64,000 bases of DNA, from assembly GCA_014384285.1 (NCBI GenBank), contig JACNGE010000014.1, positions 141,316 through 205,315 of the forward strand. The letters are read 5' to 3'. Positions 1 to 64,000 of the stretch are shown in pieces; within the stretch, counting starts at the first letter, position 1, and the number at the start of each line of letters is the position of its first letter. Made by a program: the position numbers and the translations under genes. The DNA comes from Actinomycetota bacterium (GTDB taxonomy: Bacteria; Actinomycetota; Acidimicrobiia; Actinomarinales; Actinomarinaceae). Under the pieces are notes generated by a model. That model worked only from the letters and a program-made list of their open reading frames with translations. It was not told the origin of the DNA and did no database searches.

Positions 1-951
1 TATTTAAAATTGTCTGGAAGAAAGCTCGATGAAGTCATTTCTGGAACAAGAGTGGATATCCTTGATGATAAAAAAGCTCCAGAAGACTTTGCTTTATGGA
101 AGTTTGCAAAAGAAGGAGAGCCATACTGGGAATCCGTTTGGGGAAAAGGTAGACCTGGTTGGCATATTGAATGTTCAGCTATGATAAATGCAATTCTTGG
201 TAAAGATATTGACTTTCATTGTGGCGGCAATGATCTCATATTTCCACATCACGAAAATGAGTTAGCTCAGTCAAAAGCTGCTTATCCAGATAATGAGTTT
301 GTCAAACACTGGCTTCATAACGGAATGATTAATCTTTCTGGAAAGAAAATGTCTAAATCAGAAGGAAATATAAAAATACTTAAAGATTATATTGACCAAT
401 ATGGTGGAGATGTATTACGTTTTTATTTCTTGAGAGCTCAATATAGGAGCCCACAAGAATTTAGTGAAGAACTATTAATAGAGTCAAAAACGACTTATAA
501 AAAAATATCCGATTTTGTTATCGATTCAAAACCACAACCTAAGAATGATGAACTTTTAAGTTTATTTGAAGAGTGTATGAATGATGATCTGAATACACCA
601 AAACTTATTGGGGAGATATTTACTCAAATGAATAATGCAACAAACCTTGAAAATGGAATGCTTGATGATATCAAGGCAACAGTTAAATATATTTTTGAAA
701 TATTGGGGTTCACTTTTAAAAAGAATGTTACAAAAAAAGTTTCAATTGAAGATACGGAGAAGTTTTTCAACCAGTATGAAATTATTTTTGATTCAGTTGA
801 ACAAGCCATGTCTGAGTTTTTAAAAATTAGAGAAAAGCATCGAGTAGAAAAAAATTATCAAATTGCAGACGAGATGCGAACTAATGTTTTAGAAATTGGT
901 ATAAAAATCGAAGATGGGAATAAAGATGGCTGGTCTTGGAACAATAATTGA
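1..951 (+). CDS. cysS: Cysteine--tRNA ligase, C-terminal ~313 aa (5' end lies upstream of the window)
   Basis: Frame 1 is open from nt 1. The translation carries the WHIECSAM, FPHHENE and KMSKS blocks of class-I CysRS. Confidence 0.93.
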   Translation, partial: YLKLSGRKLDEVISGTRVDILDDKKAPEDFALWKFAKEGEPYWESVWGKGRPGWHIECSAMINAILGKDIDFHCGGNDLIFPHHENELAQSKAAYPDNEFVKHWLHNGMINLSGKKMSKSEGNIKILKDYIDQYGGDVLRFYFLRAQYRSPQEFSEELLIESKTTYKKISDFVIDSKPQPKNDELLSLFEECMNDDLNTPKLIGEIFTQMNNATNLENGMLDDIKATVKYIFEILGFTFKKNVTKKVSIEDTEKFFNQYEIIFDSVEQAMSEFLKIREKHRVEKNYQIADEMRTNVLEIGIKIEDGNKDGWSWNNN

Positions 952-1642
952 GGGAAAAAATGCGGTTCTTTCTGTTGTTGAATCAGGTAGAGCGACAAAA
1001 ATTAGTTATTTACATCAAGAAACCCTCCCAGAAAATTTAGAAAATATTTTACTTCTAGCAAAGAAAAATAAAATAGAGCTTAAACCATACTCTTCAAAAG
1101 ATCAGTGGCCATACCACTCAAGGCATTCGATTGTTGCAACATGTAAGCCAAAGAAAACATTTAAGGAGAAAGATTTAGAAAAATTCCAGAAATCAAATTT
1201 TATTGTATGCGATCACATTCAAGATACAAATAACATTGGAGCTATCGCCAGAAGTGCAGCAGCATTTAATTTTGATGTAATTGCAATACCTTTAAAAAGA
1301 TCAGTAAAAATAACTGAACGCACTTTTACGATAGCAAGTGGTGGATTGGAAAAAGTAGAAATTGTATTCTACAACTCAATATTTTCACTAATCAAAAAAT
1401 TTAACTCTCTTGATATTTGGACTCTTGGATTAGATATGAGTGGTGAAACGGAAATTAATAAGGTTGACTTCAAGACTCATAACTATGCTTTATTTGTGGG
1501 ATCTGAAGAAAACGGCCTAAGCGGTGAAGTTCAGAGAAAGTTAGACCTCATAGCACGAATAAATATGGAAAATGACATTGAATCTCTAAATGTCTCTGTC
1601 TCAGCTGCTGTAGCAATGCATCAATTATTTATTAAAAAATAA
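914..1642 (+). CDS. SpoU/TrmH-family RNA 2'-O-methyltransferase (RlmB-like)
   Basis: N-terminal IEGKNAVLSVVE block and C-terminal SpoU motifs (FVGSEENGLS, LNVSVSAAVAMH). It lies immediately after cysS, as in actinobacteria. The start may instead be the ATG at 926. Confidence 0.85.
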   Translation: MGIKMAGLGTIIEGKNAVLSVVESGRATKISYLHQETLPENLENILLLAKKNKIELKPYSSKDQWPYHSRHSIVATCKPKKTFKEKDLEKFQKSNFIVCDHIQDTNNIGAIARSAAAFNFDVIAIPLKRSVKITERTFTIASGGLEKVEIVFYNSIFSLIKKFNSLDIWTLGLDMSGETEINKVDFKTHNYALFVGSEENGLSGEVQRKLDLIARINMENDIESLNVSVSAAVAMHQLFIKK

Positions 1643-1681
1643 ATTAACTCAAAATATATTTTTGCTATCATTTTACTATTC

Positions 1682-1753
1682 GCCGGAGTAGCTCAGTGGT
1701 AGAGCAACGCACTTGTAATGCGTAGGTCAGGGGTTCAACTCCCCTCTCCGGCT
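1682..1753 (+). tRNA. tRNA-Thr (anticodon TGT)
   Basis: Hand-folded cloverleaf: acceptor GCCGGAG/CTCCGGC, D arm GCTC..GAGC, anticodon arm ACGCA-CTTGTAA-TGCGT, T arm AGGGG-TTCAACT-CCCCT. No encoded CCA. Confidence 0.9.
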
Positions 1754-1757
1754 CTCA

Positions 1758-2603
1758 GTGAAAAACTACTACTCAACATTAAGAACTGTTTTTTTTATCA
1801 TTGTTGGTCTGCATTTCTCTCTTTATTTTTTTGGAATCTTGAGACTTTCCATAATTTATGACTATTTAGATTATTGGCCACTCACATTAATTCCACTATT
1901 TCTTATATTGCTTCCGAAATCAAAAATAATATCTGAAGCCATAAAGTTTTATTCATACGCATTACTGATATCGGTTGGACTGATTTTTTTACTTGGCCAC
2001 GCAACTAAAGCTTCTTTTCTAGGGACTTATTCACAAAATTACTCTTTTGAGAATATAACACTTGATAATGAAAATATTTATAAGGTAGTTGTTAATGAAG
2101 GTATTGCAATTAACCTCAGTGCTTATGAGGGTACTGGTTATAAAATAGATATTATAAACAAGCCGGGCATTGCAGGTTATCCAGAAGCCATAGAGACTTT
2201 AGTAGGAAATCCTCGTGCTGTAATATTTAGAAGTGTTAAAACAAGTTCCTTGTTGAAAATAAAAGGTTGGCAAATACAGCTAGGGAATAAAAATAGATGG
2301 GACTTAGATATTTTTTCAATTGATTCCAATATAGATTTGAACAATTTAGAGATTCACGAAGCTACTCTCTCAGGAACGGGAACAATTAACCTAGGTGAGA
2401 ATCTAAAATTAGAAAAATTATTAATTAATGGAGTTTATGAAATAAATGTTTCAGAAAATTTGCCCATAGTCGTTTCGGGAAAAGCAGACACTCCGTCAAA
2501 TTGGATAAATGCTAGCATTGGTACTTTGAATAATGTAACAGAATCTTACAGATTATTGGTTGAAATTATGGACGGTTCAGAAGTAATATTCAATGATGGA
2601 TGA
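1758..2603 (+). CDS. Hypothetical membrane protein with N-terminal TM helices and a repetitive beta-rich C-terminal domain (LiaF/DUF4097-like by appearance)
   Basis: 281-codon open frame in an AT-rich genome. It has three hydrophobic helices in the first ~90 aa and a GTG start 5 nt after the tRNA. The family assignment is tentative. Confidence 0.6.
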   Translation: MKNYYSTLRTVFFIIVGLHFSLYFFGILRLSIIYDYLDYWPLTLIPLFLILLPKSKIISEAIKFYSYALLISVGLIFLLGHATKASFLGTYSQNYSFENITLDNENIYKVVVNEGIAINLSAYEGTGYKIDIINKPGIAGYPEAIETLVGNPRAVIFRSVKTSSLLKIKGWQIQLGNKNRWDLDIFSIDSNIDLNNLEIHEATLSGTGTINLGENLKLEKLLINGVYEINVSENLPIVVSGKADTPSNWINASIGTLNNVTESYRLLVEIMDGSEVIFNDG

Positions 2604-2612
2604 AAGAGATTT

Positions 2613-3530
2613 ATGATTGATCAACTTGGAAATGGCCTACTTTTGGGAATAATTATTTCAGTCGCATCGGTTGCTTTGTCTTTGCTTTACAGTGTTACAA
2701 GGATTGTTAATTTTGCACATGGAGAAATCATTGCTCTTGGCGCAATTATGACACTATTTTTTTCGAATCCAGTTGATTCAAGAGTTATTTATTTAGATAG
2801 GTTCTCACCCCTTGGTCTAGATTTTGTCATTTCAGCATTTCTAGCAGTAATTTTGTGTGGAGTTTTTGGAGGTCTACTTGAATTAATATTGTTTAGGCCA
2901 CTCAGAAAAGCTGAGGTTGGAAATATTGCAATACTAGTAGTAACTATTGGTCTTTCTATTTTTATAAGACATCTATATCTTATTTTTGCAACAGGTAGAG
3001 TCCAAAACTTTCCACTTGAACTTGAGAGACGAGTAACTTATTTATTTTTTGACATGACTCCGAGAAATTTTAGAGTCCTGATTGCCGGCATAATTGTAAT
3101 GGTCTTAATTGGTCTATTACTAACTTTTACAAGAATTGGAAAAGCTATGAGAGCTGTTAGAGACTCTGGTGAATTGGCCAGTATTTCAGGTATTAATTCT
3201 GATAATATTATTTTGATTACATGGATTTCCTCAAGCATGCTAGCTGGCCTTGCAGGCATATTTCAAGGTGTAATTAACGATATTAGATACAATATGGGCT
3301 TTTTAATACTCTTGCTCGTTTTTGCAGGAACAGTACTTGGTGGAATCGGAACATCATTTGGTGCAATGGTTGGGGGACTGCTTATTGGTATATTTGTTCA
3401 AGTTTCAGTAGCATTTCCATTTATGGAGGGTCATATTGAAGCTAAAAATGCAGTTGCCCTTGGGTTAATGATTGTAATTCTCTTATTTAGACCTCAAGGT
3501 ATTTTTGGCCAAAAAGAAAGAATTTCATGA
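2613..3530 (+). CDS. livH: Branched-chain amino acid ABC transporter permease (LivH type)
   Basis: 305-aa polytopic protein with the typical LivH N-terminus (GLLLGIIISVASVALSLLYSVTRIVNFAHGE) and the C-terminal RPQGIFG motif. First gene of a livHMGF-order operon. Confidence 0.9.
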   Translation: MIDQLGNGLLLGIIISVASVALSLLYSVTRIVNFAHGEIIALGAIMTLFFSNPVDSRVIYLDRFSPLGLDFVISAFLAVILCGVFGGLLELILFRPLRKAEVGNIAILVVTIGLSIFIRHLYLIFATGRVQNFPLELERRVTYLFFDMTPRNFRVLIAGIIVMVLIGLLLTFTRIGKAMRAVRDSGELASISGINSDNIILITWISSSMLAGLAGIFQGVINDIRYNMGFLILLLVFAGTVLGGIGTSFGAMVGGLLIGIFVQVSVAFPFMEGHIEAKNAVALGLMIVILLFRPQGIFGQKERIS

Positions 3531-4582
3531 ACATTTCTGCCAAATGGATTACTACTCTAGTTTTAACTTTTTCATCTTTAGCTCTAGTGTTTGTATTAAA
3601 CCCGGATGGCCAATTAAGGATTCTTGCTAACCTCCTTACTTTTGCTGGCATTTACGCACTTGCTGCTGTGGGTTTAAATGTTCATTTTGGATTGACTGGA
3701 TTGCTAAACTTTGGGCACGCATCTTTCATGGGAGTTGGAGCATATGTTACTCTTCTTTTGATTCCTCACGCAGCTGGAAGAGAAGGAGAAATAAATGAAA
3801 ATGGACTACCTTTTCTATTAGCTTTATTAATCGGGATTATTGCAGCTTCTCTCTTTGGATTACTCTTAGGTCTTCCAGCAATGAGATTAAGGGGAGACTA
3901 TCTGGCTATAGTAACAATTGCTGCTGCAGAGATTTTTAGACTATTAGTCCGCGACCTTGAGTCAATTACCGGAGGAGTGTATGGAATTATTAATTTTTCA
4001 TCAGCTCTTCAGAAGTATCGACCAGTTTTTTTTGATGAAGCTGTTATTAGTCTTGATTTAGCACCTGCTCAAATCTGGGTAGGCTTACTATCTTGGATAT
4101 CTGTATTTCTTGTATTGTTGTTACTTAAAAGATTGAGTAGTTCACCTTGGGGAAGAGCCTTAAGGGCAGTTAGAGAAGACGAGGATGCCGTACGTGCATT
4201 AGGAAAGAATGCAGTTTGGCTAAAGCTGCAAAGCTTCATGCTTGGCGCGGGAATAGCCGGTGTTTCTGGTGTTTTCTTAGCTTTTAATTATGGATTTGTA
4301 GAAACAACTATTTTTATACCACTTTTAACTTTTTACGTATGGGCAATAATGATTCTTGGAGGGGTTGGTAGTTTAACTGGACCAATTTTTGGATCTATAA
4401 TTTTTTGGGCAATTATTTCAGAAACTGATAAAATTGCTTCTTTAATTTTTGAGAATGCAGATGGACAACAGTTGGCAGGCGTTAGGTTTATGCTTGTTGG
4501 ATTATTGATTATGTTACTTATGATATTTAGACCTAGCGGCTTACTTGGTAAAAAAGAGGAGTTGCTACTTAATGTCAAATAA
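3527..4582 (+). CDS. livM: Branched-chain amino acid ABC transporter permease (LivM type)
   Basis: 351-aa polytopic protein with the GLLNFGHASFMGVGAY, MRLRGDYLAIVT and RAVREDEDA motifs. 4-nt overlap with livH. Confidence 0.9.
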   Translation: MNISAKWITTLVLTFSSLALVFVLNPDGQLRILANLLTFAGIYALAAVGLNVHFGLTGLLNFGHASFMGVGAYVTLLLIPHAAGREGEINENGLPFLLALLIGIIAASLFGLLLGLPAMRLRGDYLAIVTIAAAEIFRLLVRDLESITGGVYGIINFSSALQKYRPVFFDEAVISLDLAPAQIWVGLLSWISVFLVLLLLKRLSSSPWGRALRAVREDEDAVRALGKNAVWLKLQSFMLGAGIAGVSGVFLAFNYGFVETTIFIPLLTFYVWAIMILGGVGSLTGPIFGSIIFWAIISETDKIASLIFENADGQQLAGVRFMLVGLLIMLLMIFRPSGLLGKKEELLLNVK

Positions 4583-5342
4583 ATTGTTAGAAGTAAAAAA
4601 TTTAAAAAAAACATTCGGAGGACTAAAAGCAGTAGATGTTGAACACCTTTCATTTAATAAAAATGAATTAACATCTGTCATTGGACCAAATGGGGCAGGT
4701 AAGACTACATTTTTTGACTTAGTTTCAGGATTTCAACAGGGAGATACTGGAGAGATTTACTTTAAAAACAAAAAAATAACAAAGACTCAGCCATATAAGA
4801 TTTCAAGACTTGGGCTTATTAGAACTTTTCAATTAACTAAAGTTTTTGACAGAATGACGGTTTTAGAAAATCTTATGTTTTCAGGTTCGAGCATTAAGAA
4901 TGACTCATTTTTTCAATCTATTCTCAATACTTCCTCAAGTAAAAAATATGAATCTGATTTGGAAGAGAGAGCATTTGAAATTATGCAAGATTTAAATATT
5001 GAAAAAATGTCAGAATCTTATGCGCGTGAGTTATCAGGTGGGCAAAAAAAATTATTAGAACTAGGAAGATCTTTAATGAAAAACCCAGATTTATTACTAC
5101 TTGATGAACCACTTGCTGGCGTAAACCCAAAACTAGCTGAAGATCTTCTTGAAAAAATAAAAAACTTATCAGATCAGGGTATAACAATTCTTATGGTTGA
5201 ACATAATATTGAAGCAGTAATGAAGATATCTGAAAGAGTGGTCGTGCTAGCAGAAGGAAAAGTAATTGCAGAAGGTACACCGCAAACTGTTCGAAGTAAT
5301 GATAAGGTGATTGAAGCTTATTTAGGTACAGCTCATGAATAA
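4572..5342 (+). CDS. livG: Branched-chain amino acid ABC transporter ATP-binding protein (LivG type)
   Basis: Walker A GPNGAGKTT, signature LSGGQKKLLELGRSL, Walker B LLLLDEP. I chose the in-frame ATG at 4572; the ORF track opens at 4545. Confidence 0.9.
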   Translation: MSNKLLEVKNLKKTFGGLKAVDVEHLSFNKNELTSVIGPNGAGKTTFFDLVSGFQQGDTGEIYFKNKKITKTQPYKISRLGLIRTFQLTKVFDRMTVLENLMFSGSSIKNDSFFQSILNTSSSKKYESDLEERAFEIMQDLNIEKMSESYARELSGGQKKLLELGRSLMKNPDLLLLDEPLAGVNPKLAEDLLEKIKNLSDQGITILMVEHNIEAVMKISERVVVLAEGKVIAEGTPQTVRSNDKVIEAYLGTAHE

Positions 5343-6051
5343 TCCAATTTTAGAATGCAATGGAATTGCGGCAGGGTATGTAAAAGGATTGAACATATTA
5401 CAAGGGGTAGACTTGGTTGTTTCTGAGGGAGAAATCGTATCAATAATTGGACCCAACGGAGCTGGTAAATCAACTTTATTAAAAGCAATCATGGGCTTAA
5501 TAAATATTTCAGCCGGTCGTTTTTTTATAGAAGGTTTAGAAAAAACTAACTTACCAACCCATAAAATTGTAAATGAGGGAGTTGGGTATGTTCCTCAGGT
5601 GCAAAACGTATTTCCATCTTTAACTATCGAAGAAAATCTAGAAATGGGATCATGGTCTTTAGGTAAAAACGCAAAGCAAAGTATCAATGAGCTATATCAA
5701 GAATTTCCATTATTAGAGGAAAGAAGAAAAGAAAAGGCTGGAAACTTATCTGGTGGGCAAAGACAGATATTAGCACTAGCAAGGGCCCTAGTGACTTCCC
5801 CCAAACTACTTCTTCTAGACGAGCCTTCAGCTGGTCTATCACCTCTTGCAATAGATGATGTGTTTAAAACCATAAAGAATATTAATCTAAAAGGGGTCTC
5901 AATTCTCTTAGTTGAGCAAAATGCGAAGAGAGCATTGAAGTTCAGTAACAGAGGATATGTATTGGATCAGGGTAGGAATGCTTATCAAGGAACAGGGACA
6001 GATCTACTTGATGATCCAAGAGTTGTTGACTTATATTTAGGAAAACTATAA
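5335..6051 (+). CDS. livF: Branched-chain amino acid ABC transporter ATP-binding protein (LivF type)
   Basis: Walker A GPNGAGKST, signature LSGGQRQILALARAL, Walker B LLLLDEPS. 8-nt overlap with livG. Confidence 0.9.
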   Translation: MNNPILECNGIAAGYVKGLNILQGVDLVVSEGEIVSIIGPNGAGKSTLLKAIMGLINISAGRFFIEGLEKTNLPTHKIVNEGVGYVPQVQNVFPSLTIEENLEMGSWSLGKNAKQSINELYQEFPLLEERRKEKAGNLSGGQRQILALARALVTSPKLLLLDEPSAGLSPLAIDDVFKTIKNINLKGVSILLVEQNAKRALKFSNRGYVLDQGRNAYQGTGTDLLDDPRVVDLYLGKL

Positions 6052-6083
6052 AAAAAAAGGCCTGTTTTCACAGGCCTTTTTTT
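6051..6083. terminator. Bidirectional intrinsic terminator between convergent livF and the binding-protein gene
   Basis: The stem AGGCCTG (6058-6064) pairs with CAGGCCT (6071-6077). It is flanked by an A-run (6051-6058) and a T-run (6077-6083), so the hairpin plus U-tract reads the same on both strands. Confidence 0.8.
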
Positions 6084-6098
6084 AATTCTTTAAAAGAA

Positions 6099-7388
6099 TT
6101 ATGAACCGAAGTCCACTGATTTAAGGACTGGGTTTGTGTCACCCTCAGTTGTCCAAATATCGTATGTAGCAGCAGTTGGGTCACCAGCTTGATTTAATTC
6201 AATCTCACCAGAAGCTCCAACGTAGTCTACGTCAACACCTGCAGCAGCAAGTGCTATACAGCTAACGCCAATACATTTTTCCCCACCAGATGATGCTGCA
6301 ACTAATCCTGAAGCAATTTCAGGTCCAGTAACACCATTTGCAGCAGCAGATATTGCCATTAACATGACAGCATCGTATGCTTGTGGAGCAAAAATAAATG
6401 TTGGTGATCCATCAGCACTAACTCCGGCATAAGCAGCTTCAAAAGCATCTTTTGCTTCTCCAGCTGTAGAACCAGGTGCAGTACCTTTGAATCCATCAAG
6501 TGCGGTACCAAGTCCACACAATGACGCAAGTCCAGCATCTTTAACACCATCAGTCATGTACCAAGGTGTATCTAGTAGTCCTTGCTCAAAAGCAGGTTGT
6601 AGAACTCCACAACCAGTTTCTGGGAACAAGATTCCAACAATAGCTTCGGCACCACCTTTAGCTAAAGCTGTTACTTCTGCACTAAATTCAGATGCATCAG
6701 TTGCATGGTAAACAATTGTTTTAACTGTATTACCTTCAACAGCTTCAAAAGCTGAAGCTGTAGCTTCTGCTAGACCTCTACCATAAGAGTCTGCTCTTGA
6801 AATAATTGAAACTGTCTTCACACCATCTTCAACAAGTAGAGAAGCTAATACTTCACCTTGTAAAAGATCGGAAGGAGCAGTTCTTGCGTAAAATCCTTTT
6901 TTATCCATTTTGGTAAATTGAGGACTTGTATTAGATGGAGATACCATAACAACTTCAGCTGCAATTGCGGCATCAAGAATAGCTAGTGAGGTACCACTAC
7001 ATGCGGCTCCCATAACTCCTTGTGCACCTTGTGCAACAACATCATTTAAATTGGTTAGAGCAATAGCTCCATCACAACCGCTGTCTCCCTCGATAAGGGT
7101 TACATCGGCTCCATTAATACCGCCAGCAGCATTGATTTGCTCAACAGCGAGTGCCGCACCTAGTGCAATACCAGGTCCTAGAGATGCTAAATCACCTGAT
7201 AATGGCATTAAAGATGCCAATACAAGTGGGTCAGCAGTAGGAGCAGCAACAGTAGTAGCAGGAGCTTCAGTTGTCGCGGGAGCTTCAGTTGCTACTGTCT
7301 CTTCCTCAACCACTTCCTCAGCTGTACCACAAGCTGCAGCGAAAATCGCTAAAATCGCAATCAAAGCAATAGCTTTGCGATTCTTCAT
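6099..7388 (-). CDS. ABC transporter substrate-binding lipoprotein, Leu/Ile/Val-binding (type-1 periplasmic binding protein) family
   Basis: Signal peptide with lipobox (AILAIFAAAC), a Thr/Ala/Pro/Glu linker, then an Ala/Gly-rich PBP1 domain. It is convergent on livHMGF. Confidence 0.85.
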   Translation of the reverse strand: MKNRKAIALIAILAIFAAACGTAEEVVEEETVATEAPATTEAPATTVAAPTADPLVLASLMPLSGDLASLGPGIALGAALAVEQINAAGGINGADVTLIEGDSGCDGAIALTNLNDVVAQGAQGVMGAACSGTSLAILDAAIAAEVVMVSPSNTSPQFTKMDKKGFYARTAPSDLLQGEVLASLLVEDGVKTVSIISRADSYGRGLAEATASAFEAVEGNTVKTIVYHATDASEFSAEVTALAKGGAEAIVGILFPETGCGVLQPAFEQGLLDTPWYMTDGVKDAGLASLCGLGTALDGFKGTAPGSTAGEAKDAFEAAYAGVSADGSPTFIFAPQAYDAVMLMAISAAANGVTGPEIASGLVAASSGGEKCIGVSCIALAAAGVDVDYVGASGEIELNQAGDPTAATYDIWTTEGDTNPVLKSVDFGS

Positions 7389-7410
7389 ATAATTTCCTTT
7401 CAGTCACTGA

Positions 7411-7442
7411 AAATAAAAATTCCTACATTATTTGTAGGAATG
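7411..7442 (-). promoter_or_regulatory. Perfect 9-bp stem-loop plus U-tract in the 5' leader of the binding-protein gene (attenuator or 5' stabiliser)
   Basis: On the minus strand ATTCCTACA-AATAA-TGTAGGAAT is followed by TTTTTATTTT and ends ~22 nt before the start codon. A candidate promoter, TTGAAG-N16-TATTGT (minus strand, 7478-7451), would start transcription at the base of the hairpin. Confidence 0.4.
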
Positions 7443-7506
7443 TATTACAACAATAGCGTGTTTTTAGTACTCTTCAAATAGCATATTTAATTAATTTATA
7501 CATAAA

Positions 7507-8517
7507 ATGACTGAAATACTTGAAAACATACTAAATACATTAAACAATCAAGAATATGTGGATATATTATTATATATTTTCATTTTTTATTTTCTATATT
7601 TTGGATGGAAAAATGGTTCAATTCTTATTGTTTTCTATATCTCTTCACTATTAGTAGCTATTTTTTTAAGTTTCAGGTACTCGGACGTTATTGGTACGTA
7701 TATAAGTGGATGGCTAAATTCAGGAAGACAATTATCTGAACTCTTCGCTGGTGTTATTATTTTTATTGGAATCATAACGATTTCATCTTTAATTCAAAAC
7801 ATTATCCTCTCCGTTAAGAGCAAAAATGATGTTGGAAGCAAGTTACTGGGTACTTTACTATCTCTTTTATTGAGTAATTTAATCTTGACTTTTGTATTTA
7901 CGATTATATCCTTAATCAACACTACTCCTCTAGTAGAAGACTATCTTGAACGCTCAGACTTAGTATCTTTTTACACCGATCCTGATGGAACTCCTCAACA
8001 AGCTTTAGAAGTAATTATTGGAAATGATCTACTCAAAGTTGTCTCAAGAATAAAAGACTTAACGGGAGAGTCATCAGTTGTAGTTGATGAATTTGGTTGT
8101 TTAGAGATTCCAAAAGTTTCTAGGTCAAAGCTAATAGCTAGGGGAGAGGAATCTCTTGAGATGTTTGAAATTTTAAACATTGAACGGATTAACAAAAATG
8201 TTGATCCAGTTGAGTTTTCTCAAAGACTTTCTGACATTGCAAATTCATATGCTTTTCTAATGTATGAAGAGGGATTTTGGTGTCATAAAAATCCATTAAA
8301 TGGTCAACAAGTGGGAGACAGGTTAAGTGAAGTAGGTCTTCCATACAAAACTGTTGCAGAAAATTTGGCTATAGCATCAACACTTGTTGCCGGACACGAG
8401 AGTTTAATGAGTTCAGAAACACATAGAAATACAATCTTAGATGGCGAGTTTAAAAGAGTAGGGATAGGTATAGTATCTGGCCCACTAGGTTTAATTATTG
8501 TTCAGATCTTTCAATGA
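7507..8517 (+). CDS. Membrane protein with an N-terminal CvpA-like 4-TM domain fused to a C-terminal CAP/SCP (YkwD-like) domain
   Basis: Four hydrophobic helices in the first ~140 aa. The C-terminus has CAP-type blocks (HRNTILDGEFKRVGIGI, ENLA). Confidence 0.7.
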   Translation: MTEILENILNTLNNQEYVDILLYIFIFYFLYFGWKNGSILIVFYISSLLVAIFLSFRYSDVIGTYISGWLNSGRQLSELFAGVIIFIGIITISSLIQNIILSVKSKNDVGSKLLGTLLSLLLSNLILTFVFTIISLINTTPLVEDYLERSDLVSFYTDPDGTPQQALEVIIGNDLLKVVSRIKDLTGESSVVVDEFGCLEIPKVSRSKLIARGEESLEMFEILNIERINKNVDPVEFSQRLSDIANSYAFLMYEEGFWCHKNPLNGQQVGDRLSEVGLPYKTVAENLAIASTLVAGHESLMSSETHRNTILDGEFKRVGIGIVSGPLGLIIVQIFQ

Positions 8518-8819
8518 CATATTCGTCAATTCCTCTAATTGAAGGACTTCTAAAAGACACAGAAAAACATCTACTTTCTGTTGGTATTAAGATCACAGAT
8601 AAAAATAGGGGAATGTTGGAAACAATTTTAAAGGAAGAGTTTACAAAAAATCCACTTACCCAGAAATATACACCAACTCAGGTAGTAAATAAATTCCTCT
8701 CTGAGAATTACCAGTTTAAAGAAATGCTCACACCTAGAAGTTTTTCAGAAGAAACATTTTTTTTAATCATGCAGTGGGGAATTCATAAAGCCTCAGAGAT
8801 ATCAAACTTTGATGAATAA
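8514..8819 (+). CDS. Hypothetical protein (101 aa)
   Basis: The open frame overlaps both neighbours by a few nt (translational coupling). I do not recognise a family. Confidence 0.55.
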   Translation: MTYSSIPLIEGLLKDTEKHLLSVGIKITDKNRGMLETILKEEFTKNPLTQKYTPTQVVNKFLSENYQFKEMLTPRSFSEETFFLIMQWGIHKASEISNFDE

Positions 8820-10092
8820 TGTAAAAGCCGACATATGGCAAAATTCATATCCGATATTCATCTGGTTAGTAACTGAACCAGTCGTAGGACTTGTCGACTC
8901 CAAAATCGCTTCAATGTTAGGAGAAACATTTCTTTCAGGAGTTGGTATTGGCGAAACCATTTACTTCGTTTTAGTTTGGGTTTTCATTTTTTTGGCTTAC
9001 GGAACAACACCATTAGTTGCTAAATTAAATACACAAAAGAAATTTCAAAATTTAAAATACTTTATTACTTATGGTCGAACAATGTCGGTTTTACTTGGTG
9101 TTGTAGCTACAATCATAATTTTATTTTTCTCAGAAAGCTTAATTAAAACATTTCAACCCACGATTGCAGTCGGTGAAGAAGCAAAAACATATTTGGGTCT
9201 AAGAAGCATTGGTATAACTTTTTATCTAATAAATATGCACTCTACTGCAGTACTGAGGGGCTTAAGATTTCCACAGATAACCTTGAGAAGCGCATTGCTT
9301 GTTTCAGGATTAAATATTTTATTTAGTTATCTATTTGCTGTAACTCTCAATTTTGGGATAGCAGGTATTGGAATAGCAAGCTCATTAGCATTTTTCATCA
9401 CCGCTGTATATTCCTCATACATACAAAGAAAGAAAGTAAAGTTACTGGTTCAAACAAATGAATTAGTTGATAAAAAATATCTTAGAAAGAAATTCTATTC
9501 TGTTGGGACACAAATACTCCTAAGATCTATGTTTTTAACTGGATTTATGACTGTTCTTAGAAATCAAGCCGCGATATTATCTATGAGAGATATAGCATTG
9601 CAGCATGTATTACTTCAACTTTGGTCCTTCGGCTATGTTGCCATAGACTCCGTAGCGATAGCATCCCAAACTTTAATTTCAGAACACATTTCAAAAGGAT
9701 TAAAATATTACAAATCAAAGTTATATCTTAACTTGATAAAGTTAACTTTATTTTTTTCAATCTTTCTATTTATTTTTAGTTATTTCTCTCTAGATAAATT
9801 AATCATGTATGTTGCGGGAGAATCTTTTTCTCAAATTAGCATAGAGATAAGGTTGTTATTTTCTACTAGCTTATTATTTGGCAGTTTCGCATTCCTTTGG
9901 GATGGAGTTTTATTGGGTCTAGACAAAGTATACGAATTTTCATTTATCACAGTACTATCTTCAATCACTGGAATTTTCTTATGCATCTACCTCGTAGGAA
10001 GAGAGCCAAACTTAAATTCACTATGGATTGCTCTAGTTGTTTCTTTAGTTATAAGAAGTTTATTTGGCTACGCTTATCAGAAATCAGAATAG
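8809..10092 (+). CDS. MATE-family efflux transporter
   Basis: 427 aa, ~12 TM helices, with the MATE-like N-terminal block (PIFIWLVTEPVVGLVDSKIASMLG). Confidence 0.8.
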   Translation: MMNNVKADIWQNSYPIFIWLVTEPVVGLVDSKIASMLGETFLSGVGIGETIYFVLVWVFIFLAYGTTPLVAKLNTQKKFQNLKYFITYGRTMSVLLGVVATIIILFFSESLIKTFQPTIAVGEEAKTYLGLRSIGITFYLINMHSTAVLRGLRFPQITLRSALLVSGLNILFSYLFAVTLNFGIAGIGIASSLAFFITAVYSSYIQRKKVKLLVQTNELVDKKYLRKKFYSVGTQILLRSMFLTGFMTVLRNQAAILSMRDIALQHVLLQLWSFGYVAIDSVAIASQTLISEHISKGLKYYKSKLYLNLIKLTLFFSIFLFIFSYFSLDKLIMYVAGESFSQISIEIRLLFSTSLLFGSFAFLWDGVLLGLDKVYEFSFITVLSSITGIFLCIYLVGREPNLNSLWIALVVSLVIRSLFGYAYQKSE

Positions 10093-10094
10093 AG

Positions 10095-10739
10095 TTATTT
10101 TACTGTTTTTAAAACAGGTCTATCAAGGTAGTAGCTTAAGATTTGAAGCTCTTGAGATAAATCAACAGACCTAATCTGGACATCTGGTGTATTTTTAAGC
10201 AATACTGGGGCGAAGTTTAAAATTGAACGTACATCACAGCTGATTAATTCATCAGCAACAGATTGTGCAAACTTACCAGGTGTCGCAATGATTCCTATAG
10301 CAACATTATATTTTTTACAAACCTTATTTAATTCTGAAGTAGGTTTTACAACTAATCCTGCAATTTGTTTATTTATTTTTTTTGGATCATCGTCAAAAAG
10401 AGCTACAACCCCAAAGCCTCTTTCTTTAAAGCCTCCATAATGAGCAAGTGCAGAACCTAGGTTACCAACACCTACTATTACAGCACTCCAACCTTCAACT
10501 AAACCAAGTTCAAGTTGTATTTGGTTTCGTAGAGTGGAAATATTATAACCAACCCCTCTAGTCCCTAAAGTACCCAGATAAGATAAATCTCTTCTGACTT
10601 GAGCATCGTTAACTTTTGCTAATTCAGCAAGTGTTTTTGAAGATATACCAATATCTTCTGAGCTAACCTGCTCCAAGCACTGAAGATAAAGAGGAAGCCT
10701 CTTAACTGTTGCTGGAGGTATTTTTCTTAATTCTTTCAC
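10095..10739 (-). CDS. rex: Redox-sensing transcriptional repressor Rex
   Basis: N-terminal IPPATVKRLPLYLQCLE winged-helix block and a Rossmann GVGNLGSA motif. 214 aa. Confidence 0.92.
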   Translation of the reverse strand: MKELRKIPPATVKRLPLYLQCLEQVSSEDIGISSKTLAELAKVNDAQVRRDLSYLGTLGTRGVGYNISTLRNQIQLELGLVEGWSAVIVGVGNLGSALAHYGGFKERGFGVVALFDDDPKKINKQIAGLVVKPTSELNKVCKKYNVAIGIIATPGKFAQSVADELISCDVRSILNFAPVLLKNTPDVQIRSVDLSQELQILSYYLDRPVLKTVK

Positions 10740-10855
10740 TAATGCACAATCTAATAAAGTATGAAATTTATCATAAACTGATAGAAATAATTTATATTGC
10801 TTTGAGTTTATAAATTAACGTTTTTTTGCTATTTGAGTTAACTTGATACTATCTA

Positions 10856-12127
10856 ATGATTAATTCAAAACAATATGATGTAATTATTGTCGGCGCGGGT
10901 CCGGCTGGGTCAAACACAGCTATTTCTTATAAACATTTGAATCCAGATTTAAATATTGCAATATTTGATAAATCCCAGTTTCCAAGAGATAAATCTTGTG
11001 GAGATGCAATAGGGCCAGGAGTAATCAACGCATTAAAAAGGTTCGGAAATGAACATATATTAAACGGGGAACCAGAGGTAGTATCAACTACATTATTTGG
11101 CCCAAAAAATATTGGAATCCAAAATTATATTCCGGAGGTTAAAAACAAAGAAGATTCTGTTGTATACGTTATTCCGCGGCTAGATCTCGATAATCGAATT
11201 TTTGATTTAGCAAAATCTCTAGATGTTGATTCTTATGAGGAATATAGATATTTAGGATTTGATAGAACTAAAGATAAAAAAATTGCTGTAACCTTTAAAA
11301 ATTCAGATGGTGAGGAAGAGACCTATTTGACAAAAATCTTAGTTGGAGCTGATGGAGCAAATTCAAGAGTCAGAAAAAATTTAAATTTAAATCAAAACAC
11401 TGATTGGCACAAAGCTATTGCAATCCGAGCTTACATCGACAGTCCAAATTATTTAGAAATTTTTAAAGAAAGGTCTTTAATGTTTGAAATTAATGTTTCT
11501 GCTTTAAGGGGTTATGCCTGGGCATTTCCAAGTAAGGACACATTGATAAATATTGGTATTGGAATGCCACTCAGTTTATTTAAAAAAGAGAATAAAAATA
11601 TAAATGAAATGCTTAATGATTTTGTAGAGACATTAGAAAGTAGAGGAGTAATTGTTGATAACATCAGAATGGAAAAAAGCTATATGCTTCCCTTCGCATC
11701 TTCAAGACCCAAATTAGCTCATGACCAAGTTGCTCTAGTTGGAGATGCAGGTTCAATGATAAATCCAATGAGTGGAGAGGGAATTTTTTATGGTATGGAG
11801 TCAGGTTTTTTACTTGCAGAAAATACACACAACTTTCTTAAAAATGAAAATGAGAAGATAAATCAAGGAATTCGAGCATATGAAAAAAGTTTTAACAAGA
11901 GATTTTCTAAACATTATTTAAGTTGTGCACTCGCAAGACTTGTGTTACAAAGTCCCTTTATGACACAGAGATTACTTGCCATTGCATCAATAGATCAGCA
12001 CACTATTGATTTTGTAGTTGAACTATTGTTCGACGAAGCAAGACTTACTATAAAAGAAGTAGTACTTTTAGGAAGCAAGTTCCTACTTCCGCTTTGGTTA
12101 CTTAAATTACTAAAAACAACTAATTAA
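10856..12127 (+). CDS. Geranylgeranyl-reductase-family FAD-dependent oxidoreductase
   Basis: N-terminal YDVIIVGAGPAGS dinucleotide-binding motif, plus the GADGANSRVRK and GDAGSMINPMSGEGI blocks typical of the family. Confidence 0.8.
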   Translation: MINSKQYDVIIVGAGPAGSNTAISYKHLNPDLNIAIFDKSQFPRDKSCGDAIGPGVINALKRFGNEHILNGEPEVVSTTLFGPKNIGIQNYIPEVKNKEDSVVYVIPRLDLDNRIFDLAKSLDVDSYEEYRYLGFDRTKDKKIAVTFKNSDGEEETYLTKILVGADGANSRVRKNLNLNQNTDWHKAIAIRAYIDSPNYLEIFKERSLMFEINVSALRGYAWAFPSKDTLINIGIGMPLSLFKKENKNINEMLNDFVETLESRGVIVDNIRMEKSYMLPFASSRPKLAHDQVALVGDAGSMINPMSGEGIFYGMESGFLLAENTHNFLKNENEKINQGIRAYEKSFNKRFSKHYLSCALARLVLQSPFMTQRLLAIASIDQHTIDFVVELLFDEARLTIKEVVLLGSKFLLPLWLLKLLKTTN

Positions 12128-12171
12128 GTATTAAACATTAATCTTGATTTCCTAGTAAAATATAATTAACT

Positions 12172-12189
12172 TTGTGAAAACTTTCACAA
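12172..12189. promoter_or_regulatory. Rex operator (ROP) upstream of nuoA-1
   Basis: TTGTGAA-AACT-TTCACAA has perfect half-sites. It lies 5 nt downstream of a TATAAT hexamer (12161-12166) and 13 nt upstream of the nuoA ATG. Confidence 0.8.
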
Positions 12190-12202
12190 ATAAAGGAGAA
12201 AC

Positions 12203-12625
12203 ATGGTCGATTGGCTACCAATATTAATAATGCTTATAATTGGAGTTGGTTTTGCCTTGGTATCTTTAGGAGTTAGTTACTTATTATCACCAAAAAACCC
12301 AACTGCTGAGAAACTAGCCCCATATGAGTGTGGAATTTTTCCTGAAGAAGAACCCTCTCAAAGATTTCCAGTTAAGTTTTATATGGTTGCAATGCTCTAC
12401 ATTGTATTTGATATTGAAATTATATTCCTTCTTGCGTGGGCTACTAGGTTTAACGAGCTTGGCTGGTATGGGATTTTAATAATTGCAATCTTTAGTTTTT
12501 TTGTACTTGAGACTCTTTATTATGTCTGGAAAAAAGGTGTTCTCGACTGGAACACACCAAGGAGAAAAAGATATTTTGAAAAAACTCTTTTCAATCCAAA
12601 ACTTGAATCAGAAAAGGTTGCTTGA
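12203..12625 (+). CDS. nuoA: NADH-quinone oxidoreductase subunit A (operon 1)
   Basis: 3-TM protein with the YECG and FDIE motifs. First gene of a nuoABCDEFGHIJKLMN array, with an AAGGAG RBS. Confidence 0.93.
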
Positions 12626-13086
12626 TGTATTCTCCTGATAACATTTTTACAACAACTATAGATAAAGCTGTTAGGTGGTCTAGAACTCAGTCAATGTGGC
12701 CAGTTACATTTGGTTTAGCTTGTTGTGCAATCGAGATGATGGCTGCTGGTTCAGCAAAATATGACCTAGCTAGATATGGGATGGAAGTATTTAGGGCATC
12801 ACCTAGGCAAGCCGATCTTATGATTGTTGCAGGAAGAGTCTCACAAAAAATGGCTCCAGTATTAAGACAAGTTTACGATCAAATGGCAGAACCAAAATGG
12901 GTAATTGCCATGGGGGCATGTTCTTCTACTGGTGGTATGTTTAACAATTACGCCTTAGTGCAGGGAGTTGATCACATTGTACCTGTAGATGTATATGTTC
13001 CGGGTTGCCCTCCAGGACCACAGTCTCTCATGCATGGAATATTAACTCTTCATGACAAAATTATGGCTGGAGAAATTAACAGATGA
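12625..13086 (+). CDS. nuoB: NADH-quinone oxidoreductase subunit B (operon 1)
   Basis: Cluster N2 ligand pattern: CCAIEMM ... GACSSTGG ... VPGCPP. The ATG overlaps the nuoA TGA (TGATG). Confidence 0.95.
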
Positions 13087-13493
13087 CAGAAGTACAACAT
13101 GTTGATGTTAAGGATTATCACCAAGACATCCAAACTTTATTCAACGAGGGGTATGAGATGATGGTTGATCTTACCGCTGTTGATTGGTTCAGAAAAAAAG
13201 AACCTCGATTTGAAGTAGTTGTTAATTTATTATCTCTTTCTAAAAATAAGAGAAAGACAATAAAGGTAAAAGTTGATGATAAAACTCTAACCGTTCCTTC
13301 AATTACAGATATTTATCCAGGTGCTAATTTTTATGAAAGAGAAGTTTTTGACATGTTTGGGATTCTATTCGAAAATCATCCAGAGTTAACGAGAATCTTA
13401 ATGCCAGATGATTGGATAGGGTATCCACTCAGAAAAGATTATGGGTCTGGAAGAATACCAGTACAGTTTAAAAACGCACCAAAGGTGGATTAG
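13083..13493 (+). CDS. nuoC: NADH-quinone oxidoreductase subunit C (operon 1), short form
   Basis: Contains [16 protein letters not shown] and the PLRKDY block. Only 136 aa. Confidence 0.9.
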
Positions 13494-13495
13494 GC

Positions 13496-14851
13496 ATGGT
13501 TAAAAATAAAGAAAACTCAGAAGATTTGGAATTTTGGGCAACAAATTCTGAAGAAGGTGGTTGGAAAATAGATTCAACAGACGAAGGTTCTCAGAAGATG
13601 AGTGAAGAGGAATCTGAACAGCAACTAAAAATTCAAACAGGTTCTGACGTAGTAGATGATTACTTTATAGACGAAGAAACCTCTGAAGATGAAAGAATGA
13701 TCGTTAACATGGGACCTCAGCATCCTTCAACCCATGGCGTGTTAAGACTTCAAGTTGAACTAGAGGGAGAAGCTGTCAGAAGAGTTAAGCCAATCATAGG
13801 TTATTTACACACAGGTATGGAGAAAACTGGTGAGGAGCTTACGTATCTTCAGGGACCAACAAACACAACCAGAATGGACTACTTATCACCATTTTTTAAT
13901 GAATTAGTGTTCTCACTGACTACTGAAAAACTTTTAGATATAGAAGTCCCAGCCAGAGCTCAAACTATACGAATTTTGATGACTGAACTAAATAGAATTT
14001 CCTCACATCTGGTTGCTTTAGCTACTGGAGGAATGGATATAGGTGCTTTATCTATGATGATATTTGGATTCAGGGAAAGAGAATTACTTCTTAATTTTTT
14101 TGAAAAAACTACAGGTTTACGAATGAACCACAACTACATTAGACCCGGTGGGGTCGCTGCCGATCTTCCTGATGATTGGCAAAAAGACATAAAAGAAATC
14201 TTAAAAATTATACCGGAAAAACTTAAAGATTATGATGAAATGTTATTAGACAATCCAATCTGGAAGGGAAGATTGCAAAATGTTGGGATTTTAACTACTC
14301 AAGAGTGCCTAGCTTATGGAATTACTGGCCCAAGCTTAAGAGCATCTGGGTATGGATGGGATCTTAGGAAAATGCAACCTTATTCTGGAATTGAAAAGTA
14401 TGATTTTGAAGTACCTGTTCTGCAAGAGAGTGATGTTTTTGCTCGATGGAGAATCAAGGTGTTAGAAATTTTAGAAAGTCTAAAAATTGTTGAACAAGCA
14501 ATGAATAATATGCCTAAAGGCCCCTACAAAATCCAAGACAAGAAAGTTACACCACCACCTAGAAAAAGGTTAGATGAGTCAATGGAGGCTTTGATACACC
14601 ATTTTAAAATTTATACAGAGGGATTTAAGGTACCTGAAGGAGAAGCATATGTTGCCGTTGAGTCTCCTAGAGGCGAGCTTGGTTGTTATATAGTCTCAGA
14701 TGGTTCATCAAAACCATATCGTATGCATGTAAGAGGTCCATCCTTTTGTAATCTACAGGCTTTACCAGTAGTTATGGCAGACAGTCCAATAGCTGATGCA
14801 GTTGCTGCGATAGCATCTTTAGACCCTGTAATAGGAGATGTTGACAGATGA
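13496..14851 (+). CDS. nuoD: NADH-quinone oxidoreductase subunit D (operon 1)
   Basis: NMGPQHPSTHGVLRL motif and the C-terminal LDPVIGDVDR. An acidic N-terminal extension of ~65 aa precedes the conserved core. Confidence 0.95.
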   Translation: MVKNKENSEDLEFWATNSEEGGWKIDSTDEGSQKMSEEESEQQLKIQTGSDVVDDYFIDEETSEDERMIVNMGPQHPSTHGVLRLQVELEGEAVRRVKPIIGYLHTGMEKTGEELTYLQGPTNTTRMDYLSPFFNELVFSLTTEKLLDIEVPARAQTIRILMTELNRISSHLVALATGGMDIGALSMMIFGFRERELLLNFFEKTTGLRMNHNYIRPGGVAADLPDDWQKDIKEILKIIPEKLKDYDEMLLDNPIWKGRLQNVGILTTQECLAYGITGPSLRASGYGWDLRKMQPYSGIEKYDFEVPVLQESDVFARWRIKVLEILESLKIVEQAMNNMPKGPYKIQDKKVTPPPRKRLDESMEALIHHFKIYTEGFKVPEGEAYVAVESPRGELGCYIVSDGSSKPYRMHVRGPSFCNLQALPVVMADSPIADAVAAIASLDPVIGDVDR

Positions 14852-15459
14852 CTTGGGAAAATGCAAGGATAGATAAGGCTAAAGAAATTATTGAAATGTA
14901 TCCTCAAAAGAGATCTGCTCTTGGCCCCCTGCTTTATTTAGCTCAGGACAAAGATGGTTATATTTCTGATGACTCGATTGTAGAAATAAGCAGACTGATT
15001 GGAATAACAGAAGTTCAAGTTCAATCCGTAGCATCTTTTTACTCTATGTACAAACAAGAGCCTACTGGAAAATATTTATTGAGTGTCTGTAAATCAATTT
15101 CTTGTGAAATTAGTAATTCAAGCAATGTAATTCAAAAGGTCAAAGAATTTACAAATTTAAGCAACAACGAAACAGACGACGAGGGACTTTTCACATATGA
15201 GTCTGTCGAATGCATTGGAGCATGTGGAGGAGCACCAGCTATTCAGGTCAATTATGAGACCGTTGAGGGGTTAACTCCAGAAAAAGCGGTAGATTTATGT
15301 AAATGGCTTAAAGAAGAACAACCAAAAGTTGTGGTTGCTGATGAGCTTCAATTAAAGTTTGGTGGTACAAAATCTTTTGATTGGGCTATTGAAGATAACA
15401 CTGGCTCATCAAGTCCAGTTCCAGGTTTTCAAACTTATGAGATGCAAGAGGAAATTTAA
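14848..15459 (+). CDS. nuoE: NADH-quinone oxidoreductase subunit E (operon 1)
   Basis: 2Fe-2S pattern: CKSISC ... ECIGACGGAP. Confidence 0.93.
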   Translation: MTWENARIDKAKEIIEMYPQKRSALGPLLYLAQDKDGYISDDSIVEISRLIGITEVQVQSVASFYSMYKQEPTGKYLLSVCKSISCEISNSSNVIQKVKEFTNLSNNETDDEGLFTYESVECIGACGGAPAIQVNYETVEGLTPEKAVDLCKWLKEEQPKVVVADELQLKFGGTKSFDWAIEDNTGSSSPVPGFQTYEMQEEI

Positions 15460-16751
15460 TGAAAGAGACCATCCTACTAACAAAGCACATGAGAGAAAAC
15501 CCCGAAGACAGTCATCTATTGAAATCTTATGAAAAAAATGGAGGTTACAAGGGAGTAAAAAAAGTTTTGAAATCTGGAACTCCCGAATCAGTTCTTGAAG
15601 AAATCAAGAGCTCAAACATTCGAGGTAGAGGTGGAGCAGGATTTCCAACTGGGGTAAAGTGGGGTTTTTTAGCTGAGGACCAAGAACGCTATCTTGTCAT
15701 AAATGCTGACGAATCTGAACCAGGTACATTTAAAGATAGAATACTTCTTGAAAGAGATCCACATCAGTTAATTGAAGGAATGATAATTACCTGTTTTGCA
15801 GCAAATATCTCAAAGGCTTTTATATACATTAGAGGGGAATATGCCAAGCCTGCAAGAAGAGTTCAAAGTGCAGTTGAACAGGCATATGAAAAAGGATATT
15901 TAGGTAAAAATATTTTTGGATCATCTATGGATTTAGACATTGTTGTCCACTTAGGTGCTGGCGCATATATATGTGGTGAGGAAACAGCTTTACTTAACTC
16001 TTTAGAGGGTAGAAGAGGGGAACCAAGATTGAAACCTCCATTCTTCCCTGCAGTCAAGGGACTATATAATAAACCAACTTTGGTAAATAATGTTGAAACT
16101 ATTTCTTCAGTTCCGTGGATTATGAACAATTCTGGAAAAGACTATGCAAGTTTAGGAGTAGAGGGTTCTACTGGGACACGAATTTTCAGCCTCTCGGGTC
16201 ACATTAATAATCCTGGAAATTATGAAATAGAAATGGGGTCTTCATTTGGAGAATTTGTTGAAAGCTTAGGAAAAGGTGTCAGAAACGAAAAATCCATAAA
16301 AGCTTATATACCTGGAGGAGCTTCTGCCCCTTGGTTGAGAGGTGACCAATTAGATGTAAAAATGACAATAGATGATGTAGCAAACGAAGGTTCAATGCTG
16401 GGTTCAGGGGCTGTCGTAATGATGGATGAAGATACGAACCTTCTTTTTGCAGCAAAAAGCTTAGTTAGCTTTTTTGCACACGAATCGTGTGGTCAATGTA
16501 CTCCATGTAGAGAAGGAACAACTTGGCTAGAAAATATTTTAGACAGAATTGCCTCAGGAAGAGGTCGAGCATCTGATATAGATTTATTACTTGATGTTTG
16601 TGACAATATCTCTCCAGGATTGACATGGCCTCCAAAAATGACAACAATATGTCCACTAGGTCCATCTGCAACGGCCTCAATCGTATCTTTAATGAAAGAC
16701 TTCAGATCAGAAGTAGAAGTATTGCTACCTAAGAAAGTAGTTGTAAGTTGA
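15459..16751 (+). CDS. nuoF: NADH-quinone oxidoreductase subunit F (operon 1)
   Basis: FMN/NADH motif GRGGAGFPTG, ADESEPGTFKDR, and the N3 cluster motif ESCGQCTPCREG. Confidence 0.96.
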   Translation: MKETILLTKHMRENPEDSHLLKSYEKNGGYKGVKKVLKSGTPESVLEEIKSSNIRGRGGAGFPTGVKWGFLAEDQERYLVINADESEPGTFKDRILLERDPHQLIEGMIITCFAANISKAFIYIRGEYAKPARRVQSAVEQAYEKGYLGKNIFGSSMDLDIVVHLGAGAYICGEETALLNSLEGRRGEPRLKPPFFPAVKGLYNKPTLVNNVETISSVPWIMNNSGKDYASLGVEGSTGTRIFSLSGHINNPGNYEIEMGSSFGEFVESLGKGVRNEKSIKAYIPGGASAPWLRGDQLDVKMTIDDVANEGSMLGSGAVVMMDEDTNLLFAAKSLVSFFAHESCGQCTPCREGTTWLENILDRIASGRGRASDIDLLLDVCDNISPGLTWPPKMTTICPLGPSATASIVSLMKDFRSEVEVLLPKKVVVS

Positions 16752-19081
16752 CAGAAAAAATAACTTTCACAGTAGACGGAAAGACCCTTGAGGGAAAGCA
16801 AGGACAGCTTCTTATAGAAGCTTGTGAAGATTCAGGTATACATATACCAAGATTTTGTTGGCACAAAAGACTAGATCCTGTAGGTATGTGTCGCATGTGC
16901 CTTGTTGAAATTGAAACACCTAGAGGAAAGGCCCTAGTTCCATCCTGCACCACCCAGGTTACTGACGAATTAATTGTTGAAACAGAATCCAACACAGTTA
17001 AAAAAGCTCAAGAAGGAGTTCTAGAATTTTTACTTATTAACCACCCTCTTGATTGCCCTATTTGTGACAAGGCAGGTGAGTGCCCTCTACAAGATCAAAC
17101 AATGGCATATGGTCCAGGAGAATCAAGGTTTATTGAGGAGAAGAGACATTTTGAAAAACCTATCCCTATATCAGATATTGTTTTGCTAGATAGAGAAAGA
17201 TGTATTTTATGTGCCAGATGCACAAGGTTCTCTGATGAAATTTCAGGTGACCCACTGATTGAGTTCATACAAAGAGGAAACAAAACACAAGTTAATACAT
17301 TTCCAGATGAACCGTTTAAATCATATTTTTCTGGTAACACAGTTCAAATTTGTCCTGTGGGAGCTTTAACGGCAACAAGTTATAGATTTAAAGCAAGACC
17401 TTGGGATCTAAAAAAAGTCTCGTCTACTTGTAACTGTTGCTCACTAGGATGCTCTGTTGAGTTGAATGTTTCTCAAAATAAAATGTTAAGAATTCTCGGT
17501 GAAGATAATGAGTTTACAAATCAGGGATGGTTATCAGATAAGGGTAGGTATAACTTTGAGTACCTACATTCAGACAATCGTTTGACGAATATAAAGTTAA
17601 AAGATAATAATAGTTTTGTTGATGCAAACATTTCAGAAGCTACAGAGAAGCTTAAAAATAAAATCGAAGAGTTACACAACCCAGACATAAAATTTCTGAT
17701 TGGCGCAAACAGTACAAATGAAGAATATTTTGTCATAAATAAATTTGCCAACTTAATGAACAGAAATGAATTTTTAAGTAAAGACAAGTCCAATGTTTAT
17801 TTTGCTGATGACAACATGTTTAGTGGATATTTTGGAGAGAATCATCAAAACGCAAGTTTTGAAGACCTTGATAGTTCAGATGTAATAGTTGTTTGGTCAG
17901 AAGATATTAAAGATAACATACCAGTTTTATTTTTAAGAATAAAAAAAGCGGTTAAAAATGGAGTTAAGTTGGTTGTGCTAGGTCATACAAACTCATCTTT
18001 AGAGAGTCTTGCAGATTTATATCTAGGTCAAGATGTTATTTCTAATAATTTTGAGTTAAAAACCAATCTAGGAAATATAAAGGAATTTCAAAACATTATT
18101 GAAAATAAAAAAGTTACTATAATTGTTGGAAAGTCAACCCCATTACAGCAGAAGAAATATCTAGATAACCTAGTAGACCACATTCAAAAATATTCACAGG
18201 CTAAGTTTTTAAATTGTTTTACTAAAGCTAATACTTTTGGGGCTTTGCAGCACATAGATCAGATAAAAGGACTAAATGAATTTTGTAACGAATATGAAGA
18301 ATCTAATAAAAATATAGTATTTACAATTGGAGCTAACCCAGTAAACGCATCATTTTTTGGCTCAAAGATAGAAAATATTTTAAAAAAAGCAGACTTTGTA
18401 GTTTCTCTAGATATATTTATAAATGCAACTACAGAATTAGCTGATCTAATATTACCAACTACTTCTTTTGGTGAAAAAGAGGGAACTGTTACAAATATGG
18501 AGATGAGAGTATTAAAACAAAATAAAATTCTTCCTGGTCCAGGTTCAGCTCTATCAGAGTGGGAATACCTTACAATGATTTCAAAATCTCTTGATAAAGA
18601 AATCAAATATGAAAATGTTGATGAAATTAATAAAGCTTTATGTGATGAATATGAAAATAATGAAGAATTGCCTTCATTTGAAAATCTCAACAAGCCTTCA
18701 AATCTTTTTGGAATGAAGAATAGAAAAAATATTGATATAAATATCAAAGATTTAGAAAAAAATGATTTATCAATCCTGATGGTAAAGAGACTTTATGGAG
18801 ATTCAAGCACACAAATCAACTCACCCTCTATTTCAATGCTGGGTTCCGAAAGGTTTATAGAATTGAATTCTAAAACTTTAGAAAAGTTTGGAATTAGCTC
18901 AAAAACTGCAAACTTAATACAAGATCAACACTCTATTTTTGTAAATATCAAGATAAACAATCTTTTACCGGACAATATAGTTCTGGCTCCAATAAACAGA
19001 AGAGGGTTTAAGAACCTTGACCCAACAAAAGATTTTGATATTAGAGAAGCAACAAATATGAAGGAGCTAAGTGTCAATTGA
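16748..19081 (+). CDS. nuoG: NADH-quinone oxidoreductase subunit G (operon 1)
   Basis: N-terminal 2Fe-2S ferredoxin fold, HPLDCPICDKAGEC and CILCARCTRF clusters, then a molybdopterin-oxidoreductase-like domain. Confidence 0.93.
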   Translation: MTEKITFTVDGKTLEGKQGQLLIEACEDSGIHIPRFCWHKRLDPVGMCRMCLVEIETPRGKALVPSCTTQVTDELIVETESNTVKKAQEGVLEFLLINHPLDCPICDKAGECPLQDQTMAYGPGESRFIEEKRHFEKPIPISDIVLLDRERCILCARCTRFSDEISGDPLIEFIQRGNKTQVNTFPDEPFKSYFSGNTVQICPVGALTATSYRFKARPWDLKKVSSTCNCCSLGCSVELNVSQNKMLRILGEDNEFTNQGWLSDKGRYNFEYLHSDNRLTNIKLKDNNSFVDANISEATEKLKNKIEELHNPDIKFLIGANSTNEEYFVINKFANLMNRNEFLSKDKSNVYFADDNMFSGYFGENHQNASFEDLDSSDVIVVWSEDIKDNIPVLFLRIKKAVKNGVKLVVLGHTNSSLESLADLYLGQDVISNNFELKTNLGNIKEFQNIIENKKVTIIVGKSTPLQQKKYLDNLVDHIQKYSQAKFLNCFTKANTFGALQHIDQIKGLNEFCNEYEESNKNIVFTIGANPVNASFFGSKIENILKKADFVVSLDIFINATTELADLILPTTSFGEKEGTVTNMEMRVLKQNKILPGPGSALSEWEYLTMISKSLDKEIKYENVDEINKALCDEYENNEELPSFENLNKPSNLFGMKNRKNIDINIKDLEKNDLSILMVKRLYGDSSTQINSPSISMLGSERFIELNSKTLEKFGISSKTANLIQDQHSIFVNIKINNLLPDNIVLAPINRRGFKNLDPTKDFDIREATNMKELSVN

Positions 19082-20168
19082 TTTAATAATTGGATTAACT
19101 AAAGCTTTTTTGGTTTTAGGGCTTTTATTAACGAATACAATTTTACTGATTTGGCTTGAGAGAAAATTAGTAGCAGGAATGCAGTCGAGAGTGGGTCCAG
19201 ATAGAGCTGGTCCTTTTGGAATTCTACAAACAGTTGCAGATGCAGTTAAGTTACTTCTTAAGGAACAAATACTCCCTTTAAAAGCTGATAGGGCTATGTA
19301 TTTGTTGGCTCCAATACTTGCCCTAGTCCCTTCTTTTCTAATTTTTATGATTATCCCTTTAGGGCCAAGTTTTGACATTGTTCTTCAAGGTGAAAATGTA
19401 ACAGTTGACTTAGTCGGAGCAAATATAAATGTAGGAGTATTATTTTTTCTAGCAATATCCTCGTTAGCAGTTTATAGCGTTGTTCTTGCAGGTTGGTCAT
19501 CTGGATCTAAGTATCCACTTCTAGGTGGAGTCAGAGCTTCGGCACAGATGATATCTTATGAAGCGGCTATGGGTCTAGCTTTAGTGCCAGTTATTCTTTA
19601 CTCAGGTTCAATGTCGATGCAAGACATTGTTCAGAGTCAGTCAGGTTTTCTCTCGAGTCCGATTCCAATATTGAACTCAATAGTTAGTTTTATTCCTAAG
19701 TGGAATATATTTCCACAATTCGTTGCATTTGCAATATTCTTTATAGCCTCAGTCGCTGAGGTAAACAGAGCCCCCTTTGATTTAGTTGAGGCGGAGCAAG
19801 AATTAGTTGGTGGATTTCACACAGAGTATTCTGGTTTTCGATTTGCAATGTTCTTTCTAGCGGAATATATAAATATGTTTAATATGTGTGCGATTACAGC
19901 AACATTTTTTTTAGGAGGATGGTTGGGACCAACATTTTCAAATATTCTTCCACCTATTATTTCAGCGTTCATGCCTGCAGTTTGGTTAGGAGTTAAAACC
20001 TTCTCTTTACTGTTCATTTACGTATGGATAAGAGCTACTTTACCAAGGTTGCGTTATGACCAATTAATGGAATTAGGATGGAAGAGGCTTATCCCAATTT
20101 CTTTAGTTTGGCTTATACTATCTTCTATTGTTTTAGGAGTTAGAGAATTTGGTCTACCGTGGAGTTAA
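19071..20168 (+). CDS. nuoH: NADH-quinone oxidoreductase subunit H (operon 1)
   Basis: Contains WLERKLVAGMQSRVGP, NRAPFDLVEAEQELVGGFHTEYSG and ATLPRLRYDQLM. Confidence 0.95.
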   Translation: MSIDLIIGLTKAFLVLGLLLTNTILLIWLERKLVAGMQSRVGPDRAGPFGILQTVADAVKLLLKEQILPLKADRAMYLLAPILALVPSFLIFMIIPLGPSFDIVLQGENVTVDLVGANINVGVLFFLAISSLAVYSVVLAGWSSGSKYPLLGGVRASAQMISYEAAMGLALVPVILYSGSMSMQDIVQSQSGFLSSPIPILNSIVSFIPKWNIFPQFVAFAIFFIASVAEVNRAPFDLVEAEQELVGGFHTEYSGFRFAMFFLAEYINMFNMCAITATFFLGGWLGPTFSNILPPIISAFMPAVWLGVKTFSLLFIYVWIRATLPRLRYDQLMELGWKRLIPISLVWLILSSIVLGVREFGLPWS

Positions 20169-20171
20169 ACA

Positions 20172-20786
20172 ATGAGTAGTGGATATGATTTATTAAAGGG
20201 ATTAAAAGTAACTTTTAGAGAGCTATTCAGGAAATCGGTTACAGACAAATACCCTAAAGAATTTAGAGAAAAACCACAGCGTTTTCATGGAAGGCACGTT
20301 CTTAACAAGTATGAAGATGGTATGGAAAAATGTATTGGTTGTGAACTTTGTGCTGGAGCTTGTCCTGCACAATGCATATATGTTCGAGGTGAAGACAATC
20401 CGGAAGACAATCCAGTAAGTCCTGGAGAAAGATATGGGTTCATTTACGAAATAAATATGTTGAGATGCATTTACTGTGGTTTATGTGTAGAAGCCTGTCC
20501 AACAGAAGCTATAACGATGACTTCACTCTTTGAAATGAGTGTTACAGATAGATCTGATGCAGTCTTCGATAAGTCTGTCCTACTTGTTAAAGAAGATGGC
20601 TCAGCAAATACCCACGAAGAGCAAACTAAATTAACGAATCCAGAAGAACTGACCAAAATAGATGGATGGATGAGAGCAACAGCACCAAACGGTAATCCAG
20701 ATTTTGAGAATATTGTTGGCTGGACAAATACACTTGGCTACGGTGAGCGAGCACCTGAAAAAGGCCAAACATTGGAGGAAGAGTAA
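20172..20786 (+). CDS. nuoI: NADH-quinone oxidoreductase subunit I (operon 1)
   Basis: Two 4Fe-4S motifs, CIGCELCAGACP and CIYCGLCVEACP, followed by a C-terminal extension. Confidence 0.94.
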   Translation: MSSGYDLLKGLKVTFRELFRKSVTDKYPKEFREKPQRFHGRHVLNKYEDGMEKCIGCELCAGACPAQCIYVRGEDNPEDNPVSPGERYGFIYEINMLRCIYCGLCVEACPTEAITMTSLFEMSVTDRSDAVFDKSVLLVKEDGSANTHEEQTKLTNPEELTKIDGWMRATAPNGNPDFENIVGWTNTLGYGERAPEKGQTLEEE

Positions 20787-20789
20787 CAA

Positions 20790-21314
20790 GTGTTAGAAAT
20801 CTTTTTGTTTGCAGTCCCCGCTGGTCTTGTAATTCTTGGAGCTTTAATTGTAATTTTTGCAAAAAATCCAGTCCATAATTCGATGGGGCTTGTATTGACA
20901 CTTTCATCTCTAGCAATTATTTACATAACCCTGAATGCAACATTTGTAGCAATGGTTCAAATGTTAGTTTACGCAGGAGCTGTTATGACACTGTTTTTAT
21001 TTGTGATAATGATGATCGGTGTTGATAAACCTGAACAATCAAAAGAAGAAATAAAAGGACAAACACTTTTAGTTTCTGGAACCTTGTTGATTCTTATTGG
21101 AATAATTTCTTACGTTATAATTAGTTCTGGCTTTAAGTGGGATCTTTATTTTTCTCCAGTCGAATATAGTCTTGAAGGCACCCCTGATCTTATTGCCTCA
21201 ACCCTTTTTACAGAGTGGATACTTCCGTTCGAAATAATTTCGATATTGCTTATCGTTGCAACTACAGCAGCTATCGCATTAGCTTACGATACAAAAACAA
21301 GGAAACATAAATGA
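20790..21314 (+). CDS. nuoJ: NADH-quinone oxidoreductase subunit J (operon 1)
   Basis: Membrane subunit with the [20 protein letters not shown] block, in the expected operon position. Confidence 0.9.
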
Positions 21315-21619
21315 TTGAAGTTTCAACAGATTGGTATTTGACATTAGCTGCTGTATTGTTCTCAATTGGATTTATTGGTATGATGATTCGCAAAAACGCA
21401 CTAATCATGTTTATGTGTATTGAGCTTATGCTTAATTCTGTAAATTTAACGTTTATCACAGCATCAAAACATTTTGGAACAATAGAAGGTCAAATTTCTG
21501 TGTTCTTCGTTCTAGTTGTTGCTGCTGCCGAAGTAGTTGTCGGCCTTGCAATCATAGTCTCAATATTCAAAAAACAATCCTCAGCATCCGTAGATTTACT
21601 TAGAACATCGAGAGGCTAA
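21311..21619 (+). CDS. nuoK: NADH-quinone oxidoreductase subunit K (operon 1)
   Basis: 102-aa, 3-TM protein with the [11 protein letters not shown] and [11 protein letters not shown] motifs. Confidence 0.93.
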
Positions 21620-21622
21620 GTA

Positions 21623-23512
21623 GTGGAAAATTTAATTTTCGTAGTTATCTTCTTACCATTACTGACAGCAATAGGTATTCAAATTATTTCAAAACTAGTA
21701 AATGAACTACTATTGAATTTTCTAACAATTAACTCGGCACTTTTATCTTTTACAACAGCTTCAGGAATGTTCACTTTTTTGCTTATGAATAAATTTGAAC
21801 CAATCCATTTAGAATTTTTTACATGGATACCAAACCCTGAAATATTATTTGAATTTACTCTTGATGGACTTTCTGGGATCATGATGATTCTTGTTACTGG
21901 ATTATCTGTAGTCATTCAAATCTTTTCTACTTCTTATATGAGTAAGGATGAAAATTACTCAAGATATTTTGTTTACTTTAATGTTTTTGTGTTTTCAATG
22001 TTGCTTTTAGTTATGTCAGGTAATTTTTTAGTAATGTTCTTTGGGTGGGAATTAGTTGGATTAAGTTCCTACTTATTGATATCTTTTTGGTCAAAAAAAC
22101 AATCGGCTGCAAAAGCAGGTAACAAAGCTTTCATACTTAATCGTATAGGAGACTTTGGGTTTCTAGTTGGTTTAATGTTGACTCTTAATACATTCGGAAC
22201 CTTCAATTATGAAAAAGTTTTTTCAGCTGTATTAAGTGAAAATCATGACAGTTTATCAATAATCGTAATTTGTTTCATTATTGGAGCATTTGGGAAATCC
22301 GCACAGTTCCCACTCTTTAGCTGGCTTCCAGATGCTATGGAGGGGCCAACTCCAGCAAGTGCATTAATACATGCAGCAACAATGGTTACTGCTGGTGTAT
22401 TTATGCTTGTAAGAATTTCTCCAATGCTGCAGTTCTCCGAGATTGGAAAATTAATTATTATTTCTACTGGATTATTGACAGCATTGATTGCTGCTTTTTC
22501 TGCAATCAACCAAGATGATATAAAAAAGGTTTTGGCTTATTCTACAATTTCACAGTTAGGATTTATGTTCATAGCTATAGGTTCAGGAGCCTACGTTGCC
22601 GCTATTTTTCATTTAGTAACACATGCATTTTTCAAAGCTCTCTTATTTCTGGGAGCAGGCGCTGTAATCCACGAGATGCATCACGAACAAAATATTCACA
22701 AAATGGGGAATTTAAAAACTAAAATGCCTATTACTGCGGCGATGATGGGTATTGGAACATTAGCTATATCTGGAATCCCCCCACTTGCTGGTTTTTGGTC
22801 AAAAGACGAAATACTCGCTTCGACCTTTTCTAATGGCGGAATTTACTACGGATATTGGGCTCTTTCATTATTAGCTGCTTTTATGACGGCTTTTTATATG
22901 GGAAGGCATTGGTTGCTTATATTTCATAAGGAAACAGGAAATGATATTAGTAGTGTGCATGAAGCACCAAAAGCAATGATTAGGCCACTTATAATATTAG
23001 GTATATTTTCTGTATTTATTGGATTTATAAATACTCCATTTTTTCATGGACTAGAAAAAGTTCTTGAAGAAACATTACAGTATGTTGACATAACTCATCT
23101 TCCAGAGGGAATTACACTAATCGTTCTAGCTCTAGTTTCTATCGGAGCTGGATTTAGCGGCTTACTATTAGCCTACCTTATTTACATTGTTGATATCTTT
23201 TCATATTTCAAGATAAAGATTCCATTTAAAGAAGAAATAAAAGAACTCTCTTCAAATACTCTTTACTTAAACAAATTGGGTGAGATTATATTCGTTAAAA
23301 GTATGAAATCATTTTCAAGAAAAACTGCAGTCATCATTGATGGGCTTATGATTGATGGCGTAGTAAATAATATATCAAGTTTGTTTTACAACTCATCTCA
23401 AAAAATCTCAAGATCTCAAACTGGTCTTGTGAGAAGTTATGTTGTTTATTTTGGTTTATTTATGCTTTTACTAATTGGATTATTTATAGCAACACCATGG
23501 ATGCTAAATTGA
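21623..23512 (+). CDS. nuoL: NADH-quinone oxidoreductase subunit L (operon 1)
   Basis: Antiporter-like subunit with WELVGLSSYLLISFW, GKSAQFPLFSWLPDAMEGPTP and HAFFKALLFLGAG. Confidence 0.95.
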   Translation: MENLIFVVIFLPLLTAIGIQIISKLVNELLLNFLTINSALLSFTTASGMFTFLLMNKFEPIHLEFFTWIPNPEILFEFTLDGLSGIMMILVTGLSVVIQIFSTSYMSKDENYSRYFVYFNVFVFSMLLLVMSGNFLVMFFGWELVGLSSYLLISFWSKKQSAAKAGNKAFILNRIGDFGFLVGLMLTLNTFGTFNYEKVFSAVLSENHDSLSIIVICFIIGAFGKSAQFPLFSWLPDAMEGPTPASALIHAATMVTAGVFMLVRISPMLQFSEIGKLIIISTGLLTALIAAFSAINQDDIKKVLAYSTISQLGFMFIAIGSGAYVAAIFHLVTHAFFKALLFLGAGAVIHEMHHEQNIHKMGNLKTKMPITAAMMGIGTLAISGIPPLAGFWSKDEILASTFSNGGIYYGYWALSLLAAFMTAFYMGRHWLLIFHKETGNDISSVHEAPKAMIRPLIILGIFSVFIGFINTPFFHGLEKVLEETLQYVDITHLPEGITLIVLALVSIGAGFSGLLLAYLIYIVDIFSYFKIKIPFKEEIKELSSNTLYLNKLGEIIFVKSMKSFSRKTAVIIDGLMIDGVVNNISSLFYNSSQKISRSQTGLVRSYVVYFGLFMLLLIGLFIATPWMLN

Positions 23513-24999
23513 GTACCCTAATTTACACACTTATCTTATTTCCCCTAATTGGAGCAATGGTAATTTTTTTGATGCCAAAAAATAGATCAGAGCTTTTTCA
23601 GCCTTTAGCAATTTTTCTTTCAATTATTCCATTTAGTGTGTGTTTATATTTATTTTCAAATTTAAATAGCAAGTCTTCTTATCAGCAATTTGATTCAATT
23701 AATTGGATAAGCTCTTATGGAATAAAAATTAGTTTTGGTTTTTCTGGAATGTCACACCTTTTACTATCTCTTACTTCAGTACTAATTTTGCTTTCATTCC
23801 TATCAGTCACAGATAAACATTCAAGAAGTAAAGGTTTTATTGGTTCAATACTGGTCCTACATTTTGCAGTAAACGGTGTCTTCCTAAGTGGAGATTTGCT
23901 GTCCTTATTCATATTTTTTGAAGCAATATTAATACCTATGTACTTTTTAATGGGAATTTGGGGTGGAGAAAATAGAAGATATGCCACAATCAAATTCATT
24001 ATTTATACAGTTTTTGGTTCTATATTTATTTTCATTGGAACAGTTTACGCTGGAGTAATTAGTTATTCACAAACTGGCACTTTAGCTTTAGATTACTTAA
24101 CCCTAACTAATTTAAGTTTCACTCAGGAACAGTCTAAGGCCTTATTTTTATTGTTTACCTTTGGATTTCTAGTCAAAGTTCCTCTTTTTCCTTTACACAC
24201 CTGGCTGCCAGACGCTCACGTTGAAGCTCCAACAGCTGGAAGTATTTTATTAGCAGGAGTGTTGTTAAAAGTGGGTGCATATGGAATATTAAGAGTATCT
24301 ATCCCGTTCTTTACGGAGGGATTTTTAGCATATAGAGAAGTAATAGCATTTTTATCGGTAGTTGGAATCATATATGGTGCAATTGTTGCAATCGCCCAGA
24401 TTGACATTAAGAAATTGATAGCTTACTCCTCAATAAGCCATATGGGATTTGTAATGTTGGGAATATCTGCAAGTACCCTCTTAAGCCTGGAAGGTGCAAT
24501 TATTCAAATGGTTAATCACGGTATAACATCAGGAGCACTGTTCATGCTTGTAGGTTTTATTTATGAAAGACGCCATACAAGAAGAATCTCAGATTTTGGG
24601 GGATTGAAAATTACTATGCCTAAATACGCAGCAATTTTCTTATTTACATCCTTTGCATCTATAGGACTTCCTGGATTAAACGGTTTTGTTGGAGAGTTTA
24701 TGATTCTTATGGGAGGTTTTAATACTTACAAATTATTAACAGCTATAGCGGCATTTGGGGTAGTATTGGCAGCTATTTATATGCTGTGGGCATATCAAAG
24801 AATGTTTACAGGTGAAATTCAATATGAACAAAATCAAAACCTACATGATCTAGATACCAGGGAATTATTCTCCGTTATCCCGTTACTAGTTTTAATGCTA
24901 CTAATAGGTATCTATCCTTCTTTTATAGAAAGTTATGTTTTGAATGATGCAAAATTTATTACAGATATAGTTGAATTATTTACTGGAGGTTTAGATTGA
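23497..24999 (+). CDS. nuoM: NADH-quinone oxidoreductase subunit M (operon 1)
   Basis: Antiporter-like subunit with VKVPLFPLHTWLPDAHVEAPTAGS. Confidence 0.95.
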   Translation: MDAKLSTLIYTLILFPLIGAMVIFLMPKNRSELFQPLAIFLSIIPFSVCLYLFSNLNSKSSYQQFDSINWISSYGIKISFGFSGMSHLLLSLTSVLILLSFLSVTDKHSRSKGFIGSILVLHFAVNGVFLSGDLLSLFIFFEAILIPMYFLMGIWGGENRRYATIKFIIYTVFGSIFIFIGTVYAGVISYSQTGTLALDYLTLTNLSFTQEQSKALFLLFTFGFLVKVPLFPLHTWLPDAHVEAPTAGSILLAGVLLKVGAYGILRVSIPFFTEGFLAYREVIAFLSVVGIIYGAIVAIAQIDIKKLIAYSSISHMGFVMLGISASTLLSLEGAIIQMVNHGITSGALFMLVGFIYERRHTRRISDFGGLKITMPKYAAIFLFTSFASIGLPGLNGFVGEFMILMGGFNTYKLLTAIAAFGVVLAAIYMLWAYQRMFTGEIQYEQNQNLHDLDTRELFSVIPLLVLMLLIGIYPSFIESYVLNDAKFITDIVELFTGGLD

Positions 25000-26468
25000 A
25001 CACTGTTTCTCAAATTATTGGCCTTAACTGGATAGTTATTGGACCAACTTTAGCTTTGGTCGCAACAGCGCTTGTTCTATTATTTTGTACTATAACTATT
25101 ACCACATCTGATGCAGTGAAAAAATTAGTCACCATTAGTGGAATAATTTTTACATTATTTACTGTGTTTTTAAAGTTTGGATTATTTTTGACAGAAGGTG
25201 CTTCTTCTTACTTTTCTGAAAAGATTTTACTGGACGAGTTTTCTCTCTTCGGAAATGTTTTACTTGGCTTTATTCTCTTGTTTAATTTTTATCCTATTTG
25301 GAATTCTTCTTTTGAACTAAAGGATAAGACAACGGAAGCAATCATCCTAACTCTTATGAGCACCGCAGGATTTATGCTTATGGTTGATTCCGAAAACTTT
25401 ATGATGCTTTTTATTGGTTTAGAAATTGGATCGATAAGTCTATATGCCTTAGCTGGAATTAATAAAGGTAGTCTATTAAGTAATGAAGCCTCTCTAAAAT
25501 ATTTCCTCCTAGGATCTTTAGCCTCTTGTGTTTTGGTTTATGGAATCTCGCTAATGTATGTTTCGCTTTCAGTTACGGGCGTATATGAAACAACTATCGC
25601 AATTTCTTTTATTGGAAGTGAAAATGTTCCTCTAACTACCCTTATTGGGATTTTGTTATTGATAATTGGCTTGTTATTTAAAGTAGCAGCAGCACCATTT
25701 CAATCATGGGCACCTGATGTTTACCAGGGATCACCTACAGGTTACGTTGGGTATATGGCTGCTACTGCAAAGGTTGCCTCATTCGTAGTTCTTGCAAGGC
25801 TTTGTATAGTTTCACTGGGATTTGTTATGGATAAATTTGAACTCTTTTTCTCCGCTATAGTAATTCTTTCAATATTAATAGGATCTCTTTTTGCAACTGT
25901 TCAAACAGATATGAAAAGATTAATTGCATATAGTGGAGTGGTTCAATCAGGATTTATCTTATCTGGAATGACTTCAGGAATTAATGGCACCAGCGCATCA
26001 CTATTTTATCTTGCAGCATACATACTTCAATTAATTGGAATTTTTCTTATATTCTCAACAATCTCTGGTGAGCTTACATCAGATTTTTCAATGAACAATT
26101 TATCAGGACTTTTTATTGAGAATAAATTTTTAAGTATATGTTTTAGTATATTCATGCTTGGCCTTGCGGGACTTCCTCTCACAAGTGGATTCGTTTCAAA
26201 ATTTATACTCATTACTAACCTTTGGTCTTATGAGAAATATATTTTAGTTTTTGCTTTGATGCTTTCTACCGTCGCTGGTTTTTACTTTTATTTAAAACCA
26301 ATATGGATTGCTGCAATTGACAAGCCTGAAAATACTATGGCAAAAATATCTCTTCAATTAAATGAAAAAATATCTATTGGAACTCTTGCTGCTGTAACAA
26401 TTCTTTTGGGAGTATTTCCAAATGTTCTGATTAATATTTCTCGCTGGGTTATAGAAAACTATCTGTAA
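24996..26468 (+). CDS. nuoN: NADH-quinone oxidoreductase subunit N (operon 1)
   Basis: Antiporter-like subunit with KVAAAPFQSWAPDVYQGSPT. Last of the 14 genes. Confidence 0.94.
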   Translation: MNTVSQIIGLNWIVIGPTLALVATALVLLFCTITITTSDAVKKLVTISGIIFTLFTVFLKFGLFLTEGASSYFSEKILLDEFSLFGNVLLGFILLFNFYPIWNSSFELKDKTTEAIILTLMSTAGFMLMVDSENFMMLFIGLEIGSISLYALAGINKGSLLSNEASLKYFLLGSLASCVLVYGISLMYVSLSVTGVYETTIAISFIGSENVPLTTLIGILLLIIGLLFKVAAAPFQSWAPDVYQGSPTGYVGYMAATAKVASFVVLARLCIVSLGFVMDKFELFFSAIVILSILIGSLFATVQTDMKRLIAYSGVVQSGFILSGMTSGINGTSASLFYLAAYILQLIGIFLIFSTISGELTSDFSMNNLSGLFIENKFLSICFSIFMLGLAGLPLTSGFVSKFILITNLWSYEKYILVFALMLSTVAGFYFYLKPIWIAAIDKPENTMAKISLQLNEKISIGTLAAVTILLGVFPNVLINISRWVIENYL

Positions 26469-26614
26469 TGTTAATCAAGCTTATACCTCCACCTACTTTT
26501 CAACATCAAGGAGGTTGGGACGAAATTCTTTTTTTCTTAGTACCAGCTCTACTTTTAACCTGGTTAAGAAATAAACAAAAGAATAAAAATTTAGATGAAC
26601 AACCTAACGATTAG
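26468..26614 (+). CDS. Unannotated 48-aa single-TM protein translationally coupled to nuoN-1
   Basis: Read by hand: its ATG shares an A with the nuoN TAA (TAATG). Translation is MLIKLIPPPTFQHQGGWDEILFFLVPALLLTWLRNKQKNKNLDEQPND. It has one hydrophobic helix followed by a K/R-rich tail. It is below the ORF-track size cutoff. Confidence 0.45.
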   Translation: MLIKLIPPPTFQHQGGWDEILFFLVPALLLTWLRNKQKNKNLDEQPND

Positions 26615-26674
26615 TTATTTACACAACACAAAAATGGCTAATGAATAACTTGCCACATTGTATAGAATAATCTC

Positions 26675-27388
26675 ATGATAGAAATTCATAATCTCACTAT
26701 GAAATACAAGAATGGAAAAGGTGTTGGAGATATTAGTATCTCTGTTGATAATGGCGAGGTTAAAGGGCTTCTTGGTCCTAATGGGGCTGGAAAATCTACA
26801 ACAATGAGAAGTCTTATGGGATTTCTAATTCCTTCTGAAGGCACACTTTCAGTAGAGGGGATTAATACAATTGAAAACCCCGTTGAGGCAAAAAAAATAA
26901 TAGGATATTTACCAGGAGATCCTCAACTTCCACAAAACTTAAATTCTAAGTCACTATTTAAACTTGGTGCAGACATGAGAGGTCATTCAACCGATTATGC
27001 AATGGAACTAGCAGATAAATTTGAATTAGAAGTTGACCAAACACTTAAAGAGCTATCTAAAGGCAATAGACAAAAAGTTGCTTTGATACTTGCAGTACTG
27101 CATAAGCCAAAGGCTTTAATTTTAGATGAGCCAACTTCAGGTCTAGACCCCTTTCATCAAAGAACTTTTTTTGAAATTATAAAAGAATTTGCAAACAATG
27201 GTTCTGCAATACTTTTATCATCGCATATTATTTCTGAGGTTGAAAAAGTTGCAGACTCAATGGCTGTTTTAAGAGAAGGTGCAAAAGTATATGATGAAAC
27301 TTATGAAACTTTTTCAAGTAAGGCTGCCGAACTAGGTGAAGACTTAGAAGATGCCTTTTTTAAATTTTATGATAGGAGGGAAGAATAA
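26675..27388 (+). CDS. ABC transporter ATP-binding protein (ABC-2 exporter type)
   Basis: Walker A GPNGAGKST, signature LSKGNRQKVALILAV, Walker B LILDEPTSGLD. Confidence 0.88.
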   Translation: MIEIHNLTMKYKNGKGVGDISISVDNGEVKGLLGPNGAGKSTTMRSLMGFLIPSEGTLSVEGINTIENPVEAKKIIGYLPGDPQLPQNLNSKSLFKLGADMRGHSTDYAMELADKFELEVDQTLKELSKGNRQKVALILAVLHKPKALILDEPTSGLDPFHQRTFFEIIKEFANNGSAILLSSHIISEVEKVADSMAVLREGAKVYDETYETFSSKAAELGEDLEDAFFKFYDRREE

Positions 27389-28209
27389 TGTTTAATTATT
27401 TGAAATACATGGTGACTGTCCCAAGAAAATTTATTTTAACCTGGACAATTTCTGGTGGGATATATTTACTAATTCTTCCACTAGCTTTTGCAAATTCAAG
27501 TGTAGAGAGTTTACTAATTGCTGAAAGAGAAGCTTTTAGAGGTATGTCTGAAAATGAAACAATGATGAATTTATTAGGAATTTCTGATTGGGACAATGTT
27601 TTTACATTAGAAGGTATGGTTACAACTTATGTAATGATTCCTTTCGTACCAATATTAATTGGTATAGCCACAATAATTCTTTTAAATAAATTGGGTTCAA
27701 AAGCTGAGGAAGATGGTACTTTTGAATTTGTTGCAGCATTACCAATGACACGAACAATTGTATATTTGACCCAATCAGTAGTAGCTGTGTTTTTTGGTTT
27801 GTTTGTAACCTTTGCGTGGACAAATATAATGTTTATTCCAATTGCAACTATGGAGTTAAGCCAGACTCTTGATTACATACCTTTGATGAAAGCAACCCTG
27901 CAGGGAGCTTTAGCTGGTGTTAGCTTTGGCGTTTTAGGTTTTGCCCTTGGAGCATATACAGGTAAATCCTCAATGGCATGGGCCTTTGGAGGTGGATTAA
28001 TGGCAATTGAATATTTATCAAATTCATTAAAAGGTACCAACGACTTCTTTTTATGGATTGATGACAATATCTCTTCTTTCGGTGCCTATGGCAATCCCTA
28101 TCAAGACGGTTTAATCGCTGGAGATTTATTTCTTGTAATAGTAAAAATCGTATTATTTTTAGCTATTGGTTTTATAGGATTCAAAAATAGATCACTAAAT
28201 CTAAGATAA
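27388..28209 (+). CDS. ABC-2 family transporter permease
   Basis: 273-aa, 6-TM protein whose start overlaps the ATPase stop codon (TAATG). Confidence 0.75.
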   Translation: MFNYLKYMVTVPRKFILTWTISGGIYLLILPLAFANSSVESLLIAEREAFRGMSENETMMNLLGISDWDNVFTLEGMVTTYVMIPFVPILIGIATIILLNKLGSKAEEDGTFEFVAALPMTRTIVYLTQSVVAVFFGLFVTFAWTNIMFIPIATMELSQTLDYIPLMKATLQGALAGVSFGVLGFALGAYTGKSSMAWAFGGGLMAIEYLSNSLKGTNDFFLWIDDNISSFGAYGNPYQDGLIAGDLFLVIVKIVLFLAIGFIGFKNRSLNLR

Positions 28210-28250
28210 ATTAACTTAATACAACTTCAGTAATCGCTTACAATTAGTTA

Positions 28251-28679
28251 ATGCCAACATATTCAAAAACAATAACCGTTAAAGAAGATATTAAAACATG
28301 CTTTGACTTTGTTGCAGACTTTAGAAATTTAAATAAGTGGAATCCTCATGATGAGGCTGAGCTTATTACTAAAGAGCCTTTGCGTGAAGGAAGTATGTTT
28401 AAGGTTAATACTGAATTCAACAATAGAAAAATGTTGCTTAAATATGAAGTTATTGAATGGGGCGAACCGTTAAGGGCATCACTAAAAACAGAAACCAAAG
28501 GGTTTGACATAATTGATACACTTTTTTTCTCAGCAACTTCAAAAGGTACTGAAATTACTTATTCAGTAAATATCAAGTACAAAGGATTGTATATGATTCT
28601 TGGGCTATTTTTAGGTGGAGTATTTAACAAGCTAATGGAGAATATATATAACCTTGAAGAAATTCTTGGCAAGCCGTAA
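28251..28679 (+). CDS. SRPBCC (START/polyketide-cyclase-like) family protein
   Basis: 142 aa with the typical N-terminus (I.V....CFDFVADFRNL.KWNP). Confidence 0.7.
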   Translation: MPTYSKTITVKEDIKTCFDFVADFRNLNKWNPHDEAELITKEPLREGSMFKVNTEFNNRKMLLKYEVIEWGEPLRASLKTETKGFDIIDTLFFSATSKGTEITYSVNIKYKGLYMILGLFLGGVFNKLMENIYNLEEILGKP

Positions 28680-29199
28680 GTTAATATGGATTTGCATGAC
28701 TCTCCTGTTGATTGTGGGTTGTCAGAGCAAAGAGGTGTCTCTAGTGTCTGCTTCAGGTGACGAGTTTCCAACAATACAAGGGAGAAATCTCAACAAGGTC
28801 AACAAATCTGTTCCTGAGGACTTTGTAGACAAAGATTTAATTGTAATTGTTGCATTTCAGCAATGGCATCAGCCTTTAGTAGATGAATCAATATCTTTAT
28901 TAGAAAACAATGGATTTGGTGATACACACAATATTATCGAAGTCCCAACTGTACAAAAGAGTTCTAAATTATTTGAAGTCTATTTAGATGGAATCATGCG
29001 AGCAGGAATCAGAGACGACAGAATAAGAGATAGAACAATTACTGCTTACGTTGACCTAGATCAGTTTTTAAATAATTTAGATATACCCTCTAATGAAACA
29101 ATATATTGGTTTTTGATTGAAAAAGATACCAAAAATATTCTCACTCGTGGATATGGAATTATTGCAGAAGAAGATTTAAATTTAATAAATTCTTTTTAA
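28654..29199 (+). CDS. Hypothetical lipoprotein
   Basis: Signal peptide with lipobox (LLLIVGCQS). The start is either TTG at 28654 or the in-frame ATG at 28696. I do not recognise a family. Confidence 0.6.
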   Translation: MKKFLASRKLIWICMTLLLIVGCQSKEVSLVSASGDEFPTIQGRNLNKVNKSVPEDFVDKDLIVIVAFQQWHQPLVDESISLLENNGFGDTHNIIEVPTVQKSSKLFEVYLDGIMRAGIRDDRIRDRTITAYVDLDQFLNNLDIPSNETIYWFLIEKDTKNILTRGYGIIAEEDLNLINSF

Positions 29200-29576
29200 A
29201 TGTATATTGTTGCAAGGTACACAACAACTAAAGCAAGTAATAACATTATTCCATTGAAAGCGCCTCTTACTGCCGCGCTAAGCTTTGTTGCATAGCTATG
29301 TAAAGCAATCACAATACCAGCTAATCCTAGAACCGATACTTCGATATACCAGTTAGAAGTAGTACTTTCATTTAAAAAGTAAAGCGTTATTCCAGTTAAT
29401 AAGGCTAAAAAGTAAGATACCCAAGAGACAGAACTAAAGTATCCTCTCAAAGCATCTGTAGTTTTTTTTGTAGGATCAATTTTATAAAGTTGTGGTGCAA
29501 AAACTGCCCAAAGAACCATTGATCCAAGCCAAATCGCTAGGCCCAATATATGCAAAAAATGTAGTACGTTTAACAT
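29196..29576 (-). CDS. Hypothetical 4-TM membrane protein (CopD/DUF4149-like by appearance)
   Basis: 126-aa open frame with four hydrophobic segments. The family call is tentative. Confidence 0.55.
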   Translation of the reverse strand: MLNVLHFLHILGLAIWLGSMVLWAVFAPQLYKIDPTKKTTDALRGYFSSVSWVSYFLALLTGITLYFLNESTTSNWYIEVSVLGLAGIVIALHSYATKLSAAVRGAFNGIMLLLALVVVYLATIYI

Positions 29577-29629
29577 ATTTCAATGATACAAAAGTAAAAA
29601 AGATATATATATTTGACTAATATTAAAAT

Positions 29630-30232
29630 ATGGCAAAATTTTATTTTTATTACGCAGCAATGAATGCTGGTAAAAGTACCAATCTTCTCCAATCAGCACA
29701 CAACTACGAGGAACGATATATGAAAACACTTATCTTCACACCAAAACTTGATGATAGGTATGGTGTTGGCAAAGTTGCTTCAAGGATTGGTTTAGATAGA
29801 GAGGCTGAAATTTTTGAAGGAGAAGATGATCTTTATGTATGGACTGCGCATGAGAATCAAAGAGAGAAGTTGTCTTGTGTCCTAGTTGACGAAGCACAAT
29901 TTCTTACACCAAAACAAGTACTCCAATTAACTTTGATTGTAGACAAACTAAAAATACCAGTATTGTGTTATGGTCTGAGAACAGATTTTAGAGGAGAGCC
30001 ATTTCCAGGAAGTATCTATTTAATGGCCTGGGCTGACGAGCTTGTAGAGTTAAAAACTATTTGTAAATCAGGTAAGAAAGCAACATTTAATGCAAGGTTA
30101 GACGAAGATGGGAATAGGGTTACTGAAGGAGATCAAGTTTCTATAGGTTTGAATTATGAAGCCCAAGCAAGAGATATTTTTGAATTAGATAAAGTTTCGC
30201 CTATTGACTATCAAATACCAGAAGCTAATTAA
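29630..30232 (+). CDS. tdk: Thymidine kinase
   Basis: P-loop [10 protein letters not shown] and the VDEAQF and [13 protein letters not shown] blocks. Confidence 0.92.
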
Positions 30233-30711
30233 TTAGAATTTTGAAGAGGCGGTTCGGGCCTTGTAGCCAACCAAGTACAGAGTATTAAACCGAATAATCC
30301 AAAAATCAAATCTCCAACCAGTGAGAATGCTATAAAAATTGTGAGTGCAAAGGTTGGGACAATAGTCAATATCGCAACTTTTTTTGCCCTTCTTGATAAG
30401 CCTCTATACTGTTGCCAATTTAAAATCATAGGACCAAAAAGCTTGTGATTTTCAAGCCATAGTGTAAATCTTGTAGAACATTTAGAGAAAGCCCAAGCTG
30501 ATATAAGTATGAAGACAGTTGTAGGTAAACCAGGAACTACTATTCCAACATAACCAAGAGATAATGACAATACTCCTATTGCAAAGAAAACTGGCTTATG
30601 TATCTTTAAAAATAATTTTGGAAAAAATTTGTAGATTATTACAAAAAATAAAATACCTACCCCAATATAAGTAAAAGTTTCATAAGGTACATTACTTATT
30701 AAATTCTCCAT
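30229..30711 (-). CDS. DUF454 (YbaN-like) inner-membrane protein
   Basis: Characteristic [29 protein letters not shown] block. Confidence 0.8.
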
Positions 30712-30746
30712 GATTACATTATAATTTTAGTGTAATTAATCATAAA

Positions 30747-31424
30747 TCAATTGACGAAGACTCTTTCAGCAATATATTGATCTAAGCCAAAAAATTTCTT
30801 ATGTTCAGTGCTCACAGTAATCGAAAATTTATTACTATCTGCAATACTAATTCTTGAACCAGGAATTATTTTATTTTCCTGAAGAAAACTTATCATAGAA
30901 GAATCTCTTTTTAGTTCTTCAGTAATTTTATTAATATTGTAAATTTTATCTTTTTCTACATCAAGCAAGTTAAGTATTTTTGTTTTTTTATACTCTGAAT
31001 AAGGTATTGGATTTCCAAATAATCCAGTAGTGGGATTTCCAAGTAATGAAAGCATAGCCTTTTCAGTTGTAGGGCTTAAAATATTTTCCCATTTAGCTGC
31101 TTCTTCATAAACTTTTTCCCAAGGAAGTCCCAAAATTTCTGAAAGAAATCTTTCAACTATACGATGTCTTCGAGCAACAGTTTTTGCTAGATGTAAACCT
31201 TTATCAGTAAGCTCAAGATTATCTTGAAATTTTATTAGACCACTGTTTTGCATTCTTCCGGTTATTTGAGAAACATTAGCCCGGCTTACATCAAGCCACT
31301 CCGCAACCCTAGTTTGTTTCACATTAATACCTACTTCATTTAGATGAAATATTGCAACAGCTTGAGTGTAAAAAGATGAAGGAAGTTTTTCCATTTCTTC
31401 ATGTGAAAGTAGTTCTTTAGCCAT
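30747..31424 (-). CDS. DtxR/IdeR/MntR-family metal-dependent transcriptional repressor with a C-terminal SH3-like/FeoA-like domain
   Basis: It aligns by eye to DtxR (ARRHRIVERFL..ILGL....V.EEA..WE, FGNPIP). It is divergent from an iron-type ABC importer. Confidence 0.85.
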   Translation of the reverse strand: MAKELLSHEEMEKLPSSFYTQAVAIFHLNEVGINVKQTRVAEWLDVSRANVSQITGRMQNSGLIKFQDNLELTDKGLHLAKTVARRHRIVERFLSEILGLPWEKVYEEAAKWENILSPTTEKAMLSLLGNPTTGLFGNPIPYSEYKKTKILNLLDVEKDKIYNINKITEELKRDSSMISFLQENKIIPGSRISIADSNKFSITVSTEHKKFFGLDQYIAERVFVN

Positions 31425-31433
31425 ATTAAATAT

Positions 31434-31453
31434 ATGTTAACAATTATTAACAT
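31434..31453. promoter_or_regulatory. Palindromic operator copy 1 (ATGTTAA-N6-TTAACAT), 10 nt upstream of the repressor start codon
   Basis: ATGTTAACAATTATTAACAT. The 7-nt arms are perfect reverse complements, and 18 of 20 positions are palindromic. Confidence 0.6.
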
Positions 31454-31568
31454 TTTGAGAAAGTAAAGGGTAAATATTTAATTTCTTCATAATGACAGAC
31501 TTATAAATAACACAACAAGAAATAATCATTTTAGTAAAAACTAAAAAAATTACTTTTTGTATATTTAA

Positions 31569-31588
31569 ATGTTAAGTATAATTAACAT
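31569..31588. promoter_or_regulatory. Palindromic operator copy 2 (ATGTTAA-N6-TTAACAT), overlapping a TATAAT -10 box upstream of the iron-binding-protein gene
   Basis: ATGTTAAGTATAATTAACAT has the same perfect 7-nt arms. TATAAT at 31577-31582 lies inside it, and it ends 32 nt before the ATG at 31620. Confidence 0.6.
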
Positions 31589-31619
31589 AATTAAAGAAAT
31601 TTAAACAAAAAAGGAAATT

Positions 31620-32663
31620 ATGTTTAAAAAATCTAGTGCACTTTTTTTATTTACATTTTTGATATTTTCAGCATGTAACCAGAATACAGCAGAAGATGTT
31701 CATGATGAGATAGTTGATAAGGTTAATGAAGAATCAGCAGGTTCCTTAGTTATATACAGTGGAAGACAAGAAAGTTTAGTTTCTGAATTAATAAACAGTT
31801 TTTCAGCTGAAACAGGTGTTGTAGTTGAAGTGAGATATGCGAAAAGTTCTTCTTTAGCTGGAACCTTATCACTTGAGGGAGCAATGAGTCCAGCAGATGT
31901 ATTCTTATCACAAGATCCTCTAAGTCTAAGTATTGTTGCTAACGAAGACCTATTTGAGATTTTGCCTCAAAATATATTAAAAAATATCCCTGCTTGGGCT
32001 GTTGACCCAAATGGCTACTGGGTTGGTATTTCAGGTAGATCTCGCGCTCTCGTTGTAGACAAAAGAGATGTTTCTGATGCCGAGCTACCTGAAGAAATAT
32101 ATGGTTTAAATAGTGAAAATTTTAGGGGAAGGCTTGGTTTGGCACCAACCAATTCCTCATTCATTGCGATGGTTTCATGTATGCTGTCTCAGGACGGAGA
32201 GGAAAAAGTTTTTGAGTGGTTAACTGGTATCAATAGTCTTGAATATACAGAATATCCAAAGAACTCTCCGCAGGTTGCAGCGGCAGCTGCAGGTGAGTTA
32301 GATATTGGAATGATCAATCATTACTACACATTAAGAACAATTGCGGAAGCGGGAGATATCCCTATCAAAAATGTATTCCTCAAAAGAGGTTGTGGAGCAA
32401 TGGTCATGCCTTCTGGAGTAGGGATTCTCTCTTCAAGTAAAAATAAAGTTGCCGCTATTTCATTTGTTGAATATTTACATTCCAAGAGTGCACAAGAGCA
32501 TTTTACCAATAGCGTATTCGAGTTCCCACTTGTTACAGGCATAACTCCAAATGTACTACTACCAGATACGGATAGCTTGAATTCATCCCAAGATTTAGAC
32601 TGGTCTGCTTTAGTTTCATGGCAAGACAAAGCTGTAGAACTAATCGCTAAAGCAGGTTTTTGA
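31620..32663 (+). CDS. Fe(3+)-type ABC transporter substrate-binding lipoprotein (FbpA/AfuA-like)
   Basis: Lipobox LIFSAC and a family-1 solute-binding fold (VIYSGRQESL...). First gene of an SBP, double-domain permease, ATPase operon next to a DtxR-family gene. Confidence 0.8.
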   Translation: MFKKSSALFLFTFLIFSACNQNTAEDVHDEIVDKVNEESAGSLVIYSGRQESLVSELINSFSAETGVVVEVRYAKSSSLAGTLSLEGAMSPADVFLSQDPLSLSIVANEDLFEILPQNILKNIPAWAVDPNGYWVGISGRSRALVVDKRDVSDAELPEEIYGLNSENFRGRLGLAPTNSSFIAMVSCMLSQDGEEKVFEWLTGINSLEYTEYPKNSPQVAAAAAGELDIGMINHYYTLRTIAEAGDIPIKNVFLKRGCGAMVMPSGVGILSSSKNKVAAISFVEYLHSKSAQEHFTNSVFEFPLVTGITPNVLLPDTDSLNSSQDLDWSALVSWQDKAVELIAKAGF

Positions 32664-32742
32664 TCAAGAAGTGAAATTTTTTCAAAGTAAGGATTAAAAA
32701 TTGGTGATACTAATCCAGGTAGAATTTTTCTTTATTTAATTA

Positions 32743-34323
32743 ATGAATCCAGATAGTCTAAATGGTGTGAAAACACCAAAAATACTATTTTTTTCAAATA
32801 TAGTAATTCTGAGCATATTTCTAATGCCAATATTTTATTTGGTCTATAGATTTTTAAATTTTTCGACATCTTATACCAGCTTTTTCAATTCGTGGAATGT
32901 TTTAGATTTAGTTGGCAACACTTTTCTCTTGTTTGTTTTTGTTGTTTTATCCAGTTTAACTGTCGGTATCTCAATTTCGATTATTACTGTTCGTTTCAAT
33001 ATTTCATACCCTAAATTATTTTTTACTTTATCCGTGCTCCCATTAGTTATACCTTCTTACATAGGCGCACTAACTTATATTTCTGCCTTTTCGTCAAAAG
33101 GATTATATGTTCAACTTTTTTCTAATTTAGGAGTTACTGAAATTTCTGGAATCGATGGATTTTTTGGTAGTTGGTTGGTTCTTACATTATTTACATACCC
33201 TTATGTGTTACTGATTTGTAGTACTGCTCTTAGAAACCTTGACTCTTCAGTTGAGGATGCGGCAAGATCCTTAGGTAAAAATAAGTTCCAAATTTACACC
33301 CAAGTTGTAGTTCCTAGATTAAAAAAACCTATAATCTTTTCTGGATTATTAGTTGGCTTATATGTAATGTCAGATTTTGGTGCAGTTTCTTTAATGAGGT
33401 ATCCAACCTTAACAAAAGCTATTTATAGCTACTATGAACTAAAAATTGATGGTGATCCGGTAATATTCTACTCCAGCTTATTAATAGTCATGGCATTATT
33501 CATTAGTTTCATTCAAAGAGGAACTGATTTGAGTAAATCTTCAAAAGTTTCTGGGACACCTAAGATTTCAGAAAGAAGCAATTTAGGTGCGAAGTCAAAA
33601 TTTTTTGTATACCTCTTTCTAGTTTTTATAATTATCATGAGTTTAATTCTTCCAATTTCGGTTCTTAGCTACTGGTTAATTCGTGGATTAATTTCAGGAA
33701 ACAGTGTTAGAGCAGTTTTTGGAGGTGTTGTGGGATCCTTAAGTACTTCACTTATTGCTGCATTATTCTCGGTAATTATTGCAACACCAATAGTGATTAT
33801 GGTTTCACAATATAGATCTAAGTTTGGAAACTTTCTTGAAAGAATTATGTTAGCTCTTTATGGGCTGCCACACATTGCGGTAGGAGTATCTATATTATTT
33901 ATAACAATTAAAATCTTCCCCTCAATTTATCAAAGTTTTACAGCACTTATCATCTCATATTTGATAGTTTTCTTACCTCAGGCGATAGCAACAGGCCAAG
34001 CATCTATGGAACAAGTTAAGGCATCATATCTTGATGCAAGTGATGGATTAGGAAATTCAAAATTTCAAACATTTTATAGAATTACATTGCCTCTAATTTA
34101 CAGAGGTTTGATTGCTGGTGGAGCTTTAGTTTTCTTATCTACAATGAAAGAATTACCACAAACTTTACTTTTAAGACCAACAGGACTGAATACTATGGCT
34201 GTAGATATTTGGTCATATGCGTCTGAAGGACTCTTTACTCAAGCAGCTTTTTCTTCATTTATTTTGTTGGCAATAAGCGCTATTCCTACTTATATATTAA
34301 GTACAAGGAATTTAACAAAATAA
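32743..34323 (+). CDS. Fe(3+)-type ABC transporter permease, duplicated two-domain form (FbpB-like)
   Basis: 526 aa with two EAA-loop motifs (DAARSLGKNKFQIYTQVVVPRL and DASDGLGNSKFQTFYRITLPL). Confidence 0.85.
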   Translation: MNPDSLNGVKTPKILFFSNIVILSIFLMPIFYLVYRFLNFSTSYTSFFNSWNVLDLVGNTFLLFVFVVLSSLTVGISISIITVRFNISYPKLFFTLSVLPLVIPSYIGALTYISAFSSKGLYVQLFSNLGVTEISGIDGFFGSWLVLTLFTYPYVLLICSTALRNLDSSVEDAARSLGKNKFQIYTQVVVPRLKKPIIFSGLLVGLYVMSDFGAVSLMRYPTLTKAIYSYYELKIDGDPVIFYSSLLIVMALFISFIQRGTDLSKSSKVSGTPKISERSNLGAKSKFFVYLFLVFIIIMSLILPISVLSYWLIRGLISGNSVRAVFGGVVGSLSTSLIAALFSVIIATPIVIMVSQYRSKFGNFLERIMLALYGLPHIAVGVSILFITIKIFPSIYQSFTALIISYLIVFLPQAIATGQASMEQVKASYLDASDGLGNSKFQTFYRITLPLIYRGLIAGGALVFLSTMKELPQTLLLRPTGLNTMAVDIWSYASEGLFTQAAFSSFILLAISAIPTYILSTRNLTK

Positions 34324-35348
34324 TGGTATTTGATAGTCTTATTCTTAGAGCGAGGGGCCTCTCCAAGTCGTATGGTCATGAGTCTGTATTGAACAACTTC
34401 AATATAGATATTTGGGAAGGTTCAATATTTGGTATTTTAGGTACTTCAGGTTCTGGAAAAACTACTGCTCTTCGAATGCTTGCAGGGTTTGAAATACCCG
34501 ATTCAGGAAGTATTGAAATGCATAACAAAATAATTTTTAATAACGAGATTAATTTACCACCTGAAAACAGAAATATAGGAATGGTTTTCCAAGATTATGC
34601 TCTTTTCCCACATTTAAATGTAGAAAAAAATATTGCATTTGGATTAACTAAACAAGAACAAAATTCAGGGAGACTTCAAGAGGTAATAGAAATGTGCAAT
34701 TTAACAAAGTATAAAAACAAAATTCCACAAGAACTTTCCGGAGGACAGCAGCAGAGAGTAGCATTAGCAAGAGCACTTGCTCCTCGCCCCGAAATGATAC
34801 TTTTGGACGAACCATTTACTAGCTTAGACGCACAAATGGCGAGAGTATTACGAGATGAAGTGGTCTCACTTCTAAGAGAGACTGAGACAACTGCGATTAT
34901 TGTTACACATGATCAAGAAGAGGCATTGTCTATCTGTGACATAGTTAGTGTCCTTGAAAATGGAAATGTAATACAGAGTGCTACACCACAAGAAATTTAC
35001 TTAAACCCCATTAGCAGGTCTGTCGCAAATTCTGTAGGAGATCCAAATATTTTAAAAGGTTTTTCTGTAGATGGCAGAGTAGAGACTTCTTTAGGAAGTT
35101 TTGTTTCAGCATACGAAGGAGCCTTAGATGTTGCTATTCGTCCTGAATGTATTGAAATAAGCTTAAATTCAACAGGACCTTATACCGTTAAAGAATGTAT
35201 TTTCTATGGGCATGACCAAGTAATTTCATTTCAGAATAATAAAGGAGAAGAATTTAGAGCAAGATCTCTTCCTTCAGTAATTTATGAGCCAGGTGACAAA
35301 ATTTGTATAGAGATTTCTGAAGTTACTACTTTCCCATCAAAGAACTAA
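34323..35348 (+). CDS. Fe(3+)-type ABC transporter ATP-binding protein (FbpC-like, with a C-terminal TOBE-like domain)
   Basis: Walker A GTSGSGKTT, signature LSGGQQQRVALARAL, Walker B ILLDEPF. Its 341-aa length implies an extra C-terminal domain. Confidence 0.88.
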   Translation: MVFDSLILRARGLSKSYGHESVLNNFNIDIWEGSIFGILGTSGSGKTTALRMLAGFEIPDSGSIEMHNKIIFNNEINLPPENRNIGMVFQDYALFPHLNVEKNIAFGLTKQEQNSGRLQEVIEMCNLTKYKNKIPQELSGGQQQRVALARALAPRPEMILLDEPFTSLDAQMARVLRDEVVSLLRETETTAIIVTHDQEEALSICDIVSVLENGNVIQSATPQEIYLNPISRSVANSVGDPNILKGFSVDGRVETSLGSFVSAYEGALDVAIRPECIEISLNSTGPYTVKECIFYGHDQVISFQNNKGEEFRARSLPSVIYEPGDKICIEISEVTTFPSKN

Positions 35349-35564
35349 TTTAATTTTTGAGACTCTGCCCGCAATAGCCTGAAGAGCTATTTCAGCCTCA
35401 GATAAATAGTTTGAGGCTCTTTTAATATCATTTTCAGCAATAAACTCTCTTGAATTAGCTAAAGATTTAGCTGTAGTTGTTAATTCAGTAATTAAATCTT
35501 CAATTTCTTTATTAATTTCATTATTATCCATGTGTGTAATAATAGTTTTATACATATTTAACAA
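35337..35564 (-). CDS. Hypothetical small helical protein (64-75 aa)
   Basis: A 75-codon open frame is unlikely by chance in DNA this AT-rich. The predicted protein is helical and charged. The likelier start is the internal ATG at 35531 (MDNNEINKE...), because the 35564 start leaves only 15 nt before the divergent heliorhodopsin gene. Confidence 0.45.
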   Translation of the reverse strand: MLNMYKTIITHMDNNEINKEIEDLITELTTTAKSLANSREFIAENDIKRASNYLSEAEIALQAIAGRVSKIKLVL

Positions 35565-35579
35565 AAAGGTAAATCACTA

Positions 35580-36383
35580 ATGGAAGCAAAAATACAAAAA
35601 CTTAAAAAATTTAATTTAAGAATGGGATTAGTTCACCTAATTCAAGGGGCGGGTCTGTTTTATCTAGGAACCGTAGTTAATACTGGCTTCACAGTTCCAT
35701 TAACAGTTACACAACTTGTTGGAGTTGGCACTCCAGAAGATCCTTCCAGTTTTGCTTTAGTGCCCGAATTACAAGTATGGCGAGAAGTATCCAATTTCGG
35801 TCCTGCTGTAGCTACATTCCTATTAGCTTCAGCGTTTGCCCATTTTCTTATATCAGGACCTTTCTACAACAAGTACAAGGAAGACTTAATGAAAGGTATT
35901 AATAAAGTTCGTTGGATCGAGTATTCAATAAGTGCATCCGTAATGATTGTGCTCATTGCTTTATTAGTTGGAATATATGACGTTTGGGCGCTTGCAGGAA
36001 TATTCGTAATGAATGCAGCTATGTGCTGGTTTGGATGGATGATGGAAGTTCACAACCAATATACTGATAAGGTTGACTGGACATCTTATATTATGGGTTG
36101 TTTGGCTGGAATTGCACCCTGGATATTTATTTTTATTAACTTAATTGGGGATGGGGTCGCTACTGATGCAAACCCTCAAGGAGTACCTCAATTTGTCGTT
36201 TGGATATTTGTCAGCATCTTCTTATTTTTTAATACTTTTTCTATCAATATGATTCTGCAATACAAGGGTGTGGGAAAGTGGAAAGACTATTTATATGGAG
36301 AAAGAGCTTATATATGGTTGAGTTTATTAGCTAAAACATGTCTCGCTTGGCAGGTATTTGCAGGAACTTATCAGCCAAACTAA
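35580..36383 (+). CDS. Heliorhodopsin (7-TM retinal-binding protein with inverted topology)
   Basis: Full-length similarity by eye to heliorhodopsin 48C12 as I remember it. Matching blocks are FN...G.VHLIQ, AFAHF, RWIEYSISASVMIVLIA, FGW, CLAGIAPW, LFFFNTF...LQYKGVGKW.DYLYGERAYI.LSLLAKTCLAWQVFAGT. The putative Schiff-base residue is Lys252 and the counterion is Glu114. The N-terminus is K/R-rich. Confidence 0.9.
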   Translation: MEAKIQKLKKFNLRMGLVHLIQGAGLFYLGTVVNTGFTVPLTVTQLVGVGTPEDPSSFALVPELQVWREVSNFGPAVATFLLASAFAHFLISGPFYNKYKEDLMKGINKVRWIEYSISASVMIVLIALLVGIYDVWALAGIFVMNAAMCWFGWMMEVHNQYTDKVDWTSYIMGCLAGIAPWIFIFINLIGDGVATDANPQGVPQFVVWIFVSIFLFFNTFSINMILQYKGVGKWKDYLYGERAYIWLSLLAKTCLAWQVFAGTYQPN

Positions 36384-36459
36384 TTAGGTTATTTAATTTT
36401 CCTACCAAAGAAAATTACTAATAGAATTATTAACAAGAGTCCTATATAAGTAAATGCCA

Positions 36460-37266
36460 CTAATCTTTTTTTCTTATTTTTTTAGACAATCTGAAAATTA
36501 TATACACAGGAAGCAGAATTAACCCCAGTGAAACTGTAAGTCCCACAATGCCCTCAATCCAATTCAGACTTCTCTGAAAGTAGTAATTCCAAGAAAATAG
36601 TGATATTCCTGATCCCTCTCTTACATTTAAAGTTAGTGTTGAATATGAAGTCGCATTCTCATAAAATTCTTTTTGACCTTTGAGTCTTTCAATATCCTGA
36701 TTTACATAACGAAGTTGATTCTGAACTTCCAATCGTTCCGAAGTTGTTTTTGCTTCTAATTTAATTTCATCTAGTGCTTTTTTTTCGTTAAGAAGGGAAG
36801 ATAAACGTGAATCAATATCTAATACATAAGTTGTAACATCATTTGCGTTAACACTTATTTGTGAAAACTTTTTTATATTTTCTACGTCAATTAAAAATAA
36901 ATCAAAATCTTCAGCTGGAACGTTTACTGTAATACTGAAATTTTTTAGACCCTGGTAGTTACTTGATAGGTATGTATCAGTTATATTTCCTCCATATTGT
37001 TTTACAAGATTTTGGAACTCACTAACTTTATCGTCAAAATTAGAACTACTAACATCGACACTACCGTATGCAGACTTTAAGATATATTCTCCTTGAGAGA
37101 TAGAGTCACTTTCCATAGTGTCTGCGCTTATTCTAGAAGATGTGTAAGGCTCGTTAACAGGCATCATTCCTATTTCAGATTGACTATCACCGAAAAAATC
37201 TGTCGAAATTGAACCACTACATGCACCTATAAATAAACCGATTAATGTTAATTTAAAATATTTCAT
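36460..37266 (-). CDS. DUF4349-like lipoprotein (N-terminal lipobox, central coiled coil, C-terminal TM anchor)
   Basis: Lipobox LFIGACSG, a coiled-coil segment (LSSLLNEKKALDEIKLEAK...RLKGQKE), and a C-terminal TM helix followed by a KKIRKKD tail. Confidence 0.65.
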   Translation of the reverse strand: MKYFKLTLIGLFIGACSGSISTDFFGDSQSEIGMMPVNEPYTSSRISADTMESDSISQGEYILKSAYGSVDVSSSNFDDKVSEFQNLVKQYGGNITDTYLSSNYQGLKNFSITVNVPAEDFDLFLIDVENIKKFSQISVNANDVTTYVLDIDSRLSSLLNEKKALDEIKLEAKTTSERLEVQNQLRYVNQDIERLKGQKEFYENATSYSTLTLNVREGSGISLFSWNYYFQRSLNWIEGIVGLTVSLGLILLPVYIIFRLSKKIRKKD

Positions 37267-37282
37267 AAACCTATATTAGTGT

Positions 37283-38377
37283 CTAAAAATTGGTTAGCTC
37301 TATTACCGGTACTTCCATTTCTTCTGAAGTCACCCCTCCGTGATAGCCAACTAATTCAGCTTTCAAATGTTTAGGAAAAACAATATAGCCATCCGCCACT
37401 AAAAAGCAGTAATCAGGATAGAGTCTTTTGCTTAAGTTTGACTCAGGATTCCCAAGTAATTGTTTGACTTCATCATTAGTGAGAAAATTTCCAGGTACAT
37501 TTTTAAAGAGCTGTCTTACTTTAGAAGATTCCCCATTTATGTAGACGCTTCTTTGATCTCCAAAGATTTCAATATCGTCTGAGTAATCTAGGTAGATTCG
37601 ATTATCTTCCGGGATATTTGTAAGTCCATGATCAGCAGTTATTAAAGTATAGGTTTTTCTAGATTGGGAATTGTTTAATTTTTTTATAAAGTTTTCAAAG
37701 ATGCCTATTTCTGTATGCCACTCTTCGCTACCAACACCAAATACATGAGCTGAAATATCAATATTAGGATAATAAATAAAATTGAAACGATTATCTAGAA
37801 CAGACGAATCGCTAATAATTTCATTTAATTCGTCAGTATCTTTATAACCTATTTGATGAGAGTCTTTATAAATATATTCAGACAAAGCACTATTTATTAA
37901 ATCCTTTGGTTGCAGGTTATTAGATGTAATACCTCTCGCCTTTAATGTTGTCCAAATGGTTTTATTATCTTTTATATCTTCATCTTTTAGTAAATCTTTA
38001 TTTTCGTAATTCCAGTTCAATGCATTAATCAGTCCATATTGAACCTTGTCAAAAAGATAATAACCAAGAATAGATGTATCACATGGTTTAGCAACATAGT
38101 TAATTGTGCTTAAAGCGACATTTGTAGAACTTGGGAATGTAGAGTTTACAGAAAATGAATTAAAACTTTTTAAATAATCTGATCTAGAAATTTTTAGATT
38201 TTCATTTCCTAGGCCATCAGCTAAAACAAAATTGATTGTTTCAGCATTCAAAATTTTAGAGTGAAGATTGACTTCACGTTCCTCTTGAAATTCATCTGTG
38301 TTTAGTACTACGTTGAAGATTTTTTTTGATAGATCGAGTAAGTTACTTTTATCAATAATTGTTTCTAAATTCCTCAT
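37283..38377 (-). CDS. Alkaline-phosphatase-superfamily protein (type I phosphodiesterase/nucleotide pyrophosphatase-like)
   Basis: Contains FVLADGLG, TFPSSTN, ITADHGLT and GYHGGVTSEEMEVPV, the metal and nucleophile blocks of the NPP/AlkP fold. No signal peptide is visible. Confidence 0.7.
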   Translation of the reverse strand: MRNLETIIDKSNLLDLSKKIFNVVLNTDEFQEEREVNLHSKILNAETINFVLADGLGNENLKISRSDYLKSFNSFSVNSTFPSSTNVALSTINYVAKPCDTSILGYYLFDKVQYGLINALNWNYENKDLLKDEDIKDNKTIWTTLKARGITSNNLQPKDLINSALSEYIYKDSHQIGYKDTDELNEIISDSSVLDNRFNFIYYPNIDISAHVFGVGSEEWHTEIGIFENFIKKLNNSQSRKTYTLITADHGLTNIPEDNRIYLDYSDDIEIFGDQRSVYINGESSKVRQLFKNVPGNFLTNDEVKQLLGNPESNLSKRLYPDYCFLVADGYIVFPKHLKAELVGYHGGVTSEEMEVPVIELTNF

Positions 38378-38453
38378 AAAAAAAGTTTACAAACAATTAC
38401 GCTCAACTTTCAAATAAAACTAAAATTTCATACAGGTTGGTTAAAATCAAATT

Positions 38454-38819
38454 ATGAATTCATATTTTCAAGAGTATGCAACAGTAGCTGTGCTGCTAGC
38501 GGTAGGCATAATTTTTATGCTTGCCTTAACTACAATTGCATCAATCTTAAGGCCAAACAATCCATCAAAAGAAAAACTTACAACCTATGAATCAGGTGTT
38601 GACCCAGTGGGAACAGGATGGAGTCAAACATATGTTAGATACTATATATTTGGCCTACTGTTCGTTATTTTTGATGTTGAGGCAGTGTTTATATTTCCGT
38701 GGGCAATTAATCTTGAGAAGTTGGGTTATTTTGGATTAGTAGAAATGCTAGTTTTTATTTTTATTTTGCTAATTGGCTTAATCTACGCAATTAGAAAGGA
38801 TGTTTTAAAGTGGGAGTAG
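38454..38819 (+). CDS. nuoA: NADH-quinone oxidoreductase subunit A (operon 2)
   Basis: 3-TM protein with YESGV and FDVE motifs. First gene of the second nuo array. Confidence 0.92.
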
Positions 38820-39307
38820 TTGATAAATTTGGATTACCAAAACCTATATCTTCAGTGTTGAATTGGGCTAGGTCTTACTCTCTGTGGTATTTTCAATTCG
38901 GACTTGCGTGTTGTGCTATTGAAGTTATGGCTGTAAGTGGACCAAGGCACGACTTCATGAGACTAGGGATAATCCCACTACCTGCCTCACCAAGACAAGC
39001 CGATTTAATGGTAGTTGCTGGCACGGTAACTGATAAAATGGCACCCGCAGTGAAGAGATTATATGATCAAATGCCTGAGCCAAAATATGTTATTTCTATG
39101 GGATCATGTTCAAACAGTGGAGGTCCGTATTGGGATTCTTACTCCGTAACAAAAGGCGTTGACCAATTAATCCCAGTTGATGTTTATGTTCCAGGATGTC
39201 CACCAAGACCTGAAGCTCTGCAAGAGGGAATTATTCTCCTTCAGGAAAAAATAAGAGGAGAAGACATGAAAGAGAAGTGGAAGGCAGATCAAAATGAACC
39301 TGTCTAA
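38810..39307 (+). CDS. nuoB: NADH-quinone oxidoreductase subunit B (operon 2)
   Basis: CCAIEVM ... GSCSNSGG ... VPGCPPRPE (N2 cluster ligands). Confidence 0.95.
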
Positions 39308-39848
39308 CAATGTAGAATTTGTAGAATCACTCACAGCAGCTTTTCCCAGTCTAGAAAATAGTTTTGATACTTTGAAAATAACTGTGAAGTCCTCAGATTG
39401 GATTGACACTGTTGATAAATTAAAGAATGAATTTGAATTAACATACTTTTCGTGGCTGAGCGCCATTGACTGGGACAATGAAGTTGCCATAGGAGATCCT
39501 CCTAAGGAACCAGTTACACCACATTTTGAAATATTATGCTGTTTATCAGATTCTTTTGCAGGAAATTTAGTCATAGTCTCTACCCAAATTGATAAAGAAA
39601 CTCCACAAATCCCTTCCTTAGTTGGGGTTTTTGCAGGTTCTAATTGGCATGAAAGAGAAGCTTATGAGATGTTTGGAATTGAATTTATCAACCATCCTAA
39701 TTTAACAAAAATGTACCTTCCAGATGACTATGAAGGCAATCCCATGCTTAAATCATTTGAGTTGATTAGCAGAGAAGTAAAGCCATGGCCTGGTGAAGTT
39801 GATGTAGAAGGTATGCCAGATGATGGAAAAGAAGAAGGAGAGAGTTAA
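39294..39848 (+). CDS. nuoC: NADH-quinone oxidoreductase subunit C (operon 2)
   Basis: Contains [16 protein letters not shown] and the LPDDYEGNP block. Confidence 0.92.
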
Positions 39849-41045
39849 GTGGATGAGAATTTAAACTCGGGCAGTATTCCCTATGTCTCCGAAGCTTCTG
39901 TATCTGTTGAGATAGAAACTGAAGATATGACACTCAACATAGGACCTCAACATCCTTCAACACATGGAGTGCTAAGACTTGTTGCAAAAGTTGATGGAGA
40001 AAAAATTTCAAGTGTTGAACCAGTGCTTGGATACATGCATAGAGGTTATGAGAAATTAGCTGAGGTTAGAACTTATCCCCAAATAACAACACTCGTCAAC
40101 AGAATTGATTGGGTATCTGGTTTTGCAAATGAGATTCCTTTTATTGCTGCAACTGAAAAACTTATGGAGATTGAAGCGCCAGAACGAGCAAAGCATATTC
40201 GACTAATTCTCACTGAAATGGCGAGAATTGCTTCACACTTTGTTTTTAATGGTGCATATGCCCTTGAAATAGGAGCATTAACTCCAATTTTTTTAGCAAT
40301 GGAAGACAGAGAAAGAATTCTTGATTTAATAGAGTCAGTTACAGGAGGAAGATTCCACCCTAACTTCAATAGAATAGGCGGGATAAAACCTGCAGCTGGT
40401 TCAGGTCCTACAACAAAAAAGAATATCCAAGATTTACCTGCTGGGTTTTACCAAGACACCCGTGATGCTATGGAAAAAGTTTTAGAAGCTGTTGAAAGAA
40501 TGGAAAACCTTGTTGGTGGTAATGAAGTGTTTAAAATCAGGACTAAAGGTGTGGGTATTATTTCAAAAGAGCTTGCAGAAGAGTATGGAGTTTCTGGCCC
40601 GATTTTAAGAGCATCAGGGGTTAAATTTGATCTAAGATCACAAACTGATTTCTTGCCATATGATAAATTTGATTACGACATTCCAATTGGGGAAAACGGA
40701 GATTGTTATGATCGATGGTATGTTCGATTAATGGAAATGAAAGAGTCTGCAAAAATTATACTCCAAGCTATCGACTCAATGCCAAGTGGACCCCTCCAAA
40801 CTAAGGTTCCAAAAGTAATAAAAGTCCCAAAGGGTCAATCTTATGTTCGAACTGAGAATCCAAAAGGGGAAATGGGTTATTATGTTATATCCGAGGGAGG
40901 GCTTGGACCATATAGGCTTAAAGTTAGAACCCCTTCTTTTAGCAATATTTCAATTCTTCCTGTTTTGCTTGAAGGGCAGTTGTTACCTGACCTAATAGCA
41001 ATTATGGGCAGTTTAGATTTTGTCTTAGGAGATGTTGATAGATGA
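39849..41045 (+). CDS. nuoD: NADH-quinone oxidoreductase subunit D (operon 2)
   Basis: NIGPQHPSTHGVLRL, GYMHRGYEKL and the C-terminal LDFVLGDVDR. GTG start. Confidence 0.95.
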   Translation: MDENLNSGSIPYVSEASVSVEIETEDMTLNIGPQHPSTHGVLRLVAKVDGEKISSVEPVLGYMHRGYEKLAEVRTYPQITTLVNRIDWVSGFANEIPFIAATEKLMEIEAPERAKHIRLILTEMARIASHFVFNGAYALEIGALTPIFLAMEDRERILDLIESVTGGRFHPNFNRIGGIKPAAGSGPTTKKNIQDLPAGFYQDTRDAMEKVLEAVERMENLVGGNEVFKIRTKGVGIISKELAEEYGVSGPILRASGVKFDLRSQTDFLPYDKFDYDIPIGENGDCYDRWYVRLMEMKESAKIILQAIDSMPSGPLQTKVPKVIKVPKGQSYVRTENPKGEMGYYVISEGGLGPYRLKVRTPSFSNISILPVLLEGQLLPDLIAIMGSLDFVLGDVDR

Positions 41046-42022
41046 TTGATGGATCACAGGTACTTGTTACAGCAGGCATAATTCTTGCTTTTGCATTAAA
41101 TGGCGCAGTAATATTCACAATTCTTGATGTCAAAGGAGCATCATGGATGCAAAGACGACCGGGACCTCTTCATGTCGGTTTAAGAGGATTTATATTTCCA
41201 TTGGCTGAGATTATCAAGTTTTTTCAAAAAGAAGATATAACTCCTACAAATGTGGACTCAGCAGTCTTCAAATGGGCACCAGCTTATGTACTTGCTTCCG
41301 TGTTCGGATTATTTGTTGTAGTTCCAATTAGCCCAACTTTAGTTGGTAGTGATTTAGACCTTGGAGTCTTCTATCTTCTAGCAATCAGCTCTTTGTCAAC
41401 TCTTGGAGTACTTACGGCAGGATGGTCATCTGCAAACAAATATTCATTAATGGGTGGAATTCGTGCAGCAGGACAACTTATTGCTTATGAGCTTCCTCTG
41501 ATCCTTGCAGTAGTTGGAGTAGTTATCCAAGCTGAAACAATGTCTCTTGTTGGAATAGTGGAAAAGCAAATTGAATTTGGACTTCCATTTGTTCTTTCTG
41601 GTCAAGGTTTGGCATTTTTAATATTTATGGTTGCTGCAACGGCAGAAATGATGAGAGTACCATTTGATATGCCAATTGGCGAGTCCGAACTTGTTAGCGG
41701 TTTTTTAACTGAATATTCAGGAGTAAGGTTCTTAATATTTTATATAGCGGAATATATGAATATGTTCGTTTTATGTGCTGTAGCTTCAACCCTATTCCTA
41801 GGTGGATATCATGTTCCGTTGCTACCTACTGAATGGGTAAATTTTTATGGCCCTGTTGTACTACTGACTAAGACTGTTTTATTAGGCTTTATTTTAGTTT
41901 TAGTTAGATGGTCATTTCCAAGATTTAGAGAAGACCAGCTTCAAAACTTGGCATGGAAAGTATTAATCCCCCTTTCCCTTTTAAATATCTTGATAACATC
42001 AATAATGAAAGTAGTTTTCTAA
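41042..42022 (+). CDS. nuoH: NADH-quinone oxidoreductase subunit H (operon 2)
   Basis: MRVPFDMPIGESELVSGFLTEYSG and PRFREDQL. It follows nuoD directly with a 4-nt overlap, so there is no room for nuoEFG. Confidence 0.95.
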   Translation: MIDGSQVLVTAGIILAFALNGAVIFTILDVKGASWMQRRPGPLHVGLRGFIFPLAEIIKFFQKEDITPTNVDSAVFKWAPAYVLASVFGLFVVVPISPTLVGSDLDLGVFYLLAISSLSTLGVLTAGWSSANKYSLMGGIRAAGQLIAYELPLILAVVGVVIQAETMSLVGIVEKQIEFGLPFVLSGQGLAFLIFMVAATAEMMRVPFDMPIGESELVSGFLTEYSGVRFLIFYIAEYMNMFVLCAVASTLFLGGYHVPLLPTEWVNFYGPVVLLTKTVLLGFILVLVRWSFPRFREDQLQNLAWKVLIPLSLLNILITSIMKVVF

Positions 42023-42508
42023 ATGAGAAACTTTAGACCTAAGCTTCCCGGTTTTTTAACAGGAATGAAAATTCTATTATTTAATATGTTCAAGACTTTA
42101 TCGCCGTTAAGCCCAAATCCTAATGTGAACTACCCGTTCGAAAAAGAAATAGTTGCACCAAGAGCAAGGGGAGTTATCGCACTTGACCAAGAAGCATGTA
42201 CAAGTTGTATGCTTTGCGCTAGACAGTGCCCAGATTGGTGTATATATATAGAGGGCCATAAAGAATTACAACCACCCGCAAAACCTGGCGGAAGACAACG
42301 AAGTAGAGCTGTTTTAGACAGGTTTGATATTGATTACGCTCTTTGCATGTACTGTGGCATCTGTGTTGAGGTGTGTCCTTTTGACGCTCTTTTTTGGACA
42401 CCTGAATATGAATATTCCGAATACAATATGGGGGATATGCTTCATGATAAAAACAGACTTGATCAATGGCTTGAAACAGTACCTGAAATTGAAGGTTTAG
42501 AAAGTTAA
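42023..42508 (+). CDS. nuoI: NADH-quinone oxidoreductase subunit I (operon 2)
   Basis: Two 4Fe-4S motifs: CTSCMLCARQCP and CMYCGICVEVCP. Confidence 0.94.
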   Translation: MRNFRPKLPGFLTGMKILLFNMFKTLSPLSPNPNVNYPFEKEIVAPRARGVIALDQEACTSCMLCARQCPDWCIYIEGHKELQPPAKPGGRQRSRAVLDRFDIDYALCMYCGICVEVCPFDALFWTPEYEYSEYNMGDMLHDKNRLDQWLETVPEIEGLES

Positions 42509-42510
42509 TT

Positions 42511-43029
42511 ATGGAAGCCCTAGATATTATTAGCTATTTTTTACTTTTGGGACTCTTATTAGCTGCAGTTAAAGTTGTAACAACCTCAAATGTTATTCAC
42601 GCTGCAATTTCTTTAGTATTTACACTAGCTTTGACCGCAGGAACTTTTTTATTGCTATCAGCCGAGTTTGTCGCACTTGTAATAGTCCTTGTTTATATTG
42701 GAGCGGTAATTGTACTCTTCTTATTTGGAATAATGATTACAAGAGCTCCACTAGGACAAAATGCAGAATTAGATAACGAAAAAAATAAAGGGTTAGCTCT
42801 TGGTGTTTCTCTTTCCATTTTTGGAATTTTTTCATACGTGATGTTAAATACTTTTGACTCACAAATTAACACAACCAGTGGAACATCAACTGAGTTACTT
42901 GGAGAGATACTACTCAGTAGATTTGTATTTCCATTCGAAGTTGTATCTTTTGTATTACTAGCAGCTTTGATTGGTGGAATTACACTAGCACGACAAGATA
43001 ACGCCCTCATGGATGAGAATCAAATATGA
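42511..43029 (+). CDS. nuoJ: NADH-quinone oxidoreductase subunit J (operon 2)
   Basis: Membrane subunit with the LVIVLVYIGAVIVLFLFGIMI block, in the expected operon position. Confidence 0.9.
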   Translation: MEALDIISYFLLLGLLLAAVKVVTTSNVIHAAISLVFTLALTAGTFLLLSAEFVALVIVLVYIGAVIVLFLFGIMITRAPLGQNAELDNEKNKGLALGVSLSIFGIFSYVMLNTFDSQINTTSGTSTELLGEILLSRFVFPFEVVSFVLLAALIGGITLARQDNALMDENQI

Positions 43030-43331
43030 GTGTTCAACCATTCTTAATTGCTGCAGCTGGATTATTCTCAATCGGAATTTATGGAATTTTAGTCAGAAGG
43101 AATGTTGTTATGGTTCTTTTGTCAATTGAGTTAATTCTTAATGCAGTGAATATAAATTTTGTAGTTTTTGATGCGATGCTTAGAGATGCCATGCTTCAAG
43201 GGCAAATTTTTACTATTTTCATTATTACAATAGCTGCTGCTGAAGTTGGTATAGGTTTAGCGATTGTTTTGATGTTATTTAGAAATAGAAAAACTGCAAA
43301 CATAAATGAATTTGATTTGATGAAATGGTAA
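43026..43331 (+). CDS. nuoK: NADH-quinone oxidoreductase subunit K (operon 2)
   Basis: 101-aa, 3-TM protein with the SIELILNAVNI and AAAEVGIGLAI motifs. Confidence 0.93.
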   Translation: MSVQPFLIAAAGLFSIGIYGILVRRNVVMVLLSIELILNAVNINFVVFDAMLRDAMLQGQIFTIFIITIAAAEVGIGLAIVLMLFRNRKTANINEFDLMKW

Positions 43332-45343
43332 ATACTAATTTAATTTCTTTACTCGCTGAGGGAAAACCAACATTTACTGATGGCGGTATTGCTGCAGAAT
43401 ACACATGGTTAATTGTTGTTTTGCCATTTATAGCTGCACTTATAATTACTTTCTTTGGAAAATACCTGCCACTCAAAGGTGCTGAAATTGCACTCGCCAC
43501 AATTGCTTTTATATTTGCTTTTAGTTCATATCTTCTCTATCTCAATGTGATAGAGGGTGTGGCATCAGAATTTTATATTAATGTCGGAAGCATAGGCTCA
43601 TTCGATCTTGAATTTGGATGGGTAGTAGATGGCTTATCTATAATGATGTATTTTGTTGTTGGAACTGTGGCTACTCTTGTTTTCATTTATGCAACTAACT
43701 ATATGAAAGGAGAAGTTCGTTATACATTTTTCTTCACTTCCTTGACCCTTTTTGCTGGAAGTATGTTGGTTCTAGTGTCATCCCCAACATTATTACAATT
43801 ACTGATTGGATGGGAGCTTGTTGGTGTCTGTTCATATTTACTAATTGGTCACTATTGGGAAAATAAAGAAAATTCTTCAGCAGCCATGAAAGCATTTATA
43901 ACAAACAAAATTGCTGATGTTGGTTTAATGATTGGAATTATTGTCCTAGCACTATCTACAGGAACTATGAGAATTAGCGAGATTCTTTATCAGTCAACAC
44001 ATGATTATCAATCTCTAAAATCTGTTGCTTATCTCGCTGGAGTTTTATTGTTTATAGGAGCTATGGGCAAAAGTGCTCAATTCCCACTTCATGTATGGTT
44101 ACCAGATGCAATGGCTGGTCCTACACCAGTATCTGCGCTAATGCATGCTGCAACTATGGTTACTGCTGGAGTTTATTTATTAGCAAGAATGTTTCCTTTT
44201 TACCAAGGTATGGCCAGTCAAGCACTAGACGTAGTCTTACTCTTTGGTGTGGTTACTCTTTTTGCTGCAGGGTTGATAGCTATAGTTCAAGATGATTTAA
44301 AGAAAGTTTTAGCATATTCAACTGTAAGTCAGCTTGGTTATATGGTTGCTGCCATCGGTTCAGGTGCATATACTGCTGCACTATTCCATCTTTGGACCCA
44401 TGCATTTTTTAAAGCATTATTATTTTTGGGTGCTGGTTCTGTGATTCACGCTGTACACACTAACAGCATGAGAGAAATGGGTGGACTCAGAAAGGAAATG
44501 CCAAGGACTTATATAACTTTTATCGTTGGAACAATAGCACTTGCTGGACTACCTCCACTCGCCGGATTTTTCTCAAAGGATGAGATACTTGCTTCTCTAA
44601 ATCATGGTGGCTTTAGTACTTATTTTGCAATTGCGGTAGCTGGTGCATTTATTACAGCATTTTATATGACTCGAGCAGTTGTTCTAACATTCTTTGGTGA
44701 CTATAGAGGTAGCGGACACCCACATGAATCTGACACAATGATGACAACACCTCTTCTTGTACTAGCTGGATTTGCCGTAGCAGCCGGCTGGGTAAACATT
44801 CCAGGTGTATACACAGGATTTACTGACTGGGTAACCACAAGAAAGAATCCAATAATTGAATATCATCCAGAGTCTTTTGACTACTTTGCACTTAGTAGCG
44901 GTCTAATTGCAGGTTTAGTTGGAATAGGACTAGCGTATTACGTTTACCAAATTCTTGGAAAACCGGAAGATGGAGACCAGAAGATTAAGATTGATTCTGT
45001 GTGGAAGTTACTTGAAAATAAATATTATTTGGACGATTTTTATTTTAAATTCATTATAAATCCAACAAAATCCACACTTGCAAATATTGTTGATAAGTTC
45101 AATACAAATATTTTAGACCGAACGGTAAATATGTTTGGAATAGCTGCTTCATATCTAGGTAACCTTGTTTATGAAAAATTTGATCAAGGAGGAATAGACA
45201 GGGCTTTGAATGCTTCTTCATCATCTACAGATGCCCTAGGTGCTAGAGTAAAACTCTTGCAAACTGGAAAAGCTCAACAGTATATTATGTATTTTTTAAG
45301 CGGTGTGATAGTAATTAGCTTATTAATTTTGTTAGTGTTATAG
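43325..45343 (+). CDS. nuoL: NADH-quinone oxidoreductase subunit L (operon 2)
   Basis: Contains WELVGVCSYLLIGHYW, GKSAQFPLHVWLPDAMAGPTP and HAFFKALLFLGAG. Confidence 0.95.
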   Translation: MVNTNLISLLAEGKPTFTDGGIAAEYTWLIVVLPFIAALIITFFGKYLPLKGAEIALATIAFIFAFSSYLLYLNVIEGVASEFYINVGSIGSFDLEFGWVVDGLSIMMYFVVGTVATLVFIYATNYMKGEVRYTFFFTSLTLFAGSMLVLVSSPTLLQLLIGWELVGVCSYLLIGHYWENKENSSAAMKAFITNKIADVGLMIGIIVLALSTGTMRISEILYQSTHDYQSLKSVAYLAGVLLFIGAMGKSAQFPLHVWLPDAMAGPTPVSALMHAATMVTAGVYLLARMFPFYQGMASQALDVVLLFGVVTLFAAGLIAIVQDDLKKVLAYSTVSQLGYMVAAIGSGAYTAALFHLWTHAFFKALLFLGAGSVIHAVHTNSMREMGGLRKEMPRTYITFIVGTIALAGLPPLAGFFSKDEILASLNHGGFSTYFAIAVAGAFITAFYMTRAVVLTFFGDYRGSGHPHESDTMMTTPLLVLAGFAVAAGWVNIPGVYTGFTDWVTTRKNPIIEYHPESFDYFALSSGLIAGLVGIGLAYYVYQILGKPEDGDQKIKIDSVWKLLENKYYLDDFYFKFIINPTKSTLANIVDKFNTNILDRTVNMFGIAASYLGNLVYEKFDQGGIDRALNASSSSTDALGARVKLLQTGKAQQYIMYFLSGVIVISLLILLVL

Positions 45344-45351
45344 GAGGTAAA

Positions 45352-46941
45352 GTGGAAATAGTAACTAATAATTTTGAGTTTTTGGAAAACGGTTTGGGTT
45401 TAAGCCTTGTCGTATTTTTCCCACTAGTGAGTGCATTTATAGTTGCAATTTTGCCGAAAAAACAAGAACTGTTAATCAAACTAACAGCATTGGGTTCTTC
45501 ACTAATTACTTTCATTCTTAGTGTTATTGTCGCAATCCAATTTGATTATTCTAAAGCTGAACAATTTCAATTAGGGAGCAAACTTTCCTGGATCGAGGCT
45601 ATAAATTCGAATTATGAAATTGGAATTGATGGGATATCATTACCCTTACTCCTCCTTTCGACTTTTATTACAGTATTAGCAATAATTTATTCATTTGAAC
45701 ATCTTCCAGAACCTAAGAGTCCTAAAGGAATGATGGCTCTGATATTAATTTTAGAGACAGGAATGAATGGTACATTCGTTGCATTAGACCTAATACTCTT
45801 CTTTGTATTTTTTGAGCTAGTTCTATTACCTATGTATTTTATGATTGGTATATGGGGAGATAAAACAATGAGGTCTGTCGCAGGTCTTAAGAATGAAGTA
45901 GAGACACGTTTGTATGCGAGTATTAAGTTCTTTGTTTTCACTTTATTTGGATCTGCCTTCATGTTGCTTGGATTTTTAGGATTATATTTTCGAGGAGCAA
46001 AAACATTCAGTATTCCAGAATTAATTGAATTAGGTACAAGTGGAGCATTCACTGGAACCTTTGCAACGCTGGTTTTTGCAGTACTATTCTTAGGTTTTGC
46101 TGTGAAGGTGCCAATGTGGCCACTCCACACTTGGCTTCCAGATGCTCATACAGCAGCCCCTACAGTTGGTTCGGTTTTACTTGCTGCAATATTATTGAAA
46201 CTAGGTTCCTACGGTTTTGTGAGAATTGCTCTTCCAATTCTTCCTGAACAAGCAAAAGCCTGGGCACCTGCAATTGCAATCTTATCTGCAATTGGAATAA
46301 TTTATGGGTCTTTGGCCTGTCTTGCTCAAACAGACCTAAAGCGATTAATTGCTTTTTCATCAGTAGGTCATATGGGGTTCGTTATGCTTGGAATCTCTTC
46401 GTTAACTTCAATAGGAATAAATGCTGCAATGATTGGAATGGTTGCCCACGGTGTAATTACTGGATTACTATTCTTCCTATCTGGGTCGATGGCGCATACA
46501 TATCACACTAGAGATATGGGAAGACTTGGTGGAAATATGAAACTTCTACCAAAAACAGGAGCCTTATTAGGATTTACAGCAATGGCATCCCTTGGTTTAC
46601 CAGGACTTGCTGGTTTTTGGGGAGAATTTATGGCATTACTAGGTGCATATAATCCACTTCCTGGATTGAACATTGCAATTTTTAGAACATCAATGGTTGC
46701 TGGGGCAATAGGTACAGTTTTAACAGCTGGCTATCTTCTCTGGATGCTACAAAGGGTAAACCTAGGTGAACCAAATGAAGAGTGGAAAGATAAAGAGCTC
46801 CATGACGCAGATGCCTATGAGCTTGCTGCTTGGATACCGTTGGTGATTTTAACAATACTTATAGGTGTATTTCCTAAGTTAATTTTTGGATCTACAAATG
46901 ATGCTGTAATCAGTTTGGTTACCAAAGCATTTGGAGGCTAA
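45352..46941 (+). CDS. nuoM: NADH-quinone oxidoreductase subunit M (operon 2)
   Basis: VKVPMWPLHTWLPDAHTAAPTVGS. GTG start preceded by a GGAGG RBS. Confidence 0.95.
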   Translation: MEIVTNNFEFLENGLGLSLVVFFPLVSAFIVAILPKKQELLIKLTALGSSLITFILSVIVAIQFDYSKAEQFQLGSKLSWIEAINSNYEIGIDGISLPLLLLSTFITVLAIIYSFEHLPEPKSPKGMMALILILETGMNGTFVALDLILFFVFFELVLLPMYFMIGIWGDKTMRSVAGLKNEVETRLYASIKFFVFTLFGSAFMLLGFLGLYFRGAKTFSIPELIELGTSGAFTGTFATLVFAVLFLGFAVKVPMWPLHTWLPDAHTAAPTVGSVLLAAILLKLGSYGFVRIALPILPEQAKAWAPAIAILSAIGIIYGSLACLAQTDLKRLIAFSSVGHMGFVMLGISSLTSIGINAAMIGMVAHGVITGLLFFLSGSMAHTYHTRDMGRLGGNMKLLPKTGALLGFTAMASLGLPGLAGFWGEFMALLGAYNPLPGLNIAIFRTSMVAGAIGTVLTAGYLLWMLQRVNLGEPNEEWKDKELHDADAYELAAWIPLVILTILIGVFPKLIFGSTNDAVISLVTKAFGG

Positions 46942-48424
46942 TATTTCAATAAATTACTTTGCAATTTCTAGTGAACTAATTGTAGTTTTTACAATCATTG
47001 CCACAATATTTTTTGATCTTCTTTTACCTCGAAAATCAAAATTTTATGTTGCATTAGTTGCATTGCTAGGCTCTCTTGTGTCATTTATCCCACTTATTTT
47101 CCAGTGGGTTAATTATGAGAATGCCTTAGTTCTTTTTGAAGGAAGCTATATAGTAGACAAATTTTCATTAATCCTAAAAGGACTATTCATTCTTGTTACA
47201 TATTTAACATTCCTGCTTTCAATAAATTTCATTGAAAGTGATAGGTATTATCAAGGGGAGTACTACTACTTACTTTTAAGCTCACTCCTTGGTGCACTTG
47301 TAGTTGCCTCATCTAGAGATATGTTGACTTTGTTCATTGGTATTGAGCTTGCTTCTGCTCCAATGTTTTTACTTTCAGGCTGGAAAAAGGGTGACCAAAA
47401 ATCAAATGAAGGGGCAATTAAATTCTTCTTACTAGGAGTGCTTTCAGCATCACTCATACTTTACGGCTTTTCTCTACTTTATGGTTTGACTGGAGAATTA
47501 ATTTTTTCTGAAATATCAAAAATATTATTGGTAAAAAATCTTTCTACATCTCCAGCAGCTTTATTAAGTGCTATGTTGATTTTAGCTGGAATTGGTTTCA
47601 AAATTTCTGTGGTACCCTTTCACTCTTGGGCACCTGACACGTATGAAGGATCGCCATTACCTGTGACTGCATATCTATCAGTAAGCTCTAAAGCAACAGG
47701 TTTTGTTGCTCTAATGATTATTCTTACAAAGATTTATCCAGAGTCTGGCTCAAGTTGGGGTATAGTTCTGGTAATTATTTCTGGATTGACAATGTTTATA
47801 GGGAACCTTTCTGCACTTCAGCAATCTAACCCAGTAAGACTTTTAGCTTACTCTTCAATAGCTCAGGCTGGGTTTATTTTAGCTCCATTAGCAATCTCAG
47901 GAATATCAGGAGATTATGAAGATGGCATATATGCTAGTGTGACTTATTTAATTATTTATGCGTTTATGAACTTGGGAGCATTCCTAGTAGTAAATGTACT
48001 AATTAATACAAGTGGCAGTAATGATATATATGAATGGGGAGGTCTATCAAAACACCAACCTTTAACTGCTATTTTTGCAACAGTATTTTTCTTTTCACTT
48101 GCTGGAATACCCCCATTAGGAGGATGGTTTGCAAAATTTGTAGTATTCAGAAGCCTACTAAGTTCTGGTGAAATTTTTGGAATAACCTTGGCTGTCATCG
48201 GTGCAATAAATGCCGTTATTGGCCTAGTCTTTTATGCTAGGATTTCGAAGATAATTTGGATGGATGCCCCTTCCGAAAATATTACTGTAACTACTAAAAA
48301 TACACTTTTGAGTCCCTTAAAAGTTGTCGGATTTATAAGCCTTGCGATTACATTTATGGCTGGCATCTTTCCAAACTTATTTTCTTACCTTGGTAACGCT
48401 GCTTCATTATTTTTAAATAGTTAA
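46931..48424 (+). CDS. nuoN: NADH-quinone oxidoreductase subunit N (operon 2)
   Basis: KISVVPFHSWAPDTYEGSPLP. TTG start overlapping the nuoM stop. Confidence 0.93.
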   Translation: MEANISINYFAISSELIVVFTIIATIFFDLLLPRKSKFYVALVALLGSLVSFIPLIFQWVNYENALVLFEGSYIVDKFSLILKGLFILVTYLTFLLSINFIESDRYYQGEYYYLLLSSLLGALVVASSRDMLTLFIGIELASAPMFLLSGWKKGDQKSNEGAIKFFLLGVLSASLILYGFSLLYGLTGELIFSEISKILLVKNLSTSPAALLSAMLILAGIGFKISVVPFHSWAPDTYEGSPLPVTAYLSVSSKATGFVALMIILTKIYPESGSSWGIVLVIISGLTMFIGNLSALQQSNPVRLLAYSSIAQAGFILAPLAISGISGDYEDGIYASVTYLIIYAFMNLGAFLVVNVLINTSGSNDIYEWGGLSKHQPLTAIFATVFFFSLAGIPPLGGWFAKFVVFRSLLSSGEIFGITLAVIGAINAVIGLVFYARISKIIWMDAPSENITVTTKNTLLSPLKVVGFISLAITFMAGIFPNLFSYLGNAASLFLNS

Positions 48425-48429
48425 TCAGG

Positions 48430-49455
48430 TTGACCAACAATAATTTTATAAGCTATCTTCAAAACAAGTATCAGAGAGATTTCTTTTACTTTGATGAATA
48501 CATGGACGAATGTCTTTACTCCGAATTTGGCTTTTTTAACACAACAAAGGTTCGGTCAAATAAAGATGGTGACTTTTTAACCTCACCTGAAGTTTCGGAA
48601 TACTTTGGTTTTTTTATTTCAAATTTTATTAATGAAAACAGCATAAAAAAAAATATACTAGAAATAGGTGCAGGAACTGGCTCCCTTGCGTCACAGGTTG
48701 AAAAGTTTTCTAACAAGAAGCCTATTGTCATAGAGAAATCCAAAACTGCTTTCCAGTTTTTAAAAAATAACGAGTTTAATGTTTATAAATCTATAGAGTC
48801 TGTGCCAAACCAAGAAATTGATTTAATTTACATGAATGAGGTGCTCGACAATATTCCATGTGCAGTTGCTTTAAATGTAAATAATGAATGGTTTGAAAAA
48901 ATTATTAGACTAGAAGAGGATTCATTAACTTACGATCTTTTACCAATAAGGGAAATAAATTTAGCATGGATTACGAATAACAATATAAATCCAATTGAGG
49001 GTATAGAAATTGAAATTCAAAGAAACTCTACTGAATATCTCAAGAACCTTATTTCAAAATTCAAGCCAAAATATTTTATTATTTTTGATTATGGGTATGA
49101 ATTTTATGAAAGAGAAAATAAACCGTATAAATCTTTAATAAGGACCTATAAAGACCACCACCTCTCTGGAGAGACAATTCTTCAGCCTACATCTACGGAT
49201 ATTACCTACGATGTAAATTTTTCAAGTGTTGAAAGTTTTTTAAAAATAGAAGATTACACAGTAAAGCTAACCTCTCAAAAAGAATTTATTTATCAGAATG
49301 GTTTTGAGGAATTGTATAAAGAAATCCAAGCTGATTTTCAGAAAGCTGATGGAATGCATAAATTAACTCTGAAAACACATTTAGTTGGCCTTGAGGCAAT
49401 CAATAATAATAGAGGGTTAGGCGGTTTCAAGGTTGCAGTTGCAAAAAAATTATAA
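48430..49455 (+). CDS. MidA/NDUFAF7-family (DUF185) SAM-dependent methyltransferase
   Basis: Family blocks: F.EYMDECLY....GFF......GDFLTSPEVSEYFG, then a SAM-binding ILEIGAGTGSL motif. It starts 5 nt after the nuoN-2 stop codon. Confidence 0.8.
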   Translation: MTNNNFISYLQNKYQRDFFYFDEYMDECLYSEFGFFNTTKVRSNKDGDFLTSPEVSEYFGFFISNFINENSIKKNILEIGAGTGSLASQVEKFSNKKPIVIEKSKTAFQFLKNNEFNVYKSIESVPNQEIDLIYMNEVLDNIPCAVALNVNNEWFEKIIRLEEDSLTYDLLPIREINLAWITNNNINPIEGIEIEIQRNSTEYLKNLISKFKPKYFIIFDYGYEFYERENKPYKSLIRTYKDHHLSGETILQPTSTDITYDVNFSSVESFLKIEDYTVKLTSQKEFIYQNGFEELYKEIQADFQKADGMHKLTLKTHLVGLEAINNNRGLGGFKVAVAKKL

Positions 49456-49478
49456 ATAGCATCATTTATAATCAAAGT

Positions 49479-50318
49479 ATGAATCAAATAAAAACAACAA
49501 TACTATTAACGCTGATGAGCTTAGTTGTTCTTTTTACAGCTCAAACATTAGGATATAATTTAATATTTTCAATATTTCTTGCTGGTATTTTCAACTTTTT
49601 TATTTATTTTTATTCTGGCAAAATTGCATTATCTTCAACAAAGGCAGAAAAAATTGCTGAAGGAGAGTACGAAGAAGTCACTGGCATTGTTAAGTATTTA
49701 ACTCAGAAAGAAAAAATGCCTATGCCGGATCTTTATATAATTAAGAATGACCAGCCCAATGCATTTGCTACTGGTAGAAATCCTAAAAATGCAAGTGTTG
49801 CTGTTACAACAGGGATCTTAAAGGTCTTAAATAGAGATGAACTTGAGGGTGTATTAGCTCATGAAATTTCTCACATCAAAAATAGGGACATTTTAGTATC
49901 CAGCATGGCGGCTATGCTAGCATCTACAATTTCATTCATGTCTAGAAGTGTTTTTTGGGGTGGTGGCAACAGAAATAGAAACACACATCCGTTATTTTTT
50001 ATTGTTGCATTAGTAGCTGCTCCATTAGCTTCAGTTATAATTCGTATGGCCATATCAAGAACCCGCGAATTTGGGGCTGATAAAACTGGTTCAAGTATTT
50101 CTGGAAACCCTTTAGCTCTTGCATCAGCACTAGAGAAGATTGAAAAATATTCAAAACTTCCAATGCATGTGAACCCCGCCGTAAGCCAGCTTTTCATTTC
50201 TGACCCTTTAAAAGCTTTAACAGGAGGAGGAATGAGAAAATTATTTTCAACCCATCCCCCAACAGCAGAGAGGATAAGACGACTAAAGGAGGACGCTAGT
50301 GGTATTCGGTATAGGTAA
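49479..50318 (+). CDS. htpX: Zinc metalloprotease HtpX (peptidase M48)
   Basis: HEISHIKNRD zinc motif, EFGADK, PNAFATG and a C-terminal HPPTAERI block, with TM helices. Confidence 0.92.
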   Translation: MNQIKTTILLTLMSLVVLFTAQTLGYNLIFSIFLAGIFNFFIYFYSGKIALSSTKAEKIAEGEYEEVTGIVKYLTQKEKMPMPDLYIIKNDQPNAFATGRNPKNASVAVTTGILKVLNRDELEGVLAHEISHIKNRDILVSSMAAMLASTISFMSRSVFWGGGNRNRNTHPLFFIVALVAAPLASVIIRMAISRTREFGADKTGSSISGNPLALASALEKIEKYSKLPMHVNPAVSQLFISDPLKALTGGGMRKLFSTHPPTAERIRRLKEDASGIRYR

Positions 50319-50652
50319 AGAGATACAAGAAGTTCTTCCTGAAAATTTAGAAAATCTTTTAAGTGAAGGTTATAAATTGATAGATGTAAGAGAACAAGAT
50401 GAGTGGGATGCAGGACATCATGAAGAAGCTAAGCATGTACCTATGGGAACAATTCCAGAAAAAATTAATGATTTTAATAGTGATGAAAAATATATCATAA
50501 TCTGTCGATCTGGAGGACGTTCAGGAAGAGTATGTTCTTTTATGGAAGAAGAAGGACTTAGTCCTTTGAATTTAAAAGGAGGAATGAATAAGTTATCTCC
50601 AGCTTCTAAAAAAATAGTAAATTCTAATGGCGGTATTGGAACAGTCATCTAA
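50299..50652 (+). CDS. Rhodanese-domain sulfurtransferase (single domain)
   Basis: LIDVREQDEWDAGH and an active-site loop CRSGGRS. The GTG start overlaps the end of htpX. Confidence 0.85.
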   Translation: MVFGIGKEIQEVLPENLENLLSEGYKLIDVREQDEWDAGHHEEAKHVPMGTIPEKINDFNSDEKYIIICRSGGRSGRVCSFMEEEGLSPLNLKGGMNKLSPASKKIVNSNGGIGTVI

Positions 50653-50661
50653 AATCAATTT

Positions 50662-51618
50662 GTGATAATTTGTATTGGCAACGCAATGGTTGACTCTCTT
50701 CAAAAAATAGATGAAGAGGTAATTAATCAGCTTCAACTCAATAAAGCCAGGATGACTCTAGTGGATAAAGATAGATCTAATGTTCTCCTGGAAGTAATGT
50801 CTAATCCAATACAGGCGGCTGGTGGTTCAGCAGCCAACACAGCTTATTGGGCAGCGCAACTTGGGGGTGAAGTAGGTTTTATTGGAAAAATCTCAAATGA
50901 TGATCTTGGAAAGCAATTTAAAGCAAGTGTTAAAAAATCAGGTCTTAAAGACTTCACTGTATTTGAAACTGAGGAAAATCAAACTGGACACTGCGCAATT
51001 TTTATTACTCCAGACGGTGAGAGAACCATGAACACCTATTTAGGAGCTGGTGCATTTCTTACAATCAAAGATTTAAATGAAGATGCAATCAAATCTGCTG
51101 AAATTCTTTATATGGAAGGTTATCTTTGGGATAAACCAACAAGCAAGGAAGCTTTTTTGTACGCTGCAAAATTGAACAAATTATCGGGTGGCAAGAACGC
51201 AATTACTTTATCAGATGTATTTTGTGTTGAAATGCACAGGGAGAGTTTTATTGAATTCATTAAAGATAGTATTGATTTTGTATTTTGTAATGAAGAAGAG
51301 ATTACGGCACTCACCATGAAGAATTCAACTGATGAAGCAATCGATTTTTTCCTAGATCAGTTTCCTGATGTTGAAGAACTTGTTTGTACATTAGGGCCAA
51401 AAGGAGCATTAGTAATTAGTAATGGAAAAAAAGTTCACTACCAGGCAACTGAAGCGGAAGTTGTAGACAAAACTGGTGCAGGAGATTACTTTGCTGCAGG
51501 TTATCTATACGGCATACAAAAGCAGCTTACAAAAGATGAATCCGCTGATATTGCTAACAGAAGTGCAGCATACGTGATTAGTGAAGTTGGAGTAAGGCCA
51601 AATAAGAAATTTTCTTAA
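50662..51618 (+). CDS. PfkB-family carbohydrate/nucleoside kinase (adenosine-kinase-like)
   Basis: GGSAANTA N-terminal motif and the DKTGAGDYFAAGYLYG ATP-site motif. Confidence 0.85.
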   Translation: MIICIGNAMVDSLQKIDEEVINQLQLNKARMTLVDKDRSNVLLEVMSNPIQAAGGSAANTAYWAAQLGGEVGFIGKISNDDLGKQFKASVKKSGLKDFTVFETEENQTGHCAIFITPDGERTMNTYLGAGAFLTIKDLNEDAIKSAEILYMEGYLWDKPTSKEAFLYAAKLNKLSGGKNAITLSDVFCVEMHRESFIEFIKDSIDFVFCNEEEITALTMKNSTDEAIDFFLDQFPDVEELVCTLGPKGALVISNGKKVHYQATEAEVVDKTGAGDYFAAGYLYGIQKQLTKDESADIANRSAAYVISEVGVRPNKKFS

Positions 51619-52379
51619 CTTCTCCACCCGATAATCTGGTAAATAACTCTTTCATCTCCATCAAAGTTTGGAAGATAAATATTATCTGTCAATAACTTTA
51701 TTGGATCGTATTTCTTATTCTTTGAAAAAAATAATATGTTATTTTCTGTATCTAATGCAACAATATTTTTTCCATCTGGAGACCATCTTAAAGACTCAAA
51801 GTAATAATTTGTGGGAGCTTGCGTAGTAAAAACTTCGATGATCTCGGAATCTTTCTGGTAAAAAATACTAGCTGTTCTTGCACTTGTTTCTCTCATCTCC
51901 CAAGGAGTGAGTAGTTTTTCTCCTAATACATTAATTTCATACATGTTTCGATTACTTGAAATGTTTTTTGTGTCTGTTTCCTTAACTCCGCTATTTTTGA
52001 TGTCAATGATTAAAGCCATTTCTGAGTTTGTTGAGTTGTCCCAGTACCTTAAGATTATATTTCCATCTTCATCTATCTCTGGATCAGTCAAATAAAAATC
52101 GTAGGAGTATTGATAAAGGTCACTTTTGCAGATTACTTTTTCTTCTTTTATTGGCGCAATAGAAATGTCTATCTTTAAAATGCATTCGTCAACAATATCT
52201 GGTGCGGGTGGAATTATATTTCTACTTTCTATTCCTACTGAGAAAAATATTGAACCCTGCAATGATTGATTTATTTCAGTATCGTAAGTAGGTAAAGGTA
52301 TTATTCCAAATAAAGCAACCAAACCTACAGAAATTAGCAAGACTATCAAAGACTGTAAAAGTGTGGCTCTTTTATTCAA
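51615..52379 (-). CDS. Hypothetical membrane-anchored protein with a TolB-like beta-propeller signature
   Basis: One N-terminal TM helix (LLQSLIVLLISVGLVALFGI) and a WSPDGKNIVAL repeat block. I prefer the TTG start at 52379, which overlaps the upstream stop as TTGA. The ORF track extends to an ATG at 52472 inside the upstream gene. Confidence 0.6.
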   Translation of the reverse strand: MNKRATLLQSLIVLLISVGLVALFGIIPLPTYDTEINQSLQGSIFFSVGIESRNIIPPAPDIVDECILKIDISIAPIKEEKVICKSDLYQYSYDFYLTDPEIDEDGNIILRYWDNSTNSEMALIIDIKNSGVKETDTKNISSNRNMYEINVLGEKLLTPWEMRETSARTASIFYQKDSEIIEVFTTQAPTNYYFESLRWSPDGKNIVALDTENNILFFSKNKKYDPIKLLTDNIYLPNFDGDERVIYQIIGWRS

Positions 52380-53359
52380 GACTCTTTCCTTAGATTCTCT
52401 CTTAGTGAATTTAAGTAAAGCCCTACTGTAATTAATACGCCACCAACAATAAATAAAACAAGTGGAGGCCAAATATTATTAGGTAACAACTCAGAAATAA
52501 GTCTTGGTAAATTTATTATCAACCCAAGACCGCCTACATAAAAAATAACTTGCTCTGAGAGCTTTATACTTATCCATATGTAAAACAATGAACCAACAAT
52601 TAAAATAATTATTTTTATGACTTCATAGCTTGAAAGCAAATTCTCTGTAATCGTAATAACACCAATAGCGATATTTACTGAAGACAAGAAGTAACCAAGC
52701 CAACTTGGCTCTAGTAAATTTGAATAAGTATTTAACCCCCAAACCAACCCAACAGTAGCAATAAACAGACCAATTCCCCAAGGTTCAACATTTCTAAGAA
52801 ATAGATTTCCAATACTACCTAGAAAAAATATAAGTGAGTAAAACAAAGTTATGTGCTGAAAAATTTCAAGGGTCAACTTATACAAATATCCTGAATAAAT
52901 TAAAACTAATGATGAAGTTATCAAAATTGTTACATCTTCGGAGACATTGAACATAAGTGTGTTTTCTAAAATATTGATTAAAAAAATTGCCGAAGCGCTA
53001 AACGAGACTGTTGAAACAAGATACAAGAATGATGCAACTCTTTCATTAGATTTAAAGATAAACAGTTTTTGTTTATCAATTTGTTGACTGTAGCCACCAG
53101 CAAAAAATAAAAACCATGTTGTTGCCAATAACAACAAAAGTTGTGCCCAGTAGGATAAATTTTGCCAAATTAGGGGGAGTGTTCCTATTAAACCTGAAAG
53201 AAGAAAAAAACCTCCAATTATTGTCAAGGCTCTTGCTGTTTTTGATTTTTGTGAAGGACTGTTTGTTTCGTCGAAATTTTTAATTTCTTCATACGACTTT
53301 TGATCTAGTATTTCATTTTCAACTAGGTTTTCCAAAAAATTCTTAATTTTTTTATCCAC
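52376..53359 (-). CDS. Hypothetical polytopic membrane protein (DUF2157-like architecture)
   Basis: 327 aa with a soluble ~45-aa N-terminus followed by ~9 hydrophobic helices. The family call is tentative. Confidence 0.6.
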   Translation of the reverse strand: MDKKIKNFLENLVENEILDQKSYEEIKNFDETNSPSQKSKTARALTIIGGFFLLSGLIGTLPLIWQNLSYWAQLLLLLATTWFLFFAGGYSQQIDKQKLFIFKSNERVASFLYLVSTVSFSASAIFLINILENTLMFNVSEDVTILITSSLVLIYSGYLYKLTLEIFQHITLFYSLIFFLGSIGNLFLRNVEPWGIGLFIATVGLVWGLNTYSNLLEPSWLGYFLSSVNIAIGVITITENLLSSYEVIKIIILIVGSLFYIWISIKLSEQVIFYVGGLGLIINLPRLISELLPNNIWPPLVLFIVGGVLITVGLYLNSLRENLRKES

Positions 53360-53438
53360 GTAATTAGCATAATGATTTATATTTTCATCTCACTAATTTT
53401 TTTATATAATCTAAACTTTAAAGAGACTTTATTGTTAC

Positions 53439-53520
53439 GCCGAGATGCCCGAGCGGCCAAAGGGAGCAGACTGTAAATCTGCCGGTTATGCCTTCGTAGG
53501 TTCGAATCCTACTCTCGGCA
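53439..53520 (+). tRNA. tRNA-Tyr (anticodon GTA), class II with a long variable arm
   Basis: Acceptor GCCGAGA/TCTCGGC, anticodon arm GCAGA-CTGTAAA-TCTGC, long variable arm, T arm GTAGG-TTCGAAT-CCTAC. No encoded CCA. Confidence 0.9.
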
Positions 53521-53523
53521 CTG

Positions 53524-53596
53524 GCCCTCTTAGCTCAGTAGGTAGAGCACTTCCATGGTAAGGAAGAGGTCTCCGGTTCAAATCCGGAAGAGGGCT
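53524..53596 (+). tRNA. tRNA-Thr (anticodon GGT)
   Basis: Acceptor GCCCTCT/AGAGGGC, anticodon arm CTTCC-ATGGTAA-GGAAG, T arm TCCGG-TTCAAAT-CCGGA. It starts 3 nt after tRNA-Tyr. Confidence 0.9.
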
Positions 53597-53618
53597 CAGA
53601 AAACAATAAAAACTAAAT

Positions 53619-53692
53619 GGCGGCGTAGCTCAGTTGGTAAGAGCGCACGACTCATAATCGTGAGGTCGGCAGTTCAAGTCTGCCCGCCGCTA
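53619..53692 (+). tRNA. tRNA-Met (anticodon CAT), elongator type
   Basis: Acceptor GGCGGCG/CGCCGCT (G1-U72), anticodon arm CACGA-CTCATAA-TCGTG (no GGG/CCC initiator signature), T arm GGCAG-TTCAAGT-CTGCC. Confidence 0.85.
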
Positions 53693-53713
53693 CAAAACGA
53701 AAGGAAGAAAAAA

Positions 53714-53875
53714 ATGGCTTCAGATAAAAGACCACCATTAACAATGGTTTGTACTGAGTGTAAAGCTCAAAACTATGTTACAACAAAAAATAAGACTAAC
53801 GTGCCTGACAGAATGGAGTTTAATAAATACTGTTCTACGTGTAGAAAGCATGTCTTGCACAGAGAAAAAAGGTAG
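53714..53875 (+). CDS. rpmG: 50S ribosomal protein L33 (zinc-ribbon C+ form)
   Basis: [53 protein letters not shown], with CxxC...CxxC and a GGAAG RBS upstream. The 106-aa track ORF is an artefact that runs through the tRNAs. Confidence 0.93.
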
Positions 53876-53911
53876 AAATTTCTTTATTTCCATTTATCCT
53901 TACATATATAA

Positions 53912-54496
53912 ATGAATAACGTAACAAAAATTAATAACTTCAATGAAGATACGTCTAATTCAGAGTTAGTCAAGAAATCACAGGGTGGTGACAAAGCAGC
54001 ATTTGAAATGCTGGTTCACAGGCATCAAGATTTAGTTTTCTCCCTCGCATTTAAACTTACTGGAAATAAAGAACTTGCAAACGATGTAGGCCAAGATGCT
54101 TTTATTAGAGCTTGGGAAGCTATTGATAAATTTAGAGGTGATTCTACGTTTAGTACATGGATATACCGAATAACTGTTAATACTGCTTGGACTCTTCGAA
54201 AAAAAGCCAAGAAACATTACTCACTTAACATTGAGGACACGCAAGAACCCGTAGTAATTGATGAAAAAAATGATCCAGAATTAATTGCAATAAATTCTGA
54301 TTTATCTTCTGTATTAAGAAAAGCATTAGATCAAATTCCCTTAGAACAAAGAATCATTGTCGAATTAAAAAACATAGAAGGTCGCTCTCATAAAGAAATA
54401 GCAGAGTATTTAGACATTAGTGTCACAGCAGCAAAGGTACGACTACACAGAGCTCATCAAAAATTAAGAACAATACTGGAGGATGTAGAGGCATGA
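53912..54496 (+). CDS. ECF-type RNA polymerase sigma factor (sigma-70 family, regions 2 and 4)
   Basis: Region 2 blocks FEMLVHRHQDLVFSLAFKLTGN...DVGQDAFIRAW and FSTWIYRITVN. Region 4 HTH is SHKEIAEYLDISVTAAKVRLHRA. Confidence 0.88.
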   Translation: MNNVTKINNFNEDTSNSELVKKSQGGDKAAFEMLVHRHQDLVFSLAFKLTGNKELANDVGQDAFIRAWEAIDKFRGDSTFSTWIYRITVNTAWTLRKKAKKHYSLNIEDTQEPVVIDEKNDPELIAINSDLSSVLRKALDQIPLEQRIIVELKNIEGRSHKEIAEYLDISVTAAKVRLHRAHQKLRTILEDVEA

Positions 54497-54864
54497 AAGA
54501 ATTTTATAGAGACTTAAAATACAAAGCTGTTTGTCGAAGAAAAAGAAATCAGATGATAAAAACTTATCTTGGAGGAGTTTATTTTCAATTTGATTCGGAT
54601 AATCATGTTCAGTATTGCTTAAAATGTCAAACTGCCGGCAAAAGATATAGAGCTTTTAGAGAAGAACTAGAAAATGAAGTTCAGGTTGAGGTGGAGGTGC
54701 CGGATGATTTTACATCTCGAGTAATGTCATCATTAGATAAAAAAGTAAAAACCACTACTAATAAAGGTACAAAAATAATACTATTGACACTACTTGGATT
54801 AATGTCTTTAGTAATATTGGTCTTTGGGCTAAAGCGCTCATCTAATGAGTTAGATAAAGAGTAA
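54493..54864 (+). CDS. Membrane-anchored zinc-binding anti-sigma factor (ZAS family)
   Basis: 4-nt overlap with the sigma gene. C14-x23-H38-x3-C42-x2-C45 matches the ZAS motif, and there is a single C-terminal TM helix (IILLTLLGLMSLVILVFGL). Confidence 0.8.
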   Translation: MKEFYRDLKYKAVCRRKRNQMIKTYLGGVYFQFDSDNHVQYCLKCQTAGKRYRAFREELENEVQVEVEVPDDFTSRVMSSLDKKVKTTTNKGTKIILLTLLGLMSLVILVFGLKRSSNELDKE

Positions 54865-54868
54865 ACTT

Positions 54869-54942
54869 AGGGGTGTAGCTCTAATTGGCAGAGCGCGGGT
54901 CTCCAAAACCTGAGGTTGTGAGTTCGAGTCTCACCGCCCCTG
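54869..54942 (+). tRNA. tRNA-Trp (anticodon CCA)
   Basis: Acceptor AGGGGTG/CGCCCCT, anticodon arm CGGGT-CTCCAAA-ACCTG, T arm GTGAG-TTCGAGT-CTCAC. It lies directly upstream of secE, as in other actinobacteria. Confidence 0.9.
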
Positions 54943-54955
54943 CAAGAGGAAAATT

Positions 54956-55258
54956 ATGAATGAAATGAATAGAGAAATGAGAAGGATGTCCGAACGTGAA
55001 GAACGTTTGGCCAAAAAAGCTGATAGAAATATCGGTAAATTTAATAATGAAGAAAAGGTTTCTAGATTTAAAAGAATCTCTATTTACCTCGGTGAAGTAA
55101 GAACTGAATTAAAAAGGGTTAATTGGCCATCTGTTGACACTTTATCTACATTTACAATTGTGACAATTGTAACGATTGTAGCAATGACGTTATTAATTTT
55201 TGGAATGGACTTTGGTTTTAAAAATACTTTGATTAGCCTGTTATCTTCTGGAGGATAA
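54956..55258 (+). CDS. secE: Preprotein translocase subunit SecE
   Basis: YLGEVRTELKRVNWPS followed by a single TM helix. It sits between tRNA-Trp and nusG. Confidence 0.92.
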   Translation: MNEMNREMRRMSEREERLAKKADRNIGKFNNEEKVSRFKRISIYLGEVRTELKRVNWPSVDTLSTFTIVTIVTIVAMTLLIFGMDFGFKNTLISLLSSGG

Positions 55259-55260
55259 AT

Positions 55261-55875
55261 ATGAACGACGAAATTTTAGTAGAAGAGACTGAAGAAGTCT
55301 TAGAAGATTTTAATGCAAATGTGCATCCATACGACCTTCCAGGAGAGTGGTTCGTCTTGAATGCACAATCTGGACATGAAAAAAAAGTTAGAACCAACAT
55401 CCTTACACGCATAAAAAACTTACATCTTGATGATAAAGTTTATGAAGTAGTTATCCCGACAGATGAAGTAGTCGAAATTAGAAACGGGAAAAAAGTCAAT
55501 GTTGAAAAGAAGACTTTTCCTGGTTATGTATTAGTTAGAATGGATCTCGACGATACCACATGGTATGAAATTAGAAACACTCCATCAATAATTGGATTTG
55601 TCGGTTCAGGTAAAATGCCTATATCTTTGTCTAGGAGAGAAATAGAAAGAATTCTTGGAACAAACGAAGAAGTAGAAGTCAAAAAAGAGTCACCAAAATT
55701 CAAACCTGATTTCGAAGTTGCAGAAACTGTAAGAGTTACTACAGGACCATTCGCAGATTTTAATGGAATAATTGAAGAAATAAATTTAGATCAATCAAAA
55801 GTTACAGTATTAGTTAATATATTTGGACGAGAAACACCAGTTGAGTTGGGTTTCACAGATATTGTTAAAAATTAA
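55261..55875 (+). CDS. nusG: Transcription termination/antitermination factor NusG
   Basis: NGN domain (WFVLNAQSGHEKKV, FPGYVLVRM) and a KOW motif (VRVTTGPFADFNGIIEEI). Confidence 0.95.
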   Translation: MNDEILVEETEEVLEDFNANVHPYDLPGEWFVLNAQSGHEKKVRTNILTRIKNLHLDDKVYEVVIPTDEVVEIRNGKKVNVEKKTFPGYVLVRMDLDDTTWYEIRNTPSIIGFVGSGKMPISLSRREIERILGTNEEVEVKKESPKFKPDFEVAETVRVTTGPFADFNGIIEEINLDQSKVTVLVNIFGRETPVELGFTDIVKN

Positions 55876-55884
55876 GGAATAAAA

Positions 55885-56310
55885 ATGGCTAAAGAAGTAA
55901 AAGCAAAATTAAAACTACAGATTCCTGGGGGAGGAGCCACACCTGCTCCACCTGTTGGTTCAGCACTAGGTCAATATGGTGTTAATATAATGGACTTTGT
56001 CCAAGCATTCAACAATGACACTGCTAGTCGCCAAGGTGAAACTGTTCCTGTTGAAATTACAATTTTTGAAGACAATTCATTTACATTTGAGACTAAGACT
56101 GCTCCAGCCTCATATCTTATTAAAAAAGCAATAGGACTTGATTCTGGGTCAGCAGAGCCTCATAAAGTTAAAGTTGCATCAATTACAAGAGATCAACTCA
56201 AGACTATTGCTGAAGCAAAAATGGAAGATTTGAATGCCAACGATATAGATATGGCAATAAACATTATTGCAGGTACAGCCAGATCTATGGGTGTTACAGT
56301 CGAAAAGTAG
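55885..56310 (+). CDS. rplK: 50S ribosomal protein L11
   Basis: [34 protein letters not shown]. Confidence 0.97.
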
Positions 56311-56321
56311 AAAATAATATA

Positions 56322-56350
56322 TTTGGGAGACTTAAGTCGTTTGTACCAAA
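56322..56350 (+). promoter_or_regulatory. Candidate L1-binding mRNA structure just upstream of rplA
   Basis: TTTGG-GAGAC-TTAA-GTCGT-TTGTA-CCAAA forms an outer 5-bp stem enclosing a GGGAGAC...GUC element that resembles the L1 rRNA/mRNA recognition motif. It ends right before the AAGGAG RBS. Confidence 0.35.
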
Positions 56351-56359
56351 AGGAGAATA

Positions 56360-57046
56360 ATGAAAAAATACGGAAAAAAATATAACGAAGTCAAAAAAAA
56401 TATTCCTTCTGATAAACAAACAGTTTCAGATGCACTTCAAATTTGTAAAGATAGCGCTAATGCAAATTTTGATGAATCTGTAGATGTTGTATTTTCATTA
56501 GGGATAGACACTAAGGCTGCAGAGGAAAATATAAGAACCACAGTATCTCTTCCACACGGAAATGGGAAGACAATTAAAATCGCAGTATTTGCAGGAGGAG
56601 AGGCTTTAACAGAAGCAGAAAAAGCCGGTGCAGACATTGTTGGCGGCAAAGAGTTAGCTACAAAAGTTGCCTCCGAAGAAAAACTTGATGTTGATTTAGT
56701 TATATCAACTCCAGAAATGATGGCGGAGGTAGGTCAGCTCGGAAAAATACTTGGACCTCAAGGTTTAATGCCAAATCCAAAAACTGGAACGGTTACTCCT
56801 AATGTTGCTAAAGCTGTTGAAGACTTTAAAAAAGGTAAAGTTGAAATTAAAAATGATAAATTAGGCAACGTTCACTTGTCTATTGGAAAAGTATCATTTT
56901 CTGCTGATGATTTAAAAACTAATCTTGATGAAGTTATAGCTGTCATTACAAGGGCAAAGCCTGCTTCTTCCAAAGGAGAATATATCAAATCAGTCCATGT
57001 CTCATCTACTATGGGACCATCAGTAGCCGTAGATATTAATTTATAA
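56360..57046 (+). CDS. rplA: 50S ribosomal protein L1
   Basis: FDESVDV.F.LGID, LPHGNGK and [15 protein letters not shown]. Confidence 0.97.
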
Positions 57047-57095
57047 TTCTATTTGCTGATAAATTCAATTAGGGTATATTGTTTAGATACAACTT

Positions 57096-57161
57096 AAACC
57101 AAAGACCGATAGTGGGAAACTTTAAATATCTATCGCAGGTAAATTACCTAGTCCTTGGTTT
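57096..57161 (+). ncRNA. Candidate ribosomal protein L10 leader (autoregulatory 5' UTR of rplJL)
   Basis: Three-way junction folded by hand. The outer stem AAACCAAAGAC/GTCCTTGGTTT pairs 10 of 11 positions. The first inner hairpin is CGATAG...CTATCG (57107-57135). The second is GGT-AAATT-ACC. It sits in a 129-nt spacer, large for this genome. Confidence 0.5.
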
Positions 57162-57175
57162 GCAAGGATTTTTTT

Positions 57176-57772
57176 ATGGTTAGACAAGATAAAGCAGATA
57201 AAGTAAAAGAACTAGAACAACTCTTCAGTTCGGCTAACGCATTGGTTTTAGCTGAATATAGGGGTTTAACTGTTACTCAACAGACAAAACTAAGAAGAGA
57301 ATTAAAAAATGCAGGCGCAACTTTTAATGTTGTAAAGATGTCTCTTGCAAAAAGAGCAGCCGAAAATATAGGTTATGAGTCAATTCTAGAACACTTTTCT
57401 GGACCAACAGGAGTTACAGTAATTGAGTCAGATCCCGTTGAAGCTGCAAAAGTTCTTAAGCAATTTTCAAAAGATAACCAATCTTTTGTTGTTAAGGGTG
57501 GATTAATGGAATCAGAGCCACTAACAATTGACCAAATTGATATTCTTGCATCAATAGAAACCAGAGATGTGCTTTTGGCTAAAATTGCAGGTGGTTTCAA
57601 TGCACCTCTAACCATGATGGCAGTAGGCCTTAAAGGTATATTAAACAAATCCGGTTATGCTTTTAAAGCGTTGTTAGAAACAAAAGAAGCAAATCCAGAA
57701 TTAAGTTCAGAAGCGAAACAATCTGATTCTTCCAATGAAGAATCAGAGGATGTAAATAAAGAGGAGGAATAA
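57176..57772 (+). CDS. rplJ: 50S ribosomal protein L10
   Basis: [34 protein letters not shown] chose the ATG at 57176; the track ORF opens at an upstream alternative codon. Confidence 0.95.
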
Positions 57773-57774
57773 CA

Positions 57775-58155
57775 ATGGCAAAAATGACAACAGAAGAGTT
57801 GTTATCTGTCTTTGAAGAAATGTCAGTTTTAGAATTGAAAGAATTCTTAGACTCATTTGAAGAGAAATTTGACGTTACTGCAGCAGCTCCTGTAGCTGTA
57901 GCAGCAGCTCCAGCAGGTGGAGATGGCGGATCAGAAGAAGCAAAAGATTCTTTTGATGTTGTCCTCACTGAAGCTGGTGGACAGAAAATACAAGTCATTA
58001 AAGAAGTAAGAGGACTAACAAGTCTTGGTCTTAAAGAAGCCAAAGAACTTGTAGATGGTGCTCCTTCTGACATACTTAAGGGCGCTTCAAAAGAAGATGC
58101 TGATAAAGCTAAAGAAGCTCTTGAAGGTGCCGGTGCTACTGTAGAACTCAAATAA
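57775..58155 (+). CDS. rplL: 50S ribosomal protein L7/L12
   Basis: Ala-rich hinge and the C-terminal [27 protein letters not shown]...[13 protein letters not shown]. Confidence 0.97.
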
Positions 58156-58235
58156 TTTAACATTATTTGTTTGCTTAAATAAGAAGTACTTATATACTTT
58201 ATCCTTCGGGTTATTGTTATTAATTTTTAGGAGGC

Positions 58236-61200
58236 TTGTTGTCCGCTGTTCAGAATTCTAGACTTTCGTTTGCTAAGATACCGAAAGTTCTTGACATTCC
58301 AGATTTATTAATTATCCAAAAAGAATCATTTAAATGGTTCTTAGAAGAAGGCCTAAACGACATACTTAGTGAAATCTCACCTATTGAGGATTTTTCTGGT
58401 CGTTTTTCACTTGAGTTCTTAGAGCATTTCTTTGAGGGACCTTTAAAGAGTCTTGAAGAATGTAAAATCACAGATTCTACTTATTCCCAACCTCTCTATG
58501 TAAGAGCACAGTTCTTAGATAGAGAAACCGGTCAAATAAAACAACAAACTGTTTTCTTGGGTGACTTCCCAATCATGACTGACACAGGATCATTTGTAAT
58601 TAATGGAACTGAAAGAGTAATAGTAAGCCAACTAGTAAGATCACCCGGTGTTTATTTTTCACAAGAAATAGATAAAACATCAGATAAAGAAATTTTTATA
58701 GGAAAAATGATTCCAGGCCGAGGAGCTTGGTTAGAGTTTGATACAGATAAAAGAGACACAATTGGCGTAAGAGTTGATAGAAAAAGACGTCAACACATCA
58801 CTGCTTTTTTAAGAGCACTTTACGCTGTAGATCCATCTCAATGGGGAAAGTATAAAATTGAAACCAAAGAGGATGCAATAGACATTTTTGGAGATTACCC
58901 ATCTATTCAAAACACAATTGAACGTGACCCAGACACAACTCCAGAATCTGCACTAATTGATTTATACAGAAAATTGAGACCTGGAGAACCTGCAACAGTT
59001 GAATCTGCAAGAAACTTAGTAAAGCAAATGTTTTATACAGCAAAACGATATGACTTAACAAAAGTTGGTAGATATAAGGTTGAACAAAAACTAGGAAGAG
59101 ACTACGGAGAAAAAGATGCCGAGTCTTACACAACAGAAGTCGACGGAATGTTAAGAATTGATGACATGATTGACTCTATAAAGTATGTTATTGCTTTACA
59201 TGCTGGAGAAAAATCAATTACAAACAATCTTGGTAGAGATATAACAGTAAGGCTTGATGACATAGATCACTTTGGAAACAGAAGAATTAGAACAGTTGGT
59301 GAACTTGTTCAGAACCAAGTCAGAGTAGGTTTGAGTCGACTTGAAAGAGTTGTTAGAGAGAGAATGACTACTCAAGAACCAGAAGCTATAACTCCACAGT
59401 CTTTGATAAATATTAGACCTATTCAAGCATCATTAAAAGAATTTTTTGGTACAAGTCAATTAAGTCAGTTCATGGACCAGCCAAATCCAATAGCTGCATT
59501 GACACACAGAAGAAGACTTTCTGCTTTAGGACCTGGTGGACTTTCTAGAGAAAGAGCTGGTTTTGAAGTTAGGGACGTACATCCATCTCATTACGGTAGA
59601 ATGTGTCCAATTGAAACTCCTGAAGGTCCAAATATTGGACTCATTGGAACACTTGCTACTTACGGAAGAGTAAACAAATTCGGATTTATAGAAACTCCTT
59701 ACTGGAAAGTAGAAAATGGCGTTGTTAAAACAAACAAAGCTGTTTATCTTACTGCTGCTCAGGAAGACGAGTACACTATTGCTCAAGCTAATGCACCAAT
59801 TGATGAAAACGGAAATTTTCTAAATAAAAGAGTTTTGTGTAGAAAAACCGAAGGTGAAGTTGCGTTCGTTTCTGATAAAGATATAGACTTCATGGATGTT
59901 AGCCCTAAGCAAATTTGCTCGGTAACAACTGCGTTGATTCCATTTTTAGAGCACGATGACGCAAACAGAGCGCTCATGGGTTCAAACATGCAAAGACAGG
60001 CTGTTCCATTAATTAAAACAGAAGCTCCATACGTTGGAACAGGTATGGAGGAAAATGTTGCAAGAGATTCAGGTGAAGCACTTGTATCTCCAGTTGCTGG
60101 TGAAGTAGTTGGTGTCAGTGGTGATGAAATTGTAGTAAAAGAAAATACCACAAATAAGAAACATACATTTGAGGTTAGAAAATTTAAAAGATCAAATCAA
60201 GCAACATCAGTTAACCAAAAACCTCTGGTCAAAGTTGGTCTAAAAGTAAAACCGGGAGATGTTCTTGCTGATGGACCAAGTACTCAAGGTGGAGAATTGG
60301 CATTAGGTAAAAACTTACTAGTTGCTTACATGCCTTGGGATGGATATAACTTTGAAGATTCAATTGTTATTTCCGAACGACTTGTAAAAGAAGATGTCCT
60401 TACCTCAGTACATATTGCAGAACACGAAGTTGAAGCAAGAGATACAAAACTCGGTGAAGAAGAAATAACAAGAGATATTCCCAATGTAGCAGAAGAGGTT
60501 TTGATGGATTTAGATGAGATGGGAATCGTCAGAATTGGTGCTGAAGTTACTCCAGGTGATTATCTAGTAGGCAAAGTTACTCCAAAAGGTGAAACAGAGC
60601 TAACCCCTGAAGAAAGACTTTTAAGAGCAATTTTTGGTGAAAAAGCAAGAGAGGTAAGAGATACTTCATTAAGGGTTCCACATGGTGAGCGAGGAAAAGT
60701 TATTGATGTACAAATTTTAAAAAGAGATGATGGAGCAGACCTACCTCCAGGAGTTAATCAAAAAGTAAGAGTTTATGTAGCAATTCAAAGAAAAATTCAG
60801 GTCGGCGACAAGCTTTCTGGAAGACATGGAAACAAAGGTGTCATATCAAAAATTAATCCAATAGAAGATATGCCTTTTATGGAAGATGGTACCCCAGTCG
60901 ACATTCTTCTTTCACCACTTGGTGTTCCAAGTCGTATGAATTTAGGACAAATATTAGAAACTCATCTCGGTTGGGCAGCCGATCAAGGTTGGAATGAGTT
61001 TAAAGGTAAAACAGCTGCATCAAAAGGGGCAAAACCCGGGACATTAATAAGCACTCCAGTTTTTGATGGTGCTAACGAAGACGAAATTCATGAAATATTA
61101 AAAAATGTCAATGAGAACAGAGATGGTAACCAAATGGTTGATGTCAATGGTAAAGCTACTCTTTATGATGGTAGAACTGGTGAGGCATTTGACTCTAAAA

Positions 61201-61658
61201 TCACAGTTGGATATACATATATATTAAAATTAATTCACTTAGTTGATGAAAAAATCCATGCTAGATCAACAGGTCCTTACTCAATGATTACCCAGCAACC
61301 TCTCGGAGGTAAAGCACAATTTGGTGGACAAAGATTTGGTGAGATGGAAGTATGGGCTTTGGAAGCATATGGAGCTAGTTATGCATTACAAGAACTACTC
61401 ACAATTAAGTCTGATGATACTGTTGGAAGAGTTAAAGTCTATGAGTCTATTGTTAAAGGTGACAATATTCCAGAACCAGGTATTCCAGAGTCATTTAAAG
61501 TGCTTCTAAAAGAAATGCAAAGTTTGTGTTTAAATGTAGAGATACTTTCTGCTGGTGAAGAAATTTCAATGAAAGAAATTAGTGATGAATATGTTAAAAC
61601 TGCAGAAACATTAGGTATTGATATGTCAAGACCAGAGCAAGATGAACCGGAGATATAA
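58236..61658 (+). CDS. rpoB: DNA-directed RNA polymerase subunit beta
   Basis: 1140 aa with [33 protein letters not shown] and [23 protein letters not shown] and a TTG start. Confidence 0.98.
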
Positions 61659-61663
61659 AGATT

Positions 61664-64000
61664 ATGGAAAAAATATTTGATGAATTAAGTATAAGTCTGG
61701 CAACATCTGATCAAATGAGAAGCTGGTCTTTCGGGGAAGTAAAAAAACCAGAAACAATTAACTACAGAACACTGAAGCCTGAAAAAGATGGCCTATTTGA
61801 TGAAAGAATTTTTGGCCCAACTAAAGATTGGGAATGTTCTTGTGGTAGATATAAGAGAATTCGCTATAGAGGTATTGTTTGTGAAAGATGTGGAGTAGAG
61901 GTCACAAGGAGAGAAGTAAGACGAGAAAGAATGGGCCATATTGAATTGGCTGCTCCAGCTACACATATATGGTATTTCAAAGGTGTTCCTAGTAGGCTGG
62001 GTTACTTTTTGGACATGTCTCCAAAAGAGCTTGAAAAAGTAATATATTTTGCAGCCTACTTAGTAGTTTCAATTGATGATAAAAAACGAACCAAGGACTT
62101 AAGCGAACTCGAAGAAGCTGTAGTGGCAGAATGTGAAATCGTCGAGGAAGATCATCAAGAGTGGGAAGCTAAAAGAATTAAGCAAATGAATGTTGAGCTC
62201 AAAGCTATGGAGAATGGAAAAGTTCCAGAAGCTGAAGTTCAATTACGAAAAAAAGAAATTGAAAAAGAAATAAAACAAAAAAAAGCTAAGTCTGATGATG
62301 AAATAAAAATTATTGAAGAAGCATTTTCAACACTTAAAACTTTAAAACCTAAAACATTAATCGAAAACGATACTTTATGGCGTGAAATGATTGATAAATA
62401 TGATAAGTATTTTACTGGAGGAATGGGTGCCGAAGCAGTGCGTGAACTTGTTCAGCTAGTTGACTTAAAAGCCGAAATGGATAAATTAAAGTCTGACTTA
62501 GATTCTAAATCTGCCCAGCGTAGACAAAGAGCAATTCAAAGAATGAAAGTAATTAAACCCTTCGCAGATGGAAAGAACCCTCCAGAGGCAATGATTTTAG
62601 AAGTTATTCCAGTAATACCACCCGAGCTTAGGCCTATGGTTCAGCTAGATGGTGGTCGTTTTGCAACATCTGACTTAAATGACTTGTACAGAAGGCTCAT
62701 TAATAGAAATAATAGGTTAAAAAAATTAATTGAACTTGGTGCACCAGAAATAATTATAAGTAATGAAAAAAGAATGCTTCAAGAGTCAGTTGATGCACTC
62801 TTTGATAACGGTAGAAGAGGAAGAGCAGTTGCTGGAGCAGGTGGAAGGGGACTTAAGTCTCTTTCAGACATGCTAAAAGGTAAACAAGGTAGATTTAGAC
62901 AAAACCTATTAGGAAAAAGGGTAGATTATTCAGCCCGTTCAGTTATAGTTGTTGGTCCTCACCTACAACTTCAACAGTGTGGGTTACCCAAGATGATGGC
63001 GTTAGAATTGTTCAAACCATTCGTTATGAAAAGACTTGTAGAATTAGGGCTAGCTCAAAACATTAAATCTGCAAAGAGAATGGTTGAAAGGTCTAGAGCA
63101 CAAGTATGGGATGTTTTAGCTGAAGTTATTGAAGAACATCCAGTACTTCTTAACAGAGCCCCGACTTTGCATAGGCTAGGAATTCAGGCTTTTGAACCTA
63201 TTTTAGTTGAAGGGAAAGCAATCCAAGTTCATCCACTTGTCTGTGAGGCTTTTAATGCTGATTTCGATGGAGATCAAATGGCTGTTCACGTACCTTTATC
63301 TGCAGAAGCACAGGCAGAAGCCAGAGTTTTAATGTTGGCAACAAACAATGTACTTTCACCTGCAAGCGGTAATCCAATTGTTTCACCTAGTCAAGACATG
63401 GTTATTGGTTTGTACTATATAACAGAATGTTATGAAGATTTAGAAAATGCAAAGATGGCGTTTGTCGATTCCAATGAAGCAGAACAAGCATATGAGGCGG
63501 GCCATATTAAGTTACAAACACCAATAAAAATCCGTGTAGGAGAATTAGCTGGAGATCCACAGCTACATAGTCAGTTAAAGAATAGGTTTAGTGAACTTAC
63601 AACAGAAACCCCTGTTGATGGAAATGCATTGATAAACACAACACTTGGAAGAGTTTACTTTAACTCAGTACTTCCTAAAGACTTTCCATATATTCAAGCT
63701 AAAGTTAGAAAAAATGAAATGAAAAAAATTATTTCTGAAATCATCGAGAGGTACAACAAAGCAGAATTAAGAGAATTTTTAGACGCTATGAAAGATGTAG
63801 GATTCAAATATGGTGCAAAAGCTGGATTGAGTGTAGCCATGACTGATGTAAAAACTCCTCCAAGTAAAAATCAAATATTAGAAAAATATGAGAGTGAAGC
63901 AGAGAAGGTAGAGAAACTCTTTAATGATGATGTAATCACTGAAAATGAGAGAAAGCAAAAAATAATTGAAATCTGGACTGAAGCCACAGATCAAGTCCAG
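61664..64000 (+). CDS. rpoC: DNA-directed RNA polymerase subunit beta', N-terminal 779 codons (3' end beyond the window)
   Basis: Translated by hand from the ATG at 61664. It has the zinc motif [31 protein letters not shown], and the [12 protein letters not shown] catalytic loop (about 63250-63290). The frame is open to nt 64000. It is absent from the ORF track because it has no stop in the window. Confidence 0.97.

What the first reader, a model, noticed from the sequence alone, without database searches (positions are those of the whole stretch)
35580..36383. Heliorhodopsin gene (inverted-topology retinal protein) in a core-metabolic neighbourhood
The 267-aa ORF is a 7-TM protein that matches, block for block, the heliorhodopsin family as I remember the 48C12 prototype. 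The matching blocks are RW[IV]EYS[IL]S.SVMIVLIA in TM3, FGW, C[IL]AGI.PW, and the C-terminal LF.FFN.F...LQYKG.GKW..YL.GERAYI.LSL.AK..LAWQ.F.GT. Several functional positions can be assigned. Lys252 (nt 36333-36335) sits where the retinal Schiff-base lysine should be. Glu114 (RWIEYS) is at the single-counterion position. His19 and His88 correspond to the two conserved histidines. The N-terminus before TM1 is strongly basic (MEAKIQKLKKFNLR). By the positive-inside rule this puts it in the cytoplasm, opposite to type-1 rhodopsins, which is the defining oddity of the family. No type-1 DTE/DTD-style proton-relay motif is visible. The physiological role of heliorhodopsins is still largely unresolved: the founding members do not pump ions and have very long photocycles, and only a few partner enzymes have been proposed in particular species. 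That makes this the most system-like unknown in the window. No glutamine synthetase or photolyase gene (the partners reported elsewhere) and no retinal biosynthesis genes (blh, crtEBIY) occur in these 64 kb. The gene sits between an iron-uptake operon and a second complex-I operon.
Basis: partly seen in the sequence, partly recalled or inferred. Interest (0 to 1): 0.85.

Follow-up and report, generated by a model that had tools for sequence, protein, structure and literature searches.

The report
Known heliorhodopsin of marine Actinomarina
The gene is a genuine heliorhodopsin (a light-sensing retinal membrane protein with inverted orientation) from the tiny marine bacterium Candidatus Actinomarina, but this gene and its neighbourhood were already described in three papers, so it is a correct call rather than a new discovery.

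Summary
The 267-aa ORF at 35580-36383 (+) is real and is a heliorhodopsin (HeR). It scores 295.8 bits on Pfam PF18761 (cutoff 26.7) and 313.8 bits on the NCBIfam HeR equivalog (cutoff 100). Its best solved relatives are TaHeR (E 4e-67) and 48C12 (E 2e-57). K252, E114, H19 and H88 align with the Schiff-base Lys, the counterion Glu and the two conserved His of both structures.

The window comes from Candidatus Actinomarina. Fifty-two species-level genomes carry the orthologue (81-97% identity) in the same gene order.

This gene, its position next to afuABC and the 11-subunit nuo operon, and the lack of retinal synthesis genes in these genomes were published by Kovalev 2020, López-Pérez 2020 and Bulzu 2021. 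No publication found here reports its function.

New here:
- HeR is bracketed by opposite-strand genes, so it is probably a stand-alone transcription unit.
- It is under very strong purifying selection (dN/dS about 0.01).
- A conserved 64-aa helical-hairpin orphan gene lies about 48 bp upstream on the opposite strand.
- A sister lineage keeps the same synteny but has a low-molecular-weight phosphatase gene in the HeR slot, so the neighbours do not need an adjacent HeR.

Most likely it is a non-pumping photoreceptor that uses exogenous retinal. Its partner is unknown.

The parts
35580..36383 (+). Heliorhodopsin CDS, 267 aa plus stop
   Evidence: ORF confirmed. Pfam PF18761 295.8 bits. NCBIfam NF038020 313.8 bits. 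PDB relatives 6is6, 6su3, 9ljj. AF2 model pLDDT 83.9 with 7 TM helices and an AB-loop beta-hairpin.
36333..36335 (+). Lys252 codon (AAA), the predicted retinal Schiff-base lysine
   Evidence: Aligns with K241 of 48C12 and K238 of TaHeR. Invariant in 25 HeRs.
35919..35921 (+). Glu114 codon, the single Schiff-base counterion position
   Evidence: Aligns with E107 (48C12) and E108 (TaHeR). Invariant.
35634..35636 (+). His19 codon (TM A histidine)
   Evidence: Aligns with H23 of both structures. Invariant.
35841..35843 (+). His88 codon (TM B histidine)
   Evidence: Aligns with H80 (48C12) and H82 (TaHeR). Invariant.
35691..35792 (+). Long AB-loop beta-hairpin (residues 38-71), predicted extracellular. 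It carries the clade-specific 5-aa insertion VGVGT (residues 47-51).
   Evidence: DSSP strands E38-49 and E59-71 in the model. The insertion is seen only in the Actinomarina clade in alignment A3.
36087..36242 (+). Lateral fenestration / proposed carotenoid-binding-site positions: Y170, C174, G177 (TM E) and F217, N218, S221 (TM F)
   Evidence: They map to 48C12 F162/C166/G169/F206/N207/A210. The motif is defined in preprint 10.1101/2025.11.27.691015.
35532..35579 (.). 48-bp AT-rich spacer between the divergent starts of the 64-aa gene and HeR. It includes an AAAGG Shine-Dalgarno-like element at 35565-35569.
   Evidence: Sequence read directly. The spacer is 45-60 bp with a G-rich element before the HeR start in all 52 orthologous loci. 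No consensus sigma-70 match was scored here, so a promoter is inferred from the gene arrangement only.
35337..35531 (-). Conserved 64-aa orphan gene (helical hairpin), divergent from HeR. Its 3' end overlaps the afuC stop by 12 nt.
   Evidence: Present in all Actinomarina loci. Gapless 64-column alignment with 14-21 invariant columns. dN/dS 0.09-0.19. AF2 pLDDT 96.7 with two helices. No Pfam or NCBIfam hit. Only 15 clusters among 1.84 billion representatives.
36460..37266 (-). DUF4349 gene, convergent with HeR and a variable accessory of the slot. The product looks like a lipoprotein with a C-terminal TM segment (judged by eye from the translation).
   Evidence: Pfam PF14257. Detected in 34 of the 52 full-length HeR loci and in none of the LMWPc-slot contigs.
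37283..38377 (-). Alkaline-phosphatase-superfamily phosphodiesterase-like gene (context)
   Evidence: Pfam PF01663 38 bits. Conserved in all loci, with or without HeR.
31620..35348 (+). afuA/afuB/afuC-type Fe3+ ABC importer operon (context): binding protein 31620-32663, fused permease 32743-34323, ATPase with TOBE domain 34323-35348
   Evidence: Pfam SBP_bac_6, 2x BPD_transp_1, ABC_tran+TOBE_2. Named afuABC in Bulzu 2021.
30747..31424 (-). DtxR/IdeR-family iron-dependent repressor gene (context)
   Evidence: Pfam Fe_dep_repr_C and Fe_dep_repress.
38454..48424 (+). 11-subunit complex-I operon nuoABCDHIJKLMN without E/F/G (context)
   Evidence: Pfam hits for each subunit. Described in López-Pérez 2020 and Bulzu 2021.

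Best explanation
The gene encodes a canonical heliorhodopsin of Candidatus Actinomarina.

Shown here:
- It has seven TM helices, the long AB-loop beta-hairpin typical of the family, a Schiff-base lysine (K252), a single Glu counterion (E114), both conserved histidines, and the complete polar Schiff-base-cavity residue set.
- The lateral fenestration motif is intact.
- The charge distribution puts the N-terminus in the cytoplasm.
- The gene is conserved in one fixed locus in 52 species-level genomes and is under very strong purifying selection.
- It is bracketed by opposite-strand genes.

Inferred:
- It binds all-trans retinal scavenged from seawater, probably through the fenestration. The literature reports no retinal pathway in these genomes.
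- It does not pump ions. Like 48C12 and TaHeR, it forms a long-lived photointermediate whose cytoplasmic-loop conformational change modulates a partner protein.
- It is transcribed on its own from the ~48-bp divergent spacer.
- The partner is not identifiable from gene order and is most likely encoded elsewhere in the genome. The iron importer, the 64-aa gene and the nuo-2 operon keep the same arrangement in a related lineage that has no HeR in this slot.
For: Family membership. Residue mapping to 48C12 and TaHeR, including S84, N108, R111, W112, Y115, N145, M148, E156, E241, S248, W257, Q258 and the fenestration motif. 66 invariant columns across 25 HeRs. Fold. Charge bias 14 vs 1 K/R. Organism and 52 orthologous loci with conserved synteny. 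dN/dS 0.008-0.014, comparable to nuoD and 5-10 times lower than afuABC. Opposite-strand neighbours on both sides. HeR-less slot variant with otherwise identical synteny. No retinal genes genome-wide, and HeR present in all described genera: López-Pérez 2020 PMC7771536. HeRs as non-pumping, partner-modulating photoreceptors: PMC11109279 and Bulzu 2021.
Against: No experiment exists for this protein. Pigment formation, the photocycle and the absence of transport are extrapolated from relatives that are only 49-52% identical.

The clade has its own substitutions near the chromophore (C149 at the 48C12 I142 position, M224 at Q213, T253-C254 next to the lysine) and extra extracellular loop residues. 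These could change its properties.

No consensus promoter or terminator was detected around the gene, so the stand-alone transcription unit is inferred from gene orientation only.

The HeR-less contigs are fragments of at most 16 kb, so a HeR elsewhere in those genomes is not excluded.
Confidence: 0.6

Rival explanations
1. HeR is a light-dependent modulator of the adjacent Fe3+ ABC importer AfuBC, by analogy with OcHeR, which binds and up-regulates the OmrDE ABC exporter in light.
For: afuABC lies immediately upstream on the same strand in 52 of 52 loci. There is a precedent for HeR-ABC transporter regulation (PMC11109279). Bulzu 2021 proposed a functional unit afuABC-HeR-nuo.
Against: A conserved opposite-strand gene separates afuC from HeR. 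afuABC keeps the same arrangement where the slot holds an LMW phosphatase gene instead of HeR. The precedent is a fused-domain exporter, not a binding-protein-dependent importer. All 14 genes tested within about 10 kb are syntenic across the clade, so adjacency carries little information. No relative of the afu, nuo-2, PDE, DUF4349 or 64-aa genes lies near the distant HeRs L054-L080; the only hits there are five generic ABC-ATPase matches at 27-36% identity. The candidate iron-repressor operator is absent upstream of HeR.
Confidence: 0.1
2. HeR is a light switch for the downstream 11-subunit (possibly F420- or ferredoxin-linked) complex I.
For: The gene lies between the two nuo clusters in all genomes. 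This was noted as suggestive by Kovalev 2020, López-Pérez 2020 and Bulzu 2021.
Against: One or two opposite-strand genes lie between HeR and nuoA. nuoA2-D2 are retained at 57-92% identity next to the HeR-less slot. There is no such linkage in other HeR clades.
Confidence: 0.07
3. HeR and the divergent 64-aa helical-hairpin protein form a sensor-soluble transducer pair, like Anabaena sensory rhodopsin and its transducer, expressed from a shared bidirectional promoter.
For: The small gene is conserved next to HeR in 52 of 52 loci with a 45-60 bp shared spacer. It is a real, constrained protein with a confident fold and no known family.
Against: Its homologue is kept at the same place, convergent with afuC, in all 10 contigs where HeR is replaced by an LMW phosphatase gene. 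So it tracks the locus, not HeR. It evolves about 10 times faster than HeR. It has no homologue near HeRs of other lineages.
Confidence: 0.07
4. HeR itself does the work. It could be a carotenoid-antenna light harvester, an ion transporter like viral V2HeR3, or an enzyme acting on carbonate or nitrate in the Schiff-base cavity.
For: The fenestration / carotenoid-binding motif is complete (preprint). The polar cavity residues are conserved. The enzymatic idea was raised by Kovalev 2020.
Against: The protein lacks the viral subfamily-2 signatures: no His at 48C12 positions 162/166, and the binding-site motif is present. The founding members 48C12 and TaHeR show no transport (literature). No enzymatic activity has been demonstrated for any HeR.
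Confidence: 0.1

Closest known systems
Ca. Actinomarinales heliorhodopsin clade (cluster C11 of Bulzu et al. 2021; López-Pérez et al. 2020, Fig. 5)
   Same: It is the same protein clade (81-97% identity to 52 species-level genomes). The locus is the same: afuABC upstream, then 11-subunit nuo, NDUFAF7-like methyltransferase, HtpX, rhodanese and pfkB kinase downstream. The genomes likewise lack retinal biosynthesis.
   Different: Nothing essential differs. This report adds the conserved opposite-strand 64-aa gene and PDE gene, which contradict the published statement that only same-strand genes are conserved. It also adds the HeR-less slot variant.
TaHeR, Thermoplasmatales archaeon SG8-52-1 heliorhodopsin (PDB 6is6, 7u55)
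   Same: It is the best solved relative (E 4.4e-67, 52% identity). H23, H82, E108, Y109, R105, Y164, N204, S234 and K238 are all matched. Both have Met at the 48C12 Q213 position.
   Different: The window protein has about 18 extra residues, all in predicted extracellular loops: the end of TM A, the AB hairpin and the EF loop. It has Cys149 where TaHeR has Asn143.
Heliorhodopsin 48C12 (PDB 6su3, 6su4, 9ljj), the founding member
   Same: 49% identity. All key residues listed by Kovalev 2020 that were mapped here are conserved except Q213, and the fenestration residues are conserved too. Both come from aquatic Actinobacteria.
   Different: Q213 is Met, S112 is Ala and I142 is Cys. The AB loop is longer.
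OcHeR-OmrDE (Ornithinimicrobium cerasi HeR regulating an ABC multidrug exporter; PMC11109279)
   Same: It is a HeR encoded next to ABC transporter genes.
   Different: There the genes are predicted to be co-transcribed and the transporter is a heterodimeric exporter. Here the transporter is a binding-protein-dependent Fe3+ importer, and it is separated from HeR by an opposite-strand gene.
Type-1 microbial rhodopsins (e.g. MACRhodopsin of the same organisms)
   Same: Both are 7-TM retinal proteins with a lysine in the last helix. The literature reports that both are present in Actinomarina genomes.
   Different: There is no Pfam Bac_rhodopsin hit. The protein has a single Glu counterion, Ser at the BR-D212 position, and opposite predicted topology. 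The literature places the MACR gene elsewhere in the genome, next to the photolyase gene.

Membership tests
Heliorhodopsin (Pfam PF18761 / NCBIfam NF038020) | Full-length significant match to the family profile above the curated cutoff | tested here: met
   PF18761 295.8 bits vs 26.7, profile positions 1-241 of 242. NF038020 equivalog 313.8 bits vs 100.
Heliorhodopsin (Pfam PF18761 / NCBIfam NF038020) | Schiff-base lysine in the seventh helix | tested here: met
   K252 aligns with K241 (48C12) and K238 (TaHeR). It is invariant and lies in helix 238-263.
Heliorhodopsin (Pfam PF18761 / NCBIfam NF038020) | Single Glu counterion in helix C, with Ser at the position of the second carboxylate of type-1 pumps | tested here: met
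   E114 = E107 and S248 = S237.
Heliorhodopsin (Pfam PF18761 / NCBIfam NF038020) | Two conserved histidines lining the Schiff-base cavity | tested here: met
   H19 = H23 and H88 = H80/H82. Both are invariant.
Heliorhodopsin (Pfam PF18761 / NCBIfam NF038020) | Seven TM helices with a long beta-hairpin AB loop | tested here: met
   AF2 model pLDDT 83.9 with 7 long helices, strands 38-49 and 59-71, and a short ICL1 helix 96-104.
Heliorhodopsin (Pfam PF18761 / NCBIfam NF038020) | Inverted topology (N-terminus cytoplasmic) | tested here: met
   This is a computational test only. Predicted inside loops hold 14 K/R in 60 aa, and outside loops hold 1 K/R and 6 D/E in 61 aa. This matches the positive-inside/negative-outside pattern reported for 48C12. 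Experimental topology is not testable here.
Heliorhodopsin (Pfam PF18761 / NCBIfam NF038020) | Binds all-trans retinal, forms a visible pigment, has a slow photocycle and shows no ion pumping | not testable with these tools
   Needs expression and spectroscopy. No characterization of this clade turned up among the papers holding both 'heliorhodopsin' and 'Actinomarina' or in the 2023+ heliorhodopsin list.
Heliorhodopsin (Pfam PF18761 / NCBIfam NF038020) | Host is a monoderm | tested here: met
   The host is Ca. Actinomarina, Actinomycetota. The few records labelled Proteobacteria or Verrucomicrobiales carry Actinomarina-type sequence, which suggests binning errors.
Heliorhodopsin (Pfam PF18761 / NCBIfam NF038020) | Lateral fenestration / carotenoid-binding-site motif: aromatic 162 and 206, small 166 and 210, Gly169 | tested here: met
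   Y170, C174, G177, F217, S221, plus N218.
Type-1 ion-pumping rhodopsin (Pfam Bac_rhodopsin) | Profile match and a DTD/DTE-type carboxylate relay | tested here: not met
   PF18761 is the only Pfam family hit at E <= 0.01. There is a single Glu and no second carboxylate.
Viral-type transporting heliorhodopsins (Kovalev subfamily 2, V2HeR3-like) | Altered retinal pocket (His at 48C12 positions 162/166; no Asn138 analogue; no binding-site motif) | tested here: not met
   The protein has Y170 and C174, N145 is present and the motif is present.
HeR-partner operon groups of PMC11109279 (GS, NAD synthetase, photolyase, MerR, TerC, ABC transporter, SDR, hydrolase, DUF2177, DUF2238) | Partner gene adjacent and predicted to be co-transcribed with HeR | tested here: not met
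   Both immediate neighbours are on the opposite strand. None of the non-transporter partner families was found among the ORFs scanned. The nearby ABC system is an importer lying beyond an antisense gene.

The most novel reading that the evidence does not exclude
The Actinomarinales-restricted 64-aa helical-hairpin protein, encoded divergently about 48 bp from HeR and conserved in all 52 HeR loci, is the missing soluble signal transducer (or a co-regulated effector) of this heliorhodopsin. That would make a minimal two-gene photosensory module in one of the smallest free-living cells.
Probability: 0.07. Interest if true: 0.6.

Novelty: already known. Interest (0 to 1): 0.3.

Why it matters
What heliorhodopsins do is still an open question, and Ca. 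Actinomarina is one of the most abundant photoheterotrophs in the surface ocean. It has about 1.1 Mb of genome and very little regulatory machinery. A HeR kept under near-maximal constraint in such a genome must be doing something important.

The gene and its context are not new, so the finding itself does not move the field. The additions made here narrow the published speculation that HeR works together with afuABC or complex I. They also point to a natural comparison (HeR-bearing versus HeR-less lineages) that could be mined in existing complete genomes and diel metatranscriptomes.

Tried and rejected
1. Iron-regulon link. A mycobacterial-type IdeR box (TWAGGTWAGSCTWACCTWA, up to 3 mismatches) has no match in the window. 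A local 20-bp palindrome ATGTTAA-N6-TTAACAT occurs twice in the IdeR/afuA intergenic region but not near HeR, and three matches at up to 2 mismatches is not above chance. So there is no evidence that HeR is iron-regulated.

2. Promoter and terminator scan around HeR. There is no consensus promoter in the 48-bp spacer and no terminator after HeR. The only terminator-like hairpin (35394-35418, + strand) lies inside the 64-aa gene, just after afuC.

3. Fold search of the 64-aa protein against the PDB. It returned only generic helical hairpins (DesK DHp, Mediator, designed bundles), none with E <= 0.001. No conserved His exists for a DHp-like role.

4. Deep profile search for the 64-aa protein. 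It found only 15 clusters, all small marine proteins, and no link to a known family.

I solved this by re-finding them with the third indexed search.

6. Polarity of the HeR/LMWPc slot swap. The first tree script timed out. The NJ tree gives a robust LMWPc clade, but the midpoint root is not reliable. I do not claim loss over gain.

7. I considered the 423-aa FAD protein at 10856-12127 as a possible carotenoid enzyme. I rejected this because it is a geranylgeranyl-reductase type, and its Lycopene_cycl hit is below cutoff and covers only the Rossmann N-terminus.
Full report
**Observation**

The codons named are correct: K252 AAA 36333-36335, E114 GAG 35919-35921, H19 CAC 35634-35636, H88 CAT 35841-35843. 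The first 15 residues carry five K/R and one acidic residue.

**Identity**

The protein matches Pfam Heliorhodopsin PF18761 over the whole profile (E 2.9e-88, 295.8 bits, cutoff 26.7). It matches the NCBIfam equivalog 'heliorhodopsin HeR' at 313.8 bits against a cutoff of 100. No type-1 rhodopsin model is hit.

Among solved structures the best matches are TaHeR (6is6, E 4.4e-67) and 48C12 (6su3 and 9ljj, E about 2e-57), followed by the eukaryotic Cv06 (9vfc).

I threaded the printed alignments. H19, H88, E114 and K252 fall on H23, H80/H82, E107/E108 and K241/K238. The rest of the polar Schiff-base-cavity set is also conserved: S84, N108, R111, W112, Y115, S118, N145, M148, E156, Y237, E241, S248, W257, Q258. 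The position of the second carboxylate of type-1 pumps is Ser. Overall identity is 49% to 48C12 and 52% to TaHeR.

An AlphaFold2 model built on 25 HeRs (pLDDT 83.9, pTM 0.79) shows seven long helices. It also shows the two structural hallmarks of the family: the AB-loop beta-hairpin (strands 38-49 and 59-71) and a short helix in the first intracellular loop.

Using those helix boundaries, the predicted cytoplasmic segments hold 14 K/R in 60 residues. The extracellular segments hold 1 K/R and 6 D/E in 61 residues. This is the positive-inside/negative-outside pattern reported for 48C12.

The lateral fenestration motif, recently proposed as a carotenoid-binding site, is complete: Y170, C174, G177, F217, N218, S221 (criteria). 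The signatures of the viral transporting subfamily are absent.

**Organism and conservation**

A scan of one genome per GTDB species returned 52 full-length orthologues at 81-97% identity. Almost all are labelled Candidatus Actinomarina, Actinomarinales or OCS155. The next-best hits drop to 54% identity or less (Thermoplasmata, Methanomassiliicoccales, Patescibacteria). The 5.8-billion-protein index shows the same gap, and it holds clusters of over a thousand member sequences from marine metagenomes.

The window fits this streamlined lineage: GC about 0.34, dense coding and mostly one strand.

The gene order is: thymidine kinase, DUF454, DtxR/IdeR repressor, afuA, afuB, afuC, small ORF (-), HeR, [DUF4349 (-)], phosphodiesterase-like (-), nuoA-N. 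Every locus long enough to show this order has it (Pfam).

Nei-Gojobori estimates against the three closest genomes give dN/dS of 0.008-0.014 for HeR. This is comparable to nuoD and somewhat above nuoB, and 5-10 times lower than afuA, afuB, the repressor or the flanking minus-strand genes. dS is near saturation, so the ratios are rough, but the ranking is clear.

**What was already known**

This is not a new discovery.

- López-Pérez et al. 2020 (PMC7771536) report that all Ca. Actinomarinales genera carry one type-1 rhodopsin (MACR) and one heliorhodopsin. The HeR gene always sits between the two nuo operons, beside an Fe3+ ABC transporter and an iron-dependent repressor. The second nuo cluster lacks EFG, the key residues match 48C12, and the genomes lack retinal biosynthesis genes.
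- Kovalev et al. 2020 (PMC7049168) point out the nuo clusters flanking the HeR genes of aquatic actinobacteria such as Ca. Actinomarina.
- Bulzu et al. 2021 define this clade as cluster C11. They list the context afuABC-HeR-11-subunit complex I-NDUFAF7-htpX-pspE-adenosine kinase, which is what Pfam finds downstream in this window.
- A 2026 preprint with 84 complete Actinomarina genomes still calls it 'a heliorhodopsin of unknown function'.

I found no experimental characterization of this clade.

Several first-nuo-operon subunits and the ribosomal-protein/rpoB block were identified by size and order only.

**What this analysis adds**

*1. HeR is not contiguous with either operon.*

Its upstream neighbour is a divergent minus-strand gene. 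Its downstream neighbour is a convergent minus-strand gene: DUF4349, or the phosphodiesterase-like gene where DUF4349 is absent.

Bulzu et al. state that only same-strand genes are conserved, and they propose one transcriptional unit. Here the minus-strand small gene and the phosphodiesterase-like gene are conserved in all 52 genomes. Only DUF4349 varies, and it was detected in 34 of the 52.

HeR is therefore most simply a stand-alone unit. It would be read from a 45-60-bp AT-rich spacer with a G-rich ribosome-binding site. This is an inference from gene orientation, because no consensus promoter or terminator was scored.

*2. The upstream gene is a real, previously uncommented protein.*

Its conserved core starts at the ATG at 35531 and is 64 aa. 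Orthologues align without a single gap and have 14-21 invariant positions. dN/dS is 0.09-0.19. AlphaFold2 gives a two-helix hairpin at pLDDT 96.7.

It has no Pfam or NCBIfam family and no significant structural neighbour. It has only 15 clusters among 1.84 billion representatives.

*3. A natural variant of the locus exists.*

The most divergent homologue of the small protein (P0295) led to ten metagenomic contigs of up to 16 kb. They keep the order TK-DUF454-IdeR-afuABC-small gene(-)-[slot]-PDE(-)-nuoA2BCD.

In these contigs the slot holds a low-molecular-weight phosphatase/ArsC-like gene (PF01451). It lies in the same orientation HeR would have, and there is no HeR or DUF4349. That phosphatase gene is absent from the window and from all HeR loci.

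A five-protein NJ tree makes this lineage a robust clade (30 of 30 bootstraps). With midpoint rooting it falls among the HeR-bearing clades. The root is unreliable, so either loss or gain of HeR is possible.

Either way, the iron importer, the small gene and nuo-2 persist unchanged without an adjacent HeR. In addition, no relative of the window's afu, nuo-2, PDE, DUF4349 or small genes lies next to the more distant HeRs. The only hits there are five generic ABC-ATPase matches at 27-36% identity. Conserved adjacency within this highly syntenic clade is therefore weak evidence for functional coupling.

*4. No iron-regulation link was found.*

No canonical iron box occurs in the window. A candidate operator palindrome is confined to the IdeR/afuA intergenic region.

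*5. Clade-specific features of the protein.*

All the clade-specific insertions lie in the extracellular half of the model: at the outer end of TM A, in the AB hairpin and in the EF loop. There are also a few substitutions near the chromophore: C149 at the 48C12 I142 position, M224 at Q213, and T253-C254 next to the lysine.

**Mechanism**

The best-supported reading has three parts. The protein is a canonical heliorhodopsin. It takes up exogenous all-trans retinal, since the genome has no pathway and the fenestration is intact. It acts as a slow-cycling, non-pumping photoreceptor whose cytoplasmic face modulates a partner, as shown for other HeRs.

The identity and architecture are shown. Chromophore binding, the photocycle, the lack of transport and the existence of a partner are inferred from relatives about 50% identical.

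Three specific partners suggested by gene order remain possible: AfuBC, complex I and the 64-aa protein. Each is weakened by the HeR-less slot variant and by the intervening opposite-strand genes.

**Verdict**

The call is correct and carefully argued, but the feature is already in the literature for exactly this lineage and locus. Interest is modest. It rests on the open question of HeR function and on the small additions above, not on novelty.

Noticed in passing
window 35337-35531 (-): A conserved 64-aa helical-hairpin orphan gene, restricted to Actinomarinales. It is divergent from HeR and overlaps the afuC stop by 12 nt. Public sources call it 'hypothetical protein', with start calls of 64 or 72 aa. 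The ORF lister extends it to a TTG at 35564 (75 aa), but conservation starts at the ATG at 35531.
   Followed up: yes
L083-L092 (e.g. L083:5504-5881), and L081:353-733: In a related marine lineage the slot occupied by HeR (with or without DUF4349) holds a low-molecular-weight phosphatase/ArsC-like gene (PF01451) in the same orientation. The flanking synteny is otherwise identical. L083 also has a possible 23-aa hydrophobic mini-ORF in the spacer (about 5990-6060).
   Followed up: partly
window 36460-37266 (-): The DUF4349 gene was detected in 34 of the 52 full-length Actinomarina HeR loci and in none of the HeR-less loci. It is a small presence/absence polymorphism immediately downstream of HeR. 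By eye its product has a lipoprotein-like N-terminus and a C-terminal TM segment.
   Followed up: partly
window 31434-31453 and 31569-31588: Two perfect copies of a 20-bp palindrome, ATGTTAA-N6-TTAACAT, lie in the divergent intergenic region between the DtxR/IdeR-family repressor gene and afuA. This is a candidate operator that differs from the mycobacterial iron-box consensus.
   Followed up: partly
window 53912-54496 and 54493-54864 (+): An ECF sigma factor gene is followed by an overlapping 123-aa gene with no family hit. The 123-aa product has an H-x3-C-x2-C (zinc anti-sigma) motif and a C-terminal TM helix, so it is probably a membrane-anchored ZAS anti-sigma factor. It sits in the tRNA/secE-nusG region.
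   Followed up: partly
window 10095-10739 (-) and 10856-12127 (+): A Rex-like redox-sensing repressor gene (Put_DNA-bind_N + CoA_binding) and a geranylgeranyl-reductase-type FAD enzyme gene sit just upstream of the first, 14-subunit nuo operon (12203-26468).
   Followed up: no
L053 (JAQBWI010000065.1), L063, and protein P0154: Contigs or proteins with Actinomarina-type HeR or the 64-aa gene are labelled 'Proteobacteria bacterium' or 'Verrucomicrobiales bacterium' in public MAGs. L053 has the full Actinomarina synteny, so these look like binning errors. This bears on the old debate about HeRs in diderms.
   Followed up: partly
window 27388-28209, 28654-29199, 29196-29576 (-), 51615-52472 (-), 1758-2603: Five ORFs of 125-284 aa have no Pfam hit (two of them also have no NCBIfam hit). 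López-Pérez 2020 mention a ferrochelatase in this inter-nuo region, and I did not find one among the Pfam hits.
   Followed up: no

Follow-up and report, generated by a model that had tools for sequence, protein, structure and literature searches.

In humans, the methyltransferase NDUFAF7 dimethylates Arg85 of the complex I subunit NDUFS2 (PMC3829151), and it is debated whether this modification serves mitochondrial complex I in assembly, in tuning of the Fe-S cluster N2, or in both (PMC8042128). Of bacteria, the preliminary description of the locus studied here had stated that the function of their MidA homologues is essentially uncharacterised. This is nearly right, with function inferred only in silico (PMC12455994); it does not hold for the modification itself, since symmetric dimethylarginine was shown experimentally at the homologous arginine of Paracoccus denitrificans Nqo4, where only the enzyme is inferred (PMC3750175). 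An operon for a complex I that lacks NuoE, NuoF and NuoG has been described for Actinomarinales; the complex was likened to Methanosarcina Fpo, and F420 was suggested as its donor (PMC7771536). A MidA gene as the terminal cistron of such an EFG-less operon is mentioned neither in that paper nor in the other literature that we searched.

The window, i.e., the whole stretch of 64,000 nucleotides analysed here, stems from a marine actinobacterium (Actinomarinales) and contains two nuo operons together with a midA-like gene (Table 1). Of these, nuo-1 is a 14-gene operon at 12203-26468. The second operon, nuo-2 (38454-48424), comprises all 11 core genes in the order nuoABCDHIJKLMN according to Pfam and NCBIfam, but neither E, F nor G; nuoD-2 ends at 41045 and nuoH-2 already starts at 41042. 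The best NCBIfam model for NuoD-2 was the 366-aa PRK12322 type. The stop codon TAA of nuoN-2 (48422-48424) is followed by TCAGG and then by the TTG of midA, so that the spacing of five nucleotides given previously was correct. The methyltransferase had also been called fused onto the operon; midA indeed is the terminal gene of nuo-2, yet as a separate, appended cistron and not as a protein fusion. An alternative ATG start at 48502 (Met25), chosen by many gene callers, would give a protein of 317 aa. Judging from the alignment, however, the TTG start is more likely, because residues 1-24 match the conserved N-terminal helix of the MidA family. We rejected the short nuoN-2/midA gap as a sign of coupling, since the median intergenic distance in the streamlined Actinomarinales genomes is 2 bp (PMC7771536). 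In a scan of 37800-52600, promoter-like sites were rarer than in shuffled sequence, and terminator-like sites numbered zero from nuoN-2 to 51618, where the same-strand run ends; co-transcription would agree with this, but the scan is uninformative on the point.

Table 1. Features of the two nuo operons and of the midA region (positions within the window)
Feature	Position	Strand	Remarks
nuoB-1	12622..13086	+	14-gene operon, contrast; Arg72 (12835-12837, 'VAGRVS') is the Thermus Nqo6 Arg83 equivalent
nuoD-1	13496..14851	+	14-gene operon, contrast; Thr (13811-13813, GYLHTGMEK) at the NDUFS2 Arg85 site
nuoA-2	38454..38819	+	opens the EFG-less operon
nuoB-2	38810..39307	+	Thr72 (39023-39025, 'VAGTVT') at the Thermus Nqo6 Arg83 position; alignment A3
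nuoC-2	39294..39848	+	ORF and profile assignment
nuoD-2	39849..41045	+	putative substrate; HRGxE motif GYMHRGYEK; Pfam/NCBIfam NuoD, alignment A1
NuoD-2 Arg65 codon AGA	40041..40043	+	homologous to NDUFS2 Arg85; putative methylation site
nuoH-2	41042-42022	+	ORF; orthologues in related loci
nuoI-2	42023-42508	+	ORF; orthologues in related loci
nuoJ-2	42511-43029	+	ORF; orthologues in related loci
nuoK-2	43026-43331	+	ORF; orthologues in related loci
nuoL-2	43325-45343	+	ORF; orthologues in related loci
nuoM-2	45352-46941	+	ORF; orthologues in related loci
nuoN-2	46931..48424	+	stop codon 5 nt ahead of midA start
midA-like gene	48430..49455	+	SAM-dependent methyltransferase, MidA/NDUFAF7 family (PF02636), 341 aa, TTG start
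htpX-like gene	49479..50318	+	M48 membrane protease; begins 23 nt after midA

The midA-like ORF encodes a real MidA/NDUFAF7-family protein, as both the profile search and the predicted fold confirmed. Pfam PF02636 (Methyltransf_28, formerly DUF185) matched residues 74-272 with an E value of 4e-20 and a score of 72.8 bits (cut-off 23.3), and source databases label the cluster "SAM-dependent MidA family methyltransferase" (COG1565). Both motifs quoted in the preliminary description, GDFLTSPEVSEYFG and ILEIGAGTGS, are present in the ORF. We based the active-site comparison on family-wide conservation among 110 members. The GDF(I/V/L)T(S/A)PE motif (G47-D-F-L-T-S-P-E54) and SAM-binding motif I, E-x-G-x-G-x-G (E78-I-G-A-G-T-G84), are each conserved in at least 92% of them. 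MidA contains the family's catalytic-core residues N136, E137, D140, D220, Y221, D257, T259 and Q283, and it keeps all six positions that are invariant in the family (G82, E137, D140, Y221, D257, Q283). It retains 33 of the 38 positions with at least 85% conservation and departs from the other five, for example with Lys for Gly at 214 and Thr for Gly at 254. Sequence matches in the PDB were 4f3n (best, E 1.6e-9), 1zkd and 5ztz, the latter being Dictyostelium MidA. The AF2 model (pLDDT 94.1, pTM 0.92) predicts a Rossmann-type methyltransferase core with the auxiliary domain of the family. Its best six Foldseek matches in the PDB all were MidA/COG1565 proteins (5ztz, 5zu0, 4g67, 1zkd, 4f3n; E 1e-19 to 3e-22, TM 0.73-0.83), and the next family followed at E 4e-8 and TM 0.42. 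Identity to the solved structures is 17-20%, and the 341 aa of MidA compare with about 390-430 aa in characterised members.

For the target residue, we used a human NDUFS2 query 100% identical to chain 5xtd_Q; the arginine of GLLHRGTEKL is residue 85 of this mature chain, so the motif given in the preliminary description was correct. Alignment A1 places Arg65 of NuoD-2 (GYMHRGYEKL) in this column and a threonine of NuoD-1 (GYLHTGMEK), and the coordinates of the AGA codon were likewise borne out. NuoD of M. smegmatis and T. thermophilus also reads GYLHTG. Arginine is the usual NuoD state at this site, and the threonine of NuoD-1 is the lineage-typical state of Thermus and Mycobacterium, where Nqo4 Thr64 goes along with Nqo6 Arg83 (PMC8042128). 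At the position of Thermus Nqo6 R83, alignment A3 shows arginine in NuoB-1 and threonine in NuoB-2. Because NuoB and NuoD thus carry opposite residues in the two operons, nuo-1 is, by these alignments, of the Thermus/mycobacterial type and nuo-2 of the mitochondrial/Paracoccus type. That the arginine of NuoB-1 compensates for the threonine of NuoD-1 is a point beyond the earlier account. As NuoD-1 has threonine and NuoB-1 supplies the arginine, the canonical complex I is ruled out as a MidA target, which would leave NuoD-2 as the sole candidate in the window that matches the known type of substrate.

Gene order was surveyed in 27 Acidimicrobiia genomic loci with a MidA gene (neighbours within 10 kb) and in 80 metagenome loci retrieved with nuoN-2-type genes as anchors; the surveyed loci are related to one another, and their counts are hence non-independent events. 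Hits of the close-homologue search were confined to Actinomarina, with identities of 69% or more, and diverse relatives came from a representative search. In eight of the 27 genomic loci nuoN-2 lies upstream of the MidA gene, directly in Actinomarina (L001-3), Microthrix (L025) and other Acidimicrobiia (L023, L024), and with a 1.3 kb gap in L006 and L027. Among the metagenome loci, the MidA gene directly follows nuoN-2 in 34 of the 80, at GC contents of 33-71%; the distance from the nuoN-2 stop to the start of the MidA match was -16 to +30 nt in most of these, stop/start overlap was frequent, and three of the downstream ORFs were checked independently with Pfam. The adjacency persists at MidA identities of only 23-31%. 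The arrangement thus recurs beyond the source genome. In a neighbour-joining tree the actinobacterial MidA clade stands apart from the proteobacterial one, and nuo linkage is basal in both actinobacterial branches. Two observations count against a tie to NuoD-2: none of the 53 proteobacterial loci shows linkage of midA to nuo, and a nested subclade of Acidimicrobiia (about 19 of the 27 genomic loci) has no nuo-2 within 10 kb of midA, which keeps only htpX downstream. The conserved gene downstream of midA is htpX, which takes the same place after nuoN-2 in loci that lack midA.

Long stop-to-stop ORFs in four metagenome loci (L104, L108, L112, L113) were considered as NuoN-MidA protein fusions and rejected; nuoN is read in another frame than the MidA domain, and we take these ORFs to be high-GC artefacts. 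Database proteins of 461-536 aa (P0132, P0134, P0147) had also hinted at such fusions.

The presence of MidA follows that of nuoD-2. Where both genes were visible, MidA was found in 14 of 15 operons with nuoD-2 and in none of five sister operons without nuoD, in which nuoN precedes htpX or unrelated genes (Fisher p = 4e-4, uncorrected for the relatedness of the loci). Counting against the link, L127 has an HRG-type nuoD-2 but no MidA within 3 kb downstream, and the more distant 11-gene operons L135, L148 and L159, whose NuoD has its arginine in HRC, have no MidA nearby. For the nuoD-less operons we had predicted an Arg-type NuoB that would pair with NuoD-1; this was rejected, as threonine was observed. 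Because NuoB there still is Thr-type, those genomes may encode an Arg-type NuoD, possibly along with a MidA, at another place.

We consider it probable, and the best explanation of the locus, that MidA is a dedicated maturation methyltransferase for Arg65 of NuoD-2. Its gene would be transcribed together with nuo-2 as the final cistron dedicated to this operon; the enzyme, a MidA-type protein arginine methyltransferase, most likely has as its target Arg65 within the HRGxE motif of NuoD-2 and probably converts it to symmetric dimethylarginine. Because Arg65 adjoins cluster N2 at the NuoD/NuoB interface, the enzyme would serve in maturation or assembly, and this of the second complex I alone. 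The dedicated methyltransferase-substrate pair proposed in the preliminary description hence gains support from profile, alignment and co-occurrence alike; methylation of NuoD-2 itself, together with its type and its effect on assembly, we infer. Against it counts that the homologous arginine is unmodified in E. coli and thus functional without methylation (PMC3750175). We may further speculate, with considerable doubt, that the dimethylation of NuoD-2 by the operon-encoded MidA is an isoform-sorting mark that restricts pairing to NuoB-2. The Arg/Thr switch would make hybrid complexes defective, with no arginine near cluster N2 in a NuoD-1/NuoB-2 hybrid and two in a NuoD-2/NuoB-1 hybrid. If this were true, complex I arginine methylation would be ancestral in an actinobacterial lineage and not solely proteobacterial in origin.

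MidA could instead act on another substrate, protein or nucleic acid, with the order nuo-2, midA, htpX being inherited synteny without any coupling to NuoD-2. We regard this as unlikely, although several observations speak for it. The Acidimicrobiia loci without nuo-2 within 10 kb have varying genes upstream of midA (a luciferase-like oxidoreductase, glycogen genes, purine nucleoside phosphorylase), proteobacterial midA never adjoins nuo in the sampled loci, and htpX follows nuoN-2 even without midA, so that the synteny of the block does not hinge on midA. Tight gene spacing is normal in such a streamlined genome, and a preliminary report states that Wolbachia MidA expressed in E. coli methylates DNA (PMC12455994), which also counts against NuoD-2 as the substrate. 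Mere synteny, however, accords poorly with an adjacency that is kept across such low MidA identities and so wide a GC range, often with overlapping stop and start codons, and with nuo linkage at the base of both actinobacterial branches. Moreover, midA is absent exactly in the sister operons without nuoD, and the homologous arginine of NuoD/NDUFS2 is the one substrate that experiments have established for the family (PMC3829151, PMC3750175).

That MidA and HtpX form a general quality-control pair for membrane complexes, with NuoD-2 as no specific client, seems very improbable. The order midA then htpX is the commonest adjacency (about 16 of the 27 Acidimicrobiia loci, within a few hundred bases) and persists without nuo-2 nearby, but in the large actinobacterial branch with its 27 nuo-linked loci htpX mostly lies kilobases off or is absent from the locus. 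In L121-L124, L126, L131 and L147, htpX directly follows nuoN-2 without midA and therefore tracks nuo-2, not midA; a MidA-protease partnership was not found in the literature searched. A further possibility, which we also hold to be distinctly unlikely, is that MidA serves as an assembly chaperone of NuoD-2 with dispensable methyltransferase activity, or that it forms only monomethyl- or asymmetric dimethylarginine. Its short length, its low identity to the solved structures and the five deviating conserved positions would fit such a role; the intact SAM motif and the full set of invariant family residues argue for an active enzyme, and a methyltransferase-deficient Dictyostelium mutant fails to rescue (review PMC9006661).

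At this locus the family's presumed enzyme and substrate are found in one operon, and the other nuo operon of the same genome, nuo-1, naturally lacks the target residue and provides an internal control. Recurrence across Acidimicrobiia and relatives, along with absence from nuoD-less sister operons, offers independent genomic evidence that MidA and NuoD are linked in lineages other than proteobacteria and mitochondria. With midA, the EFG-less complex of marine Actinomarinales, which is poorly understood, gains a defining accessory gene.

The closest known counterparts are human NDUFAF7 and MidA of Dictyostelium discoideum (5ztz, 5zu0). Like the window protein they belong to PF02636, and they have the same fold of two domains, with a TM of 0.81-0.82 across the complete model; also shared are the invariant residues, SAM motif I and the GDFxTSPE motif, as well as a partner with the homologous HRGxE arginine in NuoD/NDUFS2. 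In contrast to them, the window MidA is only about 20% identical and roughly 60-90 residues shorter, and its gene is part of the operon that encodes its presumed substrate. NDUFAF7 has as its partner the NADH-oxidising enzyme with 14 core subunits, whereas that of MidA would be the 11-subunit complex without NuoEFG. The family reportedly has a proteobacterial origin, going by the title of a 2018 Cell Rep article by Shahul Hameed et al. (cited in PMC9006661), whereas the host here is an actinobacterium. The COG1565/DUF185 structures of unknown function from Burkholderia thailandensis (4f3n/4g67) and Rhodopseudomonas palustris (1zkd) are near-equal fold matches (TM 0.73-0.83), but these proteins come from proteobacteria and are longer, and in the loci sampled their genes show no operon link to complex I.

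Complex I of Thermus thermophilus and Mycobacterium smegmatis shows an arrangement identical to nuo-1, NuoD threonine with NuoB arginine, and represents the contrast case with no NuoD arginine to methylate. The 11-gene core of nuo-2 is common to cyanobacterial NDH-1, archaeal Fpo and the Bacillus-type nuoABCDHIJKLMN; the analysis of nuo-2 revealed no module for electron input. Paracoccus denitrificans complex I, like nuo-2, combines an HRG-type NuoD with a Thr-type NuoB; its modified complex is the canonical 14-subunit enzyme, and in the sampled loci of alphaproteobacteria midA lies away from nuo, unlike in the window, yet this complex provides a bacterial precedent for the proposed chemistry.

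Directly behind its NuoEFG-less complex I operon (nuo-2), the window encodes a protein of 341 residues, MidA, that by family, fold and active-site conservation belongs with NDUFAF7, the eukaryotic complex I assembly methyltransferase. As the preliminary description had proposed, the sequence falls into the DUF185/MidA family: Pfam PF02636 (Methyltransf_28, former DUF185) matched it with E 4e-20, over the curated threshold, and its only sequence matches in the PDB were 4f3n (Burkholderia COG1565), 1zkd (DUF185) and 5ztz, the Dictyostelium MidA, a homologue of NDUFAF7. Structure prediction by AlphaFold2 from 24 diverse homologues was confident (pLDDT 94.1, pTM 0.92) and agreed with this assignment. 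With Foldseek, MidA/COG1565 entries filled all six top places among the PDB matches (E 1e-19 to 3e-22, TM 0.73-0.83), and the next family, cap N7-methyltransferases, reached only E 4e-8 and TM 0.42. When 110 family members from the fetched loci were aligned, 38 positions showed conservation of at least 85%, and MidA retains 33 of these, among them those of the GDFxTSPE and SAM (ExGxGxG) motifs and all six invariants (G82, E137, D140, Y221, D257 and Q283).

The genome is of low GC (0.32-0.37), and its closest relatives by database names are Candidatus Actinomarina, class Acidimicrobiia. In nuo-2, nuoE, F and G are absent, and nuoH-2 starts at 41042, within the end of nuoD-2. An earlier account of the Actinomarinales already describes both nuo operons and the intervening heliorhodopsin gene, proposes that F420 might serve the truncated complex as donor, and makes no mention of a methyltransferase (PMC7771536). 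NuoD-2 lacks about 25 residues found in NuoD-1 of the complete operon (nuo-1) and in human NDUFS2 (human [26 protein letters not shown]) and carries a 13-residue insert after 'RIGGI', as seen in the alignment of the three proteins (A1). Among NCBIfam models it fits the 366-aa PRK12322 NuoD type best.

Complex I operons, midA and neighbouring features (window positions)
Feature	Position	Strand	Remarks
nuo-1 operon	12203-26468		complete, 14 genes
heliorhodopsin gene	35580-36383		between both nuo operons; PF18761, E 3e-88
nuo-2 operon	38454-48424	+	nuoA,B,C,D,H,I,J,K,L,M,N; ORFs with Pfam/NCBIfam assignments
nuoD-2	39849-41045
Arg65 codon of NuoD-2	40041-40043		AGA
nuoN-2 stop codon	48422-48424	+	TAA
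midA	48430-49455	+	341 codons, TTG start
htpX-like M48 protease, rhodanese and sugar-kinase-like genes	49479-51618	+	same strand as midA

The residue proposed as the methylation target is homologous to that of the mitochondrial enzyme. The human NDUFS2 sequence used matches chain 5xtd_Q, which has mature numbering, at 100% identity, and the Arg in its GLLHRGTEKL is number 85; the three-way alignment places this Arg in one column with Arg65 of NuoD-2 (GYMHRGYEKL) and a Thr of NuoD-1 (GYLHTGMEK), so that the mapping suggested earlier is correct. Most complex I enzymes keep this Arg, part of an HRGxE motif beside cluster N2, whereas Thermus thermophilus has Thr in its place and Nqo6 Arg83 of the neighbouring subunit occupies the same space (PMC8042128). 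The Arg carries symmetric dimethylation in the complex I of cattle, humans, Pichia and Paracoccus denitrificans; in E. coli it does not (PMC3750175). The homology holds in both D/B pairs of the window. At the Nqo6 Arg83 position, NuoB-1 has Arg ('VAGRVS'), as do the NuoB proteins of T. thermophilus and M. smegmatis, whose NuoD proteins share GYLHTG with NuoD-1; NuoB-2 has Thr there ('VAGTVT'). By these alignments nuo-1 has the ordinary actinobacterial/Thermus configuration, Thr in D and Arg in B, and hence the Thr of NuoD-1 is in itself nothing special. The nuo-2 residues correspond to the mitochondrial/Paracoccus configuration, Arg in D and Thr in B, and NuoD-2 is the sole subunit in the window to offer the MidA family's known substrate residue. 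The same inter-subunit Arg switch between two isoforms is found in another lineage, at the surveyed loci L135 (1157-20046) and L138, where an 11-gene nuo operon (NuoD GYLHRCFEK, NuoB Thr) is directly followed by a 14-gene operon (NuoD GYLHSGFEK, NuoB Arg); no MidA gene is nearby.

The preliminary description had placed midA five nucleotides past the nuoN-2 stop codon, which the sequence bears out, and had called it fused to the operon; nuoN-2 and midA are separate cistrons, and 'appended' is the right word. Most database gene calls give a 317-aa product from Met25 (ATG 48502). The TTG appears the more likely start, since residues 6-24, which the Met25 start would remove, align with a conserved N-terminal helix of the homologues, and in relatives with 45% identity the tblastn matches start from residues 6-9. 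The M48/HtpX-type protease gene starts 23 nt past midA. The order midA, htpX, rhodanese and sugar-kinase-like gene is kept in all Actinomarina loci (listed: L001-L003, L119, L132), and throughout Acidimicrobiia it is usually htpX that comes next after nuoN-2 or midA. Between nuoN-2 and 51618 a consensus scan detected nothing resembling a terminator, and it yielded no informative promoters. As the median intergenic distance in this genome type is 2 bp (PMC7771536), tight spacing in the window is uninformative as well, and we therefore surveyed other genomes both from MidA and from nuoN-2.

With a profile of diverse MidA homologues, 80 loci were fetched from one-genome-per-species contigs, 27 from Acidimicrobiia or relatives and 53 proteobacterial. 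None of the 53 had nuo genes within 10 kb of MidA. Of the 27, the three Actinomarina loci, Microthrix (L025), L023 and L024 have nuoN-2 immediately before MidA, and in L006 and L027 it is 1.3 kb upstream; the other roughly 19 have different genes upstream, with htpX usually retained downstream. In L005, L007, L010-L013 and L022, where midA is unlinked to nuo-2, a gene for a luciferase-like monooxygenase of about 283 aa often lies divergently upstream on the opposite strand (PF00296, an assignment resting on a Pfam check of the L007 copy). Three loci of this unlinked subclade (L004:2824-7232, L008:630-4421, L022:4017-8448) also have, at a distance of a few kb from midA, genes resembling nuoF and nuoG, which make up a soluble module of NADH-dehydrogenase or formate-dehydrogenase type.

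Another 80 loci came from scanning metagenomes with the nuoN-2 type as anchor; their downstream ORFs were searched with a MidA-family HMM. In 34 of them, with GC from 0.33 to 0.71, a MidA ORF directly follows nuoN on the same strand, three having been checked independently with Pfam. In most of them the MidA match begins -16 to +30 nt from the nuoN stop, which is operon-like spacing in non-streamlined genomes. Among the close relatives (roughly L081-L134 and L147), seven have htpX directly after nuoN without MidA, a few have unrelated genes there, and in about seven the sequence ends too soon past nuoN to judge.

The co-occurrence of midA with HRG-type NuoD was assessed in loci showing both the nuoD position and DNA past nuoN. 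MidA is present in 14 of 15 operons containing nuoD-2 (the window, L001-3, L006, L027, L103, L105, L108, L111, L114, L118, L119 and L132), always with the motif GYMHRG[YF]EK; the exception, L127, has an M28-type peptidase after nuoN. By contrast, MidA is absent from all five operons of a sister EFG-less type without any nuoD (nuoABC-HIJKLMN; L121 at 2406-4807, L126, L129, L130, L147). Fisher's exact test gave p = 4e-4, a figure that overstates independence, the loci being related. In the nuoD-less operons nuoH begins 100-260 nt past nuoC, and htpX directly follows nuoN in three; in L121, verified ORF by ORF, the NuoC ORF has the Complex1_30kDa domain only. Their NuoB still has Thr at the switch position. 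No MidA was found near more distant 11-gene operons with NuoD GYLHRCFEK (L135, L148, L159).

A tree computed by neighbour joining from 110 MidA sequences sets the actinobacterial clade apart from the alpha- and beta/gamma-proteobacterial ones; being distance-based and lacking support values, it is indicative only. The actinobacterial clade has two main branches. Linkage to nuo is found in every locus of one, which has 27 loci and includes Microthrix. The second branch shows it in the basal lineages (Actinomarina, L023, L084, L006, L081, L024, L027, L086), and the MidA-htpX loci without linkage are nested within that branch as a group. This is most simply explained by an ancestral nuo-2-midA(-htpX) arrangement whose linkage was later lost in one subclade. 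Such deep conservation might also reflect inherited synteny, with MidA acting on another substrate; we regard this main rival as rather unlikely, and either explanation can accommodate L127, the subclade without linkage and the unlinked proteobacterial midA genes. Taking together family and fold, residue homology, conserved gene order and the absence of midA from the nuoD-less sister operons, we find the dedicated methyltransferase for NuoD-2 of the preliminary description the best-supported explanation, and MidA is reasonably likely to be a maturation factor methylating Arg65.

The MidA/NDUFAF7 protein family with its eukaryotic function and the two nuo clusters of Actinomarinales are already known. 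The literature searched, which did not include Shahul Hameed et al. 2018, the main paper on the structure and evolution of MidA, contained no report of an actinobacterial MidA clade whose gene closes an EFG-less complex I operon, nor of its correlation with Arg-type NuoD. Both appear to be new, and they provide an informative genomic context for a known family. We infer that MidA is catalytically active, with NuoD-2 as its substrate, and that the modification would be symmetric dimethylation, which may influence assembly or the properties of cluster N2. MidA would then modify Arg65 as NDUFAF7 methylates Arg85 of NDUFS2 (PMC3829151), and methylation of this Arg must also occur in Paracoccus (PMC3750175).
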